In this document: positions 1 to 64,000 of the stretch, piece by piece
Numbering within the stretch: the first letter of the stretch is position 1
How the letters are laid out: each line of letters begins with the position of its first letter
NCBI GenBank assembly: GCA_044221555.1
Contig: JBGAOY010000012.1
Coordinates: forward strand, 5,055-69,054
DNA from: Acidimicrobiales bacterium
GTDB taxonomy: Bacteria > Actinomycetota > Acidimicrobiia > Acidimicrobiales > DATDAH01
Reading direction: 5' to 3'
Length of the DNA stretch: 64,000 nt
Translations under genes and position numbers: made by a program
Notes under the pieces: generated by a model
What the model was told of the DNA's origin: nothing
What the model saw: the letters and a program-made list of their open reading frames with translations, nothing else
Databases searched by the model: none

Positions 1-1080
1 GACCTCCAGCGGGTACACGTTGACGCCGCCGGTGATCACCAGGTCGCTGCGCCGACCCTCGAGGTACAGGTAGCCGTCGTCGTCGAGGCGGCCGAGGTCG
101 CCCACCGTGCAGGCGCCGCCCCGCCACGCCGCCGCGGTCTTCGCGGGGTCGCCCCAGTACTCGAACCGGGCGTGCGGGGGCATCGTGCACCAGATGGTGC
201 GGTCGTCGTCGACGGACAGGCGGCGGCCGGCCCGTGCCCGCCCGACCGTGCCCGGGCGCTCCCGCCACTCGTCGGCGGAGCACGCGGTGAACTGGGCCTC
301 GGTCGACCCGTAGAACTCCCACACCGAGCCCTCCGGGAAGGTCGCGAGCGCCCGTTCCTTCAACCGCGTGCGGCAAGGGGCGCCGGCGTGGACGAGGAGG
401 CGGAACGACGACACGTCGGGCAGGGGCGGCGCGTCTGGGGCGAAGAGCCGTTGCAGGTGCGCCGGGACCAGGAACGCCGAGGTGGGGTGGTGCCGCGCCA
501 CCGCGTCGGCGAACCCCGCGGCGGTGAAGTGCCCGGGGAGCACCACCGAGCCCCCGGCCAGCAGCGTGCCCGCCGCGAAGCGCATGGGGGCCGAGTGGTG
601 CAAGGGTGAGGCCACGAGGTGGACGTCGTCGGACCGGAAGCCCCAAAGGTCACGTTCCTCGGCCAGCAGGGCGGCCGCGTCGGCCGCGTCGAGCACGCCC
701 GACCACACGCCCTTCGGGGTGCCGGTGGTGCCCGACGTGTAGATCATGGGCCGGGCCAGCGGCGCGGGAGCGAGCTCGACCGGTGTCGCGTCGGGCCCGG
801 CGGCGATGAAGGGACCGAGGTCATCGTCGCGCAGCACGAGCGCCGGCCGCGCGTCGGCCAGCAAGGTCTCCTGCTCGGCCGGCAGCAGGTGGATGTTCAC
901 GAGCACCGGCACGATCCCCGCCCGCAGCGCACCGACCGCGACCGCGAGGTAGGCGGGGCTCCCCGTGGCGATCAGGGCCACGCGGTCGCCCACGGACAGG
1001 CCCGCGGCCTGCAACGCGGAGGCGGCCCGCCGCTGGTCGGCCTCAGCCTCGGCGGCCGTGACCACCGTCGCACCGCTCAT
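1..1080 (-). CDS. AMP-dependent acyl-CoA synthetase/ligase, C-terminal end cut by window edge
   Basis: Absent from the ORF track because it runs off the window. The reverse strand from ATG 1080..1078 reads MSGATVVTAAEAEADQRR... It contains PMIYTSGTTGTPKGVW (AMP-binding signature), EFYGSTE, and at nt 60..1 EGRRSDLVITGGVNVYPLEV. Confidence 0.85.
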   Translation of the reverse strand, partial: MSGATVVTAAEAEADQRRAASALQAAGLSVGDRVALIATGSPAYLAVAVGALRAGIVPVLVNIHLLPAEQETLLADARPALVLRDDDLGPFIAAGPDATPVELAPAPLARPMIYTSGTTGTPKGVWSGVLDAADAAALLAEERDLWGFRSDDVHLVASPLHHSAPMRFAAGTLLAGGSVVLPGHFTAAGFADAVARHHPTSAFLVPAHLQRLFAPDAPPLPDVSSFRLLVHAGAPCRTRLKERALATFPEGSVWEFYGSTEAQFTACSADEWRERPGTVGRARAGRRLSVDDDRTIWCTMPPHARFEYWGDPAKTAAAWRGGACTVGDLGRLDDDGYLYLEGRRSDLVITGGVNVYPLEV

Positions 1081-1134
1081 GGCGGTCGAGCCTAGGATCT
1101 CGGCCCTCAGGGAGAACCAACGCGAGGGGGGCAC

Positions 1135-1995
1135 ATGCGGGGACGGGTCTGGATGGGGCGGACCGTGGTGGTGGTGCTGTGCGGTGCGGCCCTGGCCGCC
1201 GGCTGCAGCAGCGACGGGGGCGACGACGGCGAGAGCGCCGCCGCCGACACCACCACCAGTGCGGTGGGGAACACCACCACGAGCGCGGCGCCCGAGACCC
1301 TCGACATCCTCGTGTCGAACGACGACGGCTTCGCCGCCGAGGGCATCGACGCCCTCGTGCAGGCCCTGACGGAGCTGCCCGACACCACCGTCACCGTGGT
1401 GGCGCCGGCCGAGAACCAGAGCGGCACGGGGGGCCAGACCACCGACGGTGCGCTGACCGTGACCGACGAGGAGACGCTCAGCGGCTACCCCGCGACCGCG
1501 GTGCAGGGCTTCCCGGCCGACGCGGTGAACCACGGCCTCGACGAGGTGCTCGACGAGGCGCCGGATCTGGTGATCGCGGGCATCAACGAGGGCCAGAACA
1601 TCGGCCCGCTCACCGCGGTGTCGGGCACCGTCGGTGCCGCGTCGGCGGCCGCGGCGCGCGGCATCCCGGCGCTGGCGTCCAGCCAGGGCCTCGACGCCAA
1701 CCCGCCCGACTACGCCACGGGGGTCGACGAGGTGCTGGCCTGGCTCGACGAGCACCGCGACGCGCTGCTGGCGGGGGACGCCCCGGCGCAGGTCGACAAC
1801 CTGAACATCCCGTCGTGCGCCACCGGTGAGCTGCGGGGCGACGTCGAGGTGCCCGTCGCCACCGACGACGGCGGGCGGGCGATCAACGACGTCGACTGCA
1901 CGTCCACCGAGGAGGACCCGGTCGACGACATCGCCGGGTTCACCACCGGCTTCGCCACCCTCAGCGTCATCGAGGTCGAGCCGGCGGCGGGCTGA
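1135..1995 (+). CDS. surE: SurE-family 5'/3'-nucleotidase with N-terminal lipoprotein signal
   Basis: LDILVSNDDGFAAEGIDALVQAL matches the SurE N-terminal DD motif. It is preceded by a hydrophobic segment and lipobox LAAGC. High GC3 frame. Confidence 0.8.
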   Translation: MRGRVWMGRTVVVVLCGAALAAGCSSDGGDDGESAAADTTTSAVGNTTTSAAPETLDILVSNDDGFAAEGIDALVQALTELPDTTVTVVAPAENQSGTGGQTTDGALTVTDEETLSGYPATAVQGFPADAVNHGLDEVLDEAPDLVIAGINEGQNIGPLTAVSGTVGAASAAAARGIPALASSQGLDANPPDYATGVDEVLAWLDEHRDALLAGDAPAQVDNLNIPSCATGELRGDVEVPVATDDGGRAINDVDCTSTEEDPVDDIAGFTTGFATLSVIEVEPAAG

Positions 1996-4265
1996 TGGGC
2001 GAGACGTCCGGCTTCCAGGGGGTCATCGGCCGCACCAGGGCCGAGTCCACCCCGTGGTGGCCGCCGGCGCCGCAGCCGCCCGAGGGCGCCCCGAACGTCC
2101 TCGTCGTCGTCCTCGACGACGTCGGCTTCGCCCAGGTCGGCTGCTTCGGCTCGGACATCGACACACCGACGCTCGACGGCCTGGCCGCGGGCGGCCTGCA
2201 GTTCACGAACTTCCACACCACGGCCCTCTGCTCGCCCACCCGGGCGTGCGTGCTGACCGGGCGCAACCACCACGTCAACGGCATGGGCCGCGTCATCGAC
2301 CTGGCCACGGGGTTCCCCGGCTACGACGCCCGCATCCCCAAGAGCTGCGGCACCCTGCCCGAGATGCTGGTGCCCCACGGCTACGCCGCCTACGCGGTGG
2401 GCAAGTGGCACCTCACCCCCGAGCACGAGCACCACCTCGGCGCACCACGGGGGTCGTGGCCGCTGGGGCGCGGCTTCGAGCGCTGGTACGGCTACTTCGG
2501 TGGCGAGACCAGCCAGTTCGGCCCCACCCTGCTGTCCGACAACCACTACGTCGCCGCGCCGGCCGACCACGAGGACGGCTACCACCTCACCGAAGACCTC
2601 ACCGACCGGGCGCTGTCGTTCCTCGGCGACCTGCGGGCGGTCGACCCCGACAAGCCGTGGCTCCTCTACCTGTGCCCCGGGGCCTGCCACTCGCCCCACC
2701 AGGTGCCCGACGACTGGCTCGACCGGTTCCGGGGACGCTTCGACAAGGGCTGGGACGAGTGGCGGGCCGAGACCTTCCAGCGTCAGCTCGACACCGGGGT
2801 GCTCCCTGCGGGCACCGAGCTGTCCCCCCGGCCCGACTGGGTGCCGGCGTGGGACACGCTGTCGGCCGACACCCAGCGGGTGTACGCGCGCTACATGGAG
2901 TGCTTCGCGGCGTATCTGTCCCACTTCGACCACCAGTTGGCCCGGGTCCTCGACCGCCTGCGCGAGACCGGTGAGCTGGACAACACGTTGATCATGGTCA
3001 TCTCGGACAACGGCGCCAGCTCGGAGGGCGGGCCCGGCGGCTCCCTGAACGACGCCCGCAACTGGAACGTGGCGGACATGTCCGTGTCGGAGGCCGTGGC
3101 GCGCATCGACGAGATCGGCGGACCGACCATCCACAACAACTACCCGTGGGGCTGGACCGTGGCCGGCAACACGCCGTTCAAGCGGTGGAAGCGCGAGACC
3201 CACGAGGGCGGCGTGGCCGACCCGTTGATCGTGCACTGGCCCGCGGGGATGGCCGCCCGGGGCGGGATCCGGCGCCAGTACACCCACGCCATCGACCTGC
3301 TGCCCACGATCCTCGAGGCCATCGGGGTCGAGCCGCCGACGGTCATCGACGGCGTCGAGCAGCGTCCCGTCGACGGCACCAGCTTCGCCTACGCCTTCGA
3401 CGCCCCCGACGCGGACGAGCGCCACACGGTCCAGTACTACGAGATGCTCGGCTGCCGGGCGATCTACGAGCGGGGCTGGAAGGCGGTCACCTACCACCCG
3501 ATCGCGGACGCGACCCTGCCCTTCGACGAGGACACCTGGGAGCTGTACCACGTGGCCGTGGACCCGTCGGAGTGCCACGACCTGGCCGAGGACGAGCCCG
3601 AGCGGCTGGCGGCGATGATCGACCGCTGGTGGGCCGAGGCCGAGCGCAACCAGGTGCTGCCGCTCGATGCCAACCCGTTCGACGCGATCTTCAACGACGA
3701 GCGCCCGTACCACCCTGCCCGGCCGCGCTACGAGTACCGGCCGGGCGGCGGGCCCGTGCCCGAGTCGGCCGCGGTGAACGTGCGCAACCGCGACCACGCC
3801 GTCACCGCCGAGCTGTCCGGCCCACTGGGGGACGCCGAGGGCGTGCTGCTGGTCCAGGGCTCGGTGCTGGGGGGCTGGGTGCTGTTCGTGCGTGACGGGC
3901 ACCTGCACTACGCCCACAACTACGTCGGCCTGCACCTCTACGCCGGCCGATCCGAGCGGCCGCTCGACCCCGGGGCGCGCACGCTGGGGTTCCGGTTCAC
4001 CAAGACCGCCGAGCACGCCGGCGTGGTGACCCTGCTGTGCGACGACGTGGCGGTGGGGGCGGTCGACGTGGACCGGTTCACCCCCATTCGCTTCGCCATC
4101 ACCGGCGACGGACTGCACTGCGGCGAGCACTGGGGGGTGCCGGTGTGCGCCGACTACCGGGCGCCGTTCCGCTTCACCGGCCCGCTGCACCGGGTGCTGG
4201 TCGACGTGGACGGCGACCCCCACGTCGACCCCGCCGACGCCTCGCACGCCCTCCGCGAGCAATAG
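1995..4265 (+). CDS. arylsulfatase (Cys-type, formylglycine-dependent)
   Basis: LVVVLDDVGFAQ and CSPTRACVLTGRNHH (C-x-P-x-R sulfatase signature). The ATG overlaps the surE TGA (TGATG). Confidence 0.9.
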   Translation: MGETSGFQGVIGRTRAESTPWWPPAPQPPEGAPNVLVVVLDDVGFAQVGCFGSDIDTPTLDGLAAGGLQFTNFHTTALCSPTRACVLTGRNHHVNGMGRVIDLATGFPGYDARIPKSCGTLPEMLVPHGYAAYAVGKWHLTPEHEHHLGAPRGSWPLGRGFERWYGYFGGETSQFGPTLLSDNHYVAAPADHEDGYHLTEDLTDRALSFLGDLRAVDPDKPWLLYLCPGACHSPHQVPDDWLDRFRGRFDKGWDEWRAETFQRQLDTGVLPAGTELSPRPDWVPAWDTLSADTQRVYARYMECFAAYLSHFDHQLARVLDRLRETGELDNTLIMVISDNGASSEGGPGGSLNDARNWNVADMSVSEAVARIDEIGGPTIHNNYPWGWTVAGNTPFKRWKRETHEGGVADPLIVHWPAGMAARGGIRRQYTHAIDLLPTILEAIGVEPPTVIDGVEQRPVDGTSFAYAFDAPDADERHTVQYYEMLGCRAIYERGWKAVTYHPIADATLPFDEDTWELYHVAVDPSECHDLAEDEPERLAAMIDRWWAEAERNQVLPLDANPFDAIFNDERPYHPARPRYEYRPGGGPVPESAAVNVRNRDHAVTAELSGPLGDAEGVLLVQGSVLGGWVLFVRDGHLHYAHNYVGLHLYAGRSERPLDPGARTLGFRFTKTAEHAGVVTLLCDDVAVGAVDVDRFTPIRFAITGDGLHCGEHWGVPVCADYRAPFRFTGPLHRVLVDVDGDPHVDPADASHALREQ

Positions 4266-4274
4266 GTTCGCGGC

Positions 4275-5165
4275 ATGGAGATCGGGATCTCGTTGCCCAC
4301 GATGGCCCCGGGCTACGGGCCGACCACCACGGTCGACTGGGCGCGGGCGGTCGACGCCGGGCCGTTCTCCAGCATCTCCACCGGCGAGCGCATCTCGTTC
4401 GACAACCCTGACTGGGTGTCGTCGTTGGCAGCGTCGGCCGCGGTCACCGAGCGGGTGCGGGTGATGGCCAATGTGGTGGTGCTGCCACTGCACGCGGCGG
4501 CGCTCGTCGCCAAGCAGGTGGCCACTCTCGACGTGCTCTCCTCGGGTCGCTTCACGCTCGGCGTCGGCGTGGGTGGCCGCGGGCACGACTACCGCAGCCT
4601 CGGGGCGTCCTACACCCACCGTCACGCCCGCCTCGACGAGCAGGTGGCCGAGTTGCGCCGACTCTGGGCGGGTGAGCCCCCGTTCGAGGGCGCCGACCCG
4701 ATCGGCCCGGCCCCGGTGCAGGCCGGCGGGCCGCCGATCCTCGCCGGCTCGCTGGGACCGAAGAGCATGGCCCGGGCCGCGCGCTGGGCCGACGGCGTGA
4801 CCGGGTTCAGCGTGGCGGGCGTGGCCGACGAGATGGCGGGCACGTTCCGGCTCGCCGAGCAGGCCTGGCAGGACGCGGGACGCACCGAGGCCCCCCGCAA
4901 GGTGAACGGTTGCTTCTACCTGCTGGGCGACGACGACCAGGCGGCACGCGACGGCCTGCGGGCGTTCACCGCCCGTTACCTGGGTGTGTTCGGGCGCGAC
5001 TTCGCCGAGGCCATGGCCGCGGAGACCCGGGTGTGGTCCGTCGATGCGCTCCACGTGCTGCTCGCGGAGGCCGAGGCCGCGGGCTGCGACGAGCTGATCC
5101 TGGTGCCCGGCACCGTCGACCTGGACTGCCTGTCCCGCACCGTCGACGCCCTGGCCGCCCGCTGA
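4275..5165 (+). CDS. LLM-class (luciferase-like) flavin/F420-dependent oxidoreductase
   Basis: The N-terminus MEIGISLPTMAPGYGP..., the segment GRFTLGVGVGGRGHDY and the ~296-aa length are typical of the luciferase-like monooxygenase family. Confidence 0.75.
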   Translation: MEIGISLPTMAPGYGPTTTVDWARAVDAGPFSSISTGERISFDNPDWVSSLAASAAVTERVRVMANVVVLPLHAAALVAKQVATLDVLSSGRFTLGVGVGGRGHDYRSLGASYTHRHARLDEQVAELRRLWAGEPPFEGADPIGPAPVQAGGPPILAGSLGPKSMARAARWADGVTGFSVAGVADEMAGTFRLAEQAWQDAGRTEAPRKVNGCFYLLGDDDQAARDGLRAFTARYLGVFGRDFAEAMAAETRVWSVDALHVLLAEAEAAGCDELILVPGTVDLDCLSRTVDALAAR

Positions 5166-5202
5166 CCCCGACCCGAGCCGGTCGAGCGCACCCCGCAGGT
5201 CG

Positions 5203-6423
5203 GTGTTCAATGGCAGGGTGACGATCACCCCCACCGCAACCGCGACCCGGCCGGCGTTCGACCTGCTCGATCCCGAGTTCTACCGACCGAACCCGCACGA
5301 CGCCTACACCTGGATGCGGGCCAACGAGCCGGTGTACCGCGACGAGGCCAACGGGCTCTGGGGCATCACGCGTCACGCCGACGTGCTCGACGTGGAGCGC
5401 CGGTCGGACGTGTTCCTCAGCGGACCCGGGTACCGGGCCCTGCTGTCGCCGGAGGAGTCGAACATGATCGCCCTCGACGACCCCCGCCATCAGCAGCAGC
5501 GCCGGCTGGTGTCGCGGGACTTCACCCCCGCGGCCGTGCGCACCCGGGCCGACGAGATCCGCGCCCTCGTGACCGAGCTGCTCGACCGCGCCCTCGAGCG
5601 GGGTGACGGTGTGCTCGACGTCGTCGACGATCTCGCCGCCCAACTGCCCGCCCGCCTCACCGCCCGGCTGCTCGGCTTCGACGAATCACAGTGGCGTGAC
5701 CTGAAGAGCTGGTCCGAGCGCCTCATGCGGCTCGACACCGCCGAGCGCGACAACGACGTCGCCATGGGCGTGTTCACCGCGTGCCTGGAGTTCAACTCGC
5801 AGCTCGACGACCTGCTGGCCGCCCGCACGGGTTGCCCCATGGGCGACCTGCTCTCCACCTGGGCCAACGACGAGATCGACGGTGAGCCGCTCGACCGCAT
5901 CTCGGTGTTCCACGAGACCGGCCTGTTCATCTCCGGCGGCTCCGAGACCACCCGCACCACGATCGCCCATGGGTTGCGGGCCTTCTGCGACCACCCCGAC
6001 CAGTGGGAGCTGCTGGCGTCGGACCCGTCCGTCGTCCCGACCGCGGTGGAGGAGGTCATCCGGTGGGTCACGCCGCTCAACAACTTCTTCCGCAACGCGG
6101 CGAGCGACACCGAGGTGGGCGGACAGGCCGTCGCCGCGGGTGACCGCGTGATCCTGCTGTACCCCTCGGCCAACCGCGACGAGGCGGTGTTCGACGAGCC
6201 CTTCCGCTTCGACGTCACCCGTGACCCCAACCACCACGTGGCGTTCGGGTACGGAACCCACTTCTGCCTCGGCGCCAACTTCGCCCGCCAGACGTTGCGC
6301 ATCCTGTTCGAGGAGCTGCCGAAGCGCATCACCGCGCTGACGCCCGTGTCCGAGCCCGACGTCGAGCCCAACATGTTCGCGCGGGCAGTGCGCAGCTTCC
6401 GGCTCGGCTACGAGCGACGCTAG
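5203..6423 (+). CDS. cytochrome P450
   Basis: I-helix SGGSETTR, EEVIRW (ExxR) and heme loop FGYGTHFCLGANFAR. Confidence 0.9.
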   Translation: MFNGRVTITPTATATRPAFDLLDPEFYRPNPHDAYTWMRANEPVYRDEANGLWGITRHADVLDVERRSDVFLSGPGYRALLSPEESNMIALDDPRHQQQRRLVSRDFTPAAVRTRADEIRALVTELLDRALERGDGVLDVVDDLAAQLPARLTARLLGFDESQWRDLKSWSERLMRLDTAERDNDVAMGVFTACLEFNSQLDDLLAARTGCPMGDLLSTWANDEIDGEPLDRISVFHETGLFISGGSETTRTTIAHGLRAFCDHPDQWELLASDPSVVPTAVEEVIRWVTPLNNFFRNAASDTEVGGQAVAAGDRVILLYPSANRDEAVFDEPFRFDVTRDPNHHVAFGYGTHFCLGANFARQTLRILFEELPKRITALTPVSEPDVEPNMFARAVRSFRLGYERR

Positions 6424-6444
6424 GCCGCCGGGCGAACGGGCGGC

Positions 6445-8097
6445 TCAGTACGCCCCAGGGGGGCTCGACGCGGTTCGCGGCACACCCCCGCGGGTGAGCA
6501 ACACCGCATCGCTCCACGGCCGTCCCGAGCCGCGCAGGTCGGGGCGCGAGGGGGCGTCCGACCACACGGCGGGCGGTACCGGGGCGAGGGTGGCGCCGGC
6601 CACGGCCCCGCCCACGAGGCGGAAGTCGCGCGGCGCGGCGCCGGGGTGGACGAGACGGGGCTCCACCGTGTTGATGCGGTTGTCGCGACGTAGCTGGGCG
6701 GCGTTGCACGTGGGGTTGGCATCGGTGCAGGCGGTCGAGCCCTCGATGCCCAAGGGGTGGGTGCGCGGGCCGTTCCAGATCACGTTGCCGGCGATGCGCA
6801 GGTCGTCGTCGCCGCGTGACGGGTCGGGCACGTTGGCGCCGGCTGGGGGGTGCACCGGGCCCCGCAGGTCGAACTGCTGCCACGCGCTGCGGAACGGCGC
6901 CGGATTCTCGACCACGTTGTTCAGCACGTACACGTGGCGGTTCGGGATCACCTGGCCGATGTCGCCCGATGCCGGCCCCCACCCCCCGAGGTCGCGGTGG
7001 GCACGACACGTGTCGGTGTCGCCGTCGCAGCCGCGGCCGCCGTGCACCACCTCGATCACGTGCGAGCGGGCGCCCACCCGGTAGAGCGTGTTGTGGGCCA
7101 GCAGCACGTCGAAGCCGCCGTTCACGCCCATGCCCGCGCCGTCGGTGTCGTGCACCACGTTGTCCACGAACTCGATGCCGTAGGCCTCGTAGTGCAGCCA
7201 CGGCGCGGTCATGAACTCGAAGCCCGTCCCTTGGCCCGCCGAGAATCCGCCCGTGCCGCAGTGGTGGAAGCGGTTGCCCGCGATCACCAGGTGGGCCGAC
7301 CCGCCCTTGGCGTACATGCACCAGTCGTCACCGTGGTGGATGTTCGAGCGCAGCACGTGCCCGTACTGCACCGCCACGAAGTCGACCGGGTTCTCGTACG
7401 AGCCGGCGATGGTGCTGTCCTCCACGTACACGTGCTGTGACTGGTTGACCTTCAGGCCCTCGTGCAGGTCGTGGCCCGCGGTGACCCACACCCGTCGCAG
7501 CGTGAGGTGGTCCGCCCGCTCGACGTGTAGCGCCACGTCACTGGCGGCGGGGTGCCCGCCGCCGGCCACGAAGCGGATGCCCACGAACGACAGGTGGGCC
7601 ACGTCGAAGATGTTCAAGCCGCCGTCGATGGTGACGGTGCCGGCGCCGTCCGCAGCCTCGATGCTGACCGGTGCCGCGGCCGAGCCGTGGTGGCCTTCCA
7701 GCCACCCGTTGCGCACCGACCCGTAGGGCACGACCCCGGGGGTGATGCGGATGCGCACACCGCCGCCCGCCGCCGGCGCCTCGGGCACGCGCCCCCAGGC
7801 CTCGCCGAGCGTGCGCAGCGCGTGGCGCCGGTCGGCGCCGGTGTCGCGGTCACGGCCCCGCACCGGATCGACCCACAGCACGGTCGCCGCCGCCGATGGG
7901 GCCCGCCGGACGTGGGCCACGTCGTTCGTCACTGACGCCTCTGTCGGGATGGCCGGCGCCGGGGCGGTCGCCCCGAGCGTGGCGGCGGCCGACACGACGA
8001 CCACCACGAGCGCGAGGCCGAAGCGGTGGCCCTGCGTCGTTCGGCGCCGACGGGTCGCGCAGCGGGGGGACCGGTGGGCACTGGTGAGAGAAGACAT
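6445..8097 (-). CDS. secreted right-handed parallel beta-helix repeat protein (pectate-lyase-fold)
   Basis: Arg-rich N-terminus followed by a hydrophobic signal segment (LALVVVVVSAAATLGATAPAPA). Repeated short strand-like segments such as IAGNRFHHCGTGGFSAGQG and VLNNVVENP are typical of beta-helix proteins. Confidence 0.7.
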   Translation of the reverse strand: MSSLTSAHRSPRCATRRRRTTQGHRFGLALVVVVVSAAATLGATAPAPAIPTEASVTNDVAHVRRAPSAAATVLWVDPVRGRDRDTGADRRHALRTLGEAWGRVPEAPAAGGGVRIRITPGVVPYGSVRNGWLEGHHGSAAAPVSIEAADGAGTVTIDGGLNIFDVAHLSFVGIRFVAGGGHPAASDVALHVERADHLTLRRVWVTAGHDLHEGLKVNQSQHVYVEDSTIAGSYENPVDFVAVQYGHVLRSNIHHGDDWCMYAKGGSAHLVIAGNRFHHCGTGGFSAGQGTGFEFMTAPWLHYEAYGIEFVDNVVHDTDGAGMGVNGGFDVLLAHNTLYRVGARSHVIEVVHGGRGCDGDTDTCRAHRDLGGWGPASGDIGQVIPNRHVYVLNNVVENPAPFRSAWQQFDLRGPVHPPAGANVPDPSRGDDDLRIAGNVIWNGPRTHPLGIEGSTACTDANPTCNAAQLRRDNRINTVEPRLVHPGAAPRDFRLVGGAVAGATLAPVPPAVWSDAPSRPDLRGSGRPWSDAVLLTRGGVPRTASSPPGAY

Positions 8098-8222
8098 GGC
8101 CCCGTGGGCATCGGCTGTTCAGGGGGCCGCCTTCACCGCCACCCGCGTCGGACCGAGGCCGGCGTACGGTCCAGGGACCTCCGACTCTGGCGTGCGGCGG
8201 TGGCTGCGTCAGACTGAGCCGC

Positions 8223-9521
8223 ATGGCGTTCACCCTCCACACCCCTGACGAAGCGGCCGAGCTCATCCGCTCCACCGACCGCCTCGGTGTCCCGCTCGGC
8301 CCCGGCCAGCCCATGGGCCTGCTGCACGCGCTGGGCAAGCGGGAGCGCTTCGACGACCTGGTGGTCTTCGGTGCGCTCCTGGTCGACCTGTACGAGTTGT
8401 TCACCCGGCCCGGGGTCCACCTGCTCAGCGGGTTCTACGGCCCCGCCGAGCGGTTCCTGCTCGACTCGGGGGCCGACATCCAGTTCGTGCCGTCCGACTT
8501 CCGGCGCTTCACGCCCATCCTCGAGCGCATCAAGCCACGGGTGATGGCCACGGCGGTCGCCAGCCCCGACGAGGACGGCTGGCTCAGCCTGTCGGTGCAT
8601 GCCGGCGCGACGATCAGCGAGCTCAAGCGGGCCGCGGCCGACCCCGAGCGCGTCGTGATCGCCGAGGTGGTGGCCGATGCGCCGCACACGTTCGGCATCG
8701 AGCCGGATCATCCCCACCGGCTGCACGTGGACGAGGTCGACATGCTGGTCGAGGGCGACCGGCCCATGTTCGTGCTCCCCGACGCGGTGCCCACCCAGAT
8801 CGACGAGCAGATCGCCCAGCACGTGCGTCCCTTCATCACCGACGGGTGCACGCTGCAGACCGGCATCGGCGGTATCCCGTCGACCATCGCCCGCCTGCTG
8901 GCCGAGGACGCCGGGGGTGACTACGGCGTGCACTCCGAGATGTTCACCACCGGCCTGATGGAGCTGCACAAGGCCGGCAAGGTGTCGAACGCCCACAAGG
9001 GCCAGTACGACGGCATGTCGGTCTCCACGTTCGCGGCGGGCACGACCGACCTCTACGAGTGGCTCGACGGCAACGACGAGGTGCGCTTCCTGCCCGCCGA
9101 GATCGTGAACTCGCCCGAGGTGGTGGCCCGGAACCGCAAGATGGTCACCATCAACGGCGCCCTCATGATCGACCTGTGGGGCCAGGTGGTGGCCGACACC
9201 ATCGGTCCCCGGCAGTTCTCGGGCATCGGGGGTCACGAGGACTTCGTGTCGGTGTCGGGCCTGGAGCTCGAGGACCGGGGCCTCATCTGCCTCCCGTCAC
9301 GGGCCAACGTCGACGGCGGCCAGGTGTCGCGCATCATGAGCTTCCTGCCCGAGGGCACCGTGGTCACCACGCCCCGTCACCAGCTCGACGTGGTGGTCAC
9401 CGAGTACGGCGCGGCGTCGCTCCGAGGTCGGACCGTCCGGGAGCGGGCGCTGGCGCTCGCCGGCATCGCCCATCCCGACGACCGGGCCGAGTTGATGGCC
9501 AGAGCCGAGACCATGGGCTGA
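8223..9521 (+). CDS. acetyl-CoA hydrolase/transferase family protein (4-hydroxybutyrate CoA-transferase-like)
   Basis: The length and segments TLQTGIGGIPSTIA and SEMFTTGLMELHKAGKV are characteristic of the family. Confidence 0.8.
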   Translation: MAFTLHTPDEAAELIRSTDRLGVPLGPGQPMGLLHALGKRERFDDLVVFGALLVDLYELFTRPGVHLLSGFYGPAERFLLDSGADIQFVPSDFRRFTPILERIKPRVMATAVASPDEDGWLSLSVHAGATISELKRAAADPERVVIAEVVADAPHTFGIEPDHPHRLHVDEVDMLVEGDRPMFVLPDAVPTQIDEQIAQHVRPFITDGCTLQTGIGGIPSTIARLLAEDAGGDYGVHSEMFTTGLMELHKAGKVSNAHKGQYDGMSVSTFAAGTTDLYEWLDGNDEVRFLPAEIVNSPEVVARNRKMVTINGALMIDLWGQVVADTIGPRQFSGIGGHEDFVSVSGLELEDRGLICLPSRANVDGGQVSRIMSFLPEGTVVTTPRHQLDVVVTEYGAASLRGRTVRERALALAGIAHPDDRAELMARAETMG

Positions 9522-9576
9522 TCGCAGTGCCACCTCCCGGCCCGCTGTCTCCGCGCCGAGTCCCAGGAGCGCCGAC

Positions 9577-10530
9577 GTGACCCCAACGGCCACGGCCGTG
9601 GTCGAGACGCGGCGGCTCACGAAGCGGTTCGGGGTCATCGAGGCGGTGGTCGATCTCGACCTGAGCGTGGAGGCCGGTGAGGTGTTCGGGTTCCTCGGGC
9701 CGAACGGGGCCGGCAAGACCACCACCACCCGCCTGCTGCTCGACGCCATCCGGCCCACCGCGGGGTCGGCCACCGTGTTGGGTGGCACCGCGGCCGATCC
9801 CGAGGTGCGCCGACGCATCGGCGTGCTGCCCGCCGACCTGCACTTCGACGCCCGGCTGACCGGTCACGAGCTGTTCCGGTACCTCGCCGACCTGCGGGGC
9901 GGCCTGCCCGCGCACGCCGTCGACCGGCTCTGCGAGCGGTTCGCGCTCGACCCCGGCCGCCGCATCGACGAGCTCAGCACGGGCAACCGGCGCAAGGTCG
10001 GCATCGTGGCCGCCTTCGCCCACCACCCCGAGCTCCTCGTGCTGGACGAGCCCACCAGCGGTCTCGACCCGATCATGCAGGAGGAGTTCCACGACCTCGT
10101 CCGCGAGCGGAACGCCGACGGTGCCACGATCTTCCTCAGCTCGCACCTCCTGCCCGAGGTGCAGGAGATGGCCGACCGGGTGGGCCTGATACGCGACGGC
10201 CGCCTCATCGCGGTCAAGACGGTGGCAGACCTGCTCCGCCAGCGCCTGCAGCACCTCGAGATCGAGCTGCCGGACACGCCACCGGCCGGCGCCTTCGCCG
10301 GCGTGCCCGGTGTCGTCGACGCCGCGGTCACCGGGAAGGTCGTGCTGCTGTCGGTCGAAGGCCCGGTGCACCCCGCTTTGGCCCGTGCCGCCGAGCTCCG
10401 GGCCGAGCGCCTCACGAGCCGCCAGCCCGACCTCGAAGCGGTGTTCCTCGACATCTATCGTCCTGGCAACGGCGGGGGCGCTCGCCCCGCGGGTGGTGTC
10501 CCGGCCGGTGACGAGGGGGATGCGCCATGA
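9577..10530 (+). CDS. ABC transporter ATP-binding protein (ABC-2 type exporter)
   Basis: Walker A GPNGAGKTT, signature LSTGNRRK, Walker B LLVLDEPTSGLD. Confidence 0.9.
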   Translation: MTPTATAVVETRRLTKRFGVIEAVVDLDLSVEAGEVFGFLGPNGAGKTTTTRLLLDAIRPTAGSATVLGGTAADPEVRRRIGVLPADLHFDARLTGHELFRYLADLRGGLPAHAVDRLCERFALDPGRRIDELSTGNRRKVGIVAAFAHHPELLVLDEPTSGLDPIMQEEFHDLVRERNADGATIFLSSHLLPEVQEMADRVGLIRDGRLIAVKTVADLLRQRLQHLEIELPDTPPAGAFAGVPGVVDAAVTGKVVLLSVEGPVHPALARAAELRAERLTSRQPDLEAVFLDIYRPGNGGGARPAGGVPAGDEGDAP

Positions 10531-11345
10531 GCGCGCACCGCGCGGTCACGGTCGCCCGCCGCCTGCTGGTCGATCGCCGCCGCTCGCTGCTCTGGTGGAG
10601 CGTGGCGTTCGTGGTGTTCATCGAGATCAACCTGGTCTTCTACCCGAGCGTGAAGGGCCAGGACGACTTCGACCGGATGATGGAGCAGATGCCCGAGAGC
10701 CTGCGGGTGTTGTCCGGCATCACCGAGAACACCTCCATCACCTCGCCCATCGGCTACCTGCAGGGCCAGGTGTTCGCGATGTGGTTCCCCCTGTTGCTGC
10801 TCATCTTCGGCGTGGGACTGGCGGCCAACGCGATCGCGGGCGCCGAGCAGGCCGGCACCCTCGAGTACCTGCTCACGCTGCCGGTGCGGCGGCGCGAGGT
10901 GGCGGCCGGGCGGATCGGCGCCCTCGTCACGCTGCTGCTGGTGATGGCGGTGATCGGGACGGCCTCGCTCGTCATCACCGACCCGCTCGTGGGGCTCGAC
11001 GAGGGCATCTCGTACCCCAACCTGCTCGCCGCCTGCGTGGAAGGGTTGCTGCTGGCGCTCGTGTTCGCGTCGCTCGCGTTCGCGGTGGGCGCGGCGACGG
11101 GTCGCAAGGCGGAGGCCATCGCGGTGGCCAGCGCCGCCGCCGCGGCGGCGTTCCTCCTCAACGGCTTCGGTGACCTGATCGACCTGCTCGGGACGCTGCG
11201 AGTGGTGTCACCGTGGCACTGGTACGTGGGCAGCGAGCCGCTGGTGAACGGCTTCACCCTGTTCAGCACCGTGCCCCCGTTGCTCACGTCGGCGGTGCTC
11301 TTGGCGATCGGCGTCTGGGCGTTCGACCGCCGCGATCTGCGCTGA
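10527..11345 (+). CDS. ABC-2 family transporter permease
   Basis: ATGA overlap with the ATPase gene. About six hydrophobic segments and 272 aa. Confidence 0.8.
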   Translation: MSAHRAVTVARRLLVDRRRSLLWWSVAFVVFIEINLVFYPSVKGQDDFDRMMEQMPESLRVLSGITENTSITSPIGYLQGQVFAMWFPLLLLIFGVGLAANAIAGAEQAGTLEYLLTLPVRRREVAAGRIGALVTLLLVMAVIGTASLVITDPLVGLDEGISYPNLLAACVEGLLLALVFASLAFAVGAATGRKAEAIAVASAAAAAAFLLNGFGDLIDLLGTLRVVSPWHWYVGSEPLVNGFTLFSTVPPLLTSAVLLAIGVWAFDRRDLR

Positions 11346-11408
11346 GCCCGGCGATGTCGTTCCCGCCACGCTGCTTCATCAGGCGGGCCGGACTGCCGAA
11401 GGCTTCTG

Positions 11409-14195
11409 GTGCGGCCTCACGACGTCCTGACCGGTGACCTCGAGCGTGCCGATCGGATGCCCGACGATGTCGAGCGTGGTGGCCTCCTCCTCGATGACCT
11501 GCTCCTCGATGTGCGCACACTCGTTCCACTGGCTCGCCTGCAGGCCGACCGAGCCGAGTGGCTGGACACGCTCTTCCTGCTCGCGGCGATCACCCAGGTG
11601 CTCGATGACGGTCTCCACCGGAGCCGTACGTGGACGAAGCGGCTGACCGAGCACCTCGAGCGGGGCCATGGACGACCGGGCCGGGCGGTCGCCGTCGCCA
11701 CCCAGGGGATGAGCGCGGTCCGGGGTCGCCTCGACGAGACCGGTCGGCGGCACCGTGAGCTCGTCGACCGGCGCGATCAGATCGTGGGGATCACGGTGCG
11801 CGTGGCCGAGGTGGTGCTCGGGCAAGACGAAGCGTCCGATGGGCTCGGACCGGCGGTGGCGGCGGTCCTGGGGGGGACCTGGTCAGAGGAGCTGGACGGC
11901 GTGCTGACCGTCCCCTCGTGTTTCCGCGGTTTCGACCAGCACCCGGTCGACATGGTCGCCCTCGCCCACGACATCGCCCAGCGCCAACCCGACCGCTCCC
12001 GGTCGGTCACGGTCTTCGGCGTTCGCACGTCCGGCTCCTACCTCGCTCCGCTCCTCGCCGCGGCGCTCCGGGCCGAGGGGTACGCCACGGAGGCGTCCGC
12101 CCTGCGACCGACCGACCACCTCGACCGCGGGCAGCGCGCGGCGGTCAAGCGTCTCGGGGACCGCGGCCTGGCCGTCGTGGTCGACGACCCTCCGGTGTCG
12201 GGCGGTGCCCTGGCGGACAGTGCCGATCTCGTGATCGCCTGCGGGATCGCGCCGTCGCAGGTGCTCATCGCGATCGGGGTCGACGATCCCCACGCCAGTG
12301 TGCCGCCCGCCCTCGAGGGGCGACCGGTGGTGGTGCTGCCTGGCGAGCGCTGGCATCTGGCCGGCCGGTTCTCGGCCAGTGCGGTGCACGCGACGCTCCA
12401 GTGTCTCCTCGGCCCCGGCCCGACGGTGGCCGAGGTGGAGGCGATCGACTGGCCGGGGCCTCCGCACCCCGAGGTCGCGGCGACGGCGCGGCGCCGACAC
12501 GGGCGGGGTGCCTATCGGGTCGTGCTCCGTCACGAGGACGGGCGGGAGCAGCGTCGCACCCTGCTCGTCGAGTCGGTCGGGCCGGGCCTGTTCGGCGGGC
12601 ACGCGCTGGCCGTGGCCCGTCGCCTCCACGGCTTCGTGCCGGAATCCCTCGCGTTGGTCGACGGATGCCACTACCAGTGGCTCCCGGACGAGGTGGCCCC
12701 AGGCGCTCACCTGGTCCCGGTCGACCCGTCCTCCCTCACGGGCTACCTCGTGGCCCGCCACCGGGCGTTGCCGGTGGAGGTCGACCGTACCCTCGCCTTG
12801 GAGGGCCGCCAGTCGGTCTGGGAGGTGGCGGCCGAGGTGCTGAGCGACGCCCTCGGACCGGCGGGAACGGCCTTGCGGCCCCGTGTGGTGGGCCCGGCGG
12901 TGCGCAGGATCCTCGCGGTGCCCGCACCGTCGATCATCGACGGTCGCATGGACCTCGACGCGTTCCTCCTGTCATCCGAGCGGGCACCGGTGGTGAAGCT
13001 GGCGGCCTCGGAGGGAGCGTTCAGCCACCGTGACCTTGCCTCCTATGATCCCGCGTTCGACGTGGCGGCGGTGGCCGACTCGCCGATCGGCTCCGCCGTG
13101 CGCCGCGGGTGGGAGGACGTGGTCGGCCGGCACATCGAGCCCGAGCGGTGGCTGCTCCTCCGGTTGGTGCACGGATGGGACCGCCGGCGTCACGGCGCGT
13201 CGTCGGCCGCCACGCGCGACGCGGCCCGACGGGCGCTGCAGGACTACCTGGGTGAGGTGGCGCTCTCGGGGCTGCCCGAGCCCGGACCGCAGGCGCCGGT
13301 CGCCGCCCTCGACGTCGACGGCGTGCTGGAGACCTACGTCCTCGGGACCGGCGCGCCGGGCCTCGACGGCATCCTGGCCCTGCGGGCCCTGCTCGCGCAC
13401 GGCCACCGGGTGGTGCTGGCGACGGGCCGCTCGGCGCCGGATGTGGCGGCTCGCCTTGCCGCCTGGAACCTGCCGGTGGGCGTGGCCGAGTACGGGGCTG
13501 CGCTCGTGGACGGCGCTTCCGGCGTCGTGACGGACCTGCGCGACGAGCGGGACCGGGTGACCATGGCCTCGGTCCGCGAGGCCGTGGCGGCGATCGACGG
13601 CGTCCGGATCGACCCGGACTACGTCCACATCGTGCGGGCCTACCGCGAGTCGGCGGGCGGGCGCACCGGATTGACCGATGCCGACCTCCGGCGCGTACGT
13701 CGGGCCCTCTCAGAACCAGATGCGCTCACCGTCGTGCCGGGCGAGGACCAGACCGACCTCACGCCCGTCGCCTGCACGAAGGCGAGTGGGCTGCGTGCGG
13801 CGCTGAGCTCGGACATCTCGCCGGTCGTCCCGCGAGTCGGCGAACCGAGGGGCGTCCCACTGGCGCTGGCGGTCGGCGATGGCCCGGCTGATCTGGGGAT
13901 GCTCGCTCTGGCCGAGCGGGCCGTGGTTCCCCGGCACGCCCGGGCCTTGGCCCGTGATGCCGCGCGGGAGGTCGTCGTGGCCCGGCACGCCTACCAGGCG
14001 GGTCTTGCCGAGGCGGTGGCCGGCTCGGTCGGCCACGAGCCCGGTGGGTGCCCGACCTGTGCGCTCGACCTGAGCCCCGCGGCCCGGTTCGTGCTCGCCA
14101 CCCTCTCGCTGCGGGCGGCGGGGCCCGCGGCCATCGGACCTCGGCTGGCCGCGGTGGCGACGACGGCGGCGGCCGTGTGCCGCGCCGGCGGCTGA
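11409..14195 (+). CDS. multidomain protein: PRTase-like domain + central HRD-containing region + C-terminal HAD-IIB phosphatase; start codon uncertain
   Basis: PRPP-loop-like LAVVVDDPPVSGGAL. HAD motifs are LDVDGVLE (nt 13308..13331), VLATGRS, TKASGL and AVGDGPADLGML. The first ~180 nt have better GC3 on the opposite strand; alternative in-frame starts are GTG 11598 and ATG 11709. Confidence 0.65.
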   Translation: MRPHDVLTGDLERADRMPDDVERGGLLLDDLLLDVRTLVPLARLQADRAEWLDTLFLLAAITQVLDDGLHRSRTWTKRLTEHLERGHGRPGRAVAVATQGMSAVRGRLDETGRRHRELVDRRDQIVGITVRVAEVVLGQDEASDGLGPAVAAVLGGTWSEELDGVLTVPSCFRGFDQHPVDMVALAHDIAQRQPDRSRSVTVFGVRTSGSYLAPLLAAALRAEGYATEASALRPTDHLDRGQRAAVKRLGDRGLAVVVDDPPVSGGALADSADLVIACGIAPSQVLIAIGVDDPHASVPPALEGRPVVVLPGERWHLAGRFSASAVHATLQCLLGPGPTVAEVEAIDWPGPPHPEVAATARRRHGRGAYRVVLRHEDGREQRRTLLVESVGPGLFGGHALAVARRLHGFVPESLALVDGCHYQWLPDEVAPGAHLVPVDPSSLTGYLVARHRALPVEVDRTLALEGRQSVWEVAAEVLSDALGPAGTALRPRVVGPAVRRILAVPAPSIIDGRMDLDAFLLSSERAPVVKLAASEGAFSHRDLASYDPAFDVAAVADSPIGSAVRRGWEDVVGRHIEPERWLLLRLVHGWDRRRHGASSAATRDAARRALQDYLGEVALSGLPEPGPQAPVAALDVDGVLETYVLGTGAPGLDGILALRALLAHGHRVVLATGRSAPDVAARLAAWNLPVGVAEYGAALVDGASGVVTDLRDERDRVTMASVREAVAAIDGVRIDPDYVHIVRAYRESAGGRTGLTDADLRRVRRALSEPDALTVVPGEDQTDLTPVACTKASGLRAALSSDISPVVPRVGEPRGVPLALAVGDGPADLGMLALAERAVVPRHARALARDAAREVVVARHAYQAGLAEAVAGSVGHEPGGCPTCALDLSPAARFVLATLSLRAAGPAAIGPRLAAVATTAAAVCRAGG

Positions 14196-14235
14196 GAAGG
14201 CTCGCATCTGGCGCGCATCCGCCGATGGGTCCACG

Positions 14236-14670
14236 GTGGTCGTGTGGATCGTCGCCAACCTGCTGCTTGCCGTGGCCGTGGTCGTGGTGGTGCGGCGCTG
14301 GTGGATGGCACGGCTGGCCGTCGCACCGCTCGCCGACGCGCCGGCGGTCACCATTCGCGCACGCGGCTTCCATGAGGAGGCGCTCGACCGTGCCCTGCAG
14401 CGGGCACTGCGTGACACCGGCCTCGACGCCATCGACGATCACGACCCTCGGTGGAGCCACCCGCCGCCCGGGATCGTGCGGATCGCGCCTCCGCTGCTCG
14501 ACGACCGGGCCGTGGTCATCGAGGTGGCGGTCGACTCCGCGGAGGATCTGCTCGCGGGTCTGGTGAGGGCCCTGCTCGACGCGGGGTGGGAGATCAGCCG
14601 GACGAAGGGACGGAAGGTGACGCTGCGCCGGAGCGGGCTGACGGCGCGGCTGTCGGTGGCGCCGGCGTGA
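14236..14670 (+). CDS. hypothetical N-terminally membrane-anchored protein
   Basis: High GC3 frame. N-terminal hydrophobic helix VVWIVANLLLAVAVVVVV. No recognisable motif. Confidence 0.6.
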   Translation: MVVWIVANLLLAVAVVVVVRRWWMARLAVAPLADAPAVTIRARGFHEEALDRALQRALRDTGLDAIDDHDPRWSHPPPGIVRIAPPLLDDRAVVIEVAVDSAEDLLAGLVRALLDAGWEISRTKGRKVTLRRSGLTARLSVAPA

Positions 14671-14798
14671 CCCTCACGTCGCTCACCGTCGCGCGGTCGG
14701 CGCCCCCGAGGTGTGGAGGTGAGAGCGCGACGTCGTTGACCATGGCCCAGACGGTGAGCAGCAGGCCGACCACGAGGGCGTAGCGGCGGTCAACCCGG

Positions 14799-14972
14799 TC
14801 ACGCACCGCGGGCCACCAATTCAGCGACGCGGAGGAGGACCACGACGGCGAACCCGAAGGTGACCGGGACCAGCATGCGATCGAGCACCCGAAGCGCGGG
14901 CGCGTCACGGCGGGTGAGGCGTACCGCCTCGCGGGCGGCCAGCAGCACGACGAAGAGGGCGCCCGTGATCAT
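14799..14972 (-). CDS. 57-aa hydrophobic mini-protein (MITGALFVVLLAA...), coupled to upstream gene
   Basis: It forms the tail of track ORF 14799..15638. Its ATG 14972..14970 overlaps the TGA 14971..14969 of the 107-aa ORF (ATGA). Two hydrophobic segments. Confidence 0.45.
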   Translation of the reverse strand: MITGALFVVLLAAREAVRLTRRDAPALRVLDRMLVPVTFGFAVVVLLRVAELVARGA

Positions 14973-15292
14973 GGCGTGCCGGCCGGCGCGGGCTCGAGCA
15001 GCACGCCGCTCACGGTCACCCCAGCCAGGATCAGCACGGCAGGGAGCAGTCCCGATGCGCCGAACAGCAACAGCACCTCCGCCACCACCGCGTCGAGGGC
15101 GAGGCTGAGGGCCACGGCGACCGTGACCAGCTCGACCGGGCCGTGCACGGGGAGCCGGGGCGCCCATGCCAGGCCCGGGGCCACCAGGAAGAACGCCACC
15201 GCCACCGCCGCGCGGAGCGGCGCCGGCGTGAAGGGGATGGTGACCGCCACGGCCAGGCCCGTCAGGGCCAGTAGGACGCGCGCCCGGGTCAC
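14969..15292 (-). CDS. 107-aa integral membrane protein (about 3 TM), coupled to the giant upstream gene
   Basis: GTG 15292..15290 overlaps the TGA 15291..15289 of the giant ORF (GTGA). Strongly hydrophobic sequence. Confidence 0.6.
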   Translation of the reverse strand: MTRARVLLALTGLAVAVTIPFTPAPLRAAVAVAFFLVAPGLAWAPRLPVHGPVELVTVAVALSLALDAVVAEVLLLFGASGLLPAVLILAGVTVSGVLLEPAPAGTP

Positions 15293-18200
15293 GAGTCGCG
15301 CCCCGCGAGCGTGAGCACGACGGCGTCGCGGTTGCGGTAGGCCACGTCGAACCGACCCGAGGCCATGAGCCGGTCTTCCATGTCCTCGAGGAAGTGGTCG
15401 GGTCGGTAGCCCATCGCCTCGGCCTCACGCTCCTGGCTGCGGGTGATGAGCAGGTACGCGTCCGTGTCGTCGGGATCGGACATCCACCGGACCATGGTGC
15501 CCACCGGGTGGCGGGCGATGCCCTCTCGGCTGGCGAGGGTCTCGGTGTCGAGCGGGACATACCTGAAGTACTCGTAGTTGCGGAACTGGACCGGGTAGTT
15601 CGAAGAGCCTTGGATGAGCAGTGACCCTGGCGGCGCATGGTCGTCGAGCCACTCGGCGGCGGCGAGCTCCTGGTGGGTGAAGACGTAGTGGCCGTCCTTG
15701 CCGAAGTGGGCGAGCAGGAACCCCGGCAACAGCACGAGGCTCACCACGAGCGGTGCGACAGCGGCGAGACGGCCTCTCATGCGGGGGATGTCGAGGATGG
15801 CCTGGGCGCCGAACCACGCCGCCACCGGCAGAGCGAACAAGTAGACGCGGAAGAGGATCTCACCACCGAATTCGTTGGTGGCCAGGATCACCAGCGGTGC
15901 AGCACCGAGGACGGCCATCGTCATGGTGGCCTCACGGTCGCGACGCCACGCTCGCGCCATGCCGACCGCGGCGAGCAACGCGATGACCGCGACCACGCCC
16001 CGCCCCGCGAGTGCGACGAGGGCCTGACCGCCGCTCACCTTGCCGGCGTCGACCAGGCTGCCCTCGGCGTTGGCCATCGGGGACCCGAATCCCTCGAGCA
16101 CCATCTTCACGTTGGCCACGACGAAGTCGGCAGCGCCCCAGAGGGCCCAGGTCACGGTGACCACCACCGCGACGAGGGACACGACCAACAGATGGGCGCG
16201 GCGGCTCACGGTCAGGGCGATCAGCGCGACACAGAGCATCGCCGGCGTGATCTGATGGCTGGTCGCGATGGCGATGGTGAGCAGGATCACCACCAGGACG
16301 GTCAGGTCGGGGGATCCGCTTCTCGGCGCCCGGGTGCCCCTGGCCCGGGACACCCGCACCGCCAGCGACACCGCCACCAGATAGAGCAGGTAGGACAGCG
16401 CCTGGGGTGAGAAGTACTCCTGGCCCACCCAGTCGCCGAGGAGGAAGATCCACGCCGTCAGCCAGACCACCCGACGGTCGGTGGTGAACGTGCCGGCGAG
16501 GAGGCACACCCCGCCCACCGTGGCCAAGGTGACGACCAGGGGTGCCCACCGAGCGACGACGGTGACGTCGTCGGCGCCCATCCACGTCTGCAGCAGGTGG
16601 CTCCCTGCGAAGAACCCGGGCCAGTTGTGGTAGATCGGCAAGACCTCGATCCCCGGATCGACCGCGCCGTGACGGCCGATGAAGTCGACGATCCCCATGT
16701 GCTTCCATGCCCATGAATATCGGACGGTCGGGTAGATCACCGCCGGCGTCGCGAACAGCACGACGGCGAGCGCCCCGACATGGGTGGCCACGAGACCTTC
16801 GGGGAAGGGCCGGCGGGCCAGTGCGAGCGCGAAGCCGAGCGCGAGGGTGGCGACGGCCAGATAGCCCACCGGGCGTATGCCCGACACCAGGCCGGTGTCG
16901 GTGAGCGACCTCGGGTCGACGCCCGCGACACCCGCGAACCACATGAGGACGGCGACCGGTGGCACCGCCCACGCGGCGAGAGCGGTGTGGCGACGCCAGC
17001 GATGGTCCCGCGGGCGATCGGGAGCCAGGGCCGAGGTCGCCGACGCCGGTACGCGTGACGGCGACGACGGGTCGTCCGGATCGGTGGGGCCCTGCGGTCC
17101 GGACGGCACGCGCCGGTCGACCGTTCCGCGCGCCGGCGCGTTGACCAGTTCCTCGCCGAGTGCCGGAGCGCCGGTCGGGACGGGTGCAGGGGTCGCCTCC
17201 GTGGGCATCGCGAGCGCGTCGGCCACGGTGAGCACGTTGCGCGCGATCCACACCCGGTTCGCTTCGTACTGGCCCGACTTGCCCAGGTTCGCGGCGACGT
17301 GGTGCAGCCAGGCGAGCAGGACGAGCGCAGGGCGGGGCAGGTGGCTGTTCGGGCCGCGGTCGAGGACCGCGATCTCGTCCTCGTTCCAGGGACGCTGGAG
17401 GAGGGCGAGGACCACCTCGCCGAACTCCTCGGTGCGCAGCTGGGCTCGCAGGCCGGCGATGAGGCCGACGAGGTCGAGCTCGGGGAGGCGCTCGGACCGG
17501 GCGATCTCCCAGTCGACCAGGCCGGCCACCCGGCCCGACCGTTCGACCACGAGGTTCGCGGGCGACACGTCACCGTGGGTGAGTGCCACCGTCACCGCTC
17601 GACCGGCGAGCACGCGGTGCAGGGTGCGGGTGAGGTCGGCAAGCCCGGGTGCCGCATCGGGGCAGGCCGCGACCACCAGCGCAGCCGGCTCGTCCACCCA
17701 CATCCTCAGGAGCCGGTCGTCCACCGTCGTCAGCTCACCGGTGGCTCGGTGCAGGCCGAGGAGCAACTCGCCGGCACCGGCGAGCAGGCGGTCGGGGCTC
17801 ATACCACCCTCGAGTGCGGGGCCACCGGCGAGGCCGTGGAGCATGGTCTCGACCGACCACGCCTGTGGCCCGACCGTCCCGTGATCGACGAGCGCCGGTG
17901 CTGCGACCGCCCACCGCTTCGTGCGCGGGTCGCCCCGGAGCGCGACGAGCGTGGCCATCTCACGCCGTCGGCTCAACTCGGCCTCGTGGGTGCGCGGCAG
18001 CTTCAACACCAGTTCGGGTCCCGTCGGGGGGGACAGTCGTGCAATGGCCACGTCGGTCGTGACGTGGAGCAGCGACCACGACGTGGTGTCCGGTCGTGCC
18101 ACCCGCAGCAGGCCCGGGATGATCGCCGCGGCCTCCCGCCGGCACCGGCGGTCGGCGAGCCGTCCCGCCGGTGCGCCGATCCAGCGGATCATCGGTGTGG

Positions 18201-19614
18201 GCAGGGCCCGAACCCAGACGTCGCGCATCGGTACGACCAGCACCCACGCGGCGACTGCCATCTGGACGGCCAACCAGGACACCCCGGTGGCGGTCACCCC
18301 GAACACGGGCACCATCACGGCGCTACCGACCAGGAGGCCGGTGCACGCGACCGCGTACAGGCGTACGACCGCGGCGATGCGCCGCTGGGCCCGCTCCACG
18401 TTCACGTAGAGGATGCTCACGACATAGGGGATGGACGACAGCGCCATGAGGCGGAGCAGCGGGCTCGCGTCGGCGGCGTACTGGCTGCCGAAGATCGAGA
18501 GGATCACGGGCGCCCCGAGGGCGACCACCAGTGCCGCGGGCACGACCAGCACCAGCGACATCGTGAACGCCCTACGGGTATTGGCCTCGAGCTGGTGGGC
18601 GTCGTGGGCGGACTCCGCGACCAGGGCCGAGCCCACGGCGCTGGGGATCAGGTAGAGGGTGTACGCAACCGTCCACGCGAGGCTGTACCAGGCGTTGGCC
18701 CGTGCCCCGGCGAGCGCGAGCACCAGTAGGGGCAGACCGTCGATGGTCAGCAGCCACACGGTGGATGCCGCATAGTCACCGGCGGAGAAGCGGACGAGAT
18801 CGCGGAGCGTGACCTCCTCGCCCGAACCCGTCGCGCCTCGGCGCAACCAGGTGAAGATCGGGATGTTGACCGCGACCACAACCACCAGCAACGGGGCGGA
18901 CCACGACACGTAGATGCCCCATTGCGGCATCGAGGTGGTGAGGGCGACGAGCAGCGCCAGCTTGGCCGACGCGAACAGTGCGTTCTCGACGGGGAGCCAC
19001 GACGAGCGGCGCAGGCCGATCAGCACGCTGTCCTGGAGGATGAACAGCACCCAGAGAACGGTCGACACCAGGAAGAACGCCGCGCCGGGGGACTGGTCCA
19101 GCAGGGTGAGCTCGGGGAAGAACCGGCCGTGGACCGCGACGAAGAGCGCGGCCGCGACCAGGGCGATGGTCCCCGTGACGGCGTAGGACACGGCGACGAC
19201 CCGCCCCACCCGGTCACCGAGGCTCGGGACGAAGCGGATGAGCGCGGTGCGCAGCCCGAGGTTGGCCACCGCCGCGATGAGCTCCATGGACGCGAGCAGG
19301 CCCGCGGTGGCGCCCACCGCGGCCGGCGAGTAGCGACGGGCGGCGAGCGACCAATAGGCGAGGCCCAGGACCGAGGTGACACCGGCGCTGGTGATGAGAT
19401 GCGCGCCCGATCGCACGAGGGGCGAGTCGCGCTGCAGGTTCAGGCGGTCGCGGAGGCTCGGCCGACCGGCGCCGCCGGCGATCGCATCGCCCCGGGTCAC
19501 GTCGATCGAATCCAACTGGCCCCCGCCGTTCTGTCTACCGCGCTGCCGGAATACCACGCTCTGTGAGCTAGATCGTCCGAAACCGACCTGAGTTGACCCT
19601 CCAAACTCGGGCAT
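15289..19614 (-). CDS. giant fusion protein: Wzx/PST-like polysaccharide flippase domain + APH-type phosphotransferase (kinase) domain + second polytopic GT-C-like membrane domain with soluble C-terminal tail
   Basis: Track ORF 15289..20055 trimmed to ATG 19614, because the upstream part crosses a low-GC intergenic region and overlaps gene 19720. The N-terminal multi-TM region resembles polysaccharide biosynthesis/flippase proteins (ITSAGVTSVLGLAYWSLAARRY...LGLRTALIRFVP). The kinase motifs are VLKLP, HGDVSPAN (nt 17577..17554) and VDWE. A Pro-rich linker is followed by about 10 or more hydrophobic segments and a ~140-aa soluble end. Confidence 0.8.
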   Translation of the reverse strand: MPEFGGSTQVGFGRSSSQSVVFRQRGRQNGGGQLDSIDVTRGDAIAGGAGRPSLRDRLNLQRDSPLVRSGAHLITSAGVTSVLGLAYWSLAARRYSPAAVGATAGLLASMELIAAVANLGLRTALIRFVPSLGDRVGRVVAVSYAVTGTIALVAAALFVAVHGRFFPELTLLDQSPGAAFFLVSTVLWVLFILQDSVLIGLRRSSWLPVENALFASAKLALLVALTTSMPQWGIYVSWSAPLLVVVVAVNIPIFTWLRRGATGSGEEVTLRDLVRFSAGDYAASTVWLLTIDGLPLLVLALAGARANAWYSLAWTVAYTLYLIPSAVGSALVAESAHDAHQLEANTRRAFTMSLVLVVPAALVVALGAPVILSIFGSQYAADASPLLRLMALSSIPYVVSILYVNVERAQRRIAAVVRLYAVACTGLLVGSAVMVPVFGVTATGVSWLAVQMAVAAWVLVVPMRDVWVRALPTPMIRWIGAPAGRLADRRCRREAAAIIPGLLRVARPDTTSWSLLHVTTDVAIARLSPPTGPELVLKLPRTHEAELSRRREMATLVALRGDPRTKRWAVAAPALVDHGTVGPQAWSVETMLHGLAGGPALEGGMSPDRLLAGAGELLLGLHRATGELTTVDDRLLRMWVDEPAALVVAACPDAAPGLADLTRTLHRVLAGRAVTVALTHGDVSPANLVVERSGRVAGLVDWEIARSERLPELDLVGLIAGLRAQLRTEEFGEVVLALLQRPWNEDEIAVLDRGPNSHLPRPALVLLAWLHHVAANLGKSGQYEANRVWIARNVLTVADALAMPTEATPAPVPTGAPALGEELVNAPARGTVDRRVPSGPQGPTDPDDPSSPSRVPASATSALAPDRPRDHRWRRHTALAAWAVPPVAVLMWFAGVAGVDPRSLTDTGLVSGIRPVGYLAVATLALGFALALARRPFPEGLVATHVGALAVVLFATPAVIYPTVRYSWAWKHMGIVDFIGRHGAVDPGIEVLPIYHNWPGFFAGSHLLQTWMGADDVTVVARWAPLVVTLATVGGVCLLAGTFTTDRRVVWLTAWIFLLGDWVGQEYFSPQALSYLLYLVAVSLAVRVSRARGTRAPRSGSPDLTVLVVILLTIAIATSHQITPAMLCVALIALTVSRRAHLLVVSLVAVVVTVTWALWGAADFVVANVKMVLEGFGSPMANAEGSLVDAGKVSGGQALVALAGRGVVAVIALLAAVGMARAWRRDREATMTMAVLGAAPLVILATNEFGGEILFRVYLFALPVAAWFGAQAILDIPRMRGRLAAVAPLVVSLVLLPGFLLAHFGKDGHYVFTHQELAAAEWLDDHAPPGSLLIQGSSNYPVQFRNYEYFRYVPLDTETLASREGIARHPVGTMVRWMSDPDDTDAYLLITRSQEREAEAMGYRPDHFLEDMEDRLMASGRFDVAYRNRDAVVLTLAGRDS

Positions 19615-19636
19615 CGACAGGACAGTACACGAGAAA

Positions 19637-19665
19637 TTCCTCAAGTTCCCACTTAGGGTGACGAT
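19637..19665. promoter_or_regulatory. conserved ~30-nt motif, copy A, at the head of the giant-gene operon
   Basis: TTCCTCAAGTTCCCACTTAGGGTGACGAT versus TTCCTCAAGTTCTCACCTTAGGTGGTCGAT at 28319..28349. The first 12 nt are identical. Both lie in low-GC divergent intergenic regions just upstream of minus-strand glycan genes. Confidence 0.5.
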
Positions 19666-19719
19666 GAATAACACCCTTCGCGCTCGACTACGACCACTCC
19701 ACGTGATATCCACGTCGGT

Positions 19720-22254
19720 ATGGCGAACCGATGCAGCACGATCCCCCGGACGGTGGCGGCCGTCGTGGCGGTGCTCAGCATCCCCGCGGCCCTGGTGGCG
19801 TCGACCGAGCCGAGTGCCGCAGCGGCGACCATCGTGTCCCGAGGGGCGACCCAGACGGCATGGGCGTCCGAGTCGACGGCCGCGCTCAGGGTCCAGCCGC
19901 CTCCGACCGCTCAGGCCGGGGACCTGCTCCTCGCCACGCTCGGTGTCGGCAGGACCGGTGCATCGAGCCAGCCGGTCCTCACGGCCCCGAGCGGGTGGAC
20001 CCTCGTCTCGCGCACCAACCAGGGCGCGACCGCCACCCTGGCGGTGTACCGACACACGTTCGTGGCGGGCGAGACCACCTACACCTTCACCTCGAGCTAC
20101 TCGGTCGGCGGGGTGGGGTTCGTGGTCGCGTTCGGCGGTGTCGATGCCACCCAGCCGATCGACGCGTCCGCGGGACGAACGGTCGGCAAGGGCACCTCGG
20201 TGCCCACGCCGTCGGTGACCACGACGGCTCCGGGAGACAAGGTCGTGGCCGGCTACTTCGGATACCGCGGGTCGGGCGGCCCGCGCTGGTCGGCCCCGTC
20301 CGGCCTCACCGAGCTGGGCGACATCGGGAACGGCAGTCGGTCCGGCTCGATCGACGTCGGCGAGCAGGCGTCGGTCGGGTCCACCGGGGCCAAGGCGGCG
20401 ACGGTGGACGGCCGCATCGAGTACGGCATCGGCGTCATCGTCGCCCTACGCCCGGCCACGATCACCACGACGACGCCGCCGGTCATCAGCGGCCTTGCCG
20501 CAGGCGGGGTGACGTCAGTGTCGGCGGTGGTCACGTGGACGACGGACCAGCCTGCCGACTCGCGAGTCGAGTACGGCACCACGACGGCGTACGGGTCGAG
20601 CACGTCGACCGACGCGACGCCGGTCACCAGCCACAGCGTGATGGTCTCGGGCCTGGCGCCCGACACGACCTACCACGTGCGAGCGGTCAGCGCGAACACC
20701 GCGGGGCAGTCCACCGCGAGTGCCGACCTGACCGTCCGCACGCCGGCGGGACCCCCCTCGAGCGGTCGGACGCCGCTGATCATCGACACCGACATGTTCA
20801 GCAGTGCCGACGACGTCGGCGCGTTGGCAGTGGCGTTCGGGCTCCAACTCCGCGGCGAGGCCGATGTGATCGGCATCGCCCTCGACACCCGGACCAGCCG
20901 CCCGGCCGTGGCGACGAACTCCTGGCGTTGCGCTGCCGCGATCGCGCAGTTCTACGGCGACCCGACGGTGCCGATCGGCACCCACCTGCCCAACAACGGG
21001 AGCGAGGTGAACACCATCGACTGGATCCGCCCGTGCGCCCAGCGGGCGGCCTCGTCCACGCCGACACCCAGCGACGCGCTGAGCATGTACCGCCGGGCGC
21101 TGGTCGCCCAGCCCGACACGAGCGTGGTCATCGCGTCGGTCGGGTACACGCAGAACCTCCGCGATCTGCTCGACTCACCGGCCGACGCCATCAGCCCCCT
21201 GTCGGGTCGCGACCTGGTCGCCCGGAAGGTGCGCAACCTCGTGATCATGGGTGGGGGCTTCCCGGCCTCGGCCGGCGAGAACAACCTGGTCGGGGACCCG
21301 GCCGCGGCGAAACGGGTCGCCGGCGGCTGGCCCGGCCGCATCGTGTGGTCGGGCTACGAGGTCGGTGACGCGGTCCAGACCGGCGCGACGATCTCCACCG
21401 TCCACCCGGCCAACTCTCCCGTGCGCATCGCCTACGAGGCCTACGTCGGGCCCCGCAAGTGGATCGACTCGTACGACCTGACGGCCGTCTACCACGCCGT
21501 GCGACCCACCGATCCGGTGTACGGCCTCGTCGGCCCCGGGACGAACGTGGTCAGCAGCACCGGGGCCAACACCTTCACCGCGGGGGCCGGCAACCAGTAC
21601 TACCTGAGGCTCCCCAACGATCTCGCCGCAGAGTCGAAGATCGAGGAGTTGCTCGACGTCCTGCCGGGGGCCACGAGCAGCGGTCCTGTGGACAGCTTCT
21701 CCACCGGCACGATCGACCCGGCCCGGTGGAACGTGGGCGGCAGCGGCTCGACGGTGGCCGCAGCCAATGGGCAGCTCGAGATCGCCCATGCCGCCGGGGC
21801 GTGGACGAACGGCTCGCTGACCACGACCGCGACCCACGACCAGACCGGACGATCGGTGCAGCTCCGCGTCCGGCGGGCGGCGAACAACGGCCTGGGCGGC
21901 TCGAGCTTCGGCGAGACATCGATCCGGCTCCAGGTCGACACATCGCACTACGCCGAGTTCTTCGTGGCCGGCGGGGCGATCTCGGCCTGGGTCAACCAAG
22001 GCAGCGGCGCCTCGAACCTGACACCGAGCTGGCCCGCCTACTCGTCGACGACGATGCAGTGGCTCCGGTTTCGGGAGTCCGGGGGCCGGCTGTACCTGGA
22101 GTACGCCTCCGGCTCGTCCGCGCCGGGAACCTGGCAGGCCCTGGCGTCGGTCGCCAACCCGTTCCCACTCAACGCCGTGCGCCTGGCCATCATCGCCGGC
22201 GCCAACACGCCCGTGACGGACGTCGCACAGTTCGACGATGTCTCGACCTACTGA
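19720..22254 (+). CDS. secreted multidomain protein: unknown N-terminal domain, FN3-like domain, inosine-uridine nucleoside-hydrolase-like domain, C-terminal lectin/LamG-like domain
   Basis: Signal peptide VAAVVAVLSIPAALVAS. FN3/PAP-like VVTWTTDQPADSRVEYGTT...YHVRAVSAN. IUNH-like N-terminal motif LIIDTDMFSSADDVGALAVA. High GC3. Confidence 0.8.
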   Translation: MANRCSTIPRTVAAVVAVLSIPAALVASTEPSAAAATIVSRGATQTAWASESTAALRVQPPPTAQAGDLLLATLGVGRTGASSQPVLTAPSGWTLVSRTNQGATATLAVYRHTFVAGETTYTFTSSYSVGGVGFVVAFGGVDATQPIDASAGRTVGKGTSVPTPSVTTTAPGDKVVAGYFGYRGSGGPRWSAPSGLTELGDIGNGSRSGSIDVGEQASVGSTGAKAATVDGRIEYGIGVIVALRPATITTTTPPVISGLAAGGVTSVSAVVTWTTDQPADSRVEYGTTTAYGSSTSTDATPVTSHSVMVSGLAPDTTYHVRAVSANTAGQSTASADLTVRTPAGPPSSGRTPLIIDTDMFSSADDVGALAVAFGLQLRGEADVIGIALDTRTSRPAVATNSWRCAAAIAQFYGDPTVPIGTHLPNNGSEVNTIDWIRPCAQRAASSTPTPSDALSMYRRALVAQPDTSVVIASVGYTQNLRDLLDSPADAISPLSGRDLVARKVRNLVIMGGGFPASAGENNLVGDPAAAKRVAGGWPGRIVWSGYEVGDAVQTGATISTVHPANSPVRIAYEAYVGPRKWIDSYDLTAVYHAVRPTDPVYGLVGPGTNVVSSTGANTFTAGAGNQYYLRLPNDLAAESKIEELLDVLPGATSSGPVDSFSTGTIDPARWNVGGSGSTVAAANGQLEIAHAAGAWTNGSLTTTATHDQTGRSVQLRVRRAANNGLGGSSFGETSIRLQVDTSHYAEFFVAGGAISAWVNQGSGASNLTPSWPAYSSTTMQWLRFRESGGRLYLEYASGSSAPGTWQALASVANPFPLNAVRLAIIAGANTPVTDVAQFDDVSTY

Positions 22255-22294
22255 ACCGTCTCGACCTACTGAACCGTCTCGACCTACTGAACCG
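22240..22294 (+). repeat. perfect 18-bp tandem repeat x3 (TCTCGACCTACTGAACCG) containing the stop codon of the preceding gene
   Basis: Units at 22241..22258, 22259..22276 and 22277..22294. The gene's TGA (22252..22254) lies in unit 1 and recurs in frame in units 2 and 3. Confidence 0.95.
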
Positions 22295-22338
22295 GCGGCA
22301 CCGCCGTGGGCCCGGTGCTCAGGTGTCGGTGTACTGGT

Positions 22339-23262
22339 TCAGGTACCGGCACTCGACGAGGGGTCGGTGCTCCAGGGGGGTTGCCAGACCCGGATCCAGT
22401 CAGCGCGCACGGCGGCCGGGAACACGGTCGTCGCGTCCGGCGGCCCGGGGTAGTCGCCACCGACGGCGAGGTTCAGGACCAGATACATCGGCTCGCTGGG
22501 CACCAGGTCCCCCGTCACCTGCCAGCGGGCCCGGCCGTCGACGATCCAGGTGATCCGGTGGGGTCGCCATTCCACCGCGAAGCGGTGCCACCCCTCGGCC
22601 AGGTCGGGCCCGCGGAAGGTGTGCCCCAGTGAGCGATAGACCGCGCCCTGGCGGTAGTGCAGGTGGAACCGGGCCGCTGTCGTGTCGTCATTGATGGTCT
22701 CGAGGACGTCGATCTCCGGTGTGGAGTCCTCGTCGGCGGGCAGCAGCCAGAACGCGGGCCACAGCCCGGCACCTGCGGGGATCTTCAGACGGGCCTCGAC
22801 ATAGCCATAGGTGAACGTGTAGCGGGCCGGTCGGCCCTCGACGCTGTACGCGGGGCCCGTGGTCACCATGCCGGACGTGTACTCGAACCGCCGCCCGTCG
22901 GGGACCTCGATGTGCTCCGGTCGGGCCTCGAGCCGGAGGCGCCCGGCGGACACGCTCACGTTGCCCGGCCGGTACCACTCCAGCTCGTTGTTGGTGGCGA
23001 TCGTGCAGCCGCCGTCGACGGCCCACCAGTGGCAGTCGTTCCACCGCCCGGGGGCGACCCGTTGGCCGTCGAACCCGTCGCTGAACGCCAGGTGCCAGGA
23101 GGCCGGAACGGGTCGGACGGTGCCGTCGAGCGTTCGACTCGTGATCGTGGGCTCGATTCCCGGAGTCGCACGGAGCCGGCCGCCTGCCATCACGAGGGCG
23201 ACGAGGGCGCCGGCCACCGCGAGCGTGAAGCGCCGCCGGCGGCGCCTGCGGCCGGTACTCAC
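22339..23262 (-). CDS. glycoside hydrolase family 16 (beta-glucanase/laminarinase-like), exported
   Basis: Catalytic motif EIDVLE within DSTPEIDVLETIND. N-terminal RRRRRR plus a hydrophobic signal-like segment. Confidence 0.85.
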   Translation of the reverse strand: MSTGRRRRRRRFTLAVAGALVALVMAGGRLRATPGIEPTITSRTLDGTVRPVPASWHLAFSDGFDGQRVAPGRWNDCHWWAVDGGCTIATNNELEWYRPGNVSVSAGRLRLEARPEHIEVPDGRRFEYTSGMVTTGPAYSVEGRPARYTFTYGYVEARLKIPAGAGLWPAFWLLPADEDSTPEIDVLETINDDTTAARFHLHYRQGAVYRSLGHTFRGPDLAEGWHRFAVEWRPHRITWIVDGRARWQVTGDLVPSEPMYLVLNLAVGGDYPGPPDATTVFPAAVRADWIRVWQPPWSTDPSSSAGT

Positions 23263-23295
23263 GTCTCAGGCCCCAGGGGCTGGTTCCGGGAGCGC

Positions 23296-24393
23296 CTAGT
23301 CCTCACGGAACCCGACGATCGACTTGACCGCGCTGCGCAGCGCTCGGTCGGTGCGGGTGATCGGGAGGCGCTCGACGCGGTAGTCGAGGTAGTCCACCGA
23401 GCGGGCGCCGTAGTGCTCCTTGTAGCGAGCGAGGGTGGTGGACGTGCCGCTCTCGCCCAGGTGCAACACCTGGCAGCCGGCGCGGGCCGCGTCGAGGATC
23501 GCCTGCCACTGGATCAGGAAGGTGGCGCGTGTGGGTGCCGCCAGGTCTCGGTCCATCGCACCGCGCGTGTCGTGGGCGGTGTTGCCGAACAGGACGATCT
23601 GGCCTGCGGCCGGCACGTCGTCCACGTACGCGAGGTAGAGCCGGAACCGGTCGCCGAGGCAGTGGGCGATGGTCTGGAGCTTGGCCAGCGGGTCACGGCG
23701 ACGGCCTCGCCACCGGGCCATCCAGACCGGCTCGTGGCTGCTGGCGGCCCACCGTTCGAGCGACCGCTCGTAGAGCCGGTAGTAGTCCGCCAGCCGATCG
23801 CCGTTCGCGTCACACTCCACCCGCAGTCCGGCCTTCTCGGCCTTGCGCAGGGCTCCGCGGGCACTCGAATGCATGTTGGCACGGAGCGCCTCCTCGCCCA
23901 CCGTGAGGTCGAGCACGTGGGCGCGCTTCGTGGTCGTGAGCACCGAGGACGGCGCGCCGGTGGCCCACAGTCGGGCTTCCAGCGGATCGGGTCGGATCCG
24001 GGTGAACACGTCTCGACGCGACTCGAGGTCGGTGAGCACCAGGCGCACCGCATCGGCGTCCTTCTGGGGCCCGACGAGCCCTCCGAACCCCCAACCCTCG
24101 GGGAAGGACGCCGACACCCCGGCCACGCGAGCAGGGCCCGTGCGTCGGATCAGCGGTAGGACGAAGCGTCGGCCGTCGGAGAGCTGGTAGAGCCGGCTGA
24201 CGTCGCGGTAGGGCGCGCTCGCGACGATGGCGTCGGTCCACTCCGGCGAGTGGTCGGCCATCGATCGTGGGTCCTCACCCACCAGTGCCGACCACACCTC
24301 ACGGGGTGCCGGTGACACGACACTGTCGATGGTGACCGCAGCGTTCGGGCGCGACGGGGCGGCGCCCCCCGGAGCGGCGTCGAGGAGTGTCAC
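23296..24393 (-). CDS. FemAB/CelD-like GNAT-fold acyltransferase (BioF2-like acetyltransferase domain)
   Basis: Track ORF 23296..24867 trimmed to GTG 24393..24391, which overlaps the upstream TGA (GTGA). The C-terminal half (LYLAYVDDVPAAGQIVLFGNTAHDTRGAMD...LHLGESG...LARYKEHYGA) resembles FemAB/CelD-type acyltransferases. Confidence 0.7.
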   Translation of the reverse strand: MTLLDAAPGGAAPSRPNAAVTIDSVVSPAPREVWSALVGEDPRSMADHSPEWTDAIVASAPYRDVSRLYQLSDGRRFVLPLIRRTGPARVAGVSASFPEGWGFGGLVGPQKDADAVRLVLTDLESRRDVFTRIRPDPLEARLWATGAPSSVLTTTKRAHVLDLTVGEEALRANMHSSARGALRKAEKAGLRVECDANGDRLADYYRLYERSLERWAASSHEPVWMARWRGRRRDPLAKLQTIAHCLGDRFRLYLAYVDDVPAAGQIVLFGNTAHDTRGAMDRDLAAPTRATFLIQWQAILDAARAGCQVLHLGESGTSTTLARYKEHYGARSVDYLDYRVERLPITRTDRALRSAVKSIVGFRED

Positions 24394-25220
24394 GCGGCGC
24401 TCCCGAGCCGGGCGCGGGCCCGGCGGACATGGCGCCAGGCCGTGGAGCGCAGCCGTGGCGACCCGCCGGTGGCGGTGGGAAGGCCGATGCCGGCCGCCCA
24501 GCCGGCCACGGTCTCGGCGTCGTCGCCCCGCCGAACCATGACACGACTCAGCGCGAAGCGGTCGTCGGCGGGAGAGCTGAAGGCGTGCCGCACACCGCAG
24601 GCGGAGCGGAAGCCGGCGTCCACCACGAGCTGGCGCACCCGGCGGTCGTGGTAGCCGTGGGGGTAGGCGAACGTGTCGACCGTCCGGCCGAGCCCGTCCT
24701 CGAGGCACGACCGGCTCCGCTCGATCTCGGTCCGGGCCCGTGCGACCGGCACGACGTCGAGTTGGGGGTGATGCTCGGTGTGGGCGCCGATCTCGATCCC
24801 TTCCGCGGCGAGCGCCGCCAGATCGGGCCACCCGAGCATGGGTCGAGGCGCTCCGGCGCCCATCCACGTCGCCGTCCCGCCCACCGCTCCGGTCGTGACG
24901 TAGAGCGTGGCCGGCCAGCCATGGGCGGTGAGGGCCGGGAGGGCACCGGTGGCGAAGTCGGCGAAGCCGTCGTCGAAGGTGATCGCGATCGTGCCGGGTG
25001 CGACGGTCTCGTGGGGGGAGGTCATCAGCTCCACCAGTCGGCCGATCGTGACCGGTCTGCAGCCCACCGCCGACATCGCGTCGAGGTGCTCCGCGAACTC
25101 GGCAGGTGCCACGACCCAGGGTGCGGCGGGCCCGTCGACGTCGTCGGCGATCCCGTGGTACAGCAGGATGGGTATCGGGCCGATTCCCGCGATCGTGGGA
25201 CCCGGCTCAAGGCGGTTCAT
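24390..25220 (-). CDS. polysaccharide deacetylase (NodB/CE4 family)
   Basis: NodB motifs ITFDDGFADF and GAHTEHHP. ATG 25220..25218 overlaps the upstream TGA (ATGA). Confidence 0.85.
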   Translation of the reverse strand: MNRLEPGPTIAGIGPIPILLYHGIADDVDGPAAPWVVAPAEFAEHLDAMSAVGCRPVTIGRLVELMTSPHETVAPGTIAITFDDGFADFATGALPALTAHGWPATLYVTTGAVGGTATWMGAGAPRPMLGWPDLAALAAEGIEIGAHTEHHPQLDVVPVARARTEIERSRSCLEDGLGRTVDTFAYPHGYHDRRVRQLVVDAGFRSACGVRHAFSSPADDRFALSRVMVRRGDDAETVAGWAAGIGLPTATGGSPRLRSTAWRHVRRARARLGSAA

Positions 25221-26476
25221 GCGGCGGCCCCGGCGGTCAGGCGGGCCCAGCGTCGGCTGCGCGCGTAGGACCATGGCCCGACGAGCATGCCGGCCCGCTG
25301 GCGCCAACCCGCACCGGCCAGGCCTGGGGACGCGACGGCGCTCGGGGTGCGGGTGGTGTGCAGGCCGTGTCGGAACCCGGCCGGCAGCCTGGGTACGAGC
25401 GCGACGAGCGAGGAGGGGCGATCGACCATCGACCGGGTGAGGTGCGCGCTGAGGGCCACGCCGTAGGAGAACGCGAGCCGGCGCGCGACGTCGGGGTCGC
25501 GGTGGTGGCGGTGCAGGACGATGGCTGCGGGCTCGTACACGATGCGGTACCCGGCGAGGAGCACGTCGTGGAAGGCCGCCAGATCGTCGCCGCCGCGAGC
25601 GGGTGTTCCCGCGCCCAGTGCGTCGTCGAACCACCCGATGGCGTCGAGGGCTGCGACGGAGAACGCCATGTTGGCTCCGGAGCCGACGGTACCGGTGGCC
25701 CACGGGAGAAGGGTGTTCCGGCGATCGGCGAGGCTGATCACCTCACGCTGGTAGCCCTTGTTGTAGGCGGCGTACACGTCGGTCCACTGCTGCGTCGCCG
25801 TCTCGAGCTCGACGGGGAAGATCATCCCGGTGGCCGCGCCGACGTCGTCGGCGACCGAGAACGCCTCGACGAGGCGGCGGAGCCACCCGCGGTCGACGAC
25901 CACGTCGTCGTCGGTGATGGCAACGACCTCGCCGGTGACGGCGGTTCGGGCGGCGTTGTGGGCCCGGGCCAGCCCCGGACGCGGCTCCCGCACATACGTG
26001 AGGTCGGCTCCTCCCGTGGCGAACTGGGCGACGACATCGCGTGTGCGGTCGTCGGACGGGGCGTTGTCCACCACGACGATGTCGAAGGCCCCGTAGTCGA
26101 GGGCGAGGAGGGACGTGAGGCAGCGGGCCAATTCGTTCGGTCGATCGCGGGTGGCGACGATCACGGAGGCACGGCGATCTGCGCCGCGCGGCTGTGACGG
26201 CCGTCCGAAGCCCGACACCGGGAGTGCCCGGAGCCCGGGTTCGTCCCGGTGGGCGCGGAGCGCGGGGCCGAGGGCGTCCCAGAGGGCCTCGGCCACTCCC
26301 GCCGGCCCCAAGCCGGTGCCGATGGGGATGTCGGCGACGCCGACGGGGTCGCCCGCCACCCGCACGAGTGCGACGACCCGTTGGTGCCAACGCCCGTCGG
26401 GGCCCTCCGCCGGCAGCGGCGGCAGCGGATCGGCCAGGTCGATCACGGCGACGCGTGCCGGTTCGAAGCCGTCCAT
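25217..26476 (-). CDS. glycosyltransferase family 2 with ~100-aa N-terminal extension
   Basis: SVIVATRDRPNELARCLTSLLALDY, VVVDNAPSDD and AITDDDVVVD (DxD). 1-nt TGATG overlap with the upstream gene. Confidence 0.85.
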   Translation of the reverse strand: MDGFEPARVAVIDLADPLPPLPAEGPDGRWHQRVVALVRVAGDPVGVADIPIGTGLGPAGVAEALWDALGPALRAHRDEPGLRALPVSGFGRPSQPRGADRRASVIVATRDRPNELARCLTSLLALDYGAFDIVVVDNAPSDDRTRDVVAQFATGGADLTYVREPRPGLARAHNAARTAVTGEVVAITDDDVVVDRGWLRRLVEAFSVADDVGAATGMIFPVELETATQQWTDVYAAYNKGYQREVISLADRRNTLLPWATGTVGSGANMAFSVAALDAIGWFDDALGAGTPARGGDDLAAFHDVLLAGYRIVYEPAAIVLHRHHRDPDVARRLAFSYGVALSAHLTRSMVDRPSSLVALVPRLPAGFRHGLHTTRTPSAVASPGLAGAGWRQRAGMLVGPWSYARSRRWARLTAGAAA

Positions 26477-27396
26477 CAGCTCCCCTCCCGCTGGCTGGCG
26501 AGACCGACGGCGTAGTGCCCGGCGGTCAGCGATGCGCCGACGAGGATCGCGGCCACGCGCCCGGCCGCACCCGGCGTGCGCCCGACCTCTCGGACGCCGC
26601 GAGCGATGCCCCGGGGCAGGGTGCTGCGCAGGTAGCGTCGCTCGATCGCCAGCGCCGCACTGCTGCTGGTACGGGTGGTGACCATCGCCTTGGAGCGCCC
26701 CTCCGCCCGGCAGCGCTGGGTGAAGTAGCGCCAGGTGCCGCGGTCGGCCGGCACCTGGTGTGCGATTCGGGCACGCGGCTCGAACACGAACCGGCCGCCG
26801 AGGTCACGCTGGGCCCGTATGCAGAACTCCGTCTCCGAGCAGCCGAAGGCATCGCCACCGGTGCGACCGAGCCCCTCCCAGAAGCCCCCGGCCCGGACGA
26901 TCACCTCACGGCGGAACGACATGCTGCAGCCCATCAGGTTGCGAATCGTCGCCGCCTCCTCGGGGAGCCCTCGGTAGCTGCACCCAACGACCCAGTCGAA
27001 CTCCTCGGGGAACCAGGCCGGCCGACCCGAGCGCCAGTCGGGGTCGGCGGCCCCGCCGACCCCGAGGACATCGGGGTTCTCGTACCAGGACAGCAGATGG
27101 GCCAACCAGTCGGGCGCCGCGGTCGCGTCATCGTCGAGGAACGCCACGATGTCGGCGCTGACGGCCGCGACTCCCGAGTTGCGGGCGCCGGATTCCCCAC
27201 GGCGGTGTGTGTTCGCGATCACCTCGGCGCCCGGGAACCGGTCGCGGGCCCAGGCGAGCAGGTCGTCGTTGTGGTCGACGACGACCACGATCTCGTCCGG
27301 CGGGTGGGTCTGGGCGACGACCGATGCGACGGCCCGAGCCGTCTCGGTTCGGCGCTCGTTCGTGTGGGCGCAGATGACGACCGCGGTCGACGCCAT
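26476..27396 (-). CDS. glycosyltransferase family 2
   Basis: AVVICAHTNERRTETARAVASV, VVVVDHNDD and AFLDDDA (DxD). TGATG overlaps at both ends. Confidence 0.85.
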   Translation of the reverse strand: MASTAVVICAHTNERRTETARAVASVVAQTHPPDEIVVVVDHNDDLLAWARDRFPGAEVIANTHRRGESGARNSGVAAVSADIVAFLDDDATAAPDWLAHLLSWYENPDVLGVGGAADPDWRSGRPAWFPEEFDWVVGCSYRGLPEEAATIRNLMGCSMSFRREVIVRAGGFWEGLGRTGGDAFGCSETEFCIRAQRDLGGRFVFEPRARIAHQVPADRGTWRYFTQRCRAEGRSKAMVTTRTSSSAALAIERRYLRSTLPRGIARGVREVGRTPGAAGRVAAILVGASLTAGHYAVGLASQREGS

Positions 27397-28307
27397 CAGA
27401 TCGCCCGCACGGTCAGGCTGAGCACGGTGATCACCGCGGCCACGGCGACGGTTGCGGCGAGCCAGGGCAACAGCGCGTGTGACGCAGCGCGCTCACGGAC
27501 GGCCTGGTGCTCGCGGAAGATCGTGCGCAAGACCCTCCACCCGTCGCCGAAGGTCCGCAGGTTGCTCTGACCGTGGATGCGTGAGAGCTCGAACGACGGC
27601 ACCTCCATGACCTTGAGGCCGTCGCGCAGCGCTCGCACGTTCATGAACGTCTCGATCTCGAACCCGTCGGCGTCGCCGTCGAAGTAGGGGATGGCGTGTC
27701 GCCAGAAGGCGTTGTACCCGTAGCAGAGGTCGGTGTAGTGACCGCCGTAGAGCACGCGGACGAGTCGGGTCAGGGCCCAGTTGCCGCTCCGCCGCAGTCG
27801 GCCCATGTCGTCGGTGCCTCCCCCGTGGAGGAAACGGGACCCTTTGGCCATGTCGGCACCGGAGAGGAGCAGGCCGACGAACGCGGGGATCTCCGCGGGG
27901 TTCGTCGACCCGTCGGCGTCGATCGTGACGATGATGTCGCCGGTGGCGGCGCGCCACCCGGTCTGGAGGGCGACCCCCTTGCCGGGTCGCGGTTCGGTCA
28001 CGACGCGTATCCCCGGCAGCGCGGCTCGGGCGGCGGCGACGGTGCCGTCGGTCGAGCCACCGTCCACCAGGATCACTTCGTCGACCCATGACGGGATCGT
28101 CGGAAGCACCTCGGCGACGTTCTCGGCCTCGTTCAGCGTCGGAACCACCACCGAAACCCGGACCCCGTCGTCCATGCGGGCCACGTCTGGATCGACGGCG
28201 CCGGCCGGCGAATGTCGCCGCAGGTCGATCACCGTCCCCTCGGCCTCCATCACCTCCGACCACGTGGTGTCGGTCCAGTCCGCCGACTGACTACTGAGAG
28301 CGTTCAT
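27396..28307 (-). CDS. GT2 polyprenol-phosphate sugar synthase-like glycosyltransferase (Dpm1/GtrB-like) with C-terminal TM anchor
   Basis: VSVVVPTLNEAENV, LVDGGSTDGT, VTIDADGS and the C-terminal helix LLPWLAATVAVAAVITVL. ATG 28307 has an AGGTGGG Shine-Dalgarno 5 nt upstream. The track start GTG 28316 lies inside that SD. Confidence 0.85.
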   Translation of the reverse strand: MNALSSQSADWTDTTWSEVMEAEGTVIDLRRHSPAGAVDPDVARMDDGVRVSVVVPTLNEAENVAEVLPTIPSWVDEVILVDGGSTDGTVAAARAALPGIRVVTEPRPGKGVALQTGWRAATGDIIVTIDADGSTNPAEIPAFVGLLLSGADMAKGSRFLHGGGTDDMGRLRRSGNWALTRLVRVLYGGHYTDLCYGYNAFWRHAIPYFDGDADGFEIETFMNVRALRDGLKVMEVPSFELSRIHGQSNLRTFGDGWRVLRTIFREHQAVRERAASHALLPWLAATVAVAAVITVLSLTVRAI

Positions 28308-28318
28308 TTTTCCCACCT

Positions 28319-28349
28319 TTTCCTCAAGTTCTCACCTTAGGTGGTCGAT
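28319..28349. promoter_or_regulatory. conserved ~30-nt motif, copy B, at the head of the GT2 operon
   Basis: See copy A at 19637..19665. On the minus strand it reads ATCGACCACCTAAGGTGAGAACTTGAGGAA, immediately 5' of the SD and ATG. Confidence 0.5.
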
Positions 28350-28362
28350 ATGGCCGCTTCAA
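28334..28362 (-). promoter_or_regulatory. candidate sigma-70-type promoter of the GT2 operon
   Basis: On the minus strand: TTGAAG (28362..28357), 17-nt spacer, TAAGGT (28339..28334, TANNNT). The predicted 5' UTR is about 20 nt and holds the SD. Confidence 0.4.
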
Positions 28363-28449
28363 GCGGTATCTCACTCTGCGCGTCTGCTCTCAGTACGTTC
28401 TGCGCACGATCCGACCGCAACGCGTGGCCTTCGACCGTGCCGCGGCTCG

Positions 28450-30066
28450 GTGCTCCATGTCCGATTTCCGCCAGTGCGAGGGCCCGGCACGTGCGACGAT
28501 GCCGGAGTGGTCGACGACTTCGAGCAGTGCTATCGAGCGGTGAGGAGCCGTGACCCCCGGTTCGACGGGTGGTTCTACACGGCGGTGCGCTCCACCGGCA
28601 TCTACTGCCGGCCCAGCTGCCCGGCCGTCACCCCCAAGGCCACCAACGTCACGTTCCACGCCACCGCGGCGTCGGCGCAGTCGGCCGGCTTCCGGGCCTG
28701 CCTGCGCTGCCGGCCGGACGCCACGCCCGGCTCGCCCGAGTGGAACGTGCGCGCCGACCTCGTGGGCCGGGCCATGCGGCTCATCGCCGACGGCGTGGTC
28801 GACCGCGAGGGCGTCGGCGGGCTGGCGCAGCGCCTGCACTACAGCGAGCGACACCTGCACCGTCAGCTCGTGGCCGAGCTCGGCGCCGGCCCCATCGCCC
28901 TGGCCCGGGCCCAGCGGGCCAACGCCGCCCGGCTGCTGATCGAGACCACCGACCTGCCGCTGTCACAGGTGGCCTTCGGGGCCGGGTTCGCCAGCATCCG
29001 CCAGTTCAACGACACGATCAGGGCCGTGTTCGCCAAGAGCCCGACCGAGCTCCGGGCCCGCCGCCGGGTGCACCACGAGGCGTCGCCCGGCACCATCACG
29101 GTGCGACTGCCGTTCCGGGCGCCGCTCGACGCCGCCGGGCTGCTCGCCTTCCTCGGGGCCCGGGCCGTGCCCGGCGTGGAGGCGCTGACCGCCGACGGCA
29201 CCTACCGTCGCACGCTCCGGCTGCCTCGCGGCGCGGGGACCGTGGCGCTGCGCGTGCCCGACGGGGACGAGCCGCGCCACGTGGTCGCCACCCTGCGGCT
29301 CGACGACCTGCGCGACCTCGGCGCTGCGGTGGAGCGGTGCCGTCGCCTGCTCGACCTCGATGCCGACCCGGTGGCGGTCTCCGACCTCCTGGGCCGGGAT
29401 CCCCTGCTGGCGCCGTCTGTCGCCGACGCCCCGGGTCGACGGGTGCCGGGCACCGTCGACGGCGCCGAGCTCGCCGTGCGGGCGGTCCTCGGCCAGCAGG
29501 TCTCCGTGGCCGGGGCGCGCACCCTCGCGGGGCGCCTCGTCGCCGCCATCGGGACACCGCTCGACGAGCCGGAGGGCACGCTGACCCACCTGTTCCCATC
29601 ACCCGCGATGATCGCCGGGGACGACCTGGCCAGCGTCGGCATGCCCGAGTCGCGTCGGCGGGCGCTCCGCGGCCTGGCCACCGCGGTCGACGAGGGGCTC
29701 GTGCTCGACCCGGGCGCCGACCGTGCCGACGTGGGTGCCCGGTTGCTCGCGCTCCCCGGCATCGGTCCGTGGACCGCGTCGTACATCGCCATGCGGGCCC
29801 TGGCCGACCCCGACGCCTTCCTGCCCTCCGACCTCGGTGTCCGCCATGCGCTCGCCGGGCTCGGCCGGCCCGCCGACCCCGCCGCGGCAGCGACGTTGGC
29901 GGAGCGCTGGCGTCCCTGGCGGGCCTACGCCCTGCAGCACCTCTGGGCGAGCCTCGACGCCGATCGGCCCCGGACCACGACGTCCCCGCGGTCGGCGGCC
30001 CGGCCGGCGACCCACCCGACGACCTCCCGCAGCACCGCCCCCCGACCCACTCGAAAGGACCCCTGA
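28450..30066 (+). CDS. Ada-type methylphosphotriester Zn domain + AraC HTH fused to AlkA-like DNA-3-methyladenine glycosylase II
   Basis: FDGWFYTAVRSTGIYCRPSCP...FRACLRCRP (Ada Zn cluster). AraC-type HTH segment LAQRLHYSERHLHRQL...FASIRQFNDTIRAVF. HhH-GPD-like LPGIGPWTASYIAMRAL. The true start may be slightly downstream. Confidence 0.9.
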   Translation: MLHVRFPPVRGPGTCDDAGVVDDFEQCYRAVRSRDPRFDGWFYTAVRSTGIYCRPSCPAVTPKATNVTFHATAASAQSAGFRACLRCRPDATPGSPEWNVRADLVGRAMRLIADGVVDREGVGGLAQRLHYSERHLHRQLVAELGAGPIALARAQRANAARLLIETTDLPLSQVAFGAGFASIRQFNDTIRAVFAKSPTELRARRRVHHEASPGTITVRLPFRAPLDAAGLLAFLGARAVPGVEALTADGTYRRTLRLPRGAGTVALRVPDGDEPRHVVATLRLDDLRDLGAAVERCRRLLDLDADPVAVSDLLGRDPLLAPSVADAPGRRVPGTVDGAELAVRAVLGQQVSVAGARTLAGRLVAAIGTPLDEPEGTLTHLFPSPAMIAGDDLASVGMPESRRRALRGLATAVDEGLVLDPGADRADVGARLLALPGIGPWTASYIAMRALADPDAFLPSDLGVRHALAGLGRPADPAAAATLAERWRPWRAYALQHLWASLDADRPRTTTSPRSAARPATHPTTSRSTAPRPTRKDP

Positions 30067-30566
30067 TGCAGACCACCACCGTCCCCACACCCGCCGGCCC
30101 CTTCACGATCGTCGCCGAGGCCGAATCCGGCACCGTGCTGGCCTCGGGATGGACCGACGACGCCGACGTGCTGGTGGCGCTGATCGCCCCGGCACTGCGG
30201 CCCGTCGCCCTCGAGCACGTCGACGACCTCGGGTCGGTCACCGATGCCGTGGCGGCCTACGTGGACGGCGACCTGGGCGCCGTCGACACGGTCGCCGTCC
30301 GCCAGGCGTCGGGGCCATTCCTCATGGAGGCGTGGGCGGTGCTGCGCCAGGTGCCCGCCGGTGCGCCCGTCACCTACGCGGAACTGGCGGCGAAGGCCGG
30401 CCGGCCCGATGCCGTGCGGGCCGCCGCCAGTGCGTGTGCCCGCAACGCCGCGGCCCTGTTCGTGCCCTGCCACCGGGTGGTGCGCACCGGTGGCGGCCTC
30501 GGCGGCTTCCGGTGGGGGCTCGACGTCAAGTCGTGGCTGCTCGACCACGAGGCACCCGGCGCCTGA
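30066..30566 (+). CDS. ogt: O6-methylguanine-DNA methyltransferase
   Basis: Active site PCHRVV, 166 aa. The ATG overlaps the upstream TGA (TGATG). It is the tail of track ORF 28569..30566. Confidence 0.9.
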   Translation: MQTTTVPTPAGPFTIVAEAESGTVLASGWTDDADVLVALIAPALRPVALEHVDDLGSVTDAVAAYVDGDLGAVDTVAVRQASGPFLMEAWAVLRQVPAGAPVTYAELAAKAGRPDAVRAAASACARNAAALFVPCHRVVRTGGGLGGFRWGLDVKSWLLDHEAPGA

Positions 30567-30716
30567 GCCCGAGGTGCGAGGGCGGGGCCCGAGCGGCCCG
30601 CCGCCTGCGTGGCCGAACGCACGATGAGCGAAGCGAACAGGAGCGGGGAACCTGAGCCCGAGGTACGCCGCCTGCGTGGCCGAACGCACGATGAGCGAAG
30701 CGAACAGGAGCGGGCC
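30562..30716 (+). repeat. two tandem copies of a dispersed intergenic repeat (89 and about 66 bp)
   Basis: An exact 49-mer CGCCGCCTGCGTGGCCGAACGCACGATGAGCGAAGCGAACAGGAGCGGG occurs at 30599..30647 and 30666..30714. Both copies start CCTGAGCCCGAGGT. Copy 2 lacks a 22-nt block. Confidence 0.9.
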
Positions 30717-30765
30717 AGGTGAGCTGACCGCGGGCGCACATTCTGGCGGCGCACACTCGCAGCGC

Positions 30766-31596
30766 TCAGTGGCGCTTGGCGCGTTCGGCGTGGTCGGCGT
30801 CGACCTCGGCCCCGATCAACACCGCGGCGGCACCCAGGTACAGCCACAGGAGCACCACGACGATGCCGGCCAGCGAGCCGTAGCGGTGGGCGTAGCGGGC
30901 GAAGTTCGCGGTGTAGAACGCGAATCCCACGGAGCCCGCGATCCAGAGCAGGGTGCCCACAGCGGGTCCCGGCCGCAGGTGCAGCCGGCCGTGGCCCCCG
31001 CCGGCGACGCGGTACAGCGCCGCCAGCGAGACCGCCATGATCAAGGCCAGCAGGGGCCAGCGGATCAGGTCGAGCAGCCAGCGCCCGGCACCGTGGGGCG
31101 CCCCCAACAGCGGGGGCAGCGCCACCGCGAGCAGGCTGACCAGCACGAGGACGACGACGCCGGCGAGGGTGAGCGCCAGCGACAGGCCACGCTGCTCGAC
31201 GAAGCGCCGAGGTGGTCGCCCGTGGGCGATGTCGATGCCCCGCACGAGGCCGTTCATCCCGGCCGACGCCGTCCACAGCGCCAGCCCGAGTCCCACGACC
31301 ACCGTCACCGTGTGGCTGGCGCCACCCGCGTGCGCGGCGGCGCGCACCTGCGCCAGGACGAGCGAGCGCACTTCGTCGGGCACCGCGGTGGCCGTGTCGT
31401 CCTGCAGGCGGCGTTCGATCTCGGAGGGGTCGGCGAACACCCCGAACAGCGTGATGGCCACCAGGACGGTGGGCACGAACGCGAGGAACGCGTAGAAGGC
31501 CACCCCTGCCGCGACGACGCCGAGGAAGTGGTCGTCGGCGCGCACCTTGACCCGACGGGTGGCCCTCGCCAGTCGGCCTGCGCGCGCGTCGTTCAC
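30766..31596 (-). CDS. YihY/BrkB (virulence factor BrkB / RNase BN-like) family membrane protein
   Basis: DHFLGVVAAGVAFYAFLAFVPTVLV and the C-terminal YGSLAGIVVVLLWLYL are family hallmarks. Confidence 0.85.
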   Translation of the reverse strand: MNDARAGRLARATRRVKVRADDHFLGVVAAGVAFYAFLAFVPTVLVAITLFGVFADPSEIERRLQDDTATAVPDEVRSLVLAQVRAAAHAGGASHTVTVVVGLGLALWTASAGMNGLVRGIDIAHGRPPRRFVEQRGLSLALTLAGVVVLVLVSLLAVALPPLLGAPHGAGRWLLDLIRWPLLALIMAVSLAALYRVAGGGHGRLHLRPGPAVGTLLWIAGSVGFAFYTANFARYAHRYGSLAGIVVVLLWLYLGAAAVLIGAEVDADHAERAKRH

Positions 31597-31688
31597 GCCG
31601 CACTCTCTACTGCATGGCGTACTGCACGGCGACTGGCGCTGGGCGGGTGCCGGCGGTCGGCACCGGGCCCGTGGGTGGTCCGGACGCG

Positions 31689-31721
31689 CACCCGCCCGTC
31701 GCCGGTGGCGACGGGCGGGTG
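31689..31721 (-). terminator. strong hairpin downstream of the peroxidase gene (15-bp perfect stem, 3-nt loop)
   Basis: CACCCGCCCGTCGCC ggt GGCGACGGGCGGGTG. No U-tract. Two weaker hairpins flank it. Confidence 0.45.
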
Positions 31722-31783
31722 GCTATCGGCGGTGTCAGGTGCCGCCGGGCACCCCGGGCCGGGTCGGGCCGGTCAGGCGCCCG

Positions 31784-33748
31784 TCACGGAGCGGTGCGGA
31801 ACACGTCGGCGCTGATCTCGCCCGGGTCCAGGTCGGTGTCGAGGGTGATCAACCGGCTGAGGCTCGTGCGGTAGTCGATGCCGTACCGGTCCCGGATCGT
31901 GCGCAGCCCCGGATCGTTCTCGTAGAAGAACCGGTCGCCGTCGCGCAGTGCGGTGAACTGCCGGGACCACATCGCCGACTGCAACGCACCGAATTCGCTG
32001 CCCCGCAGGTGCCGTTCGGCGACCATCCCCACGAAGGCGTCGACCCGGTCGACAGAGCCGTAGATCGCCCGCAGGCGGGCGGCGACGGTGGTCCGGCGGG
32101 TCTCCCGCACCGCGGTCTCGTCGGCCTCGTCCGAGCCGGGCGTCAACACGTTGCCGGCCGCGTCGCGCAGCTCGGTGATGTCGAGGATGTCCGGGTCGTC
32201 GATCGGGTTCGAGCGGTCGATCTCGGGATCGCGCGGGAACCGGTCGGTGGGCTCACCGGTGATCTGCGTGAAGGAGGTGACCCGGGGGAGCCCGTAGGCC
32301 GCCCGCAGGTCGTTGTAGCTCGGGATGCCGTGGTCGCGCGCCCGGGCGATGTCGATGGCGGCGAGGTCGACCACACCGTCGAAGCACTGGGTGAGGTCGG
32401 ACTGGTCGTTGCACTGGGTGGCCGGATCGGTCACGCCGGGTCCAGGCACCTGGAACATCACGCTGCGCAGCTGGTTGTCGAACTGCTCGTCGTTCGCGTA
32501 CTGGGTCTCGCCGCCGAGGCCGGAGAGCACGCCCTCGACGCCGACCTGCTCGAGCAGGTCGGGGTTGCCGAACGCCACGTTCAGCGGGATGGTCAGCTCG
32601 ATCTCGTCGCCGGCGGGGGCCACCGTCACCCCTTCGGCCTCGAGGGCGGCGATCTCCGCCGGGGTCAGTTCGTCGGCATCGACCTCGGACTCGAACTCGC
32701 CGTGGATCATGCTGTGGGCGCGGTACCCCACCGTGGCGAACTCGTTCGAGATCGACGCGTTCGCCCGGGGGTTGTAGCCCCGGTACGCGGGCAGGGTGAC
32801 GCCGAGCGCCGGGAGGAACTCGCGGTAGGTGATGTACTGCTGCTCGGCCATGACCACCCGGCGGGCGATGTCGAACTTGCGCTGGGCGCTGAGGTCGGCC
32901 GGCAGCGCGTCGACGATGCGGTTGTGCTCGCGGGCGAACAGCGTGTGGATGGCGGTCAGGGCGATGTTCTCGTTCGCCCGCACATCGCCGGCGACCGCGG
33001 CCTCACCCGTGGTGCCGGTCAGGCGACCCATGAGCGCCATCTCCGGCGCGCTCGACGCGTTGCCACGCTCGTCGCGGCGGGGCAGGAACCCGTCGGCGTC
33101 GAGCAGCAGGTGGGCGCCGTTGTTGGCCAGGTTGCCGTCGACCGGTCCTTCTCGGAGCCATTCGAGGCGTGCAGTGGTGCCGCCGTAGACGTTCCAGGCG
33201 TCGAGGTACGAGCTGACCGTGTTCACCTGCTGGCGGGGTGTGCCCGCCGACGCGGCGGCATCACGGGTGAACTCGATCACCCCGAAGTCGTTCGTGAACT
33301 CCTCGAGCGGGTCGGCGGCGTCGAAGGCCAGGTCGGCGGACTCGGTGCCCCCCTGGGCCAGGCCGAGGGTGTGGTCGAGGAACTGCCCCCAGGCCCAACC
33401 CCACTGGCTGATGCCGCGTGCCGAGAACAGGTTCTGGCCCCCGTCGTTGAAGATGCGGTTGCTGACGTAGCGCGGGGAGGGCCCGCCGACCATGGCACCG
33501 CTCGCGTCGGCGTACACCGCGGGGGCGACCCGTGAGTAGGGCTGGCCGGCCTGGCCCTGTGTGGGCCGTTGCTGGTTGTTGCCGCTCCCGTCGAGGCTGG
33601 GCACGGTGATCGTGCCGGGCCGGGGGCCCGTCTGCGCGGGCGTCGCTCCGGCGCCGGTGGTGAACGCGGCGGTCACGAATGCCGCGGTCACGGCCAGGCC
33701 CGCGGCGACGCGTCCCGTCCCTCGCCGAGCGCGTGGATGTCTGTGCAT
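31784..33748 (-). CDS. secreted heme peroxidase of the animal-peroxidase (peroxidase-cyclooxygenase) superfamily
   Basis: Track ORF 31784..34963 trimmed to ATG 33748, with a GGAAGGGG SD upstream. Signal-like MHRHPRARRGTGRVAAGLAVTAAFVTAAF. SLDGSGNNQ and WGQFLDHTL are classic An_peroxidase motifs. Confidence 0.85.
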   Translation of the reverse strand: MHRHPRARRGTGRVAAGLAVTAAFVTAAFTTGAGATPAQTGPRPGTITVPSLDGSGNNQQRPTQGQAGQPYSRVAPAVYADASGAMVGGPSPRYVSNRIFNDGGQNLFSARGISQWGWAWGQFLDHTLGLAQGGTESADLAFDAADPLEEFTNDFGVIEFTRDAAASAGTPRQQVNTVSSYLDAWNVYGGTTARLEWLREGPVDGNLANNGAHLLLDADGFLPRRDERGNASSAPEMALMGRLTGTTGEAAVAGDVRANENIALTAIHTLFAREHNRIVDALPADLSAQRKFDIARRVVMAEQQYITYREFLPALGVTLPAYRGYNPRANASISNEFATVGYRAHSMIHGEFESEVDADELTPAEIAALEAEGVTVAPAGDEIELTIPLNVAFGNPDLLEQVGVEGVLSGLGGETQYANDEQFDNQLRSVMFQVPGPGVTDPATQCNDQSDLTQCFDGVVDLAAIDIARARDHGIPSYNDLRAAYGLPRVTSFTQITGEPTDRFPRDPEIDRSNPIDDPDILDITELRDAAGNVLTPGSDEADETAVRETRRTTVAARLRAIYGSVDRVDAFVGMVAERHLRGSEFGALQSAMWSRQFTALRDGDRFFYENDPGLRTIRDRYGIDYRTSLSRLITLDTDLDPGEISADVFRTAP

Positions 33749-33882
33749 GTGAAACCCCTTCCGGGTGGTTGTCCTCGGCTCGACAGCGCCGGAGGCCCAT
33801 CCGGGGATACGGCGGGACGCACTCAGGTTCCTCTCAGGTGCCACCCGTATCTTCCGCCTGTCCACCGGCGCTGAAGGAGCCA

Positions 33883-33915
33883 TGAGCCCGAGGGAAGCGA
33901 GCAGGAGCGGAGAAC
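33883..33915 (+). repeat. short copy of the dispersed repeat, ending at the start codon of the next gene
   Basis: TGAGCCCGAGGGAAGCGAGCAGGAGCGGAGAAC followed directly by ATG 33916. Confidence 0.6.
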
Positions 33916-34791
33916 ATGGGCCCTGATCTCGACGTCTCCCCGCCGGCGGGGGACGACGACCTCGTGGCCCGCCTGCAGGGGCTCGCCGCGGCCCCGGTGC
34001 CACCGGCGACGGCGCGTGCGCACCTCGGGGCGATCGAACGACAGGCGGGTGCCCGCCGCCGTCGCCGCCGGGCCGCCCTCGCCGGTGTCGCCGGCGCCGG
34101 CCTGCTGCTCGGGTCCACCAGCCTGGCCGCGGCCGGGGTGCTGCCCGCACCGGCGCAGACCGCGATGCACCAGACGCTCGAGCACATCGGCATCGAGGTG
34201 CCCGCCGCCCGCCGGACAGTCGCTCCGAGGCACCCGCAGGCGCGGCCGGAGCCCGCGGGAGCGGCCGCGACGGGCGACCCGACCCGGCCGGGCCGACCGG
34301 GCGGGGCGGGCGTGGGCGACCCGGAACGCCAGGGCCCGGGGCGCTCGGGTGCGTCGGGCCGCCCGGCGGGCGCGCGCGGGGCGACCGCGGCCTCGACGCC
34401 GGCGGCCCCGGGTGGCGCCGGTCCCTCCGGTCCCGCCCCGACGGCGGGGCCGACGGGTGCGACCGCCACTGCGGGGGCCGGCGGGCCGGCGGGCTCGGTG
34501 CCCCCACCGGCACCGCGAGCCGGATCGTCGTCGAACCCGGCGCCCGCACCGCCGCCTGACGCACCCACCGGTGGACGTCCGCCGGCAGGTGGCTCGCCGG
34601 TGGGTGGCTCGACAGGAGGAGGGGCGCCCGCGCCCAGACCGTCCTCGCCCGGACCGACCGGCAGTGGCGCGCCAACATCCCCGCCAACATCTCCTCCATC
34701 TCCGCGGACGGCTCCGCCGGGCGGGGCGGGGCCCGACGGAGGCGGGGCCGGGAGCACCGGGGCGCCGCTCGAGGGGACCGCGACACCATGA
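33916..34791 (+). CDS. single-pass membrane protein with long Pro/Gly-rich tail (possible anti-sigma/sigma-associated protein)
   Basis: Good GC3 in the N-terminal 100 codons. TM segment ALAGVAGAGLLLGSTSLAAAGVL. ATGA overlap with the ECF sigma gene. The low-complexity tail makes the frame less certain. Confidence 0.5.
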   Translation: MGPDLDVSPPAGDDDLVARLQGLAAAPVPPATARAHLGAIERQAGARRRRRRAALAGVAGAGLLLGSTSLAAAGVLPAPAQTAMHQTLEHIGIEVPAARRTVAPRHPQARPEPAGAAATGDPTRPGRPGGAGVGDPERQGPGRSGASGRPAGARGATAASTPAAPGGAGPSGPAPTAGPTGATATAGAGGPAGSVPPPAPRAGSSSNPAPAPPPDAPTGGRPPAGGSPVGGSTGGGAPAPRPSSPGPTGSGAPTSPPTSPPSPRTAPPGGAGPDGGGAGSTGAPLEGTATP

Positions 34792-35447
34792 CCGGAACGG
34801 TCACCGACCTCGGCCGACGGCCCGCAGACGGGCTCGGGACGCCCGCACCGGGCCCGCTCGACCCGCCCCCACCGGCACCTGAGCGGGCCGGCACGGGGCC
34901 GCTGCGGGCCACCGCCGGGTCCGAGGCGGGGTTCGAGGCGGGGTTCGAGGCCGACGCGGCCACGGCCTACCGCGAGCTGGCGCCGGCGGTGCTGGGCTAC
35001 CTGCGGGCCCGGCGCGTGCCCGATCCCGAGGACGTGCTCGGCGAGGTCTTCCTGCAGGTCAGCCGCGACCTCGACCGGTTCCACGGTGATGCCACCGACC
35101 TGCGTCGGTGGGTCTTCACCATCGCCCACAACCGCATGACCGACGCCTTCCGCCGGCGCTCACGCCGGCCCCGCATCGTCGATCGGCGCCCTCCCGCCGC
35201 GGTGGCACCGCCGGCCCCCGACCCGGTCGACGACGAGTTGATCGCCGCCCTCGCCGAGCTGGGTGACGACCAGCGCGAGGTGGTGGTGCTCCGCTTCGTC
35301 GCCGACCTGTCGCTCGAGGACGTGGCCGCCATCACCGGCCGCACCGCCAACGCGGTGAAGGCCATGCAGCACCGCGCCCTGGCCAACCTCCGGCGCACGC
35401 TCACCGAGCACTCGTCACGATCGGAAGGGCTCGTGCGCGCTGGGTAG
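34788..35447 (+). CDS. ECF-type RNA polymerase sigma-70 factor
   Basis: Region 2 DVLGEVFLQVSRDLDRFHGDATDLRRWVFTIAHNRMTDAFRR. Region 4 LGDDQREVVVLRFVADLSLEDVAAITGRTANAVKAMQHRAL. Confidence 0.85.
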   Translation: MTGTVTDLGRRPADGLGTPAPGPLDPPPPAPERAGTGPLRATAGSEAGFEAGFEADAATAYRELAPAVLGYLRARRVPDPEDVLGEVFLQVSRDLDRFHGDATDLRRWVFTIAHNRMTDAFRRRSRRPRIVDRRPPAAVAPPAPDPVDDELIAALAELGDDQREVVVLRFVADLSLEDVAAITGRTANAVKAMQHRALANLRRTLTEHSSRSEGLVRAG

Positions 35448-35456
35448 CCTCCGGCG

Positions 35457-36704
35457 GTGGACCTCAGCGGGGTGGACCTCACCGACCTCGACCTGTTCGC
35501 CTCCGGCTTCCCTCACGACGTGTTCACCGCGCTGCGCCGCGAGCGACCGGTGTTCTGGCACCCGCCGACGCCCCACGCACCGGGCGACGAGGGCTTCTGG
35601 GTGATCACCCGCCACGCCGACGTGCTCCGGGTGCTGCACGACCACGAGGCGTTCTCGTCGGAGACCGGTCCTGGCCGGGTGGGGGGCGGCACCACGCTCG
35701 ACGACCTGCCGCCGGGCCTGGTCACGGGCGTGATGCTGAACATGTCCGACCCGCCGACCCACACCCGCATCCGGGCCCTGGTCAACCGGGCGTTCACGCC
35801 CCGCGCCGTCGACCGGCTGGGTCCGTGGCTGCAGGAGCGCACCGCGACCATCCTCGACACGGTGGCTGCGCGCGGCTCGTGTGACTTCCTGGTCGACGTG
35901 GCCGCCGAGCTGCCCCTGCAGACGATCGCCACGATGATGGGCGTGCCGCAGCACGACCGGCACCAGCTGTTCGCATGGACCTCGACCATCCTGGACTACC
36001 GGGACCGCGACCTCACGGGGATGAGCGACGAGCTGGCGGTGGCGGGCATCGGGTTGCGGTCGTACGGCGACGAGATGATCGCGGCCCGCCGGGTCGAGCC
36101 CACCGACGACCTCTTCTCGCAGGTGGTGCACGCGGAGGCGGACGACGGCTCCGGTGCGCTGTCCGACGCGGAGCTGCAGGCGTTCTTCAGCCTGCTGTTC
36201 ACCGCGGGGAGCGAGACCACCCGCAACTCGATCGCCGGGGGACTGCTGGCGCTCATCGAGCACCCCGACCAGCAGGCGCGGCTGCGCGCCGACCCGTCGC
36301 TGATGCCCACGGCGGTCGAGGAGATCCTGCGCTGGACCAGCGCCACCGCCTACAACCGCCGCACCGCCACTCGCGACGTCGAGATCGCGGGCCACCCCAT
36401 CCGGGCCGGCGACAAGACCACCCACTGGTACCCGTCGGCCAACCGTGACGAGGCGGCGTTCGCCGACCCGTTCCGATTCGACGTCGGCCGCGACCCCAAT
36501 CCCCATGTCGCGTTCGGGCACGGCCTGCACCACTGCCTCGGGGCGCCGCTGGCCCGGCGGGAGATCGCGGTGGTCATCGGTGCGGTGCTGGAGCGGTTCG
36601 ACGACCTCGCCCTGGACGGCCCGGTCGAGTGGGGCCGCAGCAACAAGCACACCAGCCTGCGACATCTGCCGGTCGCCTTCCGGCCCCGGTTACCCGTTCG
36701 ATGA
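35457..36704 (+). CDS. cytochrome P450
   Basis: TAGSETTRN, EEILRW, and heme loop FGHGLHHCLGAPLARRE. Confidence 0.9.
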   Translation: MDLSGVDLTDLDLFASGFPHDVFTALRRERPVFWHPPTPHAPGDEGFWVITRHADVLRVLHDHEAFSSETGPGRVGGGTTLDDLPPGLVTGVMLNMSDPPTHTRIRALVNRAFTPRAVDRLGPWLQERTATILDTVAARGSCDFLVDVAAELPLQTIATMMGVPQHDRHQLFAWTSTILDYRDRDLTGMSDELAVAGIGLRSYGDEMIAARRVEPTDDLFSQVVHAEADDGSGALSDAELQAFFSLLFTAGSETTRNSIAGGLLALIEHPDQQARLRADPSLMPTAVEEILRWTSATAYNRRTATRDVEIAGHPIRAGDKTTHWYPSANRDEAAFADPFRFDVGRDPNPHVAFGHGLHHCLGAPLARREIAVVIGAVLERFDDLALDGPVEWGRSNKHTSLRHLPVAFRPRLPVR

Positions 36705-37876
36705 CGGTTCGGGCTGTCGCGCCCCGCGGTGTCGCCGGCCGGGTCGCCGTGGTGCTGATCGCCCTGCTGGCCACCCTCGCCGCGTCCGGCTGCGGCGACG
36801 ACCGCCACCCGGCCGGCGCCGACCAGGAGGGTGCCGGGCCCGACGGCGTGACCACCACGGCGCCGGCGTTCGTCCCCGACCACCCCGCCCCCGCCGACGC
36901 ACCGGCTGCGGTCGCCCGCCTGGTCGCCGACGAGGGCCCCGACGACGAGCCGGGCTGCGCCGTGAGCCTGGTGGTGCAGGGCGAGGTGGTGTTCGAGGGT
37001 GGGTACGGCACCGCCGACCTGTCGACGGGCGTGCCGATCGACGAGCGGACCACGTTCGACATCGCCTCCGTGTCGAAGCAGTTCACCGCCGCGGCGGTGT
37101 ACCTGCTCGCCGAGGCCGGCGACCTGTCGCTCGACGACGACATCGGTGACCACGTGCCCGAGTTGCCCGACTACGGCGTGCCCGTGACCCTGGACGACCT
37201 GGTGCACCACACCAGCGGGCTCGTCGACTACACGGAGCTGCTCGGCGAGGACTTCTCCGACACGGACGTCACCACCACCGCGCAGGCCCTCGACGCGCTC
37301 GCCGCGGTCCCTGACCTGAACTTCGACCCGGGGAGCCGGTTCGAGTACTCGAACAGCAACTACTTCCTGCTCGGCCTGGTGGTCGAGCAGGTGGACGGGC
37401 GCACGCTGGCCGACTTCCTGGCCGACGAGGTGTTCGCGCCGCTGGGGATGGACCAGACGATCGTGCGTGACGATGCCGATCTGGTGGTGGCCGACGGCGC
37501 CGAGGGCTACGTCGCCGACGACGAGGGCGGGTTCGAGCCCGACACCACGAACTGGGAGCAGGCGGGCGACGGCGCGGTGTGGACCAGCGTGCGCGACCTG
37601 CAGCGGTGGGCGGCCAACCTGAGCACGTTCGAGGTGGGCGGCCCGGACCTGCGACGCGACCTGCTCGCGCCCGGCCCGGTGCTGGACGACGGCCTGGGGT
37701 ACGGGGGTGGCCTGACGCTGTTGCCCGGGGGTCGGGTCGAGCACTCGGGTGCGTGGGCCGGGTTCGTGTCGGAACTGCTCGTCGACCCCCGAGAGCGCAC
37801 CTCGGTGGCGGTGCTGTGCAACCGGGACGACGGCGATGCCTACGGGCTCGCCGAGGAGGTGCTGGCCCTGGTGTAG
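36701..37876 (+). CDS. beta-lactamase-fold serine hydrolase, lipoprotein
   Basis: ATG 36701 overlaps the P450 TGA (ATGA). Lipobox LAASGC. Active-site motif SVSK in FDIASVSKQFTAAAV. Confidence 0.85.
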   Translation: MTVRAVAPRGVAGRVAVVLIALLATLAASGCGDDRHPAGADQEGAGPDGVTTTAPAFVPDHPAPADAPAAVARLVADEGPDDEPGCAVSLVVQGEVVFEGGYGTADLSTGVPIDERTTFDIASVSKQFTAAAVYLLAEAGDLSLDDDIGDHVPELPDYGVPVTLDDLVHHTSGLVDYTELLGEDFSDTDVTTTAQALDALAAVPDLNFDPGSRFEYSNSNYFLLGLVVEQVDGRTLADFLADEVFAPLGMDQTIVRDDADLVVADGAEGYVADDEGGFEPDTTNWEQAGDGAVWTSVRDLQRWAANLSTFEVGGPDLRRDLLAPGPVLDDGLGYGGGLTLLPGGRVEHSGAWAGFVSELLVDPRERTSVAVLCNRDDGDAYGLAEEVLALV

Positions 37877-37943
37877 CCGAGCCGTTACGGACCGGCGCGA
37901 CCTGGCCTAGTGTCGTCCCCACTGTCGTCGGAGGGAGGGCCGG

Positions 37944-38384
37944 ATGGCCGAGAGTCGCGCAGAAGGTCGGCCGGGCCCGTTCGGTGCCGGTCGCGCCATG
38001 GCCGAGGGTGTGGTCCACCAGATCGTGAACGGCGTGGTCCGCGAGCTCGACGTGAACGCCATCGTCGGACAGGTCGACATCGACGCCCTGCTCGAGCGCA
38101 TCGACATCGATGCGTTGCTGGAGCGCATCGACATCGACGGCATCGTCCAGCGGGTCGACCTGCAGGCGCTCATGGCCGACATCGGCCTCGAGGACATCGT
38201 GCGGCAGTCCACCGGCGTGCTGGCCAGCGACTCGGTGAAGCTGGTGCGGGTGCGCACGATGAACGGCGACGTGCTCCTGAGCCGGTTCGTCGACCGCATC
38301 CTGCACCGCAGCACGTCTCGCTACCCGGCGCTGCCGGCCGCCGAGGGGGCGACCGCCGCCGTCACCGAGGCCGTCGCGACATGA
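37944..38384 (+). CDS. hypothetical protein with six tandem nonapeptide repeats
   Basis: Six 27-nt in-frame repeats span 38046..38207: LDVNAIVGQ VDIDALLER IDIDALLER IDIDGIVQR VDLQALMAD IGLEDIVRQ. Confidence 0.6.
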   Translation: MAESRAEGRPGPFGAGRAMAEGVVHQIVNGVVRELDVNAIVGQVDIDALLERIDIDALLERIDIDGIVQRVDLQALMADIGLEDIVRQSTGVLASDSVKLVRVRTMNGDVLLSRFVDRILHRSTSRYPALPAAEGATAAVTEAVAT

Positions 38385-38445
38385 GTCCGAGGGACGAGGG
38401 CGTGGCCCGAGCGGCCCATGAGCGCAGCGAACAGGAGCGGGGAGC
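38382..38445 (+). repeat. copy of the dispersed repeat filling the whole intergenic spacer
   Basis: It starts with the TGA of the upstream gene (TGAGTCCGAGGGACGAGGGCGTGGCCCGAGCGGCCC). It ends ATGAGCGCAGCGAACAGGAGCGGGGAGC immediately before ATG 38446. Confidence 0.7.
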
Positions 38446-38925
38446 ATGAGCCCGCTCGCGGCGGTCGAGATCTCTCCACGGCACGGCCAACCCGCGGGCA
38501 TCGTGTCGCGCGGCTCCGCCGCGCTGGTCGACTTCGGGGTGGTGTGGGTGATCAGCGGGGCCATCACCCTCAGCATCAACCTCGTGCAGTCCGTCCTCGG
38601 CAACGACACGGCCGACAACGGCTACGACCTCTCGGCCATCGGGGCGCTGCTCGCCGGCGCCGCGCTGCTGTTCCTGTACCTCGCCATCTGCTGGATCGTC
38701 GGCGGGCGGACGCTGGGCCAACTGCTGCTCGGACTCCGGGTCCGGCGGGTTGGCGGCCAACGCATCGGGTTCCTGCAGGCCATCGCCCGGGCGTGGATGG
38801 CGACGTACCTCCTGGTGCTGCTGTTCTGGTCGGTCGTGTCCCGTCGCGGCGCCGCGGTCTGGGACGTCGTGCTCCAGACCGAGGTGGTCTACGACTGGAC
38901 CAAGGCCGAGCCCCACCCGAAGTAG
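38446..38925 (+). CDS. RDD family membrane protein
   Basis: Three hydrophobic segments and the GRTLGQLLLGLRV motif typical of RDD proteins. Confidence 0.7.
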   Translation: MSPLAAVEISPRHGQPAGIVSRGSAALVDFGVVWVISGAITLSINLVQSVLGNDTADNGYDLSAIGALLAGAALLFLYLAICWIVGGRTLGQLLLGLRVRRVGGQRIGFLQAIARAWMATYLLVLLFWSVVSRRGAAVWDVVLQTEVVYDWTKAEPHPK

Positions 38926-38948
38926 CGCCGACGGGGTAGGAGCGGTCC

Positions 38949-39863
38949 GTGAAGTGGCAGCGGGGGACCCGCGGCGACAACGTCAGCGACCGGCGCGCCT
39001 CCACCCGGGGCCGAGGTGGCGTGGGTGGCCTACCGCTGCCCGCCGGCAAGGGCGGCCTGGCCATGCTGGTCGTCGTGGTGGTGCTCGCGCTGCTGGGAGG
39101 CGGCTCGCTGCTCGGCCAGGGAGGCGGTGGCGACCCGTCGGGTGCCGGGGTCGACCTCGACGACATCCTGGTCGACCTCGGCGAGGCCGCGTCCGCGCCG
39201 TCGGGTGCCGACGACCAGGTCCCCGGCGCGCCGGATCCCGAGGCCGAGCTGGTCGACTTCACCAAGTACGTGGTGAACGACGTGAACGCGACCTGGGCCG
39301 AGATCTTCGCCCAGGCCGGCGACGACTATCGCGACGCCCATCTGGTCCTGTTCCGCGACGGCGTGTCGACCGGGTGCGGCGCCGCGTCGTCCGCGGTCGG
39401 GCCGTTCTACTGCCCGCCGGACGAGACGGCCTACCTCGACCTGGGGTTCTTCCGCGAGCTCAACGGTCGCTTCGATGCCCCCGGCGACTTCGCCCAGGCC
39501 TACGTGATCGCCCACGAGCTCGGCCACCACGTCCAGAACGTGCTGGGCATCAGCGACGACGTGAGCCGACAGCAGGCCGCGGACCCCGACCGGGCCAACG
39601 AGCTGTCGGTGCGCCTCGAGCTCCAGGCCGACTGCTTCGCCGGCGTCTGGGGCCACTCGGTCTACAACCGTGGGGTCCTCGAGGACGGCGACCTCCAGGA
39701 GGGCCTCACCGCCGCCGCGGCCGTCGGCGACGACCGCATCCAGGAGTCCGCCGGCGTCGACGTGAACCCCGAGACGTGGACCCACGGCTCCGCCGAGCAG
39801 CGCCAGGAGTGGTTCAACAAGGGCTTCGACACCGGCGACGTCACCGCCTGCGACACGTTCTGA
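38949..39863 (+). CDS. YpfJ-family neutral zinc metallopeptidase
   Basis: N-terminal WQRGTRGDNVSDRR plus a TM segment, FAQAYVIAHELGHHVQN (HExxH) and ELQADCFAGVW. Confidence 0.85.
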   Translation: MKWQRGTRGDNVSDRRASTRGRGGVGGLPLPAGKGGLAMLVVVVVLALLGGGSLLGQGGGGDPSGAGVDLDDILVDLGEAASAPSGADDQVPGAPDPEAELVDFTKYVVNDVNATWAEIFAQAGDDYRDAHLVLFRDGVSTGCGAASSAVGPFYCPPDETAYLDLGFFRELNGRFDAPGDFAQAYVIAHELGHHVQNVLGISDDVSRQQAADPDRANELSVRLELQADCFAGVWGHSVYNRGVLEDGDLQEGLTAAAAVGDDRIQESAGVDVNPETWTHGSAEQRQEWFNKGFDTGDVTACDTF

Positions 39864-39898
39864 ACCGCTCCTCGGCTGACGCCTCATCGCATCGTCAA

Positions 39899-40053
39899 GG
39901 CTCCGCTCGTCCCTCGCTTCGCCGCACCTCTGGGCGCCGCTACCGCCCTCGCCGCACCCTGGCTGAACCGCTCAGGGGTGGGTCACGTGGCGGAGCGGAG
40001 CGGAGCCGCTGCGATCACGAACCGGATGCCGAAGGCACGGCGACGAAGGAGCC
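39899..40053. repeat. imperfect inverted pair of the 88-bp repeat family between convergent genes
   Basis: Forward partial copy GGCTCCGCTCGTCCCTCGCTTCGCCGCACC (39899..39928). Inverted copy GTCACGTGGCGGAGCGGAGCGGAGCCGCTGCG...CGACGAAGGAGCC (39982..40053). Compare the unit at 63757..63844. Confidence 0.7.
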
Positions 40054-40054
40054 G

Positions 40055-41497
40055 TCAGCGTGATGCGTGGGCGTCGAGGACGTGTGCCACCGCCGCGGAG
40101 ATGCCCTTGGCCATCGGCACGTCGAGGAACTCGTTGGGGCCGTGGGCGTTCGAGCCGGGGCCCAGCACGCCGAGCACCAGGAACTGGGCGTCGGGGAAGC
40201 GCTGGCCGAGCATGGCCATGAACGGGATGGTGCCGCCCTCGCCCATGGCCGCCGCGGGCTGGCCGAAGGCCGCTTGGGAAGCGGCCTCGATGGCGGGCGC
40301 CAGCCAGTCGGCGGTGGGCGGGGCGTTCCACCCGGTGGCGGCCCAGTCGCCCTGCACCTCGACGGTGGCGCCGTAGGGCGGGTCGGCGGTGACGGCCTCG
40401 GTGGCCGCGGCCAGGGCGCCGGCGGCGTCGCAGGTCGGGGGCAGGCGCACCGACACGTTCACCGCGGTGACGGGGCGCAGCACGTTGCCGGCGTCCTCGA
40501 TGGAGGGCAGGCCGTCGGCGCCGATGATCTCCACCGCCGGCCGCCAGGTGGCGTTGAGGAGGAGCTCGGCGGGCGTGCCGTCGACGGGGCGGGCGCCGCC
40601 GGTGAAGGGGAACCGCTGCCAGATGCCGTCGCCGAGGACGGCGGCGGCGGCGTCGGCCTGCGCCACCCGCTCGTCGGGGATGGGGGTGTGGAACGCGGGC
40701 AGGCGCACCTCGCCGGTGTCGACGTCCTCGAGCCGGTCGAGCAGCTGGCGCACCACCCGGAAGGTGGAGGGGACGATGCCGCTGGCGCCCGAGTGCACGC
40801 CCTCGGTGAGCAGGCGCACCGACAGGGTGAAGCCGGCGAGGCCGCGGAGCGACGTGGTGGTCCAGAGCCGGTCGTAGGTGCCGCAGCCCGAGTCGAGGCA
40901 GACCACCAGGCTGACCGCACCGAGGCGGTCGCCGAGCGCCTCGACGTGGGCCTCGAGGTCGGGGCTGCCGCTCTCCTCGGACGCCTCGATGACCACCAGG
41001 CAGCGGCGGTGGGCGCCACCGTGGCGCTGCACGGCCTCGATCGCGGTGAGGGCGGCGAAGATCGAGTAGCCGTCGTCGGCGCCACCCCGGCCGTAGAGGC
41101 GGTCGCCGTCGAGCACCGGCGACCAGGGACCCAGCCCGTCACGCCAGCCCACCATGGGCGGCTGCTTGTCGAGGTGGCCGTAGAGCAGCACGGTGTCGGG
41201 TGCCCCGCCGTCTCCGCCGCCGGTGTCGGCGCCCTCGCCCTGGGCGGGCACCTCCATCACGATGAGCGGCGTGCGCCCCGGCAGAGTGGCCACCTCGACG
41301 GTGAGGCCCTCGATCTCCTGCGCCCGGGCCCAGTCGTCGAGGAGCGTGACGGCGGTCTGCATGTGCCCGTGGGCCTCCCACTCGGGGTCGAACGCCGGCG
41401 ACACGTTGGGGATGGCGATGTAGTCGTGCAGCAGCGGGACGACGGTGGCGTCCCAGCGGTCGGCGACGAAGGCGGTGAGCTCGGCGGGCAGCGGCAT
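40055..41497 (-). CDS. M20/M25/M40 family metallohydrolase (dipeptidase-like)
   Basis: VLLYGHLDKQPP, VIEASEESGSPDL and NAHGPNEF are typical M20 dipeptidase segments. Confidence 0.8.
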   Translation of the reverse strand: MPLPAELTAFVADRWDATVVPLLHDYIAIPNVSPAFDPEWEAHGHMQTAVTLLDDWARAQEIEGLTVEVATLPGRTPLIVMEVPAQGEGADTGGGDGGAPDTVLLYGHLDKQPPMVGWRDGLGPWSPVLDGDRLYGRGGADDGYSIFAALTAIEAVQRHGGAHRRCLVVIEASEESGSPDLEAHVEALGDRLGAVSLVVCLDSGCGTYDRLWTTTSLRGLAGFTLSVRLLTEGVHSGASGIVPSTFRVVRQLLDRLEDVDTGEVRLPAFHTPIPDERVAQADAAAAVLGDGIWQRFPFTGGARPVDGTPAELLLNATWRPAVEIIGADGLPSIEDAGNVLRPVTAVNVSVRLPPTCDAAGALAAATEAVTADPPYGATVEVQGDWAATGWNAPPTADWLAPAIEAASQAAFGQPAAAMGEGGTIPFMAMLGQRFPDAQFLVLGVLGPGSNAHGPNEFLDVPMAKGISAAVAHVLDAHASR

Positions 41498-41588
41498 CGC
41501 ACCAGCCTGCCTCAGTGGGCCGAGGGGGGTTCAATGCCGCCCGCTCGTCGGCCGATAGGTACCCGACGTCGGGACCGGGAGGCCACCC

Positions 41589-41912
41589 ATGCCCATGGAG
41601 GGCAGCTCCGAGGAGTACGAGAAGCTCACCCTTGCGGCCTTGAAGAAGGCCGCCTCGCCCGACTCGGACGCCACGTACCACAACAACCGGGCGGCGATCT
41701 TCGCCAGCCTGGCCATGGCGGCGGCCTCCGCCGAGATGGCCGACGCGCTGACGCGGATGTCGGGCCTGCCGACGGGCCGCCCGTCGGCGCCCACGCCCAC
41801 AGCGAGGCCCGGGTCGTCGTCGGCACCGCCGTCGCCGGCGCCGGCCCGTTCGCCCGAACGCCCTCGCCGGCCAGAGCCGGGCACCGCCATCGTGCCCCGC
41901 GCGCCCGACTGA
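41589..41912 (+). CDS. hypothetical small protein with Pro-rich tail
   Basis: Very high GC3 through the frame. GGGAGG SD 6 nt upstream of the ATG. No recognisable motif. Confidence 0.55.
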   Translation: MPMEGSSEEYEKLTLAALKKAASPDSDATYHNNRAAIFASLAMAAASAEMADALTRMSGLPTGRPSAPTPTARPGSSSAPPSPAPARSPERPRRPEPGTAIVPRAPD

Positions 41913-41938
41913 GGGGCGGCGGGCGGTAGGAATAGCGG

Positions 41939-42649
41939 GTGAGCTCGCGCACCCGCACCGTGCTGGGCCTGTTCGCCGTGTTGGTGGTGGGTGCGCTGGT
42001 GGCGAAGTTGGTGTTCGCGGAACCCGATCGGGTGCTCCTGGCCGGCGACTCGATCCTGCGCCAGACCGGGCCCGCCCTGGACGACACCTTCGGCAGCGAC
42101 GTCGAGATCGACAACCGAGCGGTGAACAACTCGGGCCTGCTCACGCCGGGCTACGTCGACTGGGTGCGGCGGCTCGAGCGGCAGGTGGCCGACGACGACC
42201 CCGAGGTGATCGTCTTCCTCTTCATCGGCAACTACACCGACACCGACTTCTGGGTGGACGAGGACGGCAACGAGGTGGCGATCAACACGCCCGAGTTCTT
42301 CGACGCCTGGGGGCGGCAGGCCGACCGGCTGATGCAGGTGCTCGACGATGCCGGCTCCGAGGCGAAGGTGTACTGGGTGCTCCCGCCGCCGGAGTACTCG
42401 GCGCAGAACCAGGAGATCACCGCCGGCCTGCGCCAGGTGTACACCGACCTGGCCGAGCGGTGGCCTCAGATCACCCTCATCGACGCCAACGACGCGCTCG
42501 CGGGCCCGAACGGGGAGTACCTCGCGTCCACCACCAATCGCCAGGGCGAGGTGGTGCCGCTCCGGGTGCCCGACACCGTCCACCTCACCGATGCCGGCGC
42601 CCGCCGCCTCGCCCACGTCATCCACGACGCCATCGACCAGGACCTCTGA
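41939..42649 (+). CDS. SGNH/GDSL-like hydrolase, membrane-anchored or secreted
   Basis: N-terminal TM segment. Block I LLAGDSIL. C-terminal DTVHLTDAGARRLA (DxxH block V). Confidence 0.7.
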   Translation: MSSRTRTVLGLFAVLVVGALVAKLVFAEPDRVLLAGDSILRQTGPALDDTFGSDVEIDNRAVNNSGLLTPGYVDWVRRLERQVADDDPEVIVFLFIGNYTDTDFWVDEDGNEVAINTPEFFDAWGRQADRLMQVLDDAGSEAKVYWVLPPPEYSAQNQEITAGLRQVYTDLAERWPQITLIDANDALAGPNGEYLASTTNRQGEVVPLRVPDTVHLTDAGARRLAHVIHDAIDQDL

Positions 42650-42667
42650 AGCGCCGAGCGCGTCGGC

Positions 42668-42725
42668 CGCCGAACTGGCGCCCGATCCGGTGGCCAGGAC
42701 CGCAGCATCAGGCGCCAGTTCGGCG
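42668..42725 (+). terminator. 15-bp perfect inverted repeat downstream of the SGNH gene
   Basis: CGCCGAACTGGCGCC (42668..42682) pairs with GGCGCCAGTTCGGCG (42711..42725). 28-nt loop, no U-tract. It could equally be an operator for the next gene. Confidence 0.35.
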
Positions 42726-42745
42726 ACGTAGGGCTATCGCCGGCG

Positions 42746-43486
42746 GTGGCGACCGGTCACACTGGGCCCATGGACGTGGCCATCCTCGTGTACGACGGTG
42801 TGACGGCGGCGGAGGCGCTCGGCCCGTACGAGTTCTTCCGGCGGGTGCCGGACGTCGAGGTGCACTTCGTGGCCGACCGTCCGGGGCCGTGCAACACCCA
42901 GGGCAAGCCCGGCGTGCTGGTGGCCGATCGGGCCCTCGCCGACTGGCCCCGTCCCGACACCCTGGTCGTTCCCGGCGGGCTCGGCGCGCGTCGGCTGGTG
43001 CACGACGACCGCCTGGTGTCCTGGATCGCCGAGGCCCACCGCACCACGCAGTGGACCACCGCGGTGTCGACGGGGTCGATGCTGCTGGGCGCGGCCGGCG
43101 TGCTCGACGGCTGCGAGGCGACGGGCCACTGGCTGGTCCTCGACGAGTTGCCGGCGGTCGGTGCCGTGCCCCAACGCGAGCGGCTGGTGCGTCACGGTCG
43201 GGTGGTCACCGCTTCGGGCGCCACGAGCAGCTACGACCTGGCCCACCTCGTGGTCGAGCGCACGTTCGGCACCGAGGTGGCCGCCACGGTACGGGCCCAA
43301 CTGCGGGCCGACCCGGAGGATGCACGCGGGACCCCGGGGCTACGACGCTTCCGGCCCTGGGCCGGCCGCCCGCCGAGCGCGGGACCGTACGTCACGGCCG
43401 ACCGTCCCGCCGCCGGCGCCGGCCGCCGCTGGTCGCGCCGTCGCGCCGCGCCGGGCGGTCGCACCCTGGCCACCGCCCTCGGCTGA
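42746..43486 (+). CDS. DJ-1/PfpI family protein (nucleophile Cys replaced by Ser)
   Basis: VAILVYDGVTAAEALGPYEFF, LVVPGG, and AVSTGSMLL where the family usually has a C at the elbow. ATG 42770 is an alternative start. Confidence 0.7.
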   Translation: MATGHTGPMDVAILVYDGVTAAEALGPYEFFRRVPDVEVHFVADRPGPCNTQGKPGVLVADRALADWPRPDTLVVPGGLGARRLVHDDRLVSWIAEAHRTTQWTTAVSTGSMLLGAAGVLDGCEATGHWLVLDELPAVGAVPQRERLVRHGRVVTASGATSSYDLAHLVVERTFGTEVAATVRAQLRADPEDARGTPGLRRFRPWAGRPPSAGPYVTADRPAAGAGRRWSRRRAAPGGRTLATALG

Positions 43487-43663
43487 CCGTCCGTCGATCC
43501 GTGGGCCGGCGTGAGGGCGCGCTGCACATCCGGCGCGACGGCTTCCGCCTCGCGGCCGGTGGGCGATCCGCAGCGGTGCCGGGCCTGCCGGCAGTGACCT
43601 CACCGACCGGCGGAGGTGGCGCTCGTCGACCGCCGACGCCCGACTCGCCGCCGTCCGTGCCGG

Positions 43664-45028
43664 TCAGATGCGCTCGAAGCCCCGCTGCAGCTCCCAGTCG
43701 GTGACCACCCGGTTCGACGTGGCCCACTCCTGCTTGGCCGTGTTGAGCAGGTGGTGGTGGACGTCGTCGCCGAAGGCCTCCCGGGCCACCTCGCTGTGCT
43801 CGAACAGCTCGATGGCCTCGACCAGCGTGGAGGGCACCCGCTCGACGTCGTCGGCCTCGTAGGCGTTGGACTCGTACGGACCACCGGGGTCGGCGCCGGT
43901 CTCGATGCCGTGCAGGCCGGCGGCGATGGTGGCGGCGAAGGCCAGGTAGGGGTTGCAGTCGGCGCCCGGCACCCGCGACTCCACCCGGAAGCCCTTGCCG
44001 TGCCCCACGGTGCGCAGCCCGCAGGTGCGGTTGTCCCGGCCCCAGACCAGTGCCGTCGGGGCCCACGAGTCGGGCATGTAGCGCTTGTACGAGTTGACGT
44101 AGGGCGCGTAGCACCACGCCAGCTCCCGACCCGTGGTGATCAGCCCGCCGACGTAGCTGCGGTAGACGTCGCTCATGTGGTCGGGGGCGTCGGCGTTCCA
44201 CGTGAGCGACTCGGTGCCCTCCGCGTTCCACAGGCTCGAGTGCACGTGGCACGACGACCCCACGTCGTCCATCGAGTACTTGGCCATGAAGGTGAGCGAG
44301 CGGCCGTTGAGGGCGGCGATCTCCTTGGCCCCGTTCTTGTACACCGTGTGGATGTCGGCCATGGGCAGGGCGTCGTCGTAGGTGATGTTGATCTCGTGCT
44401 GGCCGTAGCCGGCCTCGCCCTTCGAGAACTCCACCGGGATCTCGGCACCGAGCATCCCGTTGCGGATCTGGCGGATCAGGTACTCGTCCTTCGTGGTCTG
44501 CAGGATGTGGTAGTCCTCGATGAACTTCGAGTGCGGCACCAGGTCGCGGTAGCCCTTCTCGTGGGCCTCCTCGTAGGTGTCGCGGAACAAGAAGAACTCG
44601 AGCTCGGCGCCCATCTTCACCGAGTAGCCCTTGGCCGCGGCCCGCTCGACCTGGCGCTTCAGGATCTGCCGCGGCGACACCTCGACGGGCTCGCCGGTGT
44701 CCTCGTCCTGCAGGTCGCAGATCACCAGCGCGGTCTTCTCCAGCCAGGGGATCAACCGCAGGGTGGACAGGTCGGCGATGCACGCGGCGTCGCCGTAGCC
44801 CTGGTCCCAATTCGCGTAGCGGTACCCGGGCAGCGGCGTCATGTCGACGTCGACCGCCAGCAGGTAGTTGCACACGTGCACCGCCCCCTCCCCGTCGAGC
44901 ACCTGGTCGAGGAAGTACTGACCGGTGACCCGCTTGCCCATGAACCGGCCCTGGAGGTCGGGGAACACGGTGAGCACCGTGTCGACCTCGCCCCCCGCGA
45001 TCATGGCTTCGAGCTCGTTGAGTTCCAT
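43664..45028 (-). CDS. glutamine synthetase family protein (GlnA3 / gamma-glutamyl-polyamine synthetase-like)
   Basis: 454 aa. GAELEFFLF, SSCHVHSSLW and NPYLAFAATIAAGL are typical type-I GS segments. Confidence 0.85.
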   Translation of the reverse strand: MELNELEAMIAGGEVDTVLTVFPDLQGRFMGKRVTGQYFLDQVLDGEGAVHVCNYLLAVDVDMTPLPGYRYANWDQGYGDAACIADLSTLRLIPWLEKTALVICDLQDEDTGEPVEVSPRQILKRQVERAAAKGYSVKMGAELEFFLFRDTYEEAHEKGYRDLVPHSKFIEDYHILQTTKDEYLIRQIRNGMLGAEIPVEFSKGEAGYGQHEINITYDDALPMADIHTVYKNGAKEIAALNGRSLTFMAKYSMDDVGSSCHVHSSLWNAEGTESLTWNADAPDHMSDVYRSYVGGLITTGRELAWCYAPYVNSYKRYMPDSWAPTALVWGRDNRTCGLRTVGHGKGFRVESRVPGADCNPYLAFAATIAAGLHGIETGADPGGPYESNAYEADDVERVPSTLVEAIELFEHSEVAREAFGDDVHHHLLNTAKQEWATSNRVVTDWELQRGFERI

Positions 45029-45113
45029 CTGGTGATCCTCCCCTGGACCCTGTTCTCGGTGGCGGTACTCGCGGTGCGGCGGTGCTCGTGGTGGCGCAGC
45101 TCGAGGTGTGGCG

Positions 45114-45905
45114 CTACTCCGGTGTGACGTAGGCCGCGCTGATGCCGCCGTCCACGACGAGCTGCTGGCCGGTCATGAGCGACGACTCGTCCGACGCCAG
45201 GAACAGCGCGGCGTTGGCGATCTCGGCGGCCTGGCCGAAGCGGCCGATGGGCACGTGCACCAGGCGGCGGGCCCGCTTGGCGTCGTCGGACAGCAGCTCG
45301 GCCATGAGGTCGGTCATGATCGGCCCCGGGCAGAGGGCGTTGATGCGCACCCCGTCCTTGGCGTGCTCGATGGCCATCTCACGGCTCATGGCCAGCACGC
45401 CGCCCTTGCTGGCGGTGTAGGCGATCTGGGCGGTGGCCGAGCCCATGATGGCCACCAGCGACGAGACGTTGACGATCGACCCGCCACCCGAGGCGATGAT
45501 CGCCGGGATCCCGTACTTGCAGCACAGCCAGACGCCCTTGAGGTTGACCTCCATCACGACGTCCCACGTGGACTCGGGGGTGTCGAGGGTGGCGCCGTCG
45601 TCGGGCGGCATGATGCCGGCGTTGTTGTAGAGCACGTGCAGGCCGCCGAAGGTGTCGACCGCGTACTGGATCATGGCCTGCACCTGGTCGGCCTTCGACA
45701 CGTCGACCTGCACGAACCCGGCGCTGCCGCCCGCGGCCTCGATGGCGGCGACGGTCTCGGTGCCGCTGGCCTCGGAGAACTCGGCCACCACCACGGTGGC
45801 CCCCTCCGACGCGAAGAGCTCGGCGGCGACCCGCCCGAGGCCCTGCCCCGCACCCGTGATCAGTGCGACCTTGCCGTCCAACCTGCCGCCGTCCAACCTG
45901 CCCAT
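45114..45905 (-). CDS. SDR family oxidoreductase
   Basis: Track ORF trimmed to ATG 45905, with a GGAGAAGGTGGGA SD upstream. TGAGQGLG, NNAG and YTASK motifs. Confidence 0.9.
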   Translation of the reverse strand: MGRLDGGRLDGKVALITGAGQGLGRVAAELFASEGATVVVAEFSEASGTETVAAIEAAGGSAGFVQVDVSKADQVQAMIQYAVDTFGGLHVLYNNAGIMPPDDGATLDTPESTWDVVMEVNLKGVWLCCKYGIPAIIASGGGSIVNVSSLVAIMGSATAQIAYTASKGGVLAMSREMAIEHAKDGVRINALCPGPIMTDLMAELLSDDAKRARRLVHVPIGRFGQAAEIANAALFLASDESSLMTGQQLVVDGGISAAYVTPE

Positions 45906-46050
45906 GTGTCGTGTCCCACCTTCTCCTCGGCTGCCCGGATCTCGGGGCAACAGCGTGCGGATTCCGCACCCTATTGCCTCGAGAACACCCGCAGCGTCTC
46001 GACGCGGGCGGCGAGGCCCACCGGTGGCGCACCGAGGTGTGGCCGGTGGG

Positions 46051-47100
46051 TCACGCCGGGTCGACGGTGACCTCCGAGGCCTTGATCGAGGCCCACACGG
46101 CATCGCCGGCGGCGAGGCCCAGTTCGGCGATGGCGCCGACGGTGACCTCCGCCACCAGGGGGAGGTTGCCGTCGACCTGCACCCGGGCCACGTCGCCTCG
46201 GCGCTCGATGCCGGCGATCACGCCCTCCACCACGTTGCGGGGCGATCCGTGCGGCCGGTCGCGATGGAGCGCGACGGCCGCCGGTGCCACCACCGCCACA
46301 CACGCGCCCTCGGGCGGCGGCGGCGCGGTGACCAGGTGGCCGCCGGTGTCGAGGACGAAGCGCCCCCCGATGCCCCGGCCCCGCCACAGGTTGAGGCCCA
46401 CCACGGTCGCCGCGTAGGCCGACCGGGGCGTGCGCCGGATCTCGTCGGGAGGCCCGTCCTGGACCACCCGGCCGTCCTCGAGCACGACGAGGCGGTCGGC
46501 GAGGACCAGGGCCTCGACCGGGTCGTGGGTGACGAGCAGGCGGGTGCCGGTGAACGAGGCCAGGTGGCGGCGCAGGTCGGCCCGCACCGCCGGGCGGGTG
46601 TGCGCGTCGAGCGCCGACAGCGGCTCGTCGAGCAGCAGCAGCCGGGGCCTCGCGGCGAGGGCCCGGGCCAACGCGACGAGCTGGGCCTGGCCCCCCGACA
46701 GCGACGCGGGGGAGTCGCCGGACCGCCCACCCAGGCCGATGCGGTCGAGCCAGGCCCGGGCCTCGCGGCGGGCGGCGGCCTTGCGGGCGCCACCGCACCG
46801 CAGCCCGAAGGCCACGTTGTCGAGCAGGGACAGGTGGGGGAACAGGCGGCCGTCCTGGAACACCACGCCCACCGGGCGGTCTTCGGGGGCGTGATCGATG
46901 CCGGCAGCGGTGTCGAGCAGGGTCTCGTCATCGACGCGGAGGTGGCCCTCCGCCGGCACCAGCCCCGCCAGCGCCCCCAGCAGCGTGCTCTTGCCGGCGC
47001 CGTTGGGGCCCAGCACCACCACGAGCTCGTCGTAGCCCGCGGCCAGGTCGACGTCGAGGGTGAACCCCGGACGCTCCACCCGCACCCGCGCCTCGAGCAT
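46051..47100 (-). CDS. modC: molybdate ABC transporter ATP-binding protein with C-terminal TOBE domain
   Basis: GPNGAGKST, LSGGQAQ and LLLLDEP. The TOBE-like C-terminus is ARVQVDGNLPLVAEVT. ATG 47100 (MLEARVRVERPGF) is preferred over track GTG 47124, which lies inside a hairpin. Confidence 0.85.
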   Translation of the reverse strand: MLEARVRVERPGFTLDVDLAAGYDELVVVLGPNGAGKSTLLGALAGLVPAEGHLRVDDETLLDTAAGIDHAPEDRPVGVVFQDGRLFPHLSLLDNVAFGLRCGGARKAAARREARAWLDRIGLGGRSGDSPASLSGGQAQLVALARALAARPRLLLLDEPLSALDAHTRPAVRADLRRHLASFTGTRLLVTHDPVEALVLADRLVVLEDGRVVQDGPPDEIRRTPRSAYAATVVGLNLWRGRGIGGRFVLDTGGHLVTAPPPPEGACVAVVAPAAVALHRDRPHGSPRNVVEGVIAGIERRGDVARVQVDGNLPLVAEVTVGAIAELGLAAGDAVWASIKASEVTVDPA

Positions 47101-47116
47101 CAGCCACCACCCACGT

Positions 47117-47162
47117 TCTGGCACCGGATTTCGGTGCCATGACCCCGAAATCCGGTGCCAGA
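47117..47162 (-). other. 18-bp perfect inverted repeat (hairpin) in the modB-modC spacer
   Basis: TCTGGCACCGGATTTCGG (47117..47134), 10-nt loop, CCGAAATCCGGTGCCAGA (47145..47162). On the mRNA it sits just 5' of the modC SD (GGTGGTGG) and ATG. Confidence 0.8.
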
Positions 47163-47188
47163 ATGCCGGGGCGTGAGGGTTGCTGGTG

Positions 47189-48010
47189 TCATCGGGGGGC
47201 GTCGCCGGTGGCCAGCCAGCGGTCGCGCAGGCCGATCAGGACGGCCAGGGAGATGGCCACCATCAGAAGGCTGATGGCGATGGCCGCGCCGCGGTCGCTC
47301 TCGCGGGCGACGAACACGGCGAGGGGCATGGTCTGGGTGCGGCCCTGCAGGTTGCCGGCGAAGGTGATGGTGGCCCCGAACTCGCCCAACGCCCGGGCCC
47401 AGCACAGCACCGCGCCGGCGAGCAGCGCGGGCCGGATGAGCGGCAGGGTGACCCTCCGGAACACGGTGAGGGGACGGGCGCCGAGGGTGGACGCGGCGTC
47501 CTCGTAGCGGTGGTCGGCACTACGCAGCGCGGCCTCGACCGTGACCACCAGGAAGGGCATGGCCACGAACGTCTCGGCCACGATCACGCCGGCAGTGCTG
47601 AAGGGCAGCACGATGCCGAACCACTGGTCGAGGTACTGGCCCACCAGTCCGCGCCGGCCCAGGGCCAGCAGCAGGGCGGCACCGCCGATCACCGGCGGCA
47701 GCACCATGGGCAGCGTGACCAGGGCGCGCGCCACCCGTTTGGCCGGGAACTCGACGCGGGCCAGCACCCACGCCAGCGGCACCCCCAGGACGAACGAGAT
47801 GGCGGTGGCGGCCAGCGAGGTGATCAGCGACAGGCGCAGCGCCTCGCGCACCGTGGCGGTGCCGAGCAGCTCCCAGAGGTCGCCCCACGGGGCCCGTTGC
47901 AGCAGCCCGACCAGGGGCAGCACCACGAGCAGCCCGCCCAGCGCGGCGGGGACGACCAGGGCGACCGGCGCCCGCCGGCGCCTGGCGCGCGGGGCGGTCA
48001 TCGCGGACAC
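47189..48010 (-). CDS. modB: molybdate ABC transporter permease
   Basis: Six TM segments. The binding-protein-dependent transport EAA-like region is EDAASTLGARPLTVFRRVTLP. Sits in mod operon context. Confidence 0.9.
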   Translation of the reverse strand: MSAMTAPRARRRRAPVALVVPAALGGLLVVLPLVGLLQRAPWGDLWELLGTATVREALRLSLITSLAATAISFVLGVPLAWVLARVEFPAKRVARALVTLPMVLPPVIGGAALLLALGRRGLVGQYLDQWFGIVLPFSTAGVIVAETFVAMPFLVVTVEAALRSADHRYEDAASTLGARPLTVFRRVTLPLIRPALLAGAVLCWARALGEFGATITFAGNLQGRTQTMPLAVFVARESDRGAAIAISLLMVAISLAVLIGLRDRWLATGDAPR

Positions 48011-48041
48011 ACACGCGGCGCGGGTCGGGGGGCGCGCGTCG

Positions 48042-48884
48042 TCACGTGGGGGGCAGGAACCCGTGGTCGGCGAGGATCTGCCGGCCGGCGTCGGACAGCA
48101 CGAACGCCACGAACGCGTCGGCGCTGTCGGCGTTCTCGCTCTCGGCCACGGTGGCGATGGGGTAGACGGCGTCGACGTTCACGTCGGCCGGGATCTCGAT
48201 GCCGTCCACCTCGTCGTCGTTGGCGAGCACGTCGGTGACGTAGACGATGCCGGCGTCGAGGTCGCCCGAGGCCACTTTGGCCACCACATCGGTGACCTTG
48301 GCCTCCTCGGTGTCGATCGACGGTTCGACGCCGGCGTTGTCGAGGATCTCGCGGGCGTAGGCCCCGCAGGGGACGTCCTCGGCGCAGAGGCCGATGAACA
48401 GGTCGTCGTCCGCGAAGTCGTCGAGGCCCCGCACGTCGGCCGGGTTGCCGGCGGGCACCGCGATCTCGGCCTGGTTGCGGGCGAACACCTGGGGGTCGTC
48501 GGCGTTGTCGCCGGCATCGACCAGCGCCTGCATGTTCGCCTCGTCGGCCGAGGCGTACACGTCGGCCACCCCGAGCGCGTCGCCGCCGGTGATCGAGCTG
48601 ACCAGGTCGGAGCTGGCGCCGTAGTTGAACTCGACGGTGGCGTCGGGGTGCTCGGCGCTGAAGGCGTCGCCGATCTCGGTGAAGGCGTCGGTCAGCGACG
48701 AGGCCGCGAACACGGTGATGGCCCCGGACGCTGCGCCGCGGCCGGCCGTGGCGGCCGTCGAGTCACCCGCCCCGACCGTGGTGCCCGAGGCGTCGTCGGA
48801 GTCGGCACGGTCCGACCCGCAGCCGGCGACCAGCAGTGCGGCGGTGACGGCCACGGCGGGCAGGAGCAGGTGGCGCCGCATCAC
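48042..48884 (-). CDS. modA: molybdate-binding lipoprotein
   Basis: Lipobox LLVAGCGS. ITVFAASSLTDAF and the EFNYGASS-type segment are typical of ModA. Confidence 0.9.
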   Translation of the reverse strand: MMRRHLLLPAVAVTAALLVAGCGSDRADSDDASGTTVGAGDSTAATAGRGAASGAITVFAASSLTDAFTEIGDAFSAEHPDATVEFNYGASSDLVSSITGGDALGVADVYASADEANMQALVDAGDNADDPQVFARNQAEIAVPAGNPADVRGLDDFADDDLFIGLCAEDVPCGAYAREILDNAGVEPSIDTEEAKVTDVVAKVASGDLDAGIVYVTDVLANDDEVDGIEIPADVNVDAVYPIATVAESENADSADAFVAFVLSDAGRQILADHGFLPPT

Positions 48885-49282
48885 GCCATCGCCGGCAGCT
48901 CGACGACCACGTTCGTCGACTTCACCGACGCCACCGCCAGCACCCCGGGAGCGAGTCCGAGCTCGAGCGCGGCCTCGGACGTCATCAGCGACACCACGCG
49001 GTACGGGCCCACGGCCATCTCCACCTTGGCCACGATGTCGTCGGCCGTGACCTTGGTGACGATGCCCGTGAACCGGTTGCGGGCCGACTGGGCGCCGATG
49101 GCCGGGATCTCGGGCAGGTCGGCCGACGACTCCAGGAAGGCGGCCAGGTCGGCACCGTCGATGGCCCGCTGCCCACCCTCGGTGCGGGTCGTGGGCAGCC
49201 GCCCGTCGTCGCTCCAGCGGCGAACGGTGTCAGAGCTGACCCCAAGCAGTTCTGCAACTTGTCCCGGCCTGTAGGTAGGCAT
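48881..49282 (-). CDS. MerR/excisionase-type HTH fused to a TOBE (Mop) molybdate-binding domain; probable mod operon regulator
   Basis: YRPGQVAELLGVSSDTVRRWSDDGRL (HTH). SARNRFTGIVTKVTADDIVAKVEMAVGPYRVVSLMT (TOBE). GTGA overlap with modA. Confidence 0.8.
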   Translation of the reverse strand: MPTYRPGQVAELLGVSSDTVRRWSDDGRLPTTRTEGGQRAIDGADLAAFLESSADLPEIPAIGAQSARNRFTGIVTKVTADDIVAKVEMAVGPYRVVSLMTSEAALELGLAPGVLAVASVKSTNVVVELPAMA

Positions 49283-49659
49283 GTGCGAATCCTAATGGCA
49301 CAAAAGGGTCGCATGTGCGGCCAAGCAGGCCGCGATCCAGGAGGCGGGCGTTCGTGGAGGCGAGCGTGGCGAGGGTCGAGGCGTGGCGCACGCCGCGCCG
49401 GGGCCGGAGCCCCGTGCCCCACCTGCTGGTCGTCGGAGCCGGTGCTGCCGACCGCGCTGGCCAGCCAGGTCGAGCTGCTCGGGTGGTCGACCGGCACGGT
49501 GGGCCCGGAGCCGACCCTCGAGGCCATCACCAGCCTCCCCATCGCGGACGTCGTCGTGGTACTCGACGACGACGACTCGCCGCCACCGCGTTCGCCCTGG
49601 GGGCGGTTCCGAGGCGGACGCAAGGGGCGACGCGGCCGGGTCTGGGCCAGCATGGGTCG

Positions 49660-49824
49660 ATGCTGGTGTTCGCGTTGCTGGTCGTGCCGGCGGCCCTGCT
49701 CGGGATGTCGATGAGCCCGGCGGCCACGCCGACACAGCGGCGCTGTTACCGGCTCGTGGCCGCGGTCACCGGCCTGCTGTGGCTGGTGGCGCTGGCCTGG
49801 GTGTTCGTCGCGACCCTGTCCTGA
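49660..49824 (+). CDS. 54-aa two-TM mini-protein, possibly the C-terminus of a frameshifted larger gene
   Basis: MLVFALLVVPAALLGMSMSPAATPTQRRCYRLVAAVTGLLWLVALAWVFVATLS, with a very high GC3 frame. It is the tail of track ORF 49315..49824. Confidence 0.45.
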   Translation: MLVFALLVVPAALLGMSMSPAATPTQRRCYRLVAAVTGLLWLVALAWVFVATLS

Positions 49825-49961
49825 AGCCTGTGCCTCGTGCAGACGGGCCGTCTGTGCCCCATGCCGTTCGGGGTTACGTCGGTCGCGCGCGTGGGCAGCT
49901 GGCAAGACATGGAAGCCTAGAAGAAATACTGAAAAGGGTCGAACGCTGGTTCTGGAGCGGG

Positions 49962-49967
49962 TAGACT
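49962..49967 (+). promoter_or_regulatory. candidate -10 box (TAGACT) positioned for a leaderless HNH/DUF222 transcript
   Basis: TAGACT, then 7 nt, then ATG 49975. No SD is present. Local low-GC patch. Confidence 0.4.
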
Positions 49968-49974
49968 CGAACGC

Positions 49975-51363
49975 ATGTTCCGGATCCTCCGAGCGATCAA
50001 AGCCCATCTGGCCGCCCTCGCCAAGGACTTCGATCCGGACACCCTGACCGTCGCCCAGGCCGCCGACGCCATCACCCTGCTGGCCGCCATCGAGAAGGCC
50101 GCCGCCGGGCTGCGCCTGGTGCTGTCCCGGCGGGTCGACAACAAATCGTTGTTCGGTCAGACCGGGGAACGATCCGCGGCGGAATGGCTCGCCCGCCAGA
50201 CCGGCCAGTCCACCAGCGACGCCCAACGCGACCTTGAATGCTCGAAGCGCCTGCGGGAGCTGCCCGACGCCGCCGACGCGGTCCGCAACGGCGAGTTCTC
50301 GTCCGATCAGGCCAAATCGCTCGCCGACGGCGCCGCCGCCGATCCGTCGGCGGAGCGGGAGCTGTTGGACACCGCCCGGCGGGGGTCGCTCGGTGAGCTG
50401 AACCGTAAGGCCAAGGCCCGGAAGGCCGCGGCGTTGGGCGACGACGAGGCCCGTGCCCGGGCCGCGCAGAAGAACCGGTCGTTCGTGGGCGGCACCAACG
50501 AGCTGGGCGCAGGGTGGGGCCGGTTCAACGGACCCGCGCACCTCACCGCCCAGCTCAACGCCCAGATCAAGCCGTTCATCGAGCTCGCCTTCGCGAAGGC
50601 CCGCCGGGAGGGTCGACGCGAACGCGCCGACGCCCTCGCGTTCGACGCCTTCATGGCCTACGCCGGCCTCCTCGACCTCGACCTCGACCCGCCCGCTGCG
50701 GCCGGCACCGATCTCACCCCCACCGGCGGTAACGACGATCCGGACACCACTGCCGGCACGCCCTGCTCGGCGCCTGCCGGTCCCACACCCCCGACGCCGC
50801 CCTCGGCGACGCCCACCCCGGCGCCGAGGGCGCCGATCCGGGCGGACGCCCGCATCATCATGCGTGTCGATCTCCCCGCCCTCAAACGAGGCCACACCGT
50901 CGGTGGCGAACTCTGCGACATCCACGGCTACGGCCCCGTCCCCCTTGCCGACCTCAAAGCCCTCCTGCCCGACGCCGCCATAGACATCGTCCTCACCAAC
51001 GGCCGCGACGTGTTCAACGTCACCCACCTCGGCCGCCACACCACCGCCCGCCAACAAGTCGTCCTCGACCTCCTCAACATCGGCTGCACCCGCCAGGGCT
51101 GCCCCGCCACCCAACACCTCCAGATCGACCACCGCATCGACTGGCACAAGATCCGCATCACCGAACTCGCCAACCTCGACTGGCTCTGCCCCCACGACCA
51201 CAGACTCAAAACCCACCACGGCTGGCAACTCGAACCCGGCACCGGCAAACGCCCCCTGCGCCCACCCGGCCAACAACCCTGGCTCGACGCCGACCCGCCG
51301 GCGCCCGCCGCCGGTGACGGCGAATCCGGCGCGGACAACGGTCCACCCCGACACGCCGCCTGA
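49975..51363 (+). CDS. DUF222-domain HNH endonuclease (REP13E12-like family)
   Basis: The N-terminal helical DUF222-like region is ERSAAEWLARQTGQSTSDAQRDLECSKRLRELPDAADAVRNGEFSSDQAKSLA. The C-terminal HNH is HLQIDHRIDWHKIRITELANLDWLCPHDHRLKTH. Confidence 0.85.
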   Translation: MFRILRAIKAHLAALAKDFDPDTLTVAQAADAITLLAAIEKAAAGLRLVLSRRVDNKSLFGQTGERSAAEWLARQTGQSTSDAQRDLECSKRLRELPDAADAVRNGEFSSDQAKSLADGAAADPSAERELLDTARRGSLGELNRKAKARKAAALGDDEARARAAQKNRSFVGGTNELGAGWGRFNGPAHLTAQLNAQIKPFIELAFAKARREGRRERADALAFDAFMAYAGLLDLDLDPPAAAGTDLTPTGGNDDPDTTAGTPCSAPAGPTPPTPPSATPTPAPRAPIRADARIIMRVDLPALKRGHTVGGELCDIHGYGPVPLADLKALLPDAAIDIVLTNGRDVFNVTHLGRHTTARQQVVLDLLNIGCTRQGCPATQHLQIDHRIDWHKIRITELANLDWLCPHDHRLKTHHGWQLEPGTGKRPLRPPGQQPWLDADPPAPAAGDGESGADNGPPRHAA

Positions 51364-51836
51364 GCCGGCGCCGGCCCGCAGCACCTCGCCGATCGGGTCA
51401 AGCGGCCTCCGCCGTTCAACCAGGAGAGGACTGGCCGCGAGAACCCCGGGCGGTCGGTCGCAGCGAGCGATCGTGCGGCACCGACCGACCAGCGGCTCGC
51501 CCACGTCGGGCTCGTTCTTCGCGTCGTTGTTCAGTCGCGCTCGACGATCACCCGCCGGCGGACGGGCCGAGGGAAGGCGGGGCAGGCGACCGCAGCGACC
51601 GCCCGTGCGGCGCCGACGGACCCGACCCGAGTCATAGCCGCCCCGCTTCTCGCGCCGTCGGTCCAGTCGCGCCGGACGATCACCCATCGGTGGATGGACA
51701 CCGAGAGCGCCGCTGCAGGCCGAAGCAATCAGTCGAGCGGCACCGACGGGGTCCCGGCCGCCACCGTTCGAGCTCCGACGCGAGGTGATCGACCGCCGCG
51801 TCGGCCGGCGTCGGGGGGCTTGGCTATCGTGCGGGC

Positions 51837-52694
51837 GTGGCTCAGGTGTGTGGCAGTTCGCCGGGCTGGGTGTGCGAGCGGGTGTACGAGGCCACCGAGA
51901 ACGAGGCCTTGGCCGAGGCGGTGTCGTGGCTGGTGAACCGGCCGCTGAAGATCATCGGCATCATGGCGCTGGCCTGGATCGCCACCCGCTTGGCCAAGCG
52001 CATCGTCGATCGCATCGTCGACGGCCTCGACCCCACCACACCGACGCTCGGGTTGACGGTCAGCCCCGAGACGAGCGTGCGGGCACAGGCGCGGGCCAAG
52101 ACGGTCTCGACCGTCCTGGGCGGGTTGGCCACCGCCACGATCTACACGATCGCGTTCCTCACGATCCTCGGCGAGTTCGACATCAGCCTCGGCCCGCTGC
52201 TGGCCGGGGCAGGGATCGTCGGCGTGGCGTTGGGCTTCGGCGCCCAGAGCATGGTGAAGGACTTCCTCGCCGGTTTCTTCATGGTGGTCGAGGACCAGTT
52301 CGGCGTGGGTGATGTGATCGACGTCGGCGATGTCACCGGCACGGTCGAGAAGCTGACCCTGCGGTCGACGCGACTGCGAGCGGCGGACGGGACCGTGTGG
52401 CACGTACCCAACGGCGTGATCCTGCGGGTCGGCAATCAGTCGCAACGACCGCGGTCGGCCTCGTACTCGTCGGCCGTGGGCTCGTCGGCAGCTGATCCGC
52501 CAGGCGCTGATCCGCCCGACGCTGATCCGCTCGACGCTGAGGCGCCAGACGCTGATCCGGCGGCTGACTCGTCGGTGGCTGGCTCGTCGGCGCCCGACCC
52601 GTCGGGGGCCCCCCCGCCCGCCACCGGTCCGCCGCCGGGCCGGCGGGGTGTCGACCGGACCATCCAGGACGGCCCGACGGAGGAGCGACCATGA
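51837..52694 (+). CDS. MscS-family mechanosensitive channel lacking the usual C-terminal domain, with a repetitive acidic tail
   Basis: [47 protein letters not shown]...VPNG (pore helix plus beta domain). Similarity stops near nt 52445. Five 15-bp repeats follow (52491..52565). Confidence 0.7.
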
Positions 52695-54025
52695 GCGTCC
52701 CGTTCTTCACGACCGTGCCCGAGCCGGTTCGCCCGGCGGGCAACGAGCCCGCCGACGGGCTCGCCTACCAGGTGTACGACCCCGATCTGGTGGTGGGCGA
52801 CAAGCGCATGGAGGACCACCTGCGCATCGCGGTCTGCTACTGGCACAGCTTCTGCGCGCCGGGCGACGACGTGTTCGGGTCGGGCGCCTGGGACCGGCCC
52901 TGGCTCGAGCCCGGCGCCGATCCGATGGCGGCGGCGAGGGCCAAGCTGGACGCGGCCTTCGAGCTGTTCACCAAGCTCGGCACCCCGTTCTTCTGCTTCC
53001 ACGACCTCGACCTGGCGCCGGCCGGCGAGTCCCTACGCGAGTCGCGCACCAACCTGGATGCGATGGCCGATCAGGCCGCAGCCCAGATGGAGGCCACGGG
53101 GGTGCGGCTGCTGTGGGGCACGGCCAACCTGTTCGGCCACCCCCGTTACGCCGCGGGCGCCGCCACCAACCCCGACCCCGAGGTGTTCGCGCACGCGGCG
53201 GCCCAGGTGCGCGATGCGCTCGACGTCACCCACCGGCTCGGTGGTGAGAACTACGTGCTGTGGGGCGGCCGGGAGGGGTACGACACGCTGCTCAACACCG
53301 ACCTCCGCCGCGAGGCCGACCAACTCGGGCGGTTCCTCGAACTGGTGGCCGACCACAAGCGGGCCATCGGGTTCACGGGGACACTGCTCATCGAGCCCAA
53401 GCCCCACGAGCCCACCAAGCACCAGTACGACCACGACGCCGCGGCGGTCCACGGCTTCCTCGAGCGCTACGGGCTGGCCGACGAGTACCGGCTGAACATC
53501 GAGGCCAACCACGCCACCCTGTCCGGCCACTCGTTCCACCACGAGGTGGCGTACGCCGTGGCGAACGGGATGCTCGGCAGCATCGACGCCAACCGGGGCG
53601 ACCCGCAGAACGGCTGGGACACCGACCAGTTCCCCAACTCGGTCGAGGACCTGGCGCCGGCCCTGTACGAGATCCTCCGGGCCGGGGGCCTCGGCGCCGG
53701 TGGGTTCAACTTCGACGCCAAGCTCCGCCGCCAGAGCCTCGACCGTGACGACCTGATCCACGCGCACGTCGGCGGCATCGACACGTTGGCCCGAGCGCTC
53801 CTGGTGGCCCAGGCGCTGCTGGACGACGGCACCCTCGACGCCGCCCGCGCCGAGCGGTATGCGGGGTGGGAGGGCGACCTGGGCCGCCAGATCTTCGACC
53901 CGGGCACCCACCTGGCCGGCCTGGCCGATCAGGCTGTCGCCGCCGACCTCCACCCGCAGCCGGTCTCCGGCGGGCAGGAGCGGCTGGAGAACGAGGTCGG
54001 CCGGGTGCTCTGGGAGACGCGCTGA
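52691..54025 (+). CDS. xylA: xylose isomerase (long, class II-like)
   Basis: [26 protein letters not shown] and [17 protein letters not shown]. Confidence 0.9.
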
Positions 54026-54027
54026 TC

Positions 54028-55968
54028 GTGTTCGAGCCGGATGCAGGCGTGCGGGCCAAGGTCGACGCCCTCCACGACGACGACCTGCTGGCGCTGTGCT
54101 CGGGGGACGGCCCGGCCCTGAAGGGCAACCTGGCCATGGCCAAGCGCTACAACGCCGTGCCGATCGAGGCCGGACGCATCGACGAGCGGGGCATCGAGGG
54201 CATCCGGTTCACCGACGGCCCTCGCGGCGTGGTGATGGGGGAGTGCACGGCGTTCCCGGTGTCGATGGCGCGGGGCGCCGCGTTCGATCCCGACCTGGAG
54301 GAGCGCATCGGCGACGCCATCGGGGTCGAGGCCCGCACGCTCGGGGCCAACTTCTTCGGGGGCGTGTGCATCAACCTGCTGCGCCATCCGGCGTGGGGAC
54401 GGGCGCAGGAGACCTACGGAGAGGACAGCCATCTCCTCGGCGAGTTGGGCGCCGCGCTGGTGCGGGGCAGCCAGCGCCACGTGATGGCCTGCATCAAGCA
54501 CTATGCGTGCAACTCGATGGAGAACTCGCGGTTCTGGGTGGACGTCCGCATCGACGAGGCCGACCTGCGCGACCTCTACCTGCCCCACTTCAAGCGCTGC
54601 GTCGACGAGGGCGCATCGTCGGTGATGTCGGCCTACAACAAGGTCAACGGGGTCTGGTGCGGCGGCAACCGGCACCTGCTCACCGAGATCCTGAAGGACG
54701 AGTGGGGGTTCGACGGCTTCGTCGTGTCGGACTTCACCTTCGGCGTGCGGGGCGGCGCGGTCGACTGCTTCGAGGCCGGCCTCGACGTCGAGATGCCGTT
54801 CCACTGGCGCTTCAAGCGACTCGCCCGGGCCTTGTCGGGCGGGCGCCTCGACCGGGCCCGCGTGGTCGATGCCGCCGCTCGCCTTCTGCACCAACAGGAG
54901 CGGCAGGCCCGGCGGGGCGAGCCCGACCGCTACCGGCCCGACGCCATCGCCTCGCCCGAGCACCGGGAGCTGGCGTACCGCGCCGCGGTCGACGGCACGG
55001 TCCTGCTCGAGAACGACGGCGTGCTGCCCCTCGACCCGGCCACGGTGCGCTCGGTGGCGGTGATCGGCAAGCTCGCGGCCATCGCCAACACCGGCGACTT
55101 CGGGTCCAGTCGGGTCCGGGCACCGGAAGTCTCCACCCTGCTCGACGGCCTGTCGGCCGCCGGCGAGCGCCACGGCGTCCGCGTCGAGCACCACGACGGC
55201 GCCGACCCGATCGCGGCCGCCGAGCGGGCAGGGCGGTGCGACGTGGCCATCGTGGCGGTGGGCAACACCCACCACGACGAGGGCGAGTGGATCGGCACCA
55301 CCGGCGGCGACCGCAAGAGCCTGCGCCTGCGGGTGCAGGACGAGGACCTGATCGGGCTGGTGGCCCGGGCCAACGCCCGCACCGCGGTGGTGCTGTACGG
55401 GGGGAGCGCGTTCGTCACCGAGCCGTGGCGGAGCATGGTCGCGGCGATCGCCATGGCGTGGTACCCGGGGATGGAGGGGGGCCGCGCCGTCGCCGACGTG
55501 CTGTTCGGCGACGAGGTGCCGGGCGGCCGGCTGCCGTGCACGTGGCCCGCGTCCGCACGCGACCTGCCGCGGTTCAAGCGGTTCGCCCGCTCGGCCGTCT
55601 ACGGGCCGCTCCACGGCTACCGCAAGCTCGAGGCCGACGGCACGGCGGCGGCGTTCCCCTTCGGCTTCGGCCTCGGGTACACGACGATCGAGTGGGGCGC
55701 ACCCACAGTCACGGGCGGCGAGGTGCGCGTGGTGCTCACCAACTCGGGCGAGCGTCCGGGCGTCGAGGTGGTGCAGCTCTACCGATCCGAGTCGCTCGGC
55801 ACCGAGCCGCGGAAGCTACGCACCCTGCGGGCCTTCCAGAAGGTGCGCCTCCGACCGGGCGTGTCGACGACGGTCACCCTGGCAGTGCCCGACGACGCCG
55901 AGGCGGCCGATCTGTGGGTGGGCCCGAGCTCCGACCCGCACGACCTGGTGTGCCTGGCCGACACCTGA
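54028..55968 (+). CDS. glycoside hydrolase family 3 (beta-glucosidase/beta-xylosidase)
   Basis: Track ORF 53866..55968 trimmed to GTG 54028, just after the xylA stop. KHYACNS, GFVVSDF (nucleophile Asp region) and YPGMEGG. Confidence 0.85.
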   Translation: MFEPDAGVRAKVDALHDDDLLALCSGDGPALKGNLAMAKRYNAVPIEAGRIDERGIEGIRFTDGPRGVVMGECTAFPVSMARGAAFDPDLEERIGDAIGVEARTLGANFFGGVCINLLRHPAWGRAQETYGEDSHLLGELGAALVRGSQRHVMACIKHYACNSMENSRFWVDVRIDEADLRDLYLPHFKRCVDEGASSVMSAYNKVNGVWCGGNRHLLTEILKDEWGFDGFVVSDFTFGVRGGAVDCFEAGLDVEMPFHWRFKRLARALSGGRLDRARVVDAAARLLHQQERQARRGEPDRYRPDAIASPEHRELAYRAAVDGTVLLENDGVLPLDPATVRSVAVIGKLAAIANTGDFGSSRVRAPEVSTLLDGLSAAGERHGVRVEHHDGADPIAAAERAGRCDVAIVAVGNTHHDEGEWIGTTGGDRKSLRLRVQDEDLIGLVARANARTAVVLYGGSAFVTEPWRSMVAAIAMAWYPGMEGGRAVADVLFGDEVPGGRLPCTWPASARDLPRFKRFARSAVYGPLHGYRKLEADGTAAAFPFGFGLGYTTIEWGAPTVTGGEVRVVLTNSGERPGVEVVQLYRSESLGTEPRKLRTLRAFQKVRLRPGVSTTVTLAVPDDAEAADLWVGPSSDPHDLVCLADT

Positions 55969-55972
55969 GGTG

Positions 55973-56224
55973 TCAGGTGAAGGCGGCGAGCAGGACGGTG
56001 ATCGCGGCGAGGCCCAGGCCGGCGATGGTGAGCATGCGGTTGGTGAGGCGATCGGTCATCCGTGCTTCGACCTTGGTCAACTCGGCGGTCAGGTACTCCT
56101 GGCTCACGGGTTGCTCGACGTCACGGGCGGGGAAGTTCGAGAGCATCGCCTGAGTGGTCTCCTCGCCGAGGATCTTCACGAACTCGGTGTACATCCGGTT
56201 GCGGTGCTTCTCCGTCATGGCCAT
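55973..56224 (-). CDS. 83-aa tail-anchored hypothetical protein
   Basis: Coherent non-low-complexity sequence with a C-terminal TM (LTIAGLGLAAITVLLAAF). Locally lower GC. No motif recognised. Confidence 0.5.
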   Translation of the reverse strand: MAMTEKHRNRMYTEFVKILGEETTQAMLSNFPARDVEQPVSQEYLTAELTKVEARMTDRLTNRMLTIAGLGLAAITVLLAAFT

Positions 56225-56369
56225 TGCGGGACTCCGTGTCCGTCGGTGGGCGCCGGGGAAGCGGGCTCGATTCTACCGGCGCGGCCATCGGTGGGAAAGG
56301 GCCGATCCCGGGCATCCGGACCGCGATGGCCGTCCACCTCGTCCTCATCTGCTGACGAGGCGCCGGCGC

Positions 56370-58982
56370 TCAGTCGTCGGTGGGGGCAAGCACCACGTCG
56401 ACGGTGAAGTCGTCGGCGGTCGCGGCCGTCTCGGTGGTGAGGGTGGCCACGCAGCCGGCCTCGGCCACGTCGGCGGCGGCGGGGGCGAGCATCGCCAGGC
56501 GCTCGGCGGTGTCGTGGACCACGACGGACTCGACGTCGGCCCGCAGGCTGACGCCGGCCTCCGTCTTGGCCTTGCGGATCTCGCCCAGGGCGAGGGCGGC
56601 GACCTCGTAGACGCCCGTGTCGGCGTTGGTGGCGCCGGCGGGGAACTCGCCGGCAGTCGGCCAGGCGGCCCGGTGGACCGACCCGTCGCGCCACCACGAC
56701 CACACCTCTTCGGTGACGAAGGGCAGGAACGGGGCGAACAGGCGCAGGAGGGTCGACAGGGCGATGTGGAGCGCGCCGCGGGCCGACGCCGCGGCGTCGG
56801 CGCCGTGGGCGCCGTAGGCGCGACCCTTGACCAATTCGAGGTAGTCGTCGCAGAACGCCCAGAAGAAGCTCTCGGTGCGTTCGAGGGCGCGGGCGTAGTC
56901 GTAGCCGTCGAAGGCCCTGGTGGCCTCGTCGACCAGCGCGGCCAGACGGCCGAGCATGGCCAGGTCGAGGGCCTCGGTGATCGCGGCGTCGGCGGAGTCG
57001 GCGACCGACGGCACGGCGTCGGCGGCCTCGGCCTGCTCCTGGCCCGGGCGGGGGGTGCCGAGGCCCAGCGCGAACCGGCTGGCGTTGAGCAGCTTGATGG
57101 CCAGGCGCCGCCCCACCTTCATCTGCCCCTCGTCGAACGCGGTGTCGGTGCCCGGCCGGCCGTTGGCCGCCCAGTAGCGGACCGCGTCGCTGCCGAAGCG
57201 CTCGAGGTTGGCCATGGGGGTGACCACGTTGCCCTTGGACTTCGACATCTTCTTGCGGTCGGGGTCGAGGATCCACCCCGACAGCGCGGCGTGCTTCCAG
57301 GGCGCGGTGTCGAACTCGAAGTGCGAGCGCACCATGGTGGAGAACAGCCACGTGCGGATGATGTCGTGGGCCTGGGGGCGCAGGTCCATGGGGAACGTCC
57401 GCTGGAACAGGTCGTCGTCCTCCTCCCAGCCGCACACGATCTGCGGGGTCAGCGACGACGTGGCCCAGGTGTCCATCACGTCGGGGTCGGCCGCGAAGCC
57501 GCCCGGCTGGTCGCGCTGGTCCTCGGTGTAGCCGGGGGCGGTCTCGACCAGGGGGTCGACGGGGAGCGCGTCCTCGCTGGGCGTGATGATGCGGTCGTAC
57601 CGGGTGTCGCCCTGCTCGTCGACCTCGTACCAGACGGGGATGGGCGGGCCGAGGAAGCGCTGCCGGCTGATGAGCCAGTCGCCGTTGAGGCCCTCGACCC
57701 AGCTCTCGTAGCGGGCCTGCATGTAGCCCGGGTGCCAGGCCAGCTCGTGGCCCCGCGCCACCAGGGCGTCGCGCAGCTCGGGCTCGCGGCCGCCGTTGCG
57801 GATGTACCACTGGCGGGTGGTGACGATCTCGAGCGGGCGGTCACCCTTCTCGAAGAACTTCACCGCGTGGGTGACGGGGCGGGGCTCGCCGTGCAGGTCG
57901 CCCGACTCGCCCAGCAGCTCGACGATGCGGGCCTGGGCCTGGTTGATGGTCTTGCCCGCCAGTTCGGCGTAGGCGGCTCGGCCCGCGTCGGAGTCGATCC
58001 CCGGTGGCGCCTCGGCGTAGAGGCGCCCGTTGCGGTCGACGATGGCCCGGACCGGCAGGTCGAGCTCGCGCCACCAGATCACGTCGGTGAGGTCGCCGAA
58101 CGTGCAGATCATGGCGATGCCGGAGCCCTTGTCGGGTTCGGCCAGCTCGTGGGCCCGCACGGGCACGGGCACCTCGAAGAGGGGTGTGGTGACCACCGTG
58201 TCGAACAGCGGCTGGTAGCGGGCGTCGTCGGGGTGGGCGACGAGGGCGACGCAGGCCGGGAGGAGCTCGGGCCGGGTGGTCTCGATGAAGACGGGCTCGC
58301 CGTCGGGCCGGTGGAAGGCGATGCGGTGGTAGGCGCCCTGGCGCTCGCGGTCCTCGAGCTCGGCCTGGGCCACGGCGGTGTGGAAGCTGATGTCCCACAG
58401 GCAGGGCGCCTCGGCGGTGTAGGCCTCGCCGCGGGCCAGGTTGCGCAGGAAGGCGCGCTGGCTGACCCGCCGGCTGCGCTCGTCGATGGTGGCGTAGGTG
58501 TTGGTCCAGTCGACCGACAGGCCGAGGTGGGTCCAGAGCGTCTGGAAGGCCTTCTCGTCCTCGAGCACCAGTTGGTCGCACAGGTCGAGGAAGTTGCGCC
58601 GGCTGATCACCACCTGCTGCTTGGCCGGCTCGTCGGGCGGCGTGAAGTCGGGGTCGTAGGGCAGGTGGGCGTCGCCCCGGACCCCGTAGAAGTTCTGCAC
58701 CCTGCGCTCGGTGGGCAGGCCGTTGTCGTCCCAGCCCATCGGGTAGAACACCTCACGGCCCCGCATGCGCTGATAACGGGCGATCAGGTCGGTGTGGGTG
58801 TACGAGAACACGTGGCCCACGTGCAGCGAGCCGCTCACCGTCGGCGGCGGCGTGTCGATCGAGTAGATCTGGTCCCGGGACTTCGAGCGGTCGAACCGGT
58901 AGGTGCCGTCGGCCTCCCACCGGGCGGTCCACTTGTCCTCGAGGCCCTCGAGCGTGGGTTTACTGGGTGCTTCAGCAGGCAT
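56370..58982 (-). CDS. valS: valine--tRNA ligase
   Basis: HIGH-type SLHVGHVFS, KMSKSKGN, and size. ATG 58982 was chosen so as not to overlap cysS. In-frame ATGs at 59006 and 59069 also exist. Confidence 0.9.
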   Translation of the reverse strand: MPAEAPSKPTLEGLEDKWTARWEADGTYRFDRSKSRDQIYSIDTPPPTVSGSLHVGHVFSYTHTDLIARYQRMRGREVFYPMGWDDNGLPTERRVQNFYGVRGDAHLPYDPDFTPPDEPAKQQVVISRRNFLDLCDQLVLEDEKAFQTLWTHLGLSVDWTNTYATIDERSRRVSQRAFLRNLARGEAYTAEAPCLWDISFHTAVAQAELEDRERQGAYHRIAFHRPDGEPVFIETTRPELLPACVALVAHPDDARYQPLFDTVVTTPLFEVPVPVRAHELAEPDKGSGIAMICTFGDLTDVIWWRELDLPVRAIVDRNGRLYAEAPPGIDSDAGRAAYAELAGKTINQAQARIVELLGESGDLHGEPRPVTHAVKFFEKGDRPLEIVTTRQWYIRNGGREPELRDALVARGHELAWHPGYMQARYESWVEGLNGDWLISRQRFLGPPIPVWYEVDEQGDTRYDRIITPSEDALPVDPLVETAPGYTEDQRDQPGGFAADPDVMDTWATSSLTPQIVCGWEEDDDLFQRTFPMDLRPQAHDIIRTWLFSTMVRSHFEFDTAPWKHAALSGWILDPDRKKMSKSKGNVVTPMANLERFGSDAVRYWAANGRPGTDTAFDEGQMKVGRRLAIKLLNASRFALGLGTPRPGQEQAEAADAVPSVADSADAAITEALDLAMLGRLAALVDEATRAFDGYDYARALERTESFFWAFCDDYLELVKGRAYGAHGADAAASARGALHIALSTLLRLFAPFLPFVTEEVWSWWRDGSVHRAAWPTAGEFPAGATNADTGVYEVAALALGEIRKAKTEAGVSLRADVESVVVHDTAERLAMLAPAAADVAEAGCVATLTTETAATADDFTVDVVLAPTDD

Positions 58983-59004
58983 GGTGGAGCGTACGGTAGT
59001 GGTC

Positions 59005-60354
59005 ATGCTCCACCTCTTCGACACCAGTTCGGGCGCGGTCGTGCCCTTCGAGCCCAAGGAAGAGGGCAAGGTGTCGATGTACGTGTGCGGTCCGACGGTC
59101 TACGGGCCCCCGCACCTGGGCCACGGCCGCTTCTCGCTGGTGTTCGACGTGCTGCGGCGCTACCTCGAGTGGTCGGGCTTCGAGGTCACCTACGTGTCCA
59201 ACATCACCGACATCGACGACAACATCATCACCAAGGCCGCGGACGAGGGCGTCGACCCCGCCGACCTGGCCGTCCGCTGCGAGAAGCTCTGGTACGAGGC
59301 CATGGACGCCATCGGTGTCGAGCGCCCCACCCGGGACCCGCACGCCACCGCCTACGTCGAGCGCATGGTCGAGTTCATCAGCGGTCTGATCGAGCGGGGC
59401 AGCGCCTACGAGACCGCCGACGGCGTGTACTTCTCGGTCGAGGGCGTCGACGACTACGGCCTGCTGGCCCGCCAGAGCGTGGAGAGCCTGCGCTCGGGGG
59501 CCCGGGTCGACGTGGGCGAGGACAAGCGCTCGCCGCTCGACTTCGTCCTGTGGAAGAAGGCCAAGCCGGGCGAGCCCACCTGGCCGTCGCCCTGGGGTCC
59601 CGGCCGGCCGGGCTGGCACACCGAGTGCGTGGTGATGTCGCTCGACCTGCTGGGCGACGGCTTCGACATCCACGGCGGCGGCCAGGACCTGGCCTTCCCC
59701 CACCACGAGAACGAGCGCGCCCAGGCGGTCGCCGCGGGCCGCACGTCGGCCAGGGTGTGGGTGCACAACGGCTTCGTCGAGGTGGGCGGCGAGAAGATGT
59801 CCAAGTCCCTCGGCAACTTCACCACGCTGCTCGACATGGTCGAGTCCGACGACCCCCGGGCCTACCGATTGCTGGTGCTCCGGGCGCACTACCGGTCGCC
59901 GGTCGAGGTCACCCGCGAGTCCACCGCCGACGCCGCCGCGTCGCTGAAGCGGCTCGACAACGTGGCTCGGCGCACCGCGGGGCTCACCCCTCGCCCGGCC
60001 GACGACGAGGTGCTCGACGAGTTCCGGGCCCTCATGGACGACGACCTCAACACCCCCGGCGCCTTCCGCCTGCTGTTCGACCAGATCCGTTCGGCCAACA
60101 CCGCCCTCGACGAGGGACGCGACTACGACGCCGCGGTGGCGTGGGCCAACATCGCCGAGATCTGCACCGCGGTGGGCCTCCAGCCCATCACCCAGGACGA
60201 CGGACTCCCCGATGACATCGTGGCCAAGGCGACGGCCCGGGACGAGGCGAGAGCGGCCAAGGACTGGCCCGAGGCCGACCGTCTGCGAGCCGAGATCGAG
60301 GCGGCGGGCTTCACCGTGGAGGACACCCCCGACGGCACCGTCGTCCGCCGCTGA
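59005..60354 (+). CDS. cysS: cysteine--tRNA ligase
   Basis: MLHLFDTSSGAVVPF aligns with canonical CysS N-termini. HLGH and KMSKSLGN motifs. Confidence 0.9.
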   Translation: MLHLFDTSSGAVVPFEPKEEGKVSMYVCGPTVYGPPHLGHGRFSLVFDVLRRYLEWSGFEVTYVSNITDIDDNIITKAADEGVDPADLAVRCEKLWYEAMDAIGVERPTRDPHATAYVERMVEFISGLIERGSAYETADGVYFSVEGVDDYGLLARQSVESLRSGARVDVGEDKRSPLDFVLWKKAKPGEPTWPSPWGPGRPGWHTECVVMSLDLLGDGFDIHGGGQDLAFPHHENERAQAVAAGRTSARVWVHNGFVEVGGEKMSKSLGNFTTLLDMVESDDPRAYRLLVLRAHYRSPVEVTRESTADAAASLKRLDNVARRTAGLTPRPADDEVLDEFRALMDDDLNTPGAFRLLFDQIRSANTALDEGRDYDAAVAWANIAEICTAVGLQPITQDDGLPDDIVAKATARDEARAAKDWPEADRLRAEIEAAGFTVEDTPDGTVVRR

Positions 60355-60400
60355 CCGGCAGCCGCATGAGCTGCTCCCGGACCCACCTCACGCCGCAGGC

Positions 60401-60431
60401 CGGAGCCGCTGACCGATGGTCAGCGGCTCCG
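60401..60431. terminator. 14-bp perfect stem, 3-nt loop hairpin between convergent genes (bidirectional terminator candidate)
   Basis: CGGAGCCGCTGACC gat GGTCAGCGGCTCCG, lying between the cysS stop (60354) and the stop of the minus-strand gene (60434). Confidence 0.55.
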
Positions 60432-60433
60432 CC

Positions 60434-62278
60434 CTAGTAGCTCCAGAGGTAGTCGGGCTTGGCGCCGGCGCCGTACCAGAGGACGTCGTCGTTGCCGTTG
60501 CCGTCGTAGTCGCCCGGCAGGGGGGCGTCGTAGTTGCCGTTGACGGTGACGTTGGCGGCCCGGAAGGTGCGGGCGCTGCCGCCGTACCAGGTGCCGTCGG
60601 GCCGGGAGCCGGCGCCGTACCAGATGATGTCGTCGCGGCCGTCGTCGTTGTAGTCGCCGATCACCGGCTGGGTGTCGCCGGTCTCGTTGATGCCCTGGCC
60701 GGTGAAGCCGCCGTCGGTGTCGCCGAACCACAGGTAGTCGAGGGCCTGGCCGGGGCCGTACCAGAAGATGTCCGAGCGACGGTCGCCGTCGAAGTCACCG
60801 GCGAAGGCCCGGTAGTTGCCGTCCGCCCTGATGTTCTGGCCGGCGAAGCCGTAGCCGGTGCCCTGCCACAGGTAGTCGAAGCCGGTACCCGGCTGGTACC
60901 AGAGCACGTCGTCGTAGCGGTCGCCGTTGAAGTCGCCGACCATCGGCCGGTCGTAGGCCCGCCCGACGGCGATGTCCTTCCCGCTGAACGATCCGTTGCG
61001 CTGGCCCAGCCACAGGTAGTCGGGGTTGGCGCCGGTGCCGTACCAGAGGATGTCGTCGCGGCGATCCCGGTTGAAGTCGCCCACGAGGGGTTGGTACACG
61101 CCCCGCACGGTCACCGGACGGGCATCGAACCCGCCGTCGCCGTTGCCGAACCACAGGTAGTCGGAGCGGTCGCCGGCCCCGTACCAGAGCACGTCGGCCT
61201 CGCCGTCACCGTTGAAGTCACCGCTCACCGGGGCGTCGTAGGTGCCGCCGACCGACACCTTGCTCGAGCGCACCTGGCCCGCCGGCGGTGTGGTCGTCGG
61301 TGGGGTGGTGGTCGGCGGCGGCGGTGTGGTGGTGGTGGTCGTGCCACCCGGCCGGCCGTAGTTGCCCCGCCAGAAGCTGGTGCTCTTGGCGCCACCGGCC
61401 CGGGTGAAGCTGAAGTGCACGTGGTCGGTGTGCGGCACCGGCCCGGAGTAGGGCTGCCAGCCGGCGTCCACCCGGTAGAGCCGGAACATCTGGTGGTTCC
61501 AGATGACGTACATCAGGCCGAGCCGGCGGGCCATCGCGTAGCGATTGCCCGAACGGTCCGTGGCGAACAGCCACGACATCAGGCGGGCCACCTTGGCCCG
61601 GTCGGCGCTGCTGTTGGCGTTCATGCCCCAGTCCCAGGCACGGCCTTCCTTGTGCTCGCTGGTGCCGCCGATGTTGCAGGCCCGGACGATGCCGTAGTCG
61701 GCGCCGCCGAACGCCTCCATCACCATCGAGCGGAACGAGCCGGTGCCGGGCTTGGTGGTGGGGCTGCAGGTCGACTGGCCGTCGTAGCTGGGGAAGGGCT
61801 CGATGGCCGAGCTCTCGGTGGGTGCGAACGACGGGGCCGCCGGAGCCCCGCGGCCCTCGCCGGTGACGGTGAAGCTGCGCCCGGCGTAGACGACCGGGTC
61901 GAACTCGTCGAACCCGGGGTAGACGCACCGCGCCGCCAGGCGGTAGTCGGCGGCCGGCGTGCCGGCGGGCACCACCAGGGCGCCGCTCCACTGGCCGTCG
62001 CGCCGGACGGGGATGGTGGCGCTGGCCACCACCGGCCCGTTGGCGGTGTGCAGGTCGATGATCACGCCGTCGCCGGCGGTGGACGTGGCGGGCAGCAGGC
62101 ACCCGGTGCCCGAGGCCTTGATGCGGGTGCCGGTCAGGCCCCGCTCGGGGCTGCTGGCGAAGGTGGGCCCGGACTCAGAGCCGGCGGCGATCGACCCCAG
62201 GTTCGGGACGATGAGCGTGGCTGCCCCCACCACGCCGGCGAGGAGGACGGCGACCATCCTCCGAGAAATGTGCTGCAC
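60434..62278 (-). CDS. secreted protein: N-terminal Ig-like region, LAS/M15-type zinc peptidase-like domain, Thr/Pro linker, FG-GAP/VCBS beta-propeller
   Basis: Signal peptide. SEHKEGRAWD fits the LAS motif SxHxxGxAxD, and HTDHVH supplies the HxH. TTTTTTPPPPTTTPPTTTPP linker. About 5.6 repeats of ~47 aa, GDFNGDGxxDxLWYG...DYLW. Confidence 0.75.
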   Translation of the reverse strand: MQHISRRMVAVLLAGVVGAATLIVPNLGSIAAGSESGPTFASSPERGLTGTRIKASGTGCLLPATSTAGDGVIIDLHTANGPVVASATIPVRRDGQWSGALVVPAGTPAADYRLAARCVYPGFDEFDPVVYAGRSFTVTGEGRGAPAAPSFAPTESSAIEPFPSYDGQSTCSPTTKPGTGSFRSMVMEAFGGADYGIVRACNIGGTSEHKEGRAWDWGMNANSSADRAKVARLMSWLFATDRSGNRYAMARRLGLMYVIWNHQMFRLYRVDAGWQPYSGPVPHTDHVHFSFTRAGGAKSTSFWRGNYGRPGGTTTTTTPPPPTTTPPTTTPPAGQVRSSKVSVGGTYDAPVSGDFNGDGEADVLWYGAGDRSDYLWFGNGDGGFDARPVTVRGVYQPLVGDFNRDRRDDILWYGTGANPDYLWLGQRNGSFSGKDIAVGRAYDRPMVGDFNGDRYDDVLWYQPGTGFDYLWQGTGYGFAGQNIRADGNYRAFAGDFDGDRRSDIFWYGPGQALDYLWFGDTDGGFTGQGINETGDTQPVIGDYNDDGRDDIIWYGAGSRPDGTWYGGSARTFRAANVTVNGNYDAPLPGDYDGNGNDDVLWYGAGAKPDYLWSY

Positions 62279-62474
62279 GTTGGCCTACCCCACTAGATCG
62301 ACAACAGTTGTCGTACGCCCGTGCAGTCATGATCGGAGCTTAGCTCATCGACTTGACCACTTTGGGTGAGGTCAGTGGTCACGAATGGTGGTCGAAACCG
62401 ACCAGGCGGCCGGTGGGGGACGGGCGGGCCGTTCGGGGTTGTCGCCGACCGTCGCTTCGGTTTACGCTCGTGTT

Positions 62475-62490
62475 GTTACCAGGCGGTAAC
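62475..62490. promoter_or_regulatory. palindrome GTTACC-N4-GGTAAC upstream of the acyl-CoA dehydrogenase gene (possible TetR/FadR-type operator)
   Basis: Perfect 6-4-6 inverted repeat, 42 nt upstream of ATG 62532, in a lower-GC intergenic region. Confidence 0.3.
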
Positions 62491-62531
62491 TTGTGTCGCT
62501 CTCGTCGTCTCCCGACCTTCAGAGGTGTGCC

Positions 62532-63746
62532 ATGGCCACGTTCTCGCTGGAACTGAACGAGGATCAGCTGCAACTGCAGAAGTGGATCCACGATTTCGCA
62601 GAGGGGGTCGTGCGCCCGGTCGCCTCCGAATGGGACGAGCGCGAGGAGACCCCGTGGCCCGTCATCGAGGAGGCGGCCAAGATCGGGCTGTACAGCTTCG
62701 ACTTCTTCGCCAACGCCTTCGCCGACGAGACCGGCCTCACCATCCCGGTGGCCATGGAGGAGCTGTTCTGGGGCGACGCCGGCATCGGCCTGTCCATCGT
62801 GGGCACGGTGCTCGGGGTGGCCGGGATCATGGCCAACGGCACGCCTGAGCAGATCGGCGAGTGGGTGCCGCAGTGCTTCGGCACGCCCGAGAAGATCATG
62901 ATGTCGGCGTTCTGCGTGAGCGAGCCCGATGCCGGCTCCGACGTCAGCTCGCTCCGCACCACCGCGGTCTACGACGAGGCCAAGGACGAGTGGGTCCTCA
63001 ACGGCCAGAAGACCTGGATCACCAACGGCGGCATCGCCGACATCCACGTGGTGGTGGCCTCGGTCGACCGCGACCTCAAGGGCCGCGGCCAGGCGTCGTT
63101 CGTCGTGCCGCCCGGCACGCCCGGCATCAGCCAGGGCACCAAGTTCAAGAAGCACGGCATCCGGGCCAGCCACACCGCCGAGGTGATCCTCGACGACTGC
63201 CGGGTGCCCGGCTCGTGCCTGCTCGGCGGCAAGGAGAAGCTCGACGAGCGCCTGGCCCGGGCCCGCGAGGGCAAGAGCAGCAAGGTGCAGGCGGCCATGG
63301 CCACCTTCGAGGCCACCCGCCCGTCGGTCGCGGCCCAGGCCGTCGGCGTCGCCCGGGCGTCCTACGAGTACGCGCTCGAGTACGCCAAGGAGCGCAAGCA
63401 GTTCGGCAAGCCCATCATCGAGAACCAGTCGATCGCGTTCATGCTCGCCAACATGAAGACCGAGATCGACGCGTCCCGCCTGCTGGTGTGGCGGGCGGCG
63501 TGGATGGGTCGCACCGGCAAGCCCTTCGAGAACGCCGAGGGCTCGATGTCGAAGCTCAAGGCCGGCCGCACCGCGGTGTGGGTCACCGAGCGGGCGATCC
63601 AGATCCTGGGCGGCTACGGCTACGTCCGCGAGTACCCGGTCGAGCGCTGGCACCGCGACGCCAAGATCTACGACATCTTCGAAGGTGCCGAGCAGATCCA
63701 GGAGCTCGTGATCGCCCGGGCCATCAGCGGCATCCGCATCCAGTAG
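62532..63746 (+). CDS. acyl-CoA dehydrogenase
   Basis: ATG 62532 with an AGAGG SD. CVSEPDAGSDV, WITNGG and IFEGAEQIQELVIARAI are typical ACAD segments. Confidence 0.9.
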   Translation: MATFSLELNEDQLQLQKWIHDFAEGVVRPVASEWDEREETPWPVIEEAAKIGLYSFDFFANAFADETGLTIPVAMEELFWGDAGIGLSIVGTVLGVAGIMANGTPEQIGEWVPQCFGTPEKIMMSAFCVSEPDAGSDVSSLRTTAVYDEAKDEWVLNGQKTWITNGGIADIHVVVASVDRDLKGRGQASFVVPPGTPGISQGTKFKKHGIRASHTAEVILDDCRVPGSCLLGGKEKLDERLARAREGKSSKVQAAMATFEATRPSVAAQAVGVARASYEYALEYAKERKQFGKPIIENQSIAFMLANMKTEIDASRLLVWRAAWMGRTGKPFENAEGSMSKLKAGRTAVWVTERAIQILGGYGYVREYPVERWHRDAKIYDIFEGAEQIQELVIARAISGIRIQ

Positions 63747-63756
63747 GCATCACACT

Positions 63757-64000
63757 GGCTCCTCGTCCCTCGGAGCGGCTTCGCCATCCGGTTCGCCCGT
63801 ACCGCAGCTCCGCTCCGCTCCGCAGCCTCACGTGACACGACATTGGCTCCTCGTCCCTCGGAGCGGCTTCGCCATCCGGTTCGCCCGTACCGCAGCTCCG
63901 CTCCGCTCCGCAGCCTCACGTGACACGACACTGGCTCCTCGTCCCTCGGAGCGGCTTCGCCATCCGGTTCGCCCGTACCGCAGCTCCGCTCCGCTCCGCA
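63757..64000 (+). repeat. 88-bp tandem repeat, at least 2.8 copies, truncated by window end
   Basis: The unit GGCTCCTCGTCCCTCGGAGCGGCTTCGCCATCCGGTTCGCCCGTACCGCAGCTCCGCTCCGCTCCGCAGCCTCACGTGACACGACA(C/T)T starts at 63757, 63845 and 63933. Copies are identical except for one C/T. Confidence 0.95.

Follow-up and report, generated by a model that had tools for sequence, protein, structure and literature searches.

We found that a single open reading frame on the minus strand of the window (the whole 64,000-nucleotide stretch of DNA that was analyzed) encodes a fusion of three modules: a Wzx-type flippase, an APH-family kinase, and a GT-C-fold glycosyltransferase. Read together with the genes that accompany it, the fusion protein seems to carry out the export and attachment steps of an unstudied pathway for cell-surface sugars that is widespread in bacteria. 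The fusion gene, its parts, and the small genes that overlap its end are as follows.

15289 to 19614, minus strand: whole fusion gene, 1,441 amino acids (aa), ATG at 19614, stop at 15289-15291
18235 to 19455, minus strand: predicted Wzx-type (MOP superfamily) flippase module, aa ~54-460, 12 long helices (AF2 and Foldseek)
17209 to 18084, minus strand: APH-family kinase domain, aa ~511-802 (PF01636 and Foldseek)
16978 to 17208, minus strand: Pro/Ser-rich linker, aa ~803-879 (sequence; low confidence in the model)
15703 to 16977, minus strand: predicted GT-C-fold membrane glycosyltransferase module, aa 880-1304, 13-helix type (AF2 and Foldseek)
15292 to 15702, minus strand: C-terminal soluble alpha/beta domain, aa 1305-1441 (secondary structure and pLDDT of the model)
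14969 to 15292, minus strand: 107-aa mini membrane protein, three to four hydrophobic helices; its GTG start overlaps the fusion gene TGA (GTGA, 15292-15289)
14799 to 14972, minus strand: 57-aa mini membrane protein, two hydrophobic helices (ATGA overlap, 14972-14969)
14594 to 14806, minus strand: third mini-ORF, GTG at 14806, 8-nt overlap with the end of the 57-aa ORF

The minus-strand frame stays open between 20055 and the stop at 15289-15291, and the gene has two candidate starts, ATG 19614 (1,441 aa) and GTG 19557 (1,422 aa); database protein P0001 is 100% identical to the version that begins at GTG 19557. On the 5' side of 19614, the codon-position GC signal disappears, and a divergent plus-strand gene begins at 19720. 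In most other lineages, the flippase-kinase and the GT-C module are separate adjacent genes, which would fit an assembly or frameshift artifact that merged two or three neighboring genes here; nevertheless, we consider such an artifact extremely improbable. Third-position GC runs at 0.80 to 0.98 in a single frame from 19500 to 15300, so the signature of a frameshift is absent, and the codon-position signal is unbroken at both module junctions. In addition, about 20 full-length homologues from independent assemblies (36 to 90% identity) carry this fusion, as do Devosia genomes, and the linker can be aligned. The five-part frame proposed by an earlier sequence-only reading was thus found in full, and its question about artifacts is answered by the continuous frame and the independent assemblies.

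Profile searches of the individual segments succeeded for the kinase (PF01636); neither the N-terminal nor the C-terminal module had a Pfam or NCBIfam match, and their family placement therefore depends on predicted folds. For the N-terminal module of the window protein, the Pfam search was empty even at E ≤ 10. An AF2 model covering flippase and kinase (pLDDT 89, pTM 0.79) gave this module the 12-transmembrane MOP fold of solved Wzx proteins. Its best PDB match in Foldseek was WzxE (9g9n; E = 2.3e-7, TMt 0.75), with MATE/MOP transporters next in rank, and MurJ was absent from the best 50 matches. Distant homologues reach Polysacc_synt (PF01943), with scores on either side of the 28.2-bit cut-off (P0035, 29.1 bits; P0027, 27.2 bits). 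These results support a Wzx-type flippase of predicted function, as had been suggested from a PST/Wzx-like N terminus, and a flippase family other than MviN/MurJ. An amphipathic linker helix (aa ~473-506) follows the module, and the 12 helices, as in Wzx, would place the kinase in the cytoplasm.

The kinase matched PF01636 over aa 532-719 at 53.9 bits (cut-off, 23.2; E = 2.8e-14). The catalytic set of APH/choline-type kinases named earlier was located exactly: VLKLP with K538 (nt 18003-18001), HGDVSPAN (nt 17577-17554; H680-G-D682...N687), and VDWE with D701 (D701-W-E, nt 17514-17506). Profile comparison with the PDB matched Mph(2') (5igh, 1e-6); in the alignment with this enzyme, the HGD..N and DW of the kinase fall on its HGD and IDW, and the catalytic Lys, the HGD..N motif, and the metal Asp all sit at homologous positions. 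Foldseek assigned the fold to APH(3')-Ia/IIa (TMt ~0.65). Across 54 diverse homologues from several phyla, H680 was conserved in 100%, D682 in 93%, N687 in 94%, and D701 in 94%, while position 538 was K in 76% and R in 15% (K/R, 91%). To judge from these alignments, the catalytic residues look intact, in a pattern typical of active APH enzymes. Some lineages (L037, L039, L044, L048, and L049) have no detectable APH, fused or nearby, indicating that the kinase is not obligatory for flipping or transfer. The predicted Pro-rich linker is present after the kinase; its pLDDT is below 50 at model residues 788 to 811, and it ends in a basic stretch (RPRDHRWRRH) directly before the first GT-C helix.

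The C-terminal membrane module opens with VDPRSLTDTG, and its first loop bears D900 and D906; the basic stretch before helix 1 suggests that this loop lies outside. Its AF2 model (pLDDT 89.4, pTM 0.91) has a GT-C fold with a C-terminal outside domain. Foldseek returned 18 PDB matches at E ≤ 1e-3, all of them GT-C enzymes (probability 1.0, TM 0.43 to 0.56), among them AftA, STT3, AglB, PglB, DPY19, and ArnT; ArnT gave the best symmetric TM-scores (0.54/0.56), and WaaL reached a probability of 0.21 and a TM of 0.19 to 0.24. The proposal of a GT-C-like domain with an acidic loop and a soluble tail was therefore borne out. Among 79 homologues, the invariant residues were R965, H972, W998-P-G-F-F, W1062-x-G-Q-[ED]-Y-F-S-P-Q, H1120, E1252, and R1256. 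A D or E, the candidate for the acidic catalytic residue of the first outside loop in GT-C enzymes such as ArnT and PglB, occurred within aa 898-907 in 77 of the 79, at a position that alternates (D906 in 77%, D900 in 58%). By sequence, the module had no Pfam, NCBIfam, or PDB match, and searched alone, none at E ≤ 10, including to models of the ArnT, PMT_2, and AftA families; a profile search with it recovered only "hypothetical" family members that lack Pfam domains. Membership in the ArnT/PMT_2/AftA sequence families was rejected for want of a Pfam or NCBIfam match, and membership in STT3/AglB/PglB because the sequence has no WWD, the tail is only ~137 aa long, and Pfam gave no match. The predicted GT-C family is thus undescribed and lacks a Pfam model, and our literature search found no paper on it or on any member of the system. 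The tail, which stays with the GT-C module in all architectures, is predicted to lie outside the cytoplasm, in the place that the periplasmic domains occupy in ArnT and PglB.

The GTGA and ATGA overlaps reported for the 107-aa and 57-aa ORFs are both in the sequence. These two mini-genes were confirmed; a third overlap-coupled mini-ORF (GTG 14806) had been missed. Homologues of the 107-aa ORF lie directly behind the GT-C gene in Acidimicrobiia, Chloroflexota, Micromonospora, and Solirubrobacterales; 5 of 12 family members matched Pfam DUF1616 weakly, and a Pfam scan gave no similarity to the GacJ family. Protein-level homologues of the 57-aa ORF were confined to close Acidimicrobiia relatives (L001-3, L007, L008, and L045). 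Conservation of the third mini-ORF is limited to its N-terminal ~30 aa, with one helix; this N terminus (VRDRVDRRYALVVGLLLTVW) matches a 33-aa ORF of L001 (MRDRVDRRFALALGLVIATW), where the 8-nt overlap is identical.

A conserved set of genes on the same strand lies upstream of the fusion gene, from which it is separated in the window by an oppositely oriented gene (19720-22254).

27396 to 28316, minus strand: GT2a, candidate Dpm1/AglJ/ArnC-like polyprenol-phosphate hexose synthase (PDB and NCBIfam)
26476 to 27396, minus strand: GT2b, AglG-like (glucosyl-dolichyl-phosphate glucuronosyltransferase-like) GT2 (NCBIfam NF041394)
25217 to 26476, minus strand: GT2c, third family-2 glycosyltransferase, no hydrophobic segments (profile and hydropathy)
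24390 to 25220, minus strand: polysaccharide-deacetylase-family protein (Pfam PF01522, E = 6e-25; NCBIfam PgaB N-terminal domain and HfsH)
23296 to 24393, minus strand: FemAB/Acetyltransf_6-family acyl- or aminoacyl-transferase (family match)
22339 to 23262, minus strand: GH16 glycanase or transglycosylase (Pfam GH16 and SKN1/KRE6; NCBIfam EglC/ExoK-like)

The best PDB match of GT2a was DPM synthase (5mlz, 1e-14), with ArnC matched too; its NCBIfam matches were AglJ (6.9e-38), Dol-P hexose transferase (4e-21), PpgS, and ArnC, and it carries a C-terminal hydrophobic helix (aa 281-299). GT2b matched NF041394 at 1.2e-62 and 212 bits, against an equivalog cut-off of 440, and the AglJ and AglG similarities of both enzymes are well under equivalog cut-offs. 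The deacetylase has no signal peptide and is therefore predicted to be cytoplasmic, whereas the GH16 protein, with an Arg-rich N-terminal stretch and a membrane anchor (aa 13-31), is predicted to act outside the membrane. An 844-aa secreted protein is a conserved neighbor. No phosphoglycosyl transferase was found within 10 kb in three Pfam-annotated loci, and the conserved core of the cluster contains neither a Wzz/PCP protein nor a priming phosphoglycosyl transferase. The Dpm1-like GT2 had been placed in an operon downstream of the fusion gene; it is upstream, on the same strand, and in relatives it shares an operon with the fusion gene. Its link to the fusion protein is strengthened, because it belongs to a cluster conserved across phyla.

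The same parts, as fused or adjacent genes, occur in at least 585 species from five phyla, and they always come with three GT2s (one AglJ/Dpm1-like, one AglG-like, and a third), a deacetylase of the cytoplasmic kind, and a GH16 with a membrane anchor. In a 60%-identical relative, GT2a, GT2b, GT2c, deacetylase, FemAB, GH16, fusion, and ORFs of 106, 66, and 33 aa form one overlapping operon; a 36%-identical Acidimicrobiales genome and Catenulispora have the same gene set, as do Chloroflexota, Alphaproteobacteria, Actinomycetes, and Trueperaceae. A survey of whether the modules are fused or adjacent gave both answers: fused in the ~20 full-length homologues and Devosia, and mostly adjacent elsewhere, so that the full fusion represents the form taken in one lineage by a module usually split into two adjacent genes. 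Alternative architectures (FLIP-APH next to GTC, FLIP-GTC, FLIP-GT2-GTC, FLIP-APH-GT2b-GTC, and GT2b-GTC), including the fusion of GT2b to the GT-C module in other lineages, tie all parts to one lipid-linked intermediate.

We consider it fairly probable that the fusion protein handles the membrane-crossing steps of a conserved glycosylation pathway with polyprenol-phosphate-linked glycans, which would proceed as follows. [quoted passage not shown] The signal-less deacetylase would strip off an N-acetyl group, and the amine freed in this way may be re-acylated by the FemAB-like enzyme. The kinase, which a helix connects to the flippase at its cytoplasmic end, would use ATP to phosphorylate a hydroxyl on the lipid-linked amino-sugar glycan. 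The 12-helix module would then flip the completed unit, and the GT-C module, with its acidic loop and tail outside, would transfer or polymerize the glycan onto an envelope acceptor, probably with the translationally coupled 107-aa membrane protein as its partner. Membrane-anchored GH16 would trim or transglycosylate the product. One protein would in this way couple flipping, phosphorylation, and transfer. We infer the order of steps, the kinase substrate, the acceptor, the donor, and a monophosphate rather than diphosphate linkage; a monophosphate donor is suggested by the similarities of GT2a and GT2b and by the three annotated loci without a phosphoglycosyl transferase.

The main competitor is an exopolysaccharide pathway of the classical Wzx/Wzy type that runs on undecaprenyl diphosphate, in which the GT-C module would be a Wzy/WaaL-like polymerase or ligase, GH16 would set chain length as ExoK does for succinoglycan, and the priming enzyme would be encoded elsewhere. 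The Wzx fold is usually tied to Und-PP-oligosaccharides, the three GT2s and modifying enzymes look like a repeat-unit assembly line, and the GH16 is nearest to the endo-beta-1,3-1,4-glycanases EglC and ExoK; such an endoglycanase fits a polymer better than one transferred oligosaccharide, which counts against the reading we prefer, as does the opposite-strand gene that stands between the fusion gene and the GT2 operon in the window. We nonetheless regard the diphosphate route as rather unlikely, since the C-terminal model is strongly GT-C class A with a poor WaaL match, GT2a and GT2b resemble enzymes of polyprenol-monophosphate chemistry, and priming transferase, Wzz, and PCP are all absent from the conserved core. 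A bolder version of the monophosphate pathway, which we think quite unlikely, sees in the cluster the bacterial equivalent of the haloarchaeal Agl route: an oligosaccharide, phosphorylated and de-N-acetylated, would be assembled on polyprenol monophosphate and transferred en bloc to secreted proteins, the conserved 844-aa neighbor being a candidate acceptor, and the kinase tethered to the flippase would serve as a checkpoint that permits flipping once the unit is complete. If this is true, the module represents a previously unrecognized family of GT-C oligosaccharyltransferases.

The kinase itself might instead be a regulatory or scaffold module that gates the flippase by nucleotide sensing or docking, like the pseudokinase of MviN Rv3910. 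Its place on the cytoplasmic C terminus of a MOP flippase recalls MviN, it is dispensable in some lineages, and 15% of homologues have Arg for the catalytic Lys; however, the other four catalytic residues are conserved at 93 to 100%, and the fold is that of APH(3') rather than a Ser/Thr protein kinase. Moreover, other lineages place a GT2, a genuine enzyme, in the same slot, alone or beside APH, which argues that the slot holds glycan-modifying catalysts, and we find regulation alone unlikely. Much less probable still is a chance fusion of envelope proteins with an antibiotic-resistance APH or a precursor-supplying sugar-1-kinase. By sequence and by fold, its nearest matches in the PDB are phosphotransferases for macrolides and aminoglycosides, and there is weak similarity to maltokinase, but the score against resistance-enzyme equivalogs is far under the cut-off (13 versus 205 bits), the kinase-flippase linkage, fused or neighboring, is kept across phyla, and no nucleotidyltransferase accompanies it in the three annotated loci.

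Mycobacterial MviN/MurJ (Rv3910) consists of a flippase, a pseudokinase, and an extracellular domain, and, like the protein described here, it has a MOP flippase, then a kinase-fold domain in the cytoplasm, another passage through the membrane, and a domain outside. We rejected assignment to this type, because the flippase fold is nearest to WzxE, with MurJ outside the best 50 matches, and the APH-type kinase has intact and conserved catalytic residues. The C-terminal part is, by its model, a complete GT-C enzyme; the sequence-only reading had anticipated both an active-looking kinase and a second membrane enzyme-like domain as differences from MviN.

In Haloferax volcanii N-glycosylation, AglJ, AglG, the Wzx-like AglR, and AglS/AglB handle an oligosaccharide on polyprenol monophosphate. 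The first two GT2s of the cluster have AglJ and AglG as their best NCBIfam matches, in the same gene order, both systems include a Wzx-like protein and GT-C transferases, and the 107-aa protein weakly resembles DUF1616, an archaeal family. Unlike Agl, the cluster is bacterial, its scores are under equivalog cut-offs, its GT-C module has neither the STT3 WWDXG motif nor a large C-terminal domain, and a protein acceptor would be hypothetical. In the Arn system for lipid A aminoarabinose, ArnC, a GT2, makes a polyprenol-phosphate-(N-acyl)aminosugar, the deacetylase-family enzyme ArnD deacylates it on the cytoplasmic face, and the flippase ArnEF and the GT-C enzyme ArnT complete the route. All four activities have likely counterparts here, and ArnT is the closest symmetric fold match, although sequence-level membership in ArnT/PMT families is lacking. 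Arn also differs in transferring a monosaccharide, in its SMR-type flippase, and in having no kinase, no extra GT2s, and no GH16.

MviN had been named as the only comparable architecture, which proved too narrow. Closest are the four-component transmembrane glycosylation systems with a Wzx-type flippase, GacI/GacJ/GacK/GacL of S. pyogenes and lactococcal WpsA/B, WpsC-F, WpsG, and WpsJ, in which a Dpm1-like GT2 loads a sugar onto polyprenol monophosphate, cytoplasmic glycosyltransferases extend it (in Wps), the flippase takes it across the membrane, a GT-C enzyme attaches it to a wall polymer, and a small ~3-TM membrane protein takes part (PMC10821137). The Dpm1-like GT2, the Wzx-type flippase, the GT-C enzyme, and the small membrane protein recur here. 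In contrast to Gac and Wps, flippase, APH kinase, and GT-C module are joined in this order in a single polypeptide, no Pfam model covers the GT-C family, the small protein comes after the GT-C module instead of the GT2 and lacks GacJ-family similarity in the Pfam scan, and the cluster has in addition a GH16, a FemAB-like enzyme, and a deacetylase predicted to be cytoplasmic. Because a candidate polyprenol-phosphate sugar synthase, a flippase, and a GT-C enzyme are kept in one locus across phyla and in multiple fusions, the system is best read as a fused, kinase-bearing variant of GacIJKL/Wps/Arn-type transmembrane glycosylation systems.

The fusion gene occupies the following setting (window coordinates).

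22339-28316, minus strand, read from 28316 down: six-gene set of GT2a (27396-28316), GT2b (26476-27396) and GT2c (25217-26476), all family-2 glycosyltransferases, then a polysaccharide-deacetylase-family protein, a FemAB/Acetyltransf_6 protein and the glycoside hydrolase GH16 (22339-23262)
19720-22254, plus strand: 844-aa secreted protein
15289-19614, minus strand: fusion gene
14969-15292, minus strand: 107-aa mini-ORF
14799-14972, minus strand: 57-aa mini-ORF
14594-14806, minus strand: third mini-ORF
14236-14670, plus strand: 144-aa protein, convergent to the mini-ORFs

In this window of 70-75% G+C, an open frame on the minus strand runs from 20055 to a stop at 15289-15291. Upstream of ~19,600, the frame no longer shows its codon-position GC pattern, and the divergent plus-strand gene begins at ATG 19720. 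Thus, the start lies at ATG 19614, where the sequence-only reading had placed it, giving a protein of 1,441 residues. An alternative start at GTG 19557 gives 1,422 residues and is 100% identical to P0001, a homologue from a public NCBI assembly. Between 19500 and 15300, GC3 keeps to 0.80-0.98 in a single frame and runs unbroken across the domain junctions. All the elements earlier listed from sequence (VLKLP, HGDVSPAN, VDWE, a Pro-rich linker, VDPRSLTDTG and a soluble tail) are present in the translation, HGDVSPAN spanning H680 to N687 (nt 17577-17554). The order flippase, kinase, GT-C is kept in ~20 independent full-length proteins of 36-90% identity. The fusion is real, and we regard an assembly artefact as an extremely improbable source of the long ORF. 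A consensus scan of 14400-20000 found no promoter or terminator.

The kinase was the sole module recognized by Pfam/NCBIfam (PF01636 APH, scoring 53.9 bits where the cut-off is 23.2); the flippase and GT-C modules had no match even at E ≤ 10, whether searched within the full protein or alone. A profile of 29 homologues searched against PDB sequences matched only macrolide/aminoglycoside phosphotransferases (APH/Mph). Since this reached kinases only, fold prediction was needed for the membrane modules, and structures of residues 20-830 and 880-1441 were predicted from homologue alignments. In the first model (pLDDT 89.2, pTM 0.79), the first 12 long helices best match the lipid III flippase WzxE (E = 2.3e-7, TM 0.75 on the target), followed by MATE/MOP transporters, and the soluble domain matches APH(3')-Ia/IIa. 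Distant homologues touch Pfam Polysacc_synt, and to some of these JGI gives the name "O-antigen/teichoic acid export membrane protein." For the second model (pLDDT 89.4, pTM 0.91), the PDB gives 18 matches at E ≤ 1e-3, every one to a GT-C glycosyltransferase (AftA, human STT3, DPY19, archaeal AglB, ArnT and PglB; probability 1.0, TM 0.43-0.56); WaaL reached a probability of only 0.21. The protein is therefore modeled as a Wzx-like fold joined to a GT-C fold, and the predicted-structure matches support, at fold level, all three families guessed from sequence (flippase, APH kinase and GT-C).

Across 79 GT-C homologues, G908, R965, H972, W998-P999, F1002, W1062, G1064, Y1067, P1070, Q1071, H1120, W1156, R1256 and P1263 are invariant; 99% retain E1252, and 99% have D or E at position 1066. 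The first loop after GT-C helix 1 follows a basic cytoplasmic stretch and carries an acidic residue in 77 of the 79 sequences, at a position that alternates (D906 in 77%, D900 in 58%). Because the modeled protein has 12 Wzx helices, this basic stretch ahead of the loop and GT-C helices that end in a soluble domain, its predicted topology fits a kinase in the cytoplasm and a GT-C loop and tail that face outside. The WWDXG motif is absent from the fusion protein, and the GT-C module matches no STT3, PMT, PMT_2 or AftA model; membership in the STT3, ArnT/PMT or AftA sequence families was therefore rejected. A GT-C-only profile, aimed at reaching a named GT-C family, retrieved 208 proteins from 5.8 billion. 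Among the 120 of these that were listed, all but a few with generic or fusion-partner names are "hypothetical protein" or unnamed, and none has a Pfam domain on the GT-C module. When 1.84 billion representatives at 50% identity were searched exhaustively with phmmer, 2,776 relatives emerged at E ≤ 1e-3 (1,083 at E ≤ 1e-30), with lengths clustering at ~600 aa (stand-alone) and at 930-1,070 and 1,300-1,465 aa (fusions). These matches form a sizeable GT-C family that lacks a curated model.

HGDVSPAN and VDWE of the kinase module align with the HGD...IDW of Mph(2'), and the corresponding residues are largely retained across 54 APH domains taken from homologous loci in several phyla.

Conservation of kinase residues in the 54 APH domains
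His680: 100%
Asp682: 93%
Asn687: 94%
Asp701: 94%
Trp702: 100%
Lys538: 76% Lys, 15% Arg

Profile and residues together assign the protein to the APH family, and the residue pattern is that of an active enzyme, not a pseudokinase. A regulatory, MviN-like role for the kinase appears distinctly unlikely, and a resistance or precursor kinase far less likely still.

Among the neighboring genes, GT2a, which ends in a membrane helix, best matches Pyrococcus DPM synthase in the PDB (1e-14; ArnC is also matched) and AglJ in NCBIfam (6.9e-38; also Dol-P hexose transferase and PpgS). The best NCBIfam match of GT2b is AglG ("glucosyl-dolichyl phosphate glucuronosyltransferase"; 1.2e-62, 212 bits). The deacetylase-family protein has no signal peptide. 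GH16 has an Arg-rich N terminus and a membrane anchor, resembles bacterial EglC/ExoK and the fungal beta-1,6-glucan-synthesis proteins SKN1/KRE6 (Pfam PF03935, E = 4e-17), and, across phyla, is the gene directly before the flippase in most loci. A relative with 60% identity (locus L001) has the six genes, the fusion gene and three mini-ORFs in a single unbroken operon whose genes overlap. Flippase and GT-C also keep company with this gene set in an Acidimicrobiales genome of 36% identity, in Catenulispora, in the surveyed loci and on a Rhizobium plasmid, where every member is annotated "hypothetical." The set is conserved and variably fused. Synteny with L001 also extends beyond the cluster (window 28450-34963 against L001 1-4030), over an Ada/AlkA regulator-glycosylase, a BrkB-like membrane protein and a 1,059-aa animal-haem-peroxidase-family protein.

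In the window, the operon is interrupted between GH16 and the fusion gene by the 844-aa protein on the opposite strand, which has a signal peptide, fn3 and an inosine-uridine nucleoside-hydrolase-like domain. Six other Acidimicrobiia loci have a strong orthologue (E 1e-72 to 1e-231) no more than 10 kb from the same glycan cluster, at varied positions; in L020, it shares the strand of the cluster and sits within it. The 844-aa protein is possibly an acceptor or processing partner.

Scanning one genome per GTDB species identified relatives in at least 585 species. Carriers include Acidimicrobiia (the closest among the matches listed being Microthrixaceae and Iamiaceae MAGs), Chloroflexota, Trueperaceae, Actinomycetes (Micromonospora, Dietzia, Nocardia, Rhodococcus, Embleya, Streptomyces and Streptosporangium) and Alphaproteobacteria (Ensifer, Devosia, Mesorhizobium, Roseibium and Aminobacter). 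To the question whether the modules occur fused or as adjacent genes, the ORFs of 86 loci, searched with the window's own proteins, answer that both occur.

Module architectures in the 86-locus survey (FLIP, flippase; APH, kinase; GTC, GT-C)
FLIP-APH-GTC fused: Acidimicrobiia, Devosia
FLIP-APH and GTC as adjacent, mostly overlapping genes: ~25 loci in Chloroflexota, rhizobia and others
FLIP and GTC, no detectable APH: Trueperaceae, Thermomicrobiales; in Micromonospora, a separate APH lies upstream
FLIP-GT2-GTC: Catenulispora (P0031)
FLIP-APH-GT2b-GTC: Nocardia, Rhodococcus
GT2b-GTC with separate FLIP: Streptosporangium, Nonomuraea, Planomonospora, Embleya

Between flippase and GT-C, the cytoplasmic slot is filled by a kinase, a glycosyltransferase, both or nothing. 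Split FLIP-APH and GTC genes share a frame in only 5 of 40 pairs, fewer than the one-third expected by chance; read-through is therefore not indicated, and programmed read-through in the split lineages was rejected. The five same-frame loci are L012, L013, L014, L021 and L045; in four, one stop codon (TAG or TAA) parts the frames, and in L014 a TGA is followed by a second in-frame stop ~20 nt on. In L045, a Microthrixaceae MAG, the homologous gene (9065-14645) is split into many short frames in the assembly, probably by sequencing indels rather than biology.

Downstream, the overlaps described from sequence are real: GTGA (15292-15289) starts the 107-aa ORF and ATGA (14972-14969) the 57-aa ORF, and both products are hydrophobic. 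In Acidimicrobiia, Chloroflexota, Micromonospora and Solirubrobacterales, homologues of the 107-aa protein directly follow the GT-C gene and share the motifs F-x-L-x2-P-G-x-A and A-L-S-L. The protein is genuine and conserved, and probably a partner. A GacJ/GtrA-like identity was unsupported; the only signal is a weak match to DUF1616, an archaeal membrane family, in 5 of 12 family members (best E = 7.7e-4). The 57-aa protein and the third mini-ORF, which the sequence-only reading missed, are conserved among close Acidimicrobiia relatives only. The latter starts at GTG 14806, overlaps the end of the 57-aa ORF by 8 nt, and has an N terminus (VRDRVDRRYALVVGLLLTVW, a conserved helix) that matches an identically placed 33-aa ORF of L001; its 3' part overlaps the convergent 144-aa gene. 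That 144-aa protein has one N-terminal hydrophobic helix and no family match and has a conserved counterpart in the same place in L001 (14919-15353, minus strand).

We consider it probable, with moderate confidence, that the cluster and fusion protein build, edit, phosphorylate, flip and transfer a polyprenol-monophosphate glycan. GT2a would prime polyprenol monophosphate, and GT2b and GT2c would lengthen the glycan. In the cytoplasm, an N-acetyl sugar would be edited by the deacetylase, perhaps together with the FemAB-like enzyme, in the manner of ArnD and HfsH. The tethered APH may then phosphorylate the amino-sugar-containing lipid-linked glycan, a substrate that would be chemically akin to an aminoglycoside. 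The Wzx module would flip the finished unit, the GT-C module would transfer or polymerize it outside, and GH16 would process the product. The strongest argument that enzymes in the slot work on the lipid-linked intermediate right before it is flipped is the alternative insertion, at the place of the kinase, of GT2b, an AglG-like enzyme expected to act on a lipid-linked sugar. An Und-PP, Wzx/Wzy-like pathway, with GT-C as polymerase or ligase, would also employ a Wzx-type flippase; no WecA/WbaP-type priming enzyme was found within 10 kb in three Pfam-annotated loci, and we judge this pathway unlikely, though the most probable of the alternatives.

The fusion acts as a Rosetta stone, connecting a Wzx flippase, a kinase and a defined group of cytoplasmic enzymes with an unannotated GT-C family of ~2,800 representatives at 50% identity. 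Carriers of this family include rhizobia, Nocardia/Rhodococcus/Dietzia, Micromonospora, Chloroflexota and abundant uncultured Acidimicrobiia. The connection offers a directly testable pathway for an envelope glycan in organisms relevant to soil, wastewater and symbiosis. The fusion is also a natural single-chain flippase-transferase on which structural work could address how flipping and extracytoplasmic transfer are coupled. The arrangement suggests a new role for APH-type kinases, modification of lipid-linked amino-sugar glycans, which may bear on how aminoglycoside-resistance kinases arose in evolution.

A literature search found no description of the fusion, the GT-C family or the cluster; a candidate Actinoplanes paper deals with different clusters. 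The Arn pathway combines a GT2, a deacetylase and a GT-C, a logic that the cluster shares, as the ArnT and ArnC matches support. The likeness to the haloarchaeal Agl pathway lies in the AglJ/AglG resemblance of GT2a and GT2b and is supported by the matches. The proposed parallel with mycobacterial MviN (Rv3910) holds for the order of flippase, kinase fold and outside domain only, whereas flippase subfamily, kinase state and C-terminal enzyme all differ. The closest characterized analogues are multicomponent transmembrane glycosylation systems with a Wzx-type flippase and a GT-C, namely, Streptococcus pyogenes GacI/J/K/L and lactococcal PSP; in the latter, WpsA/B make GlcNAc-P-C55, WpsC-F extend on the monophosphate carrier, WpsG flips and the GT-C WpsJ transfers (PMC10821137). 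In overall logic, this is a known kind of system. What is new is the single-chain flippase-kinase-GT-C, an APH kinase that is built into the system and widely conserved, the unmodeled GT-C family and an AglJ/AglG-like pair in bacteria.
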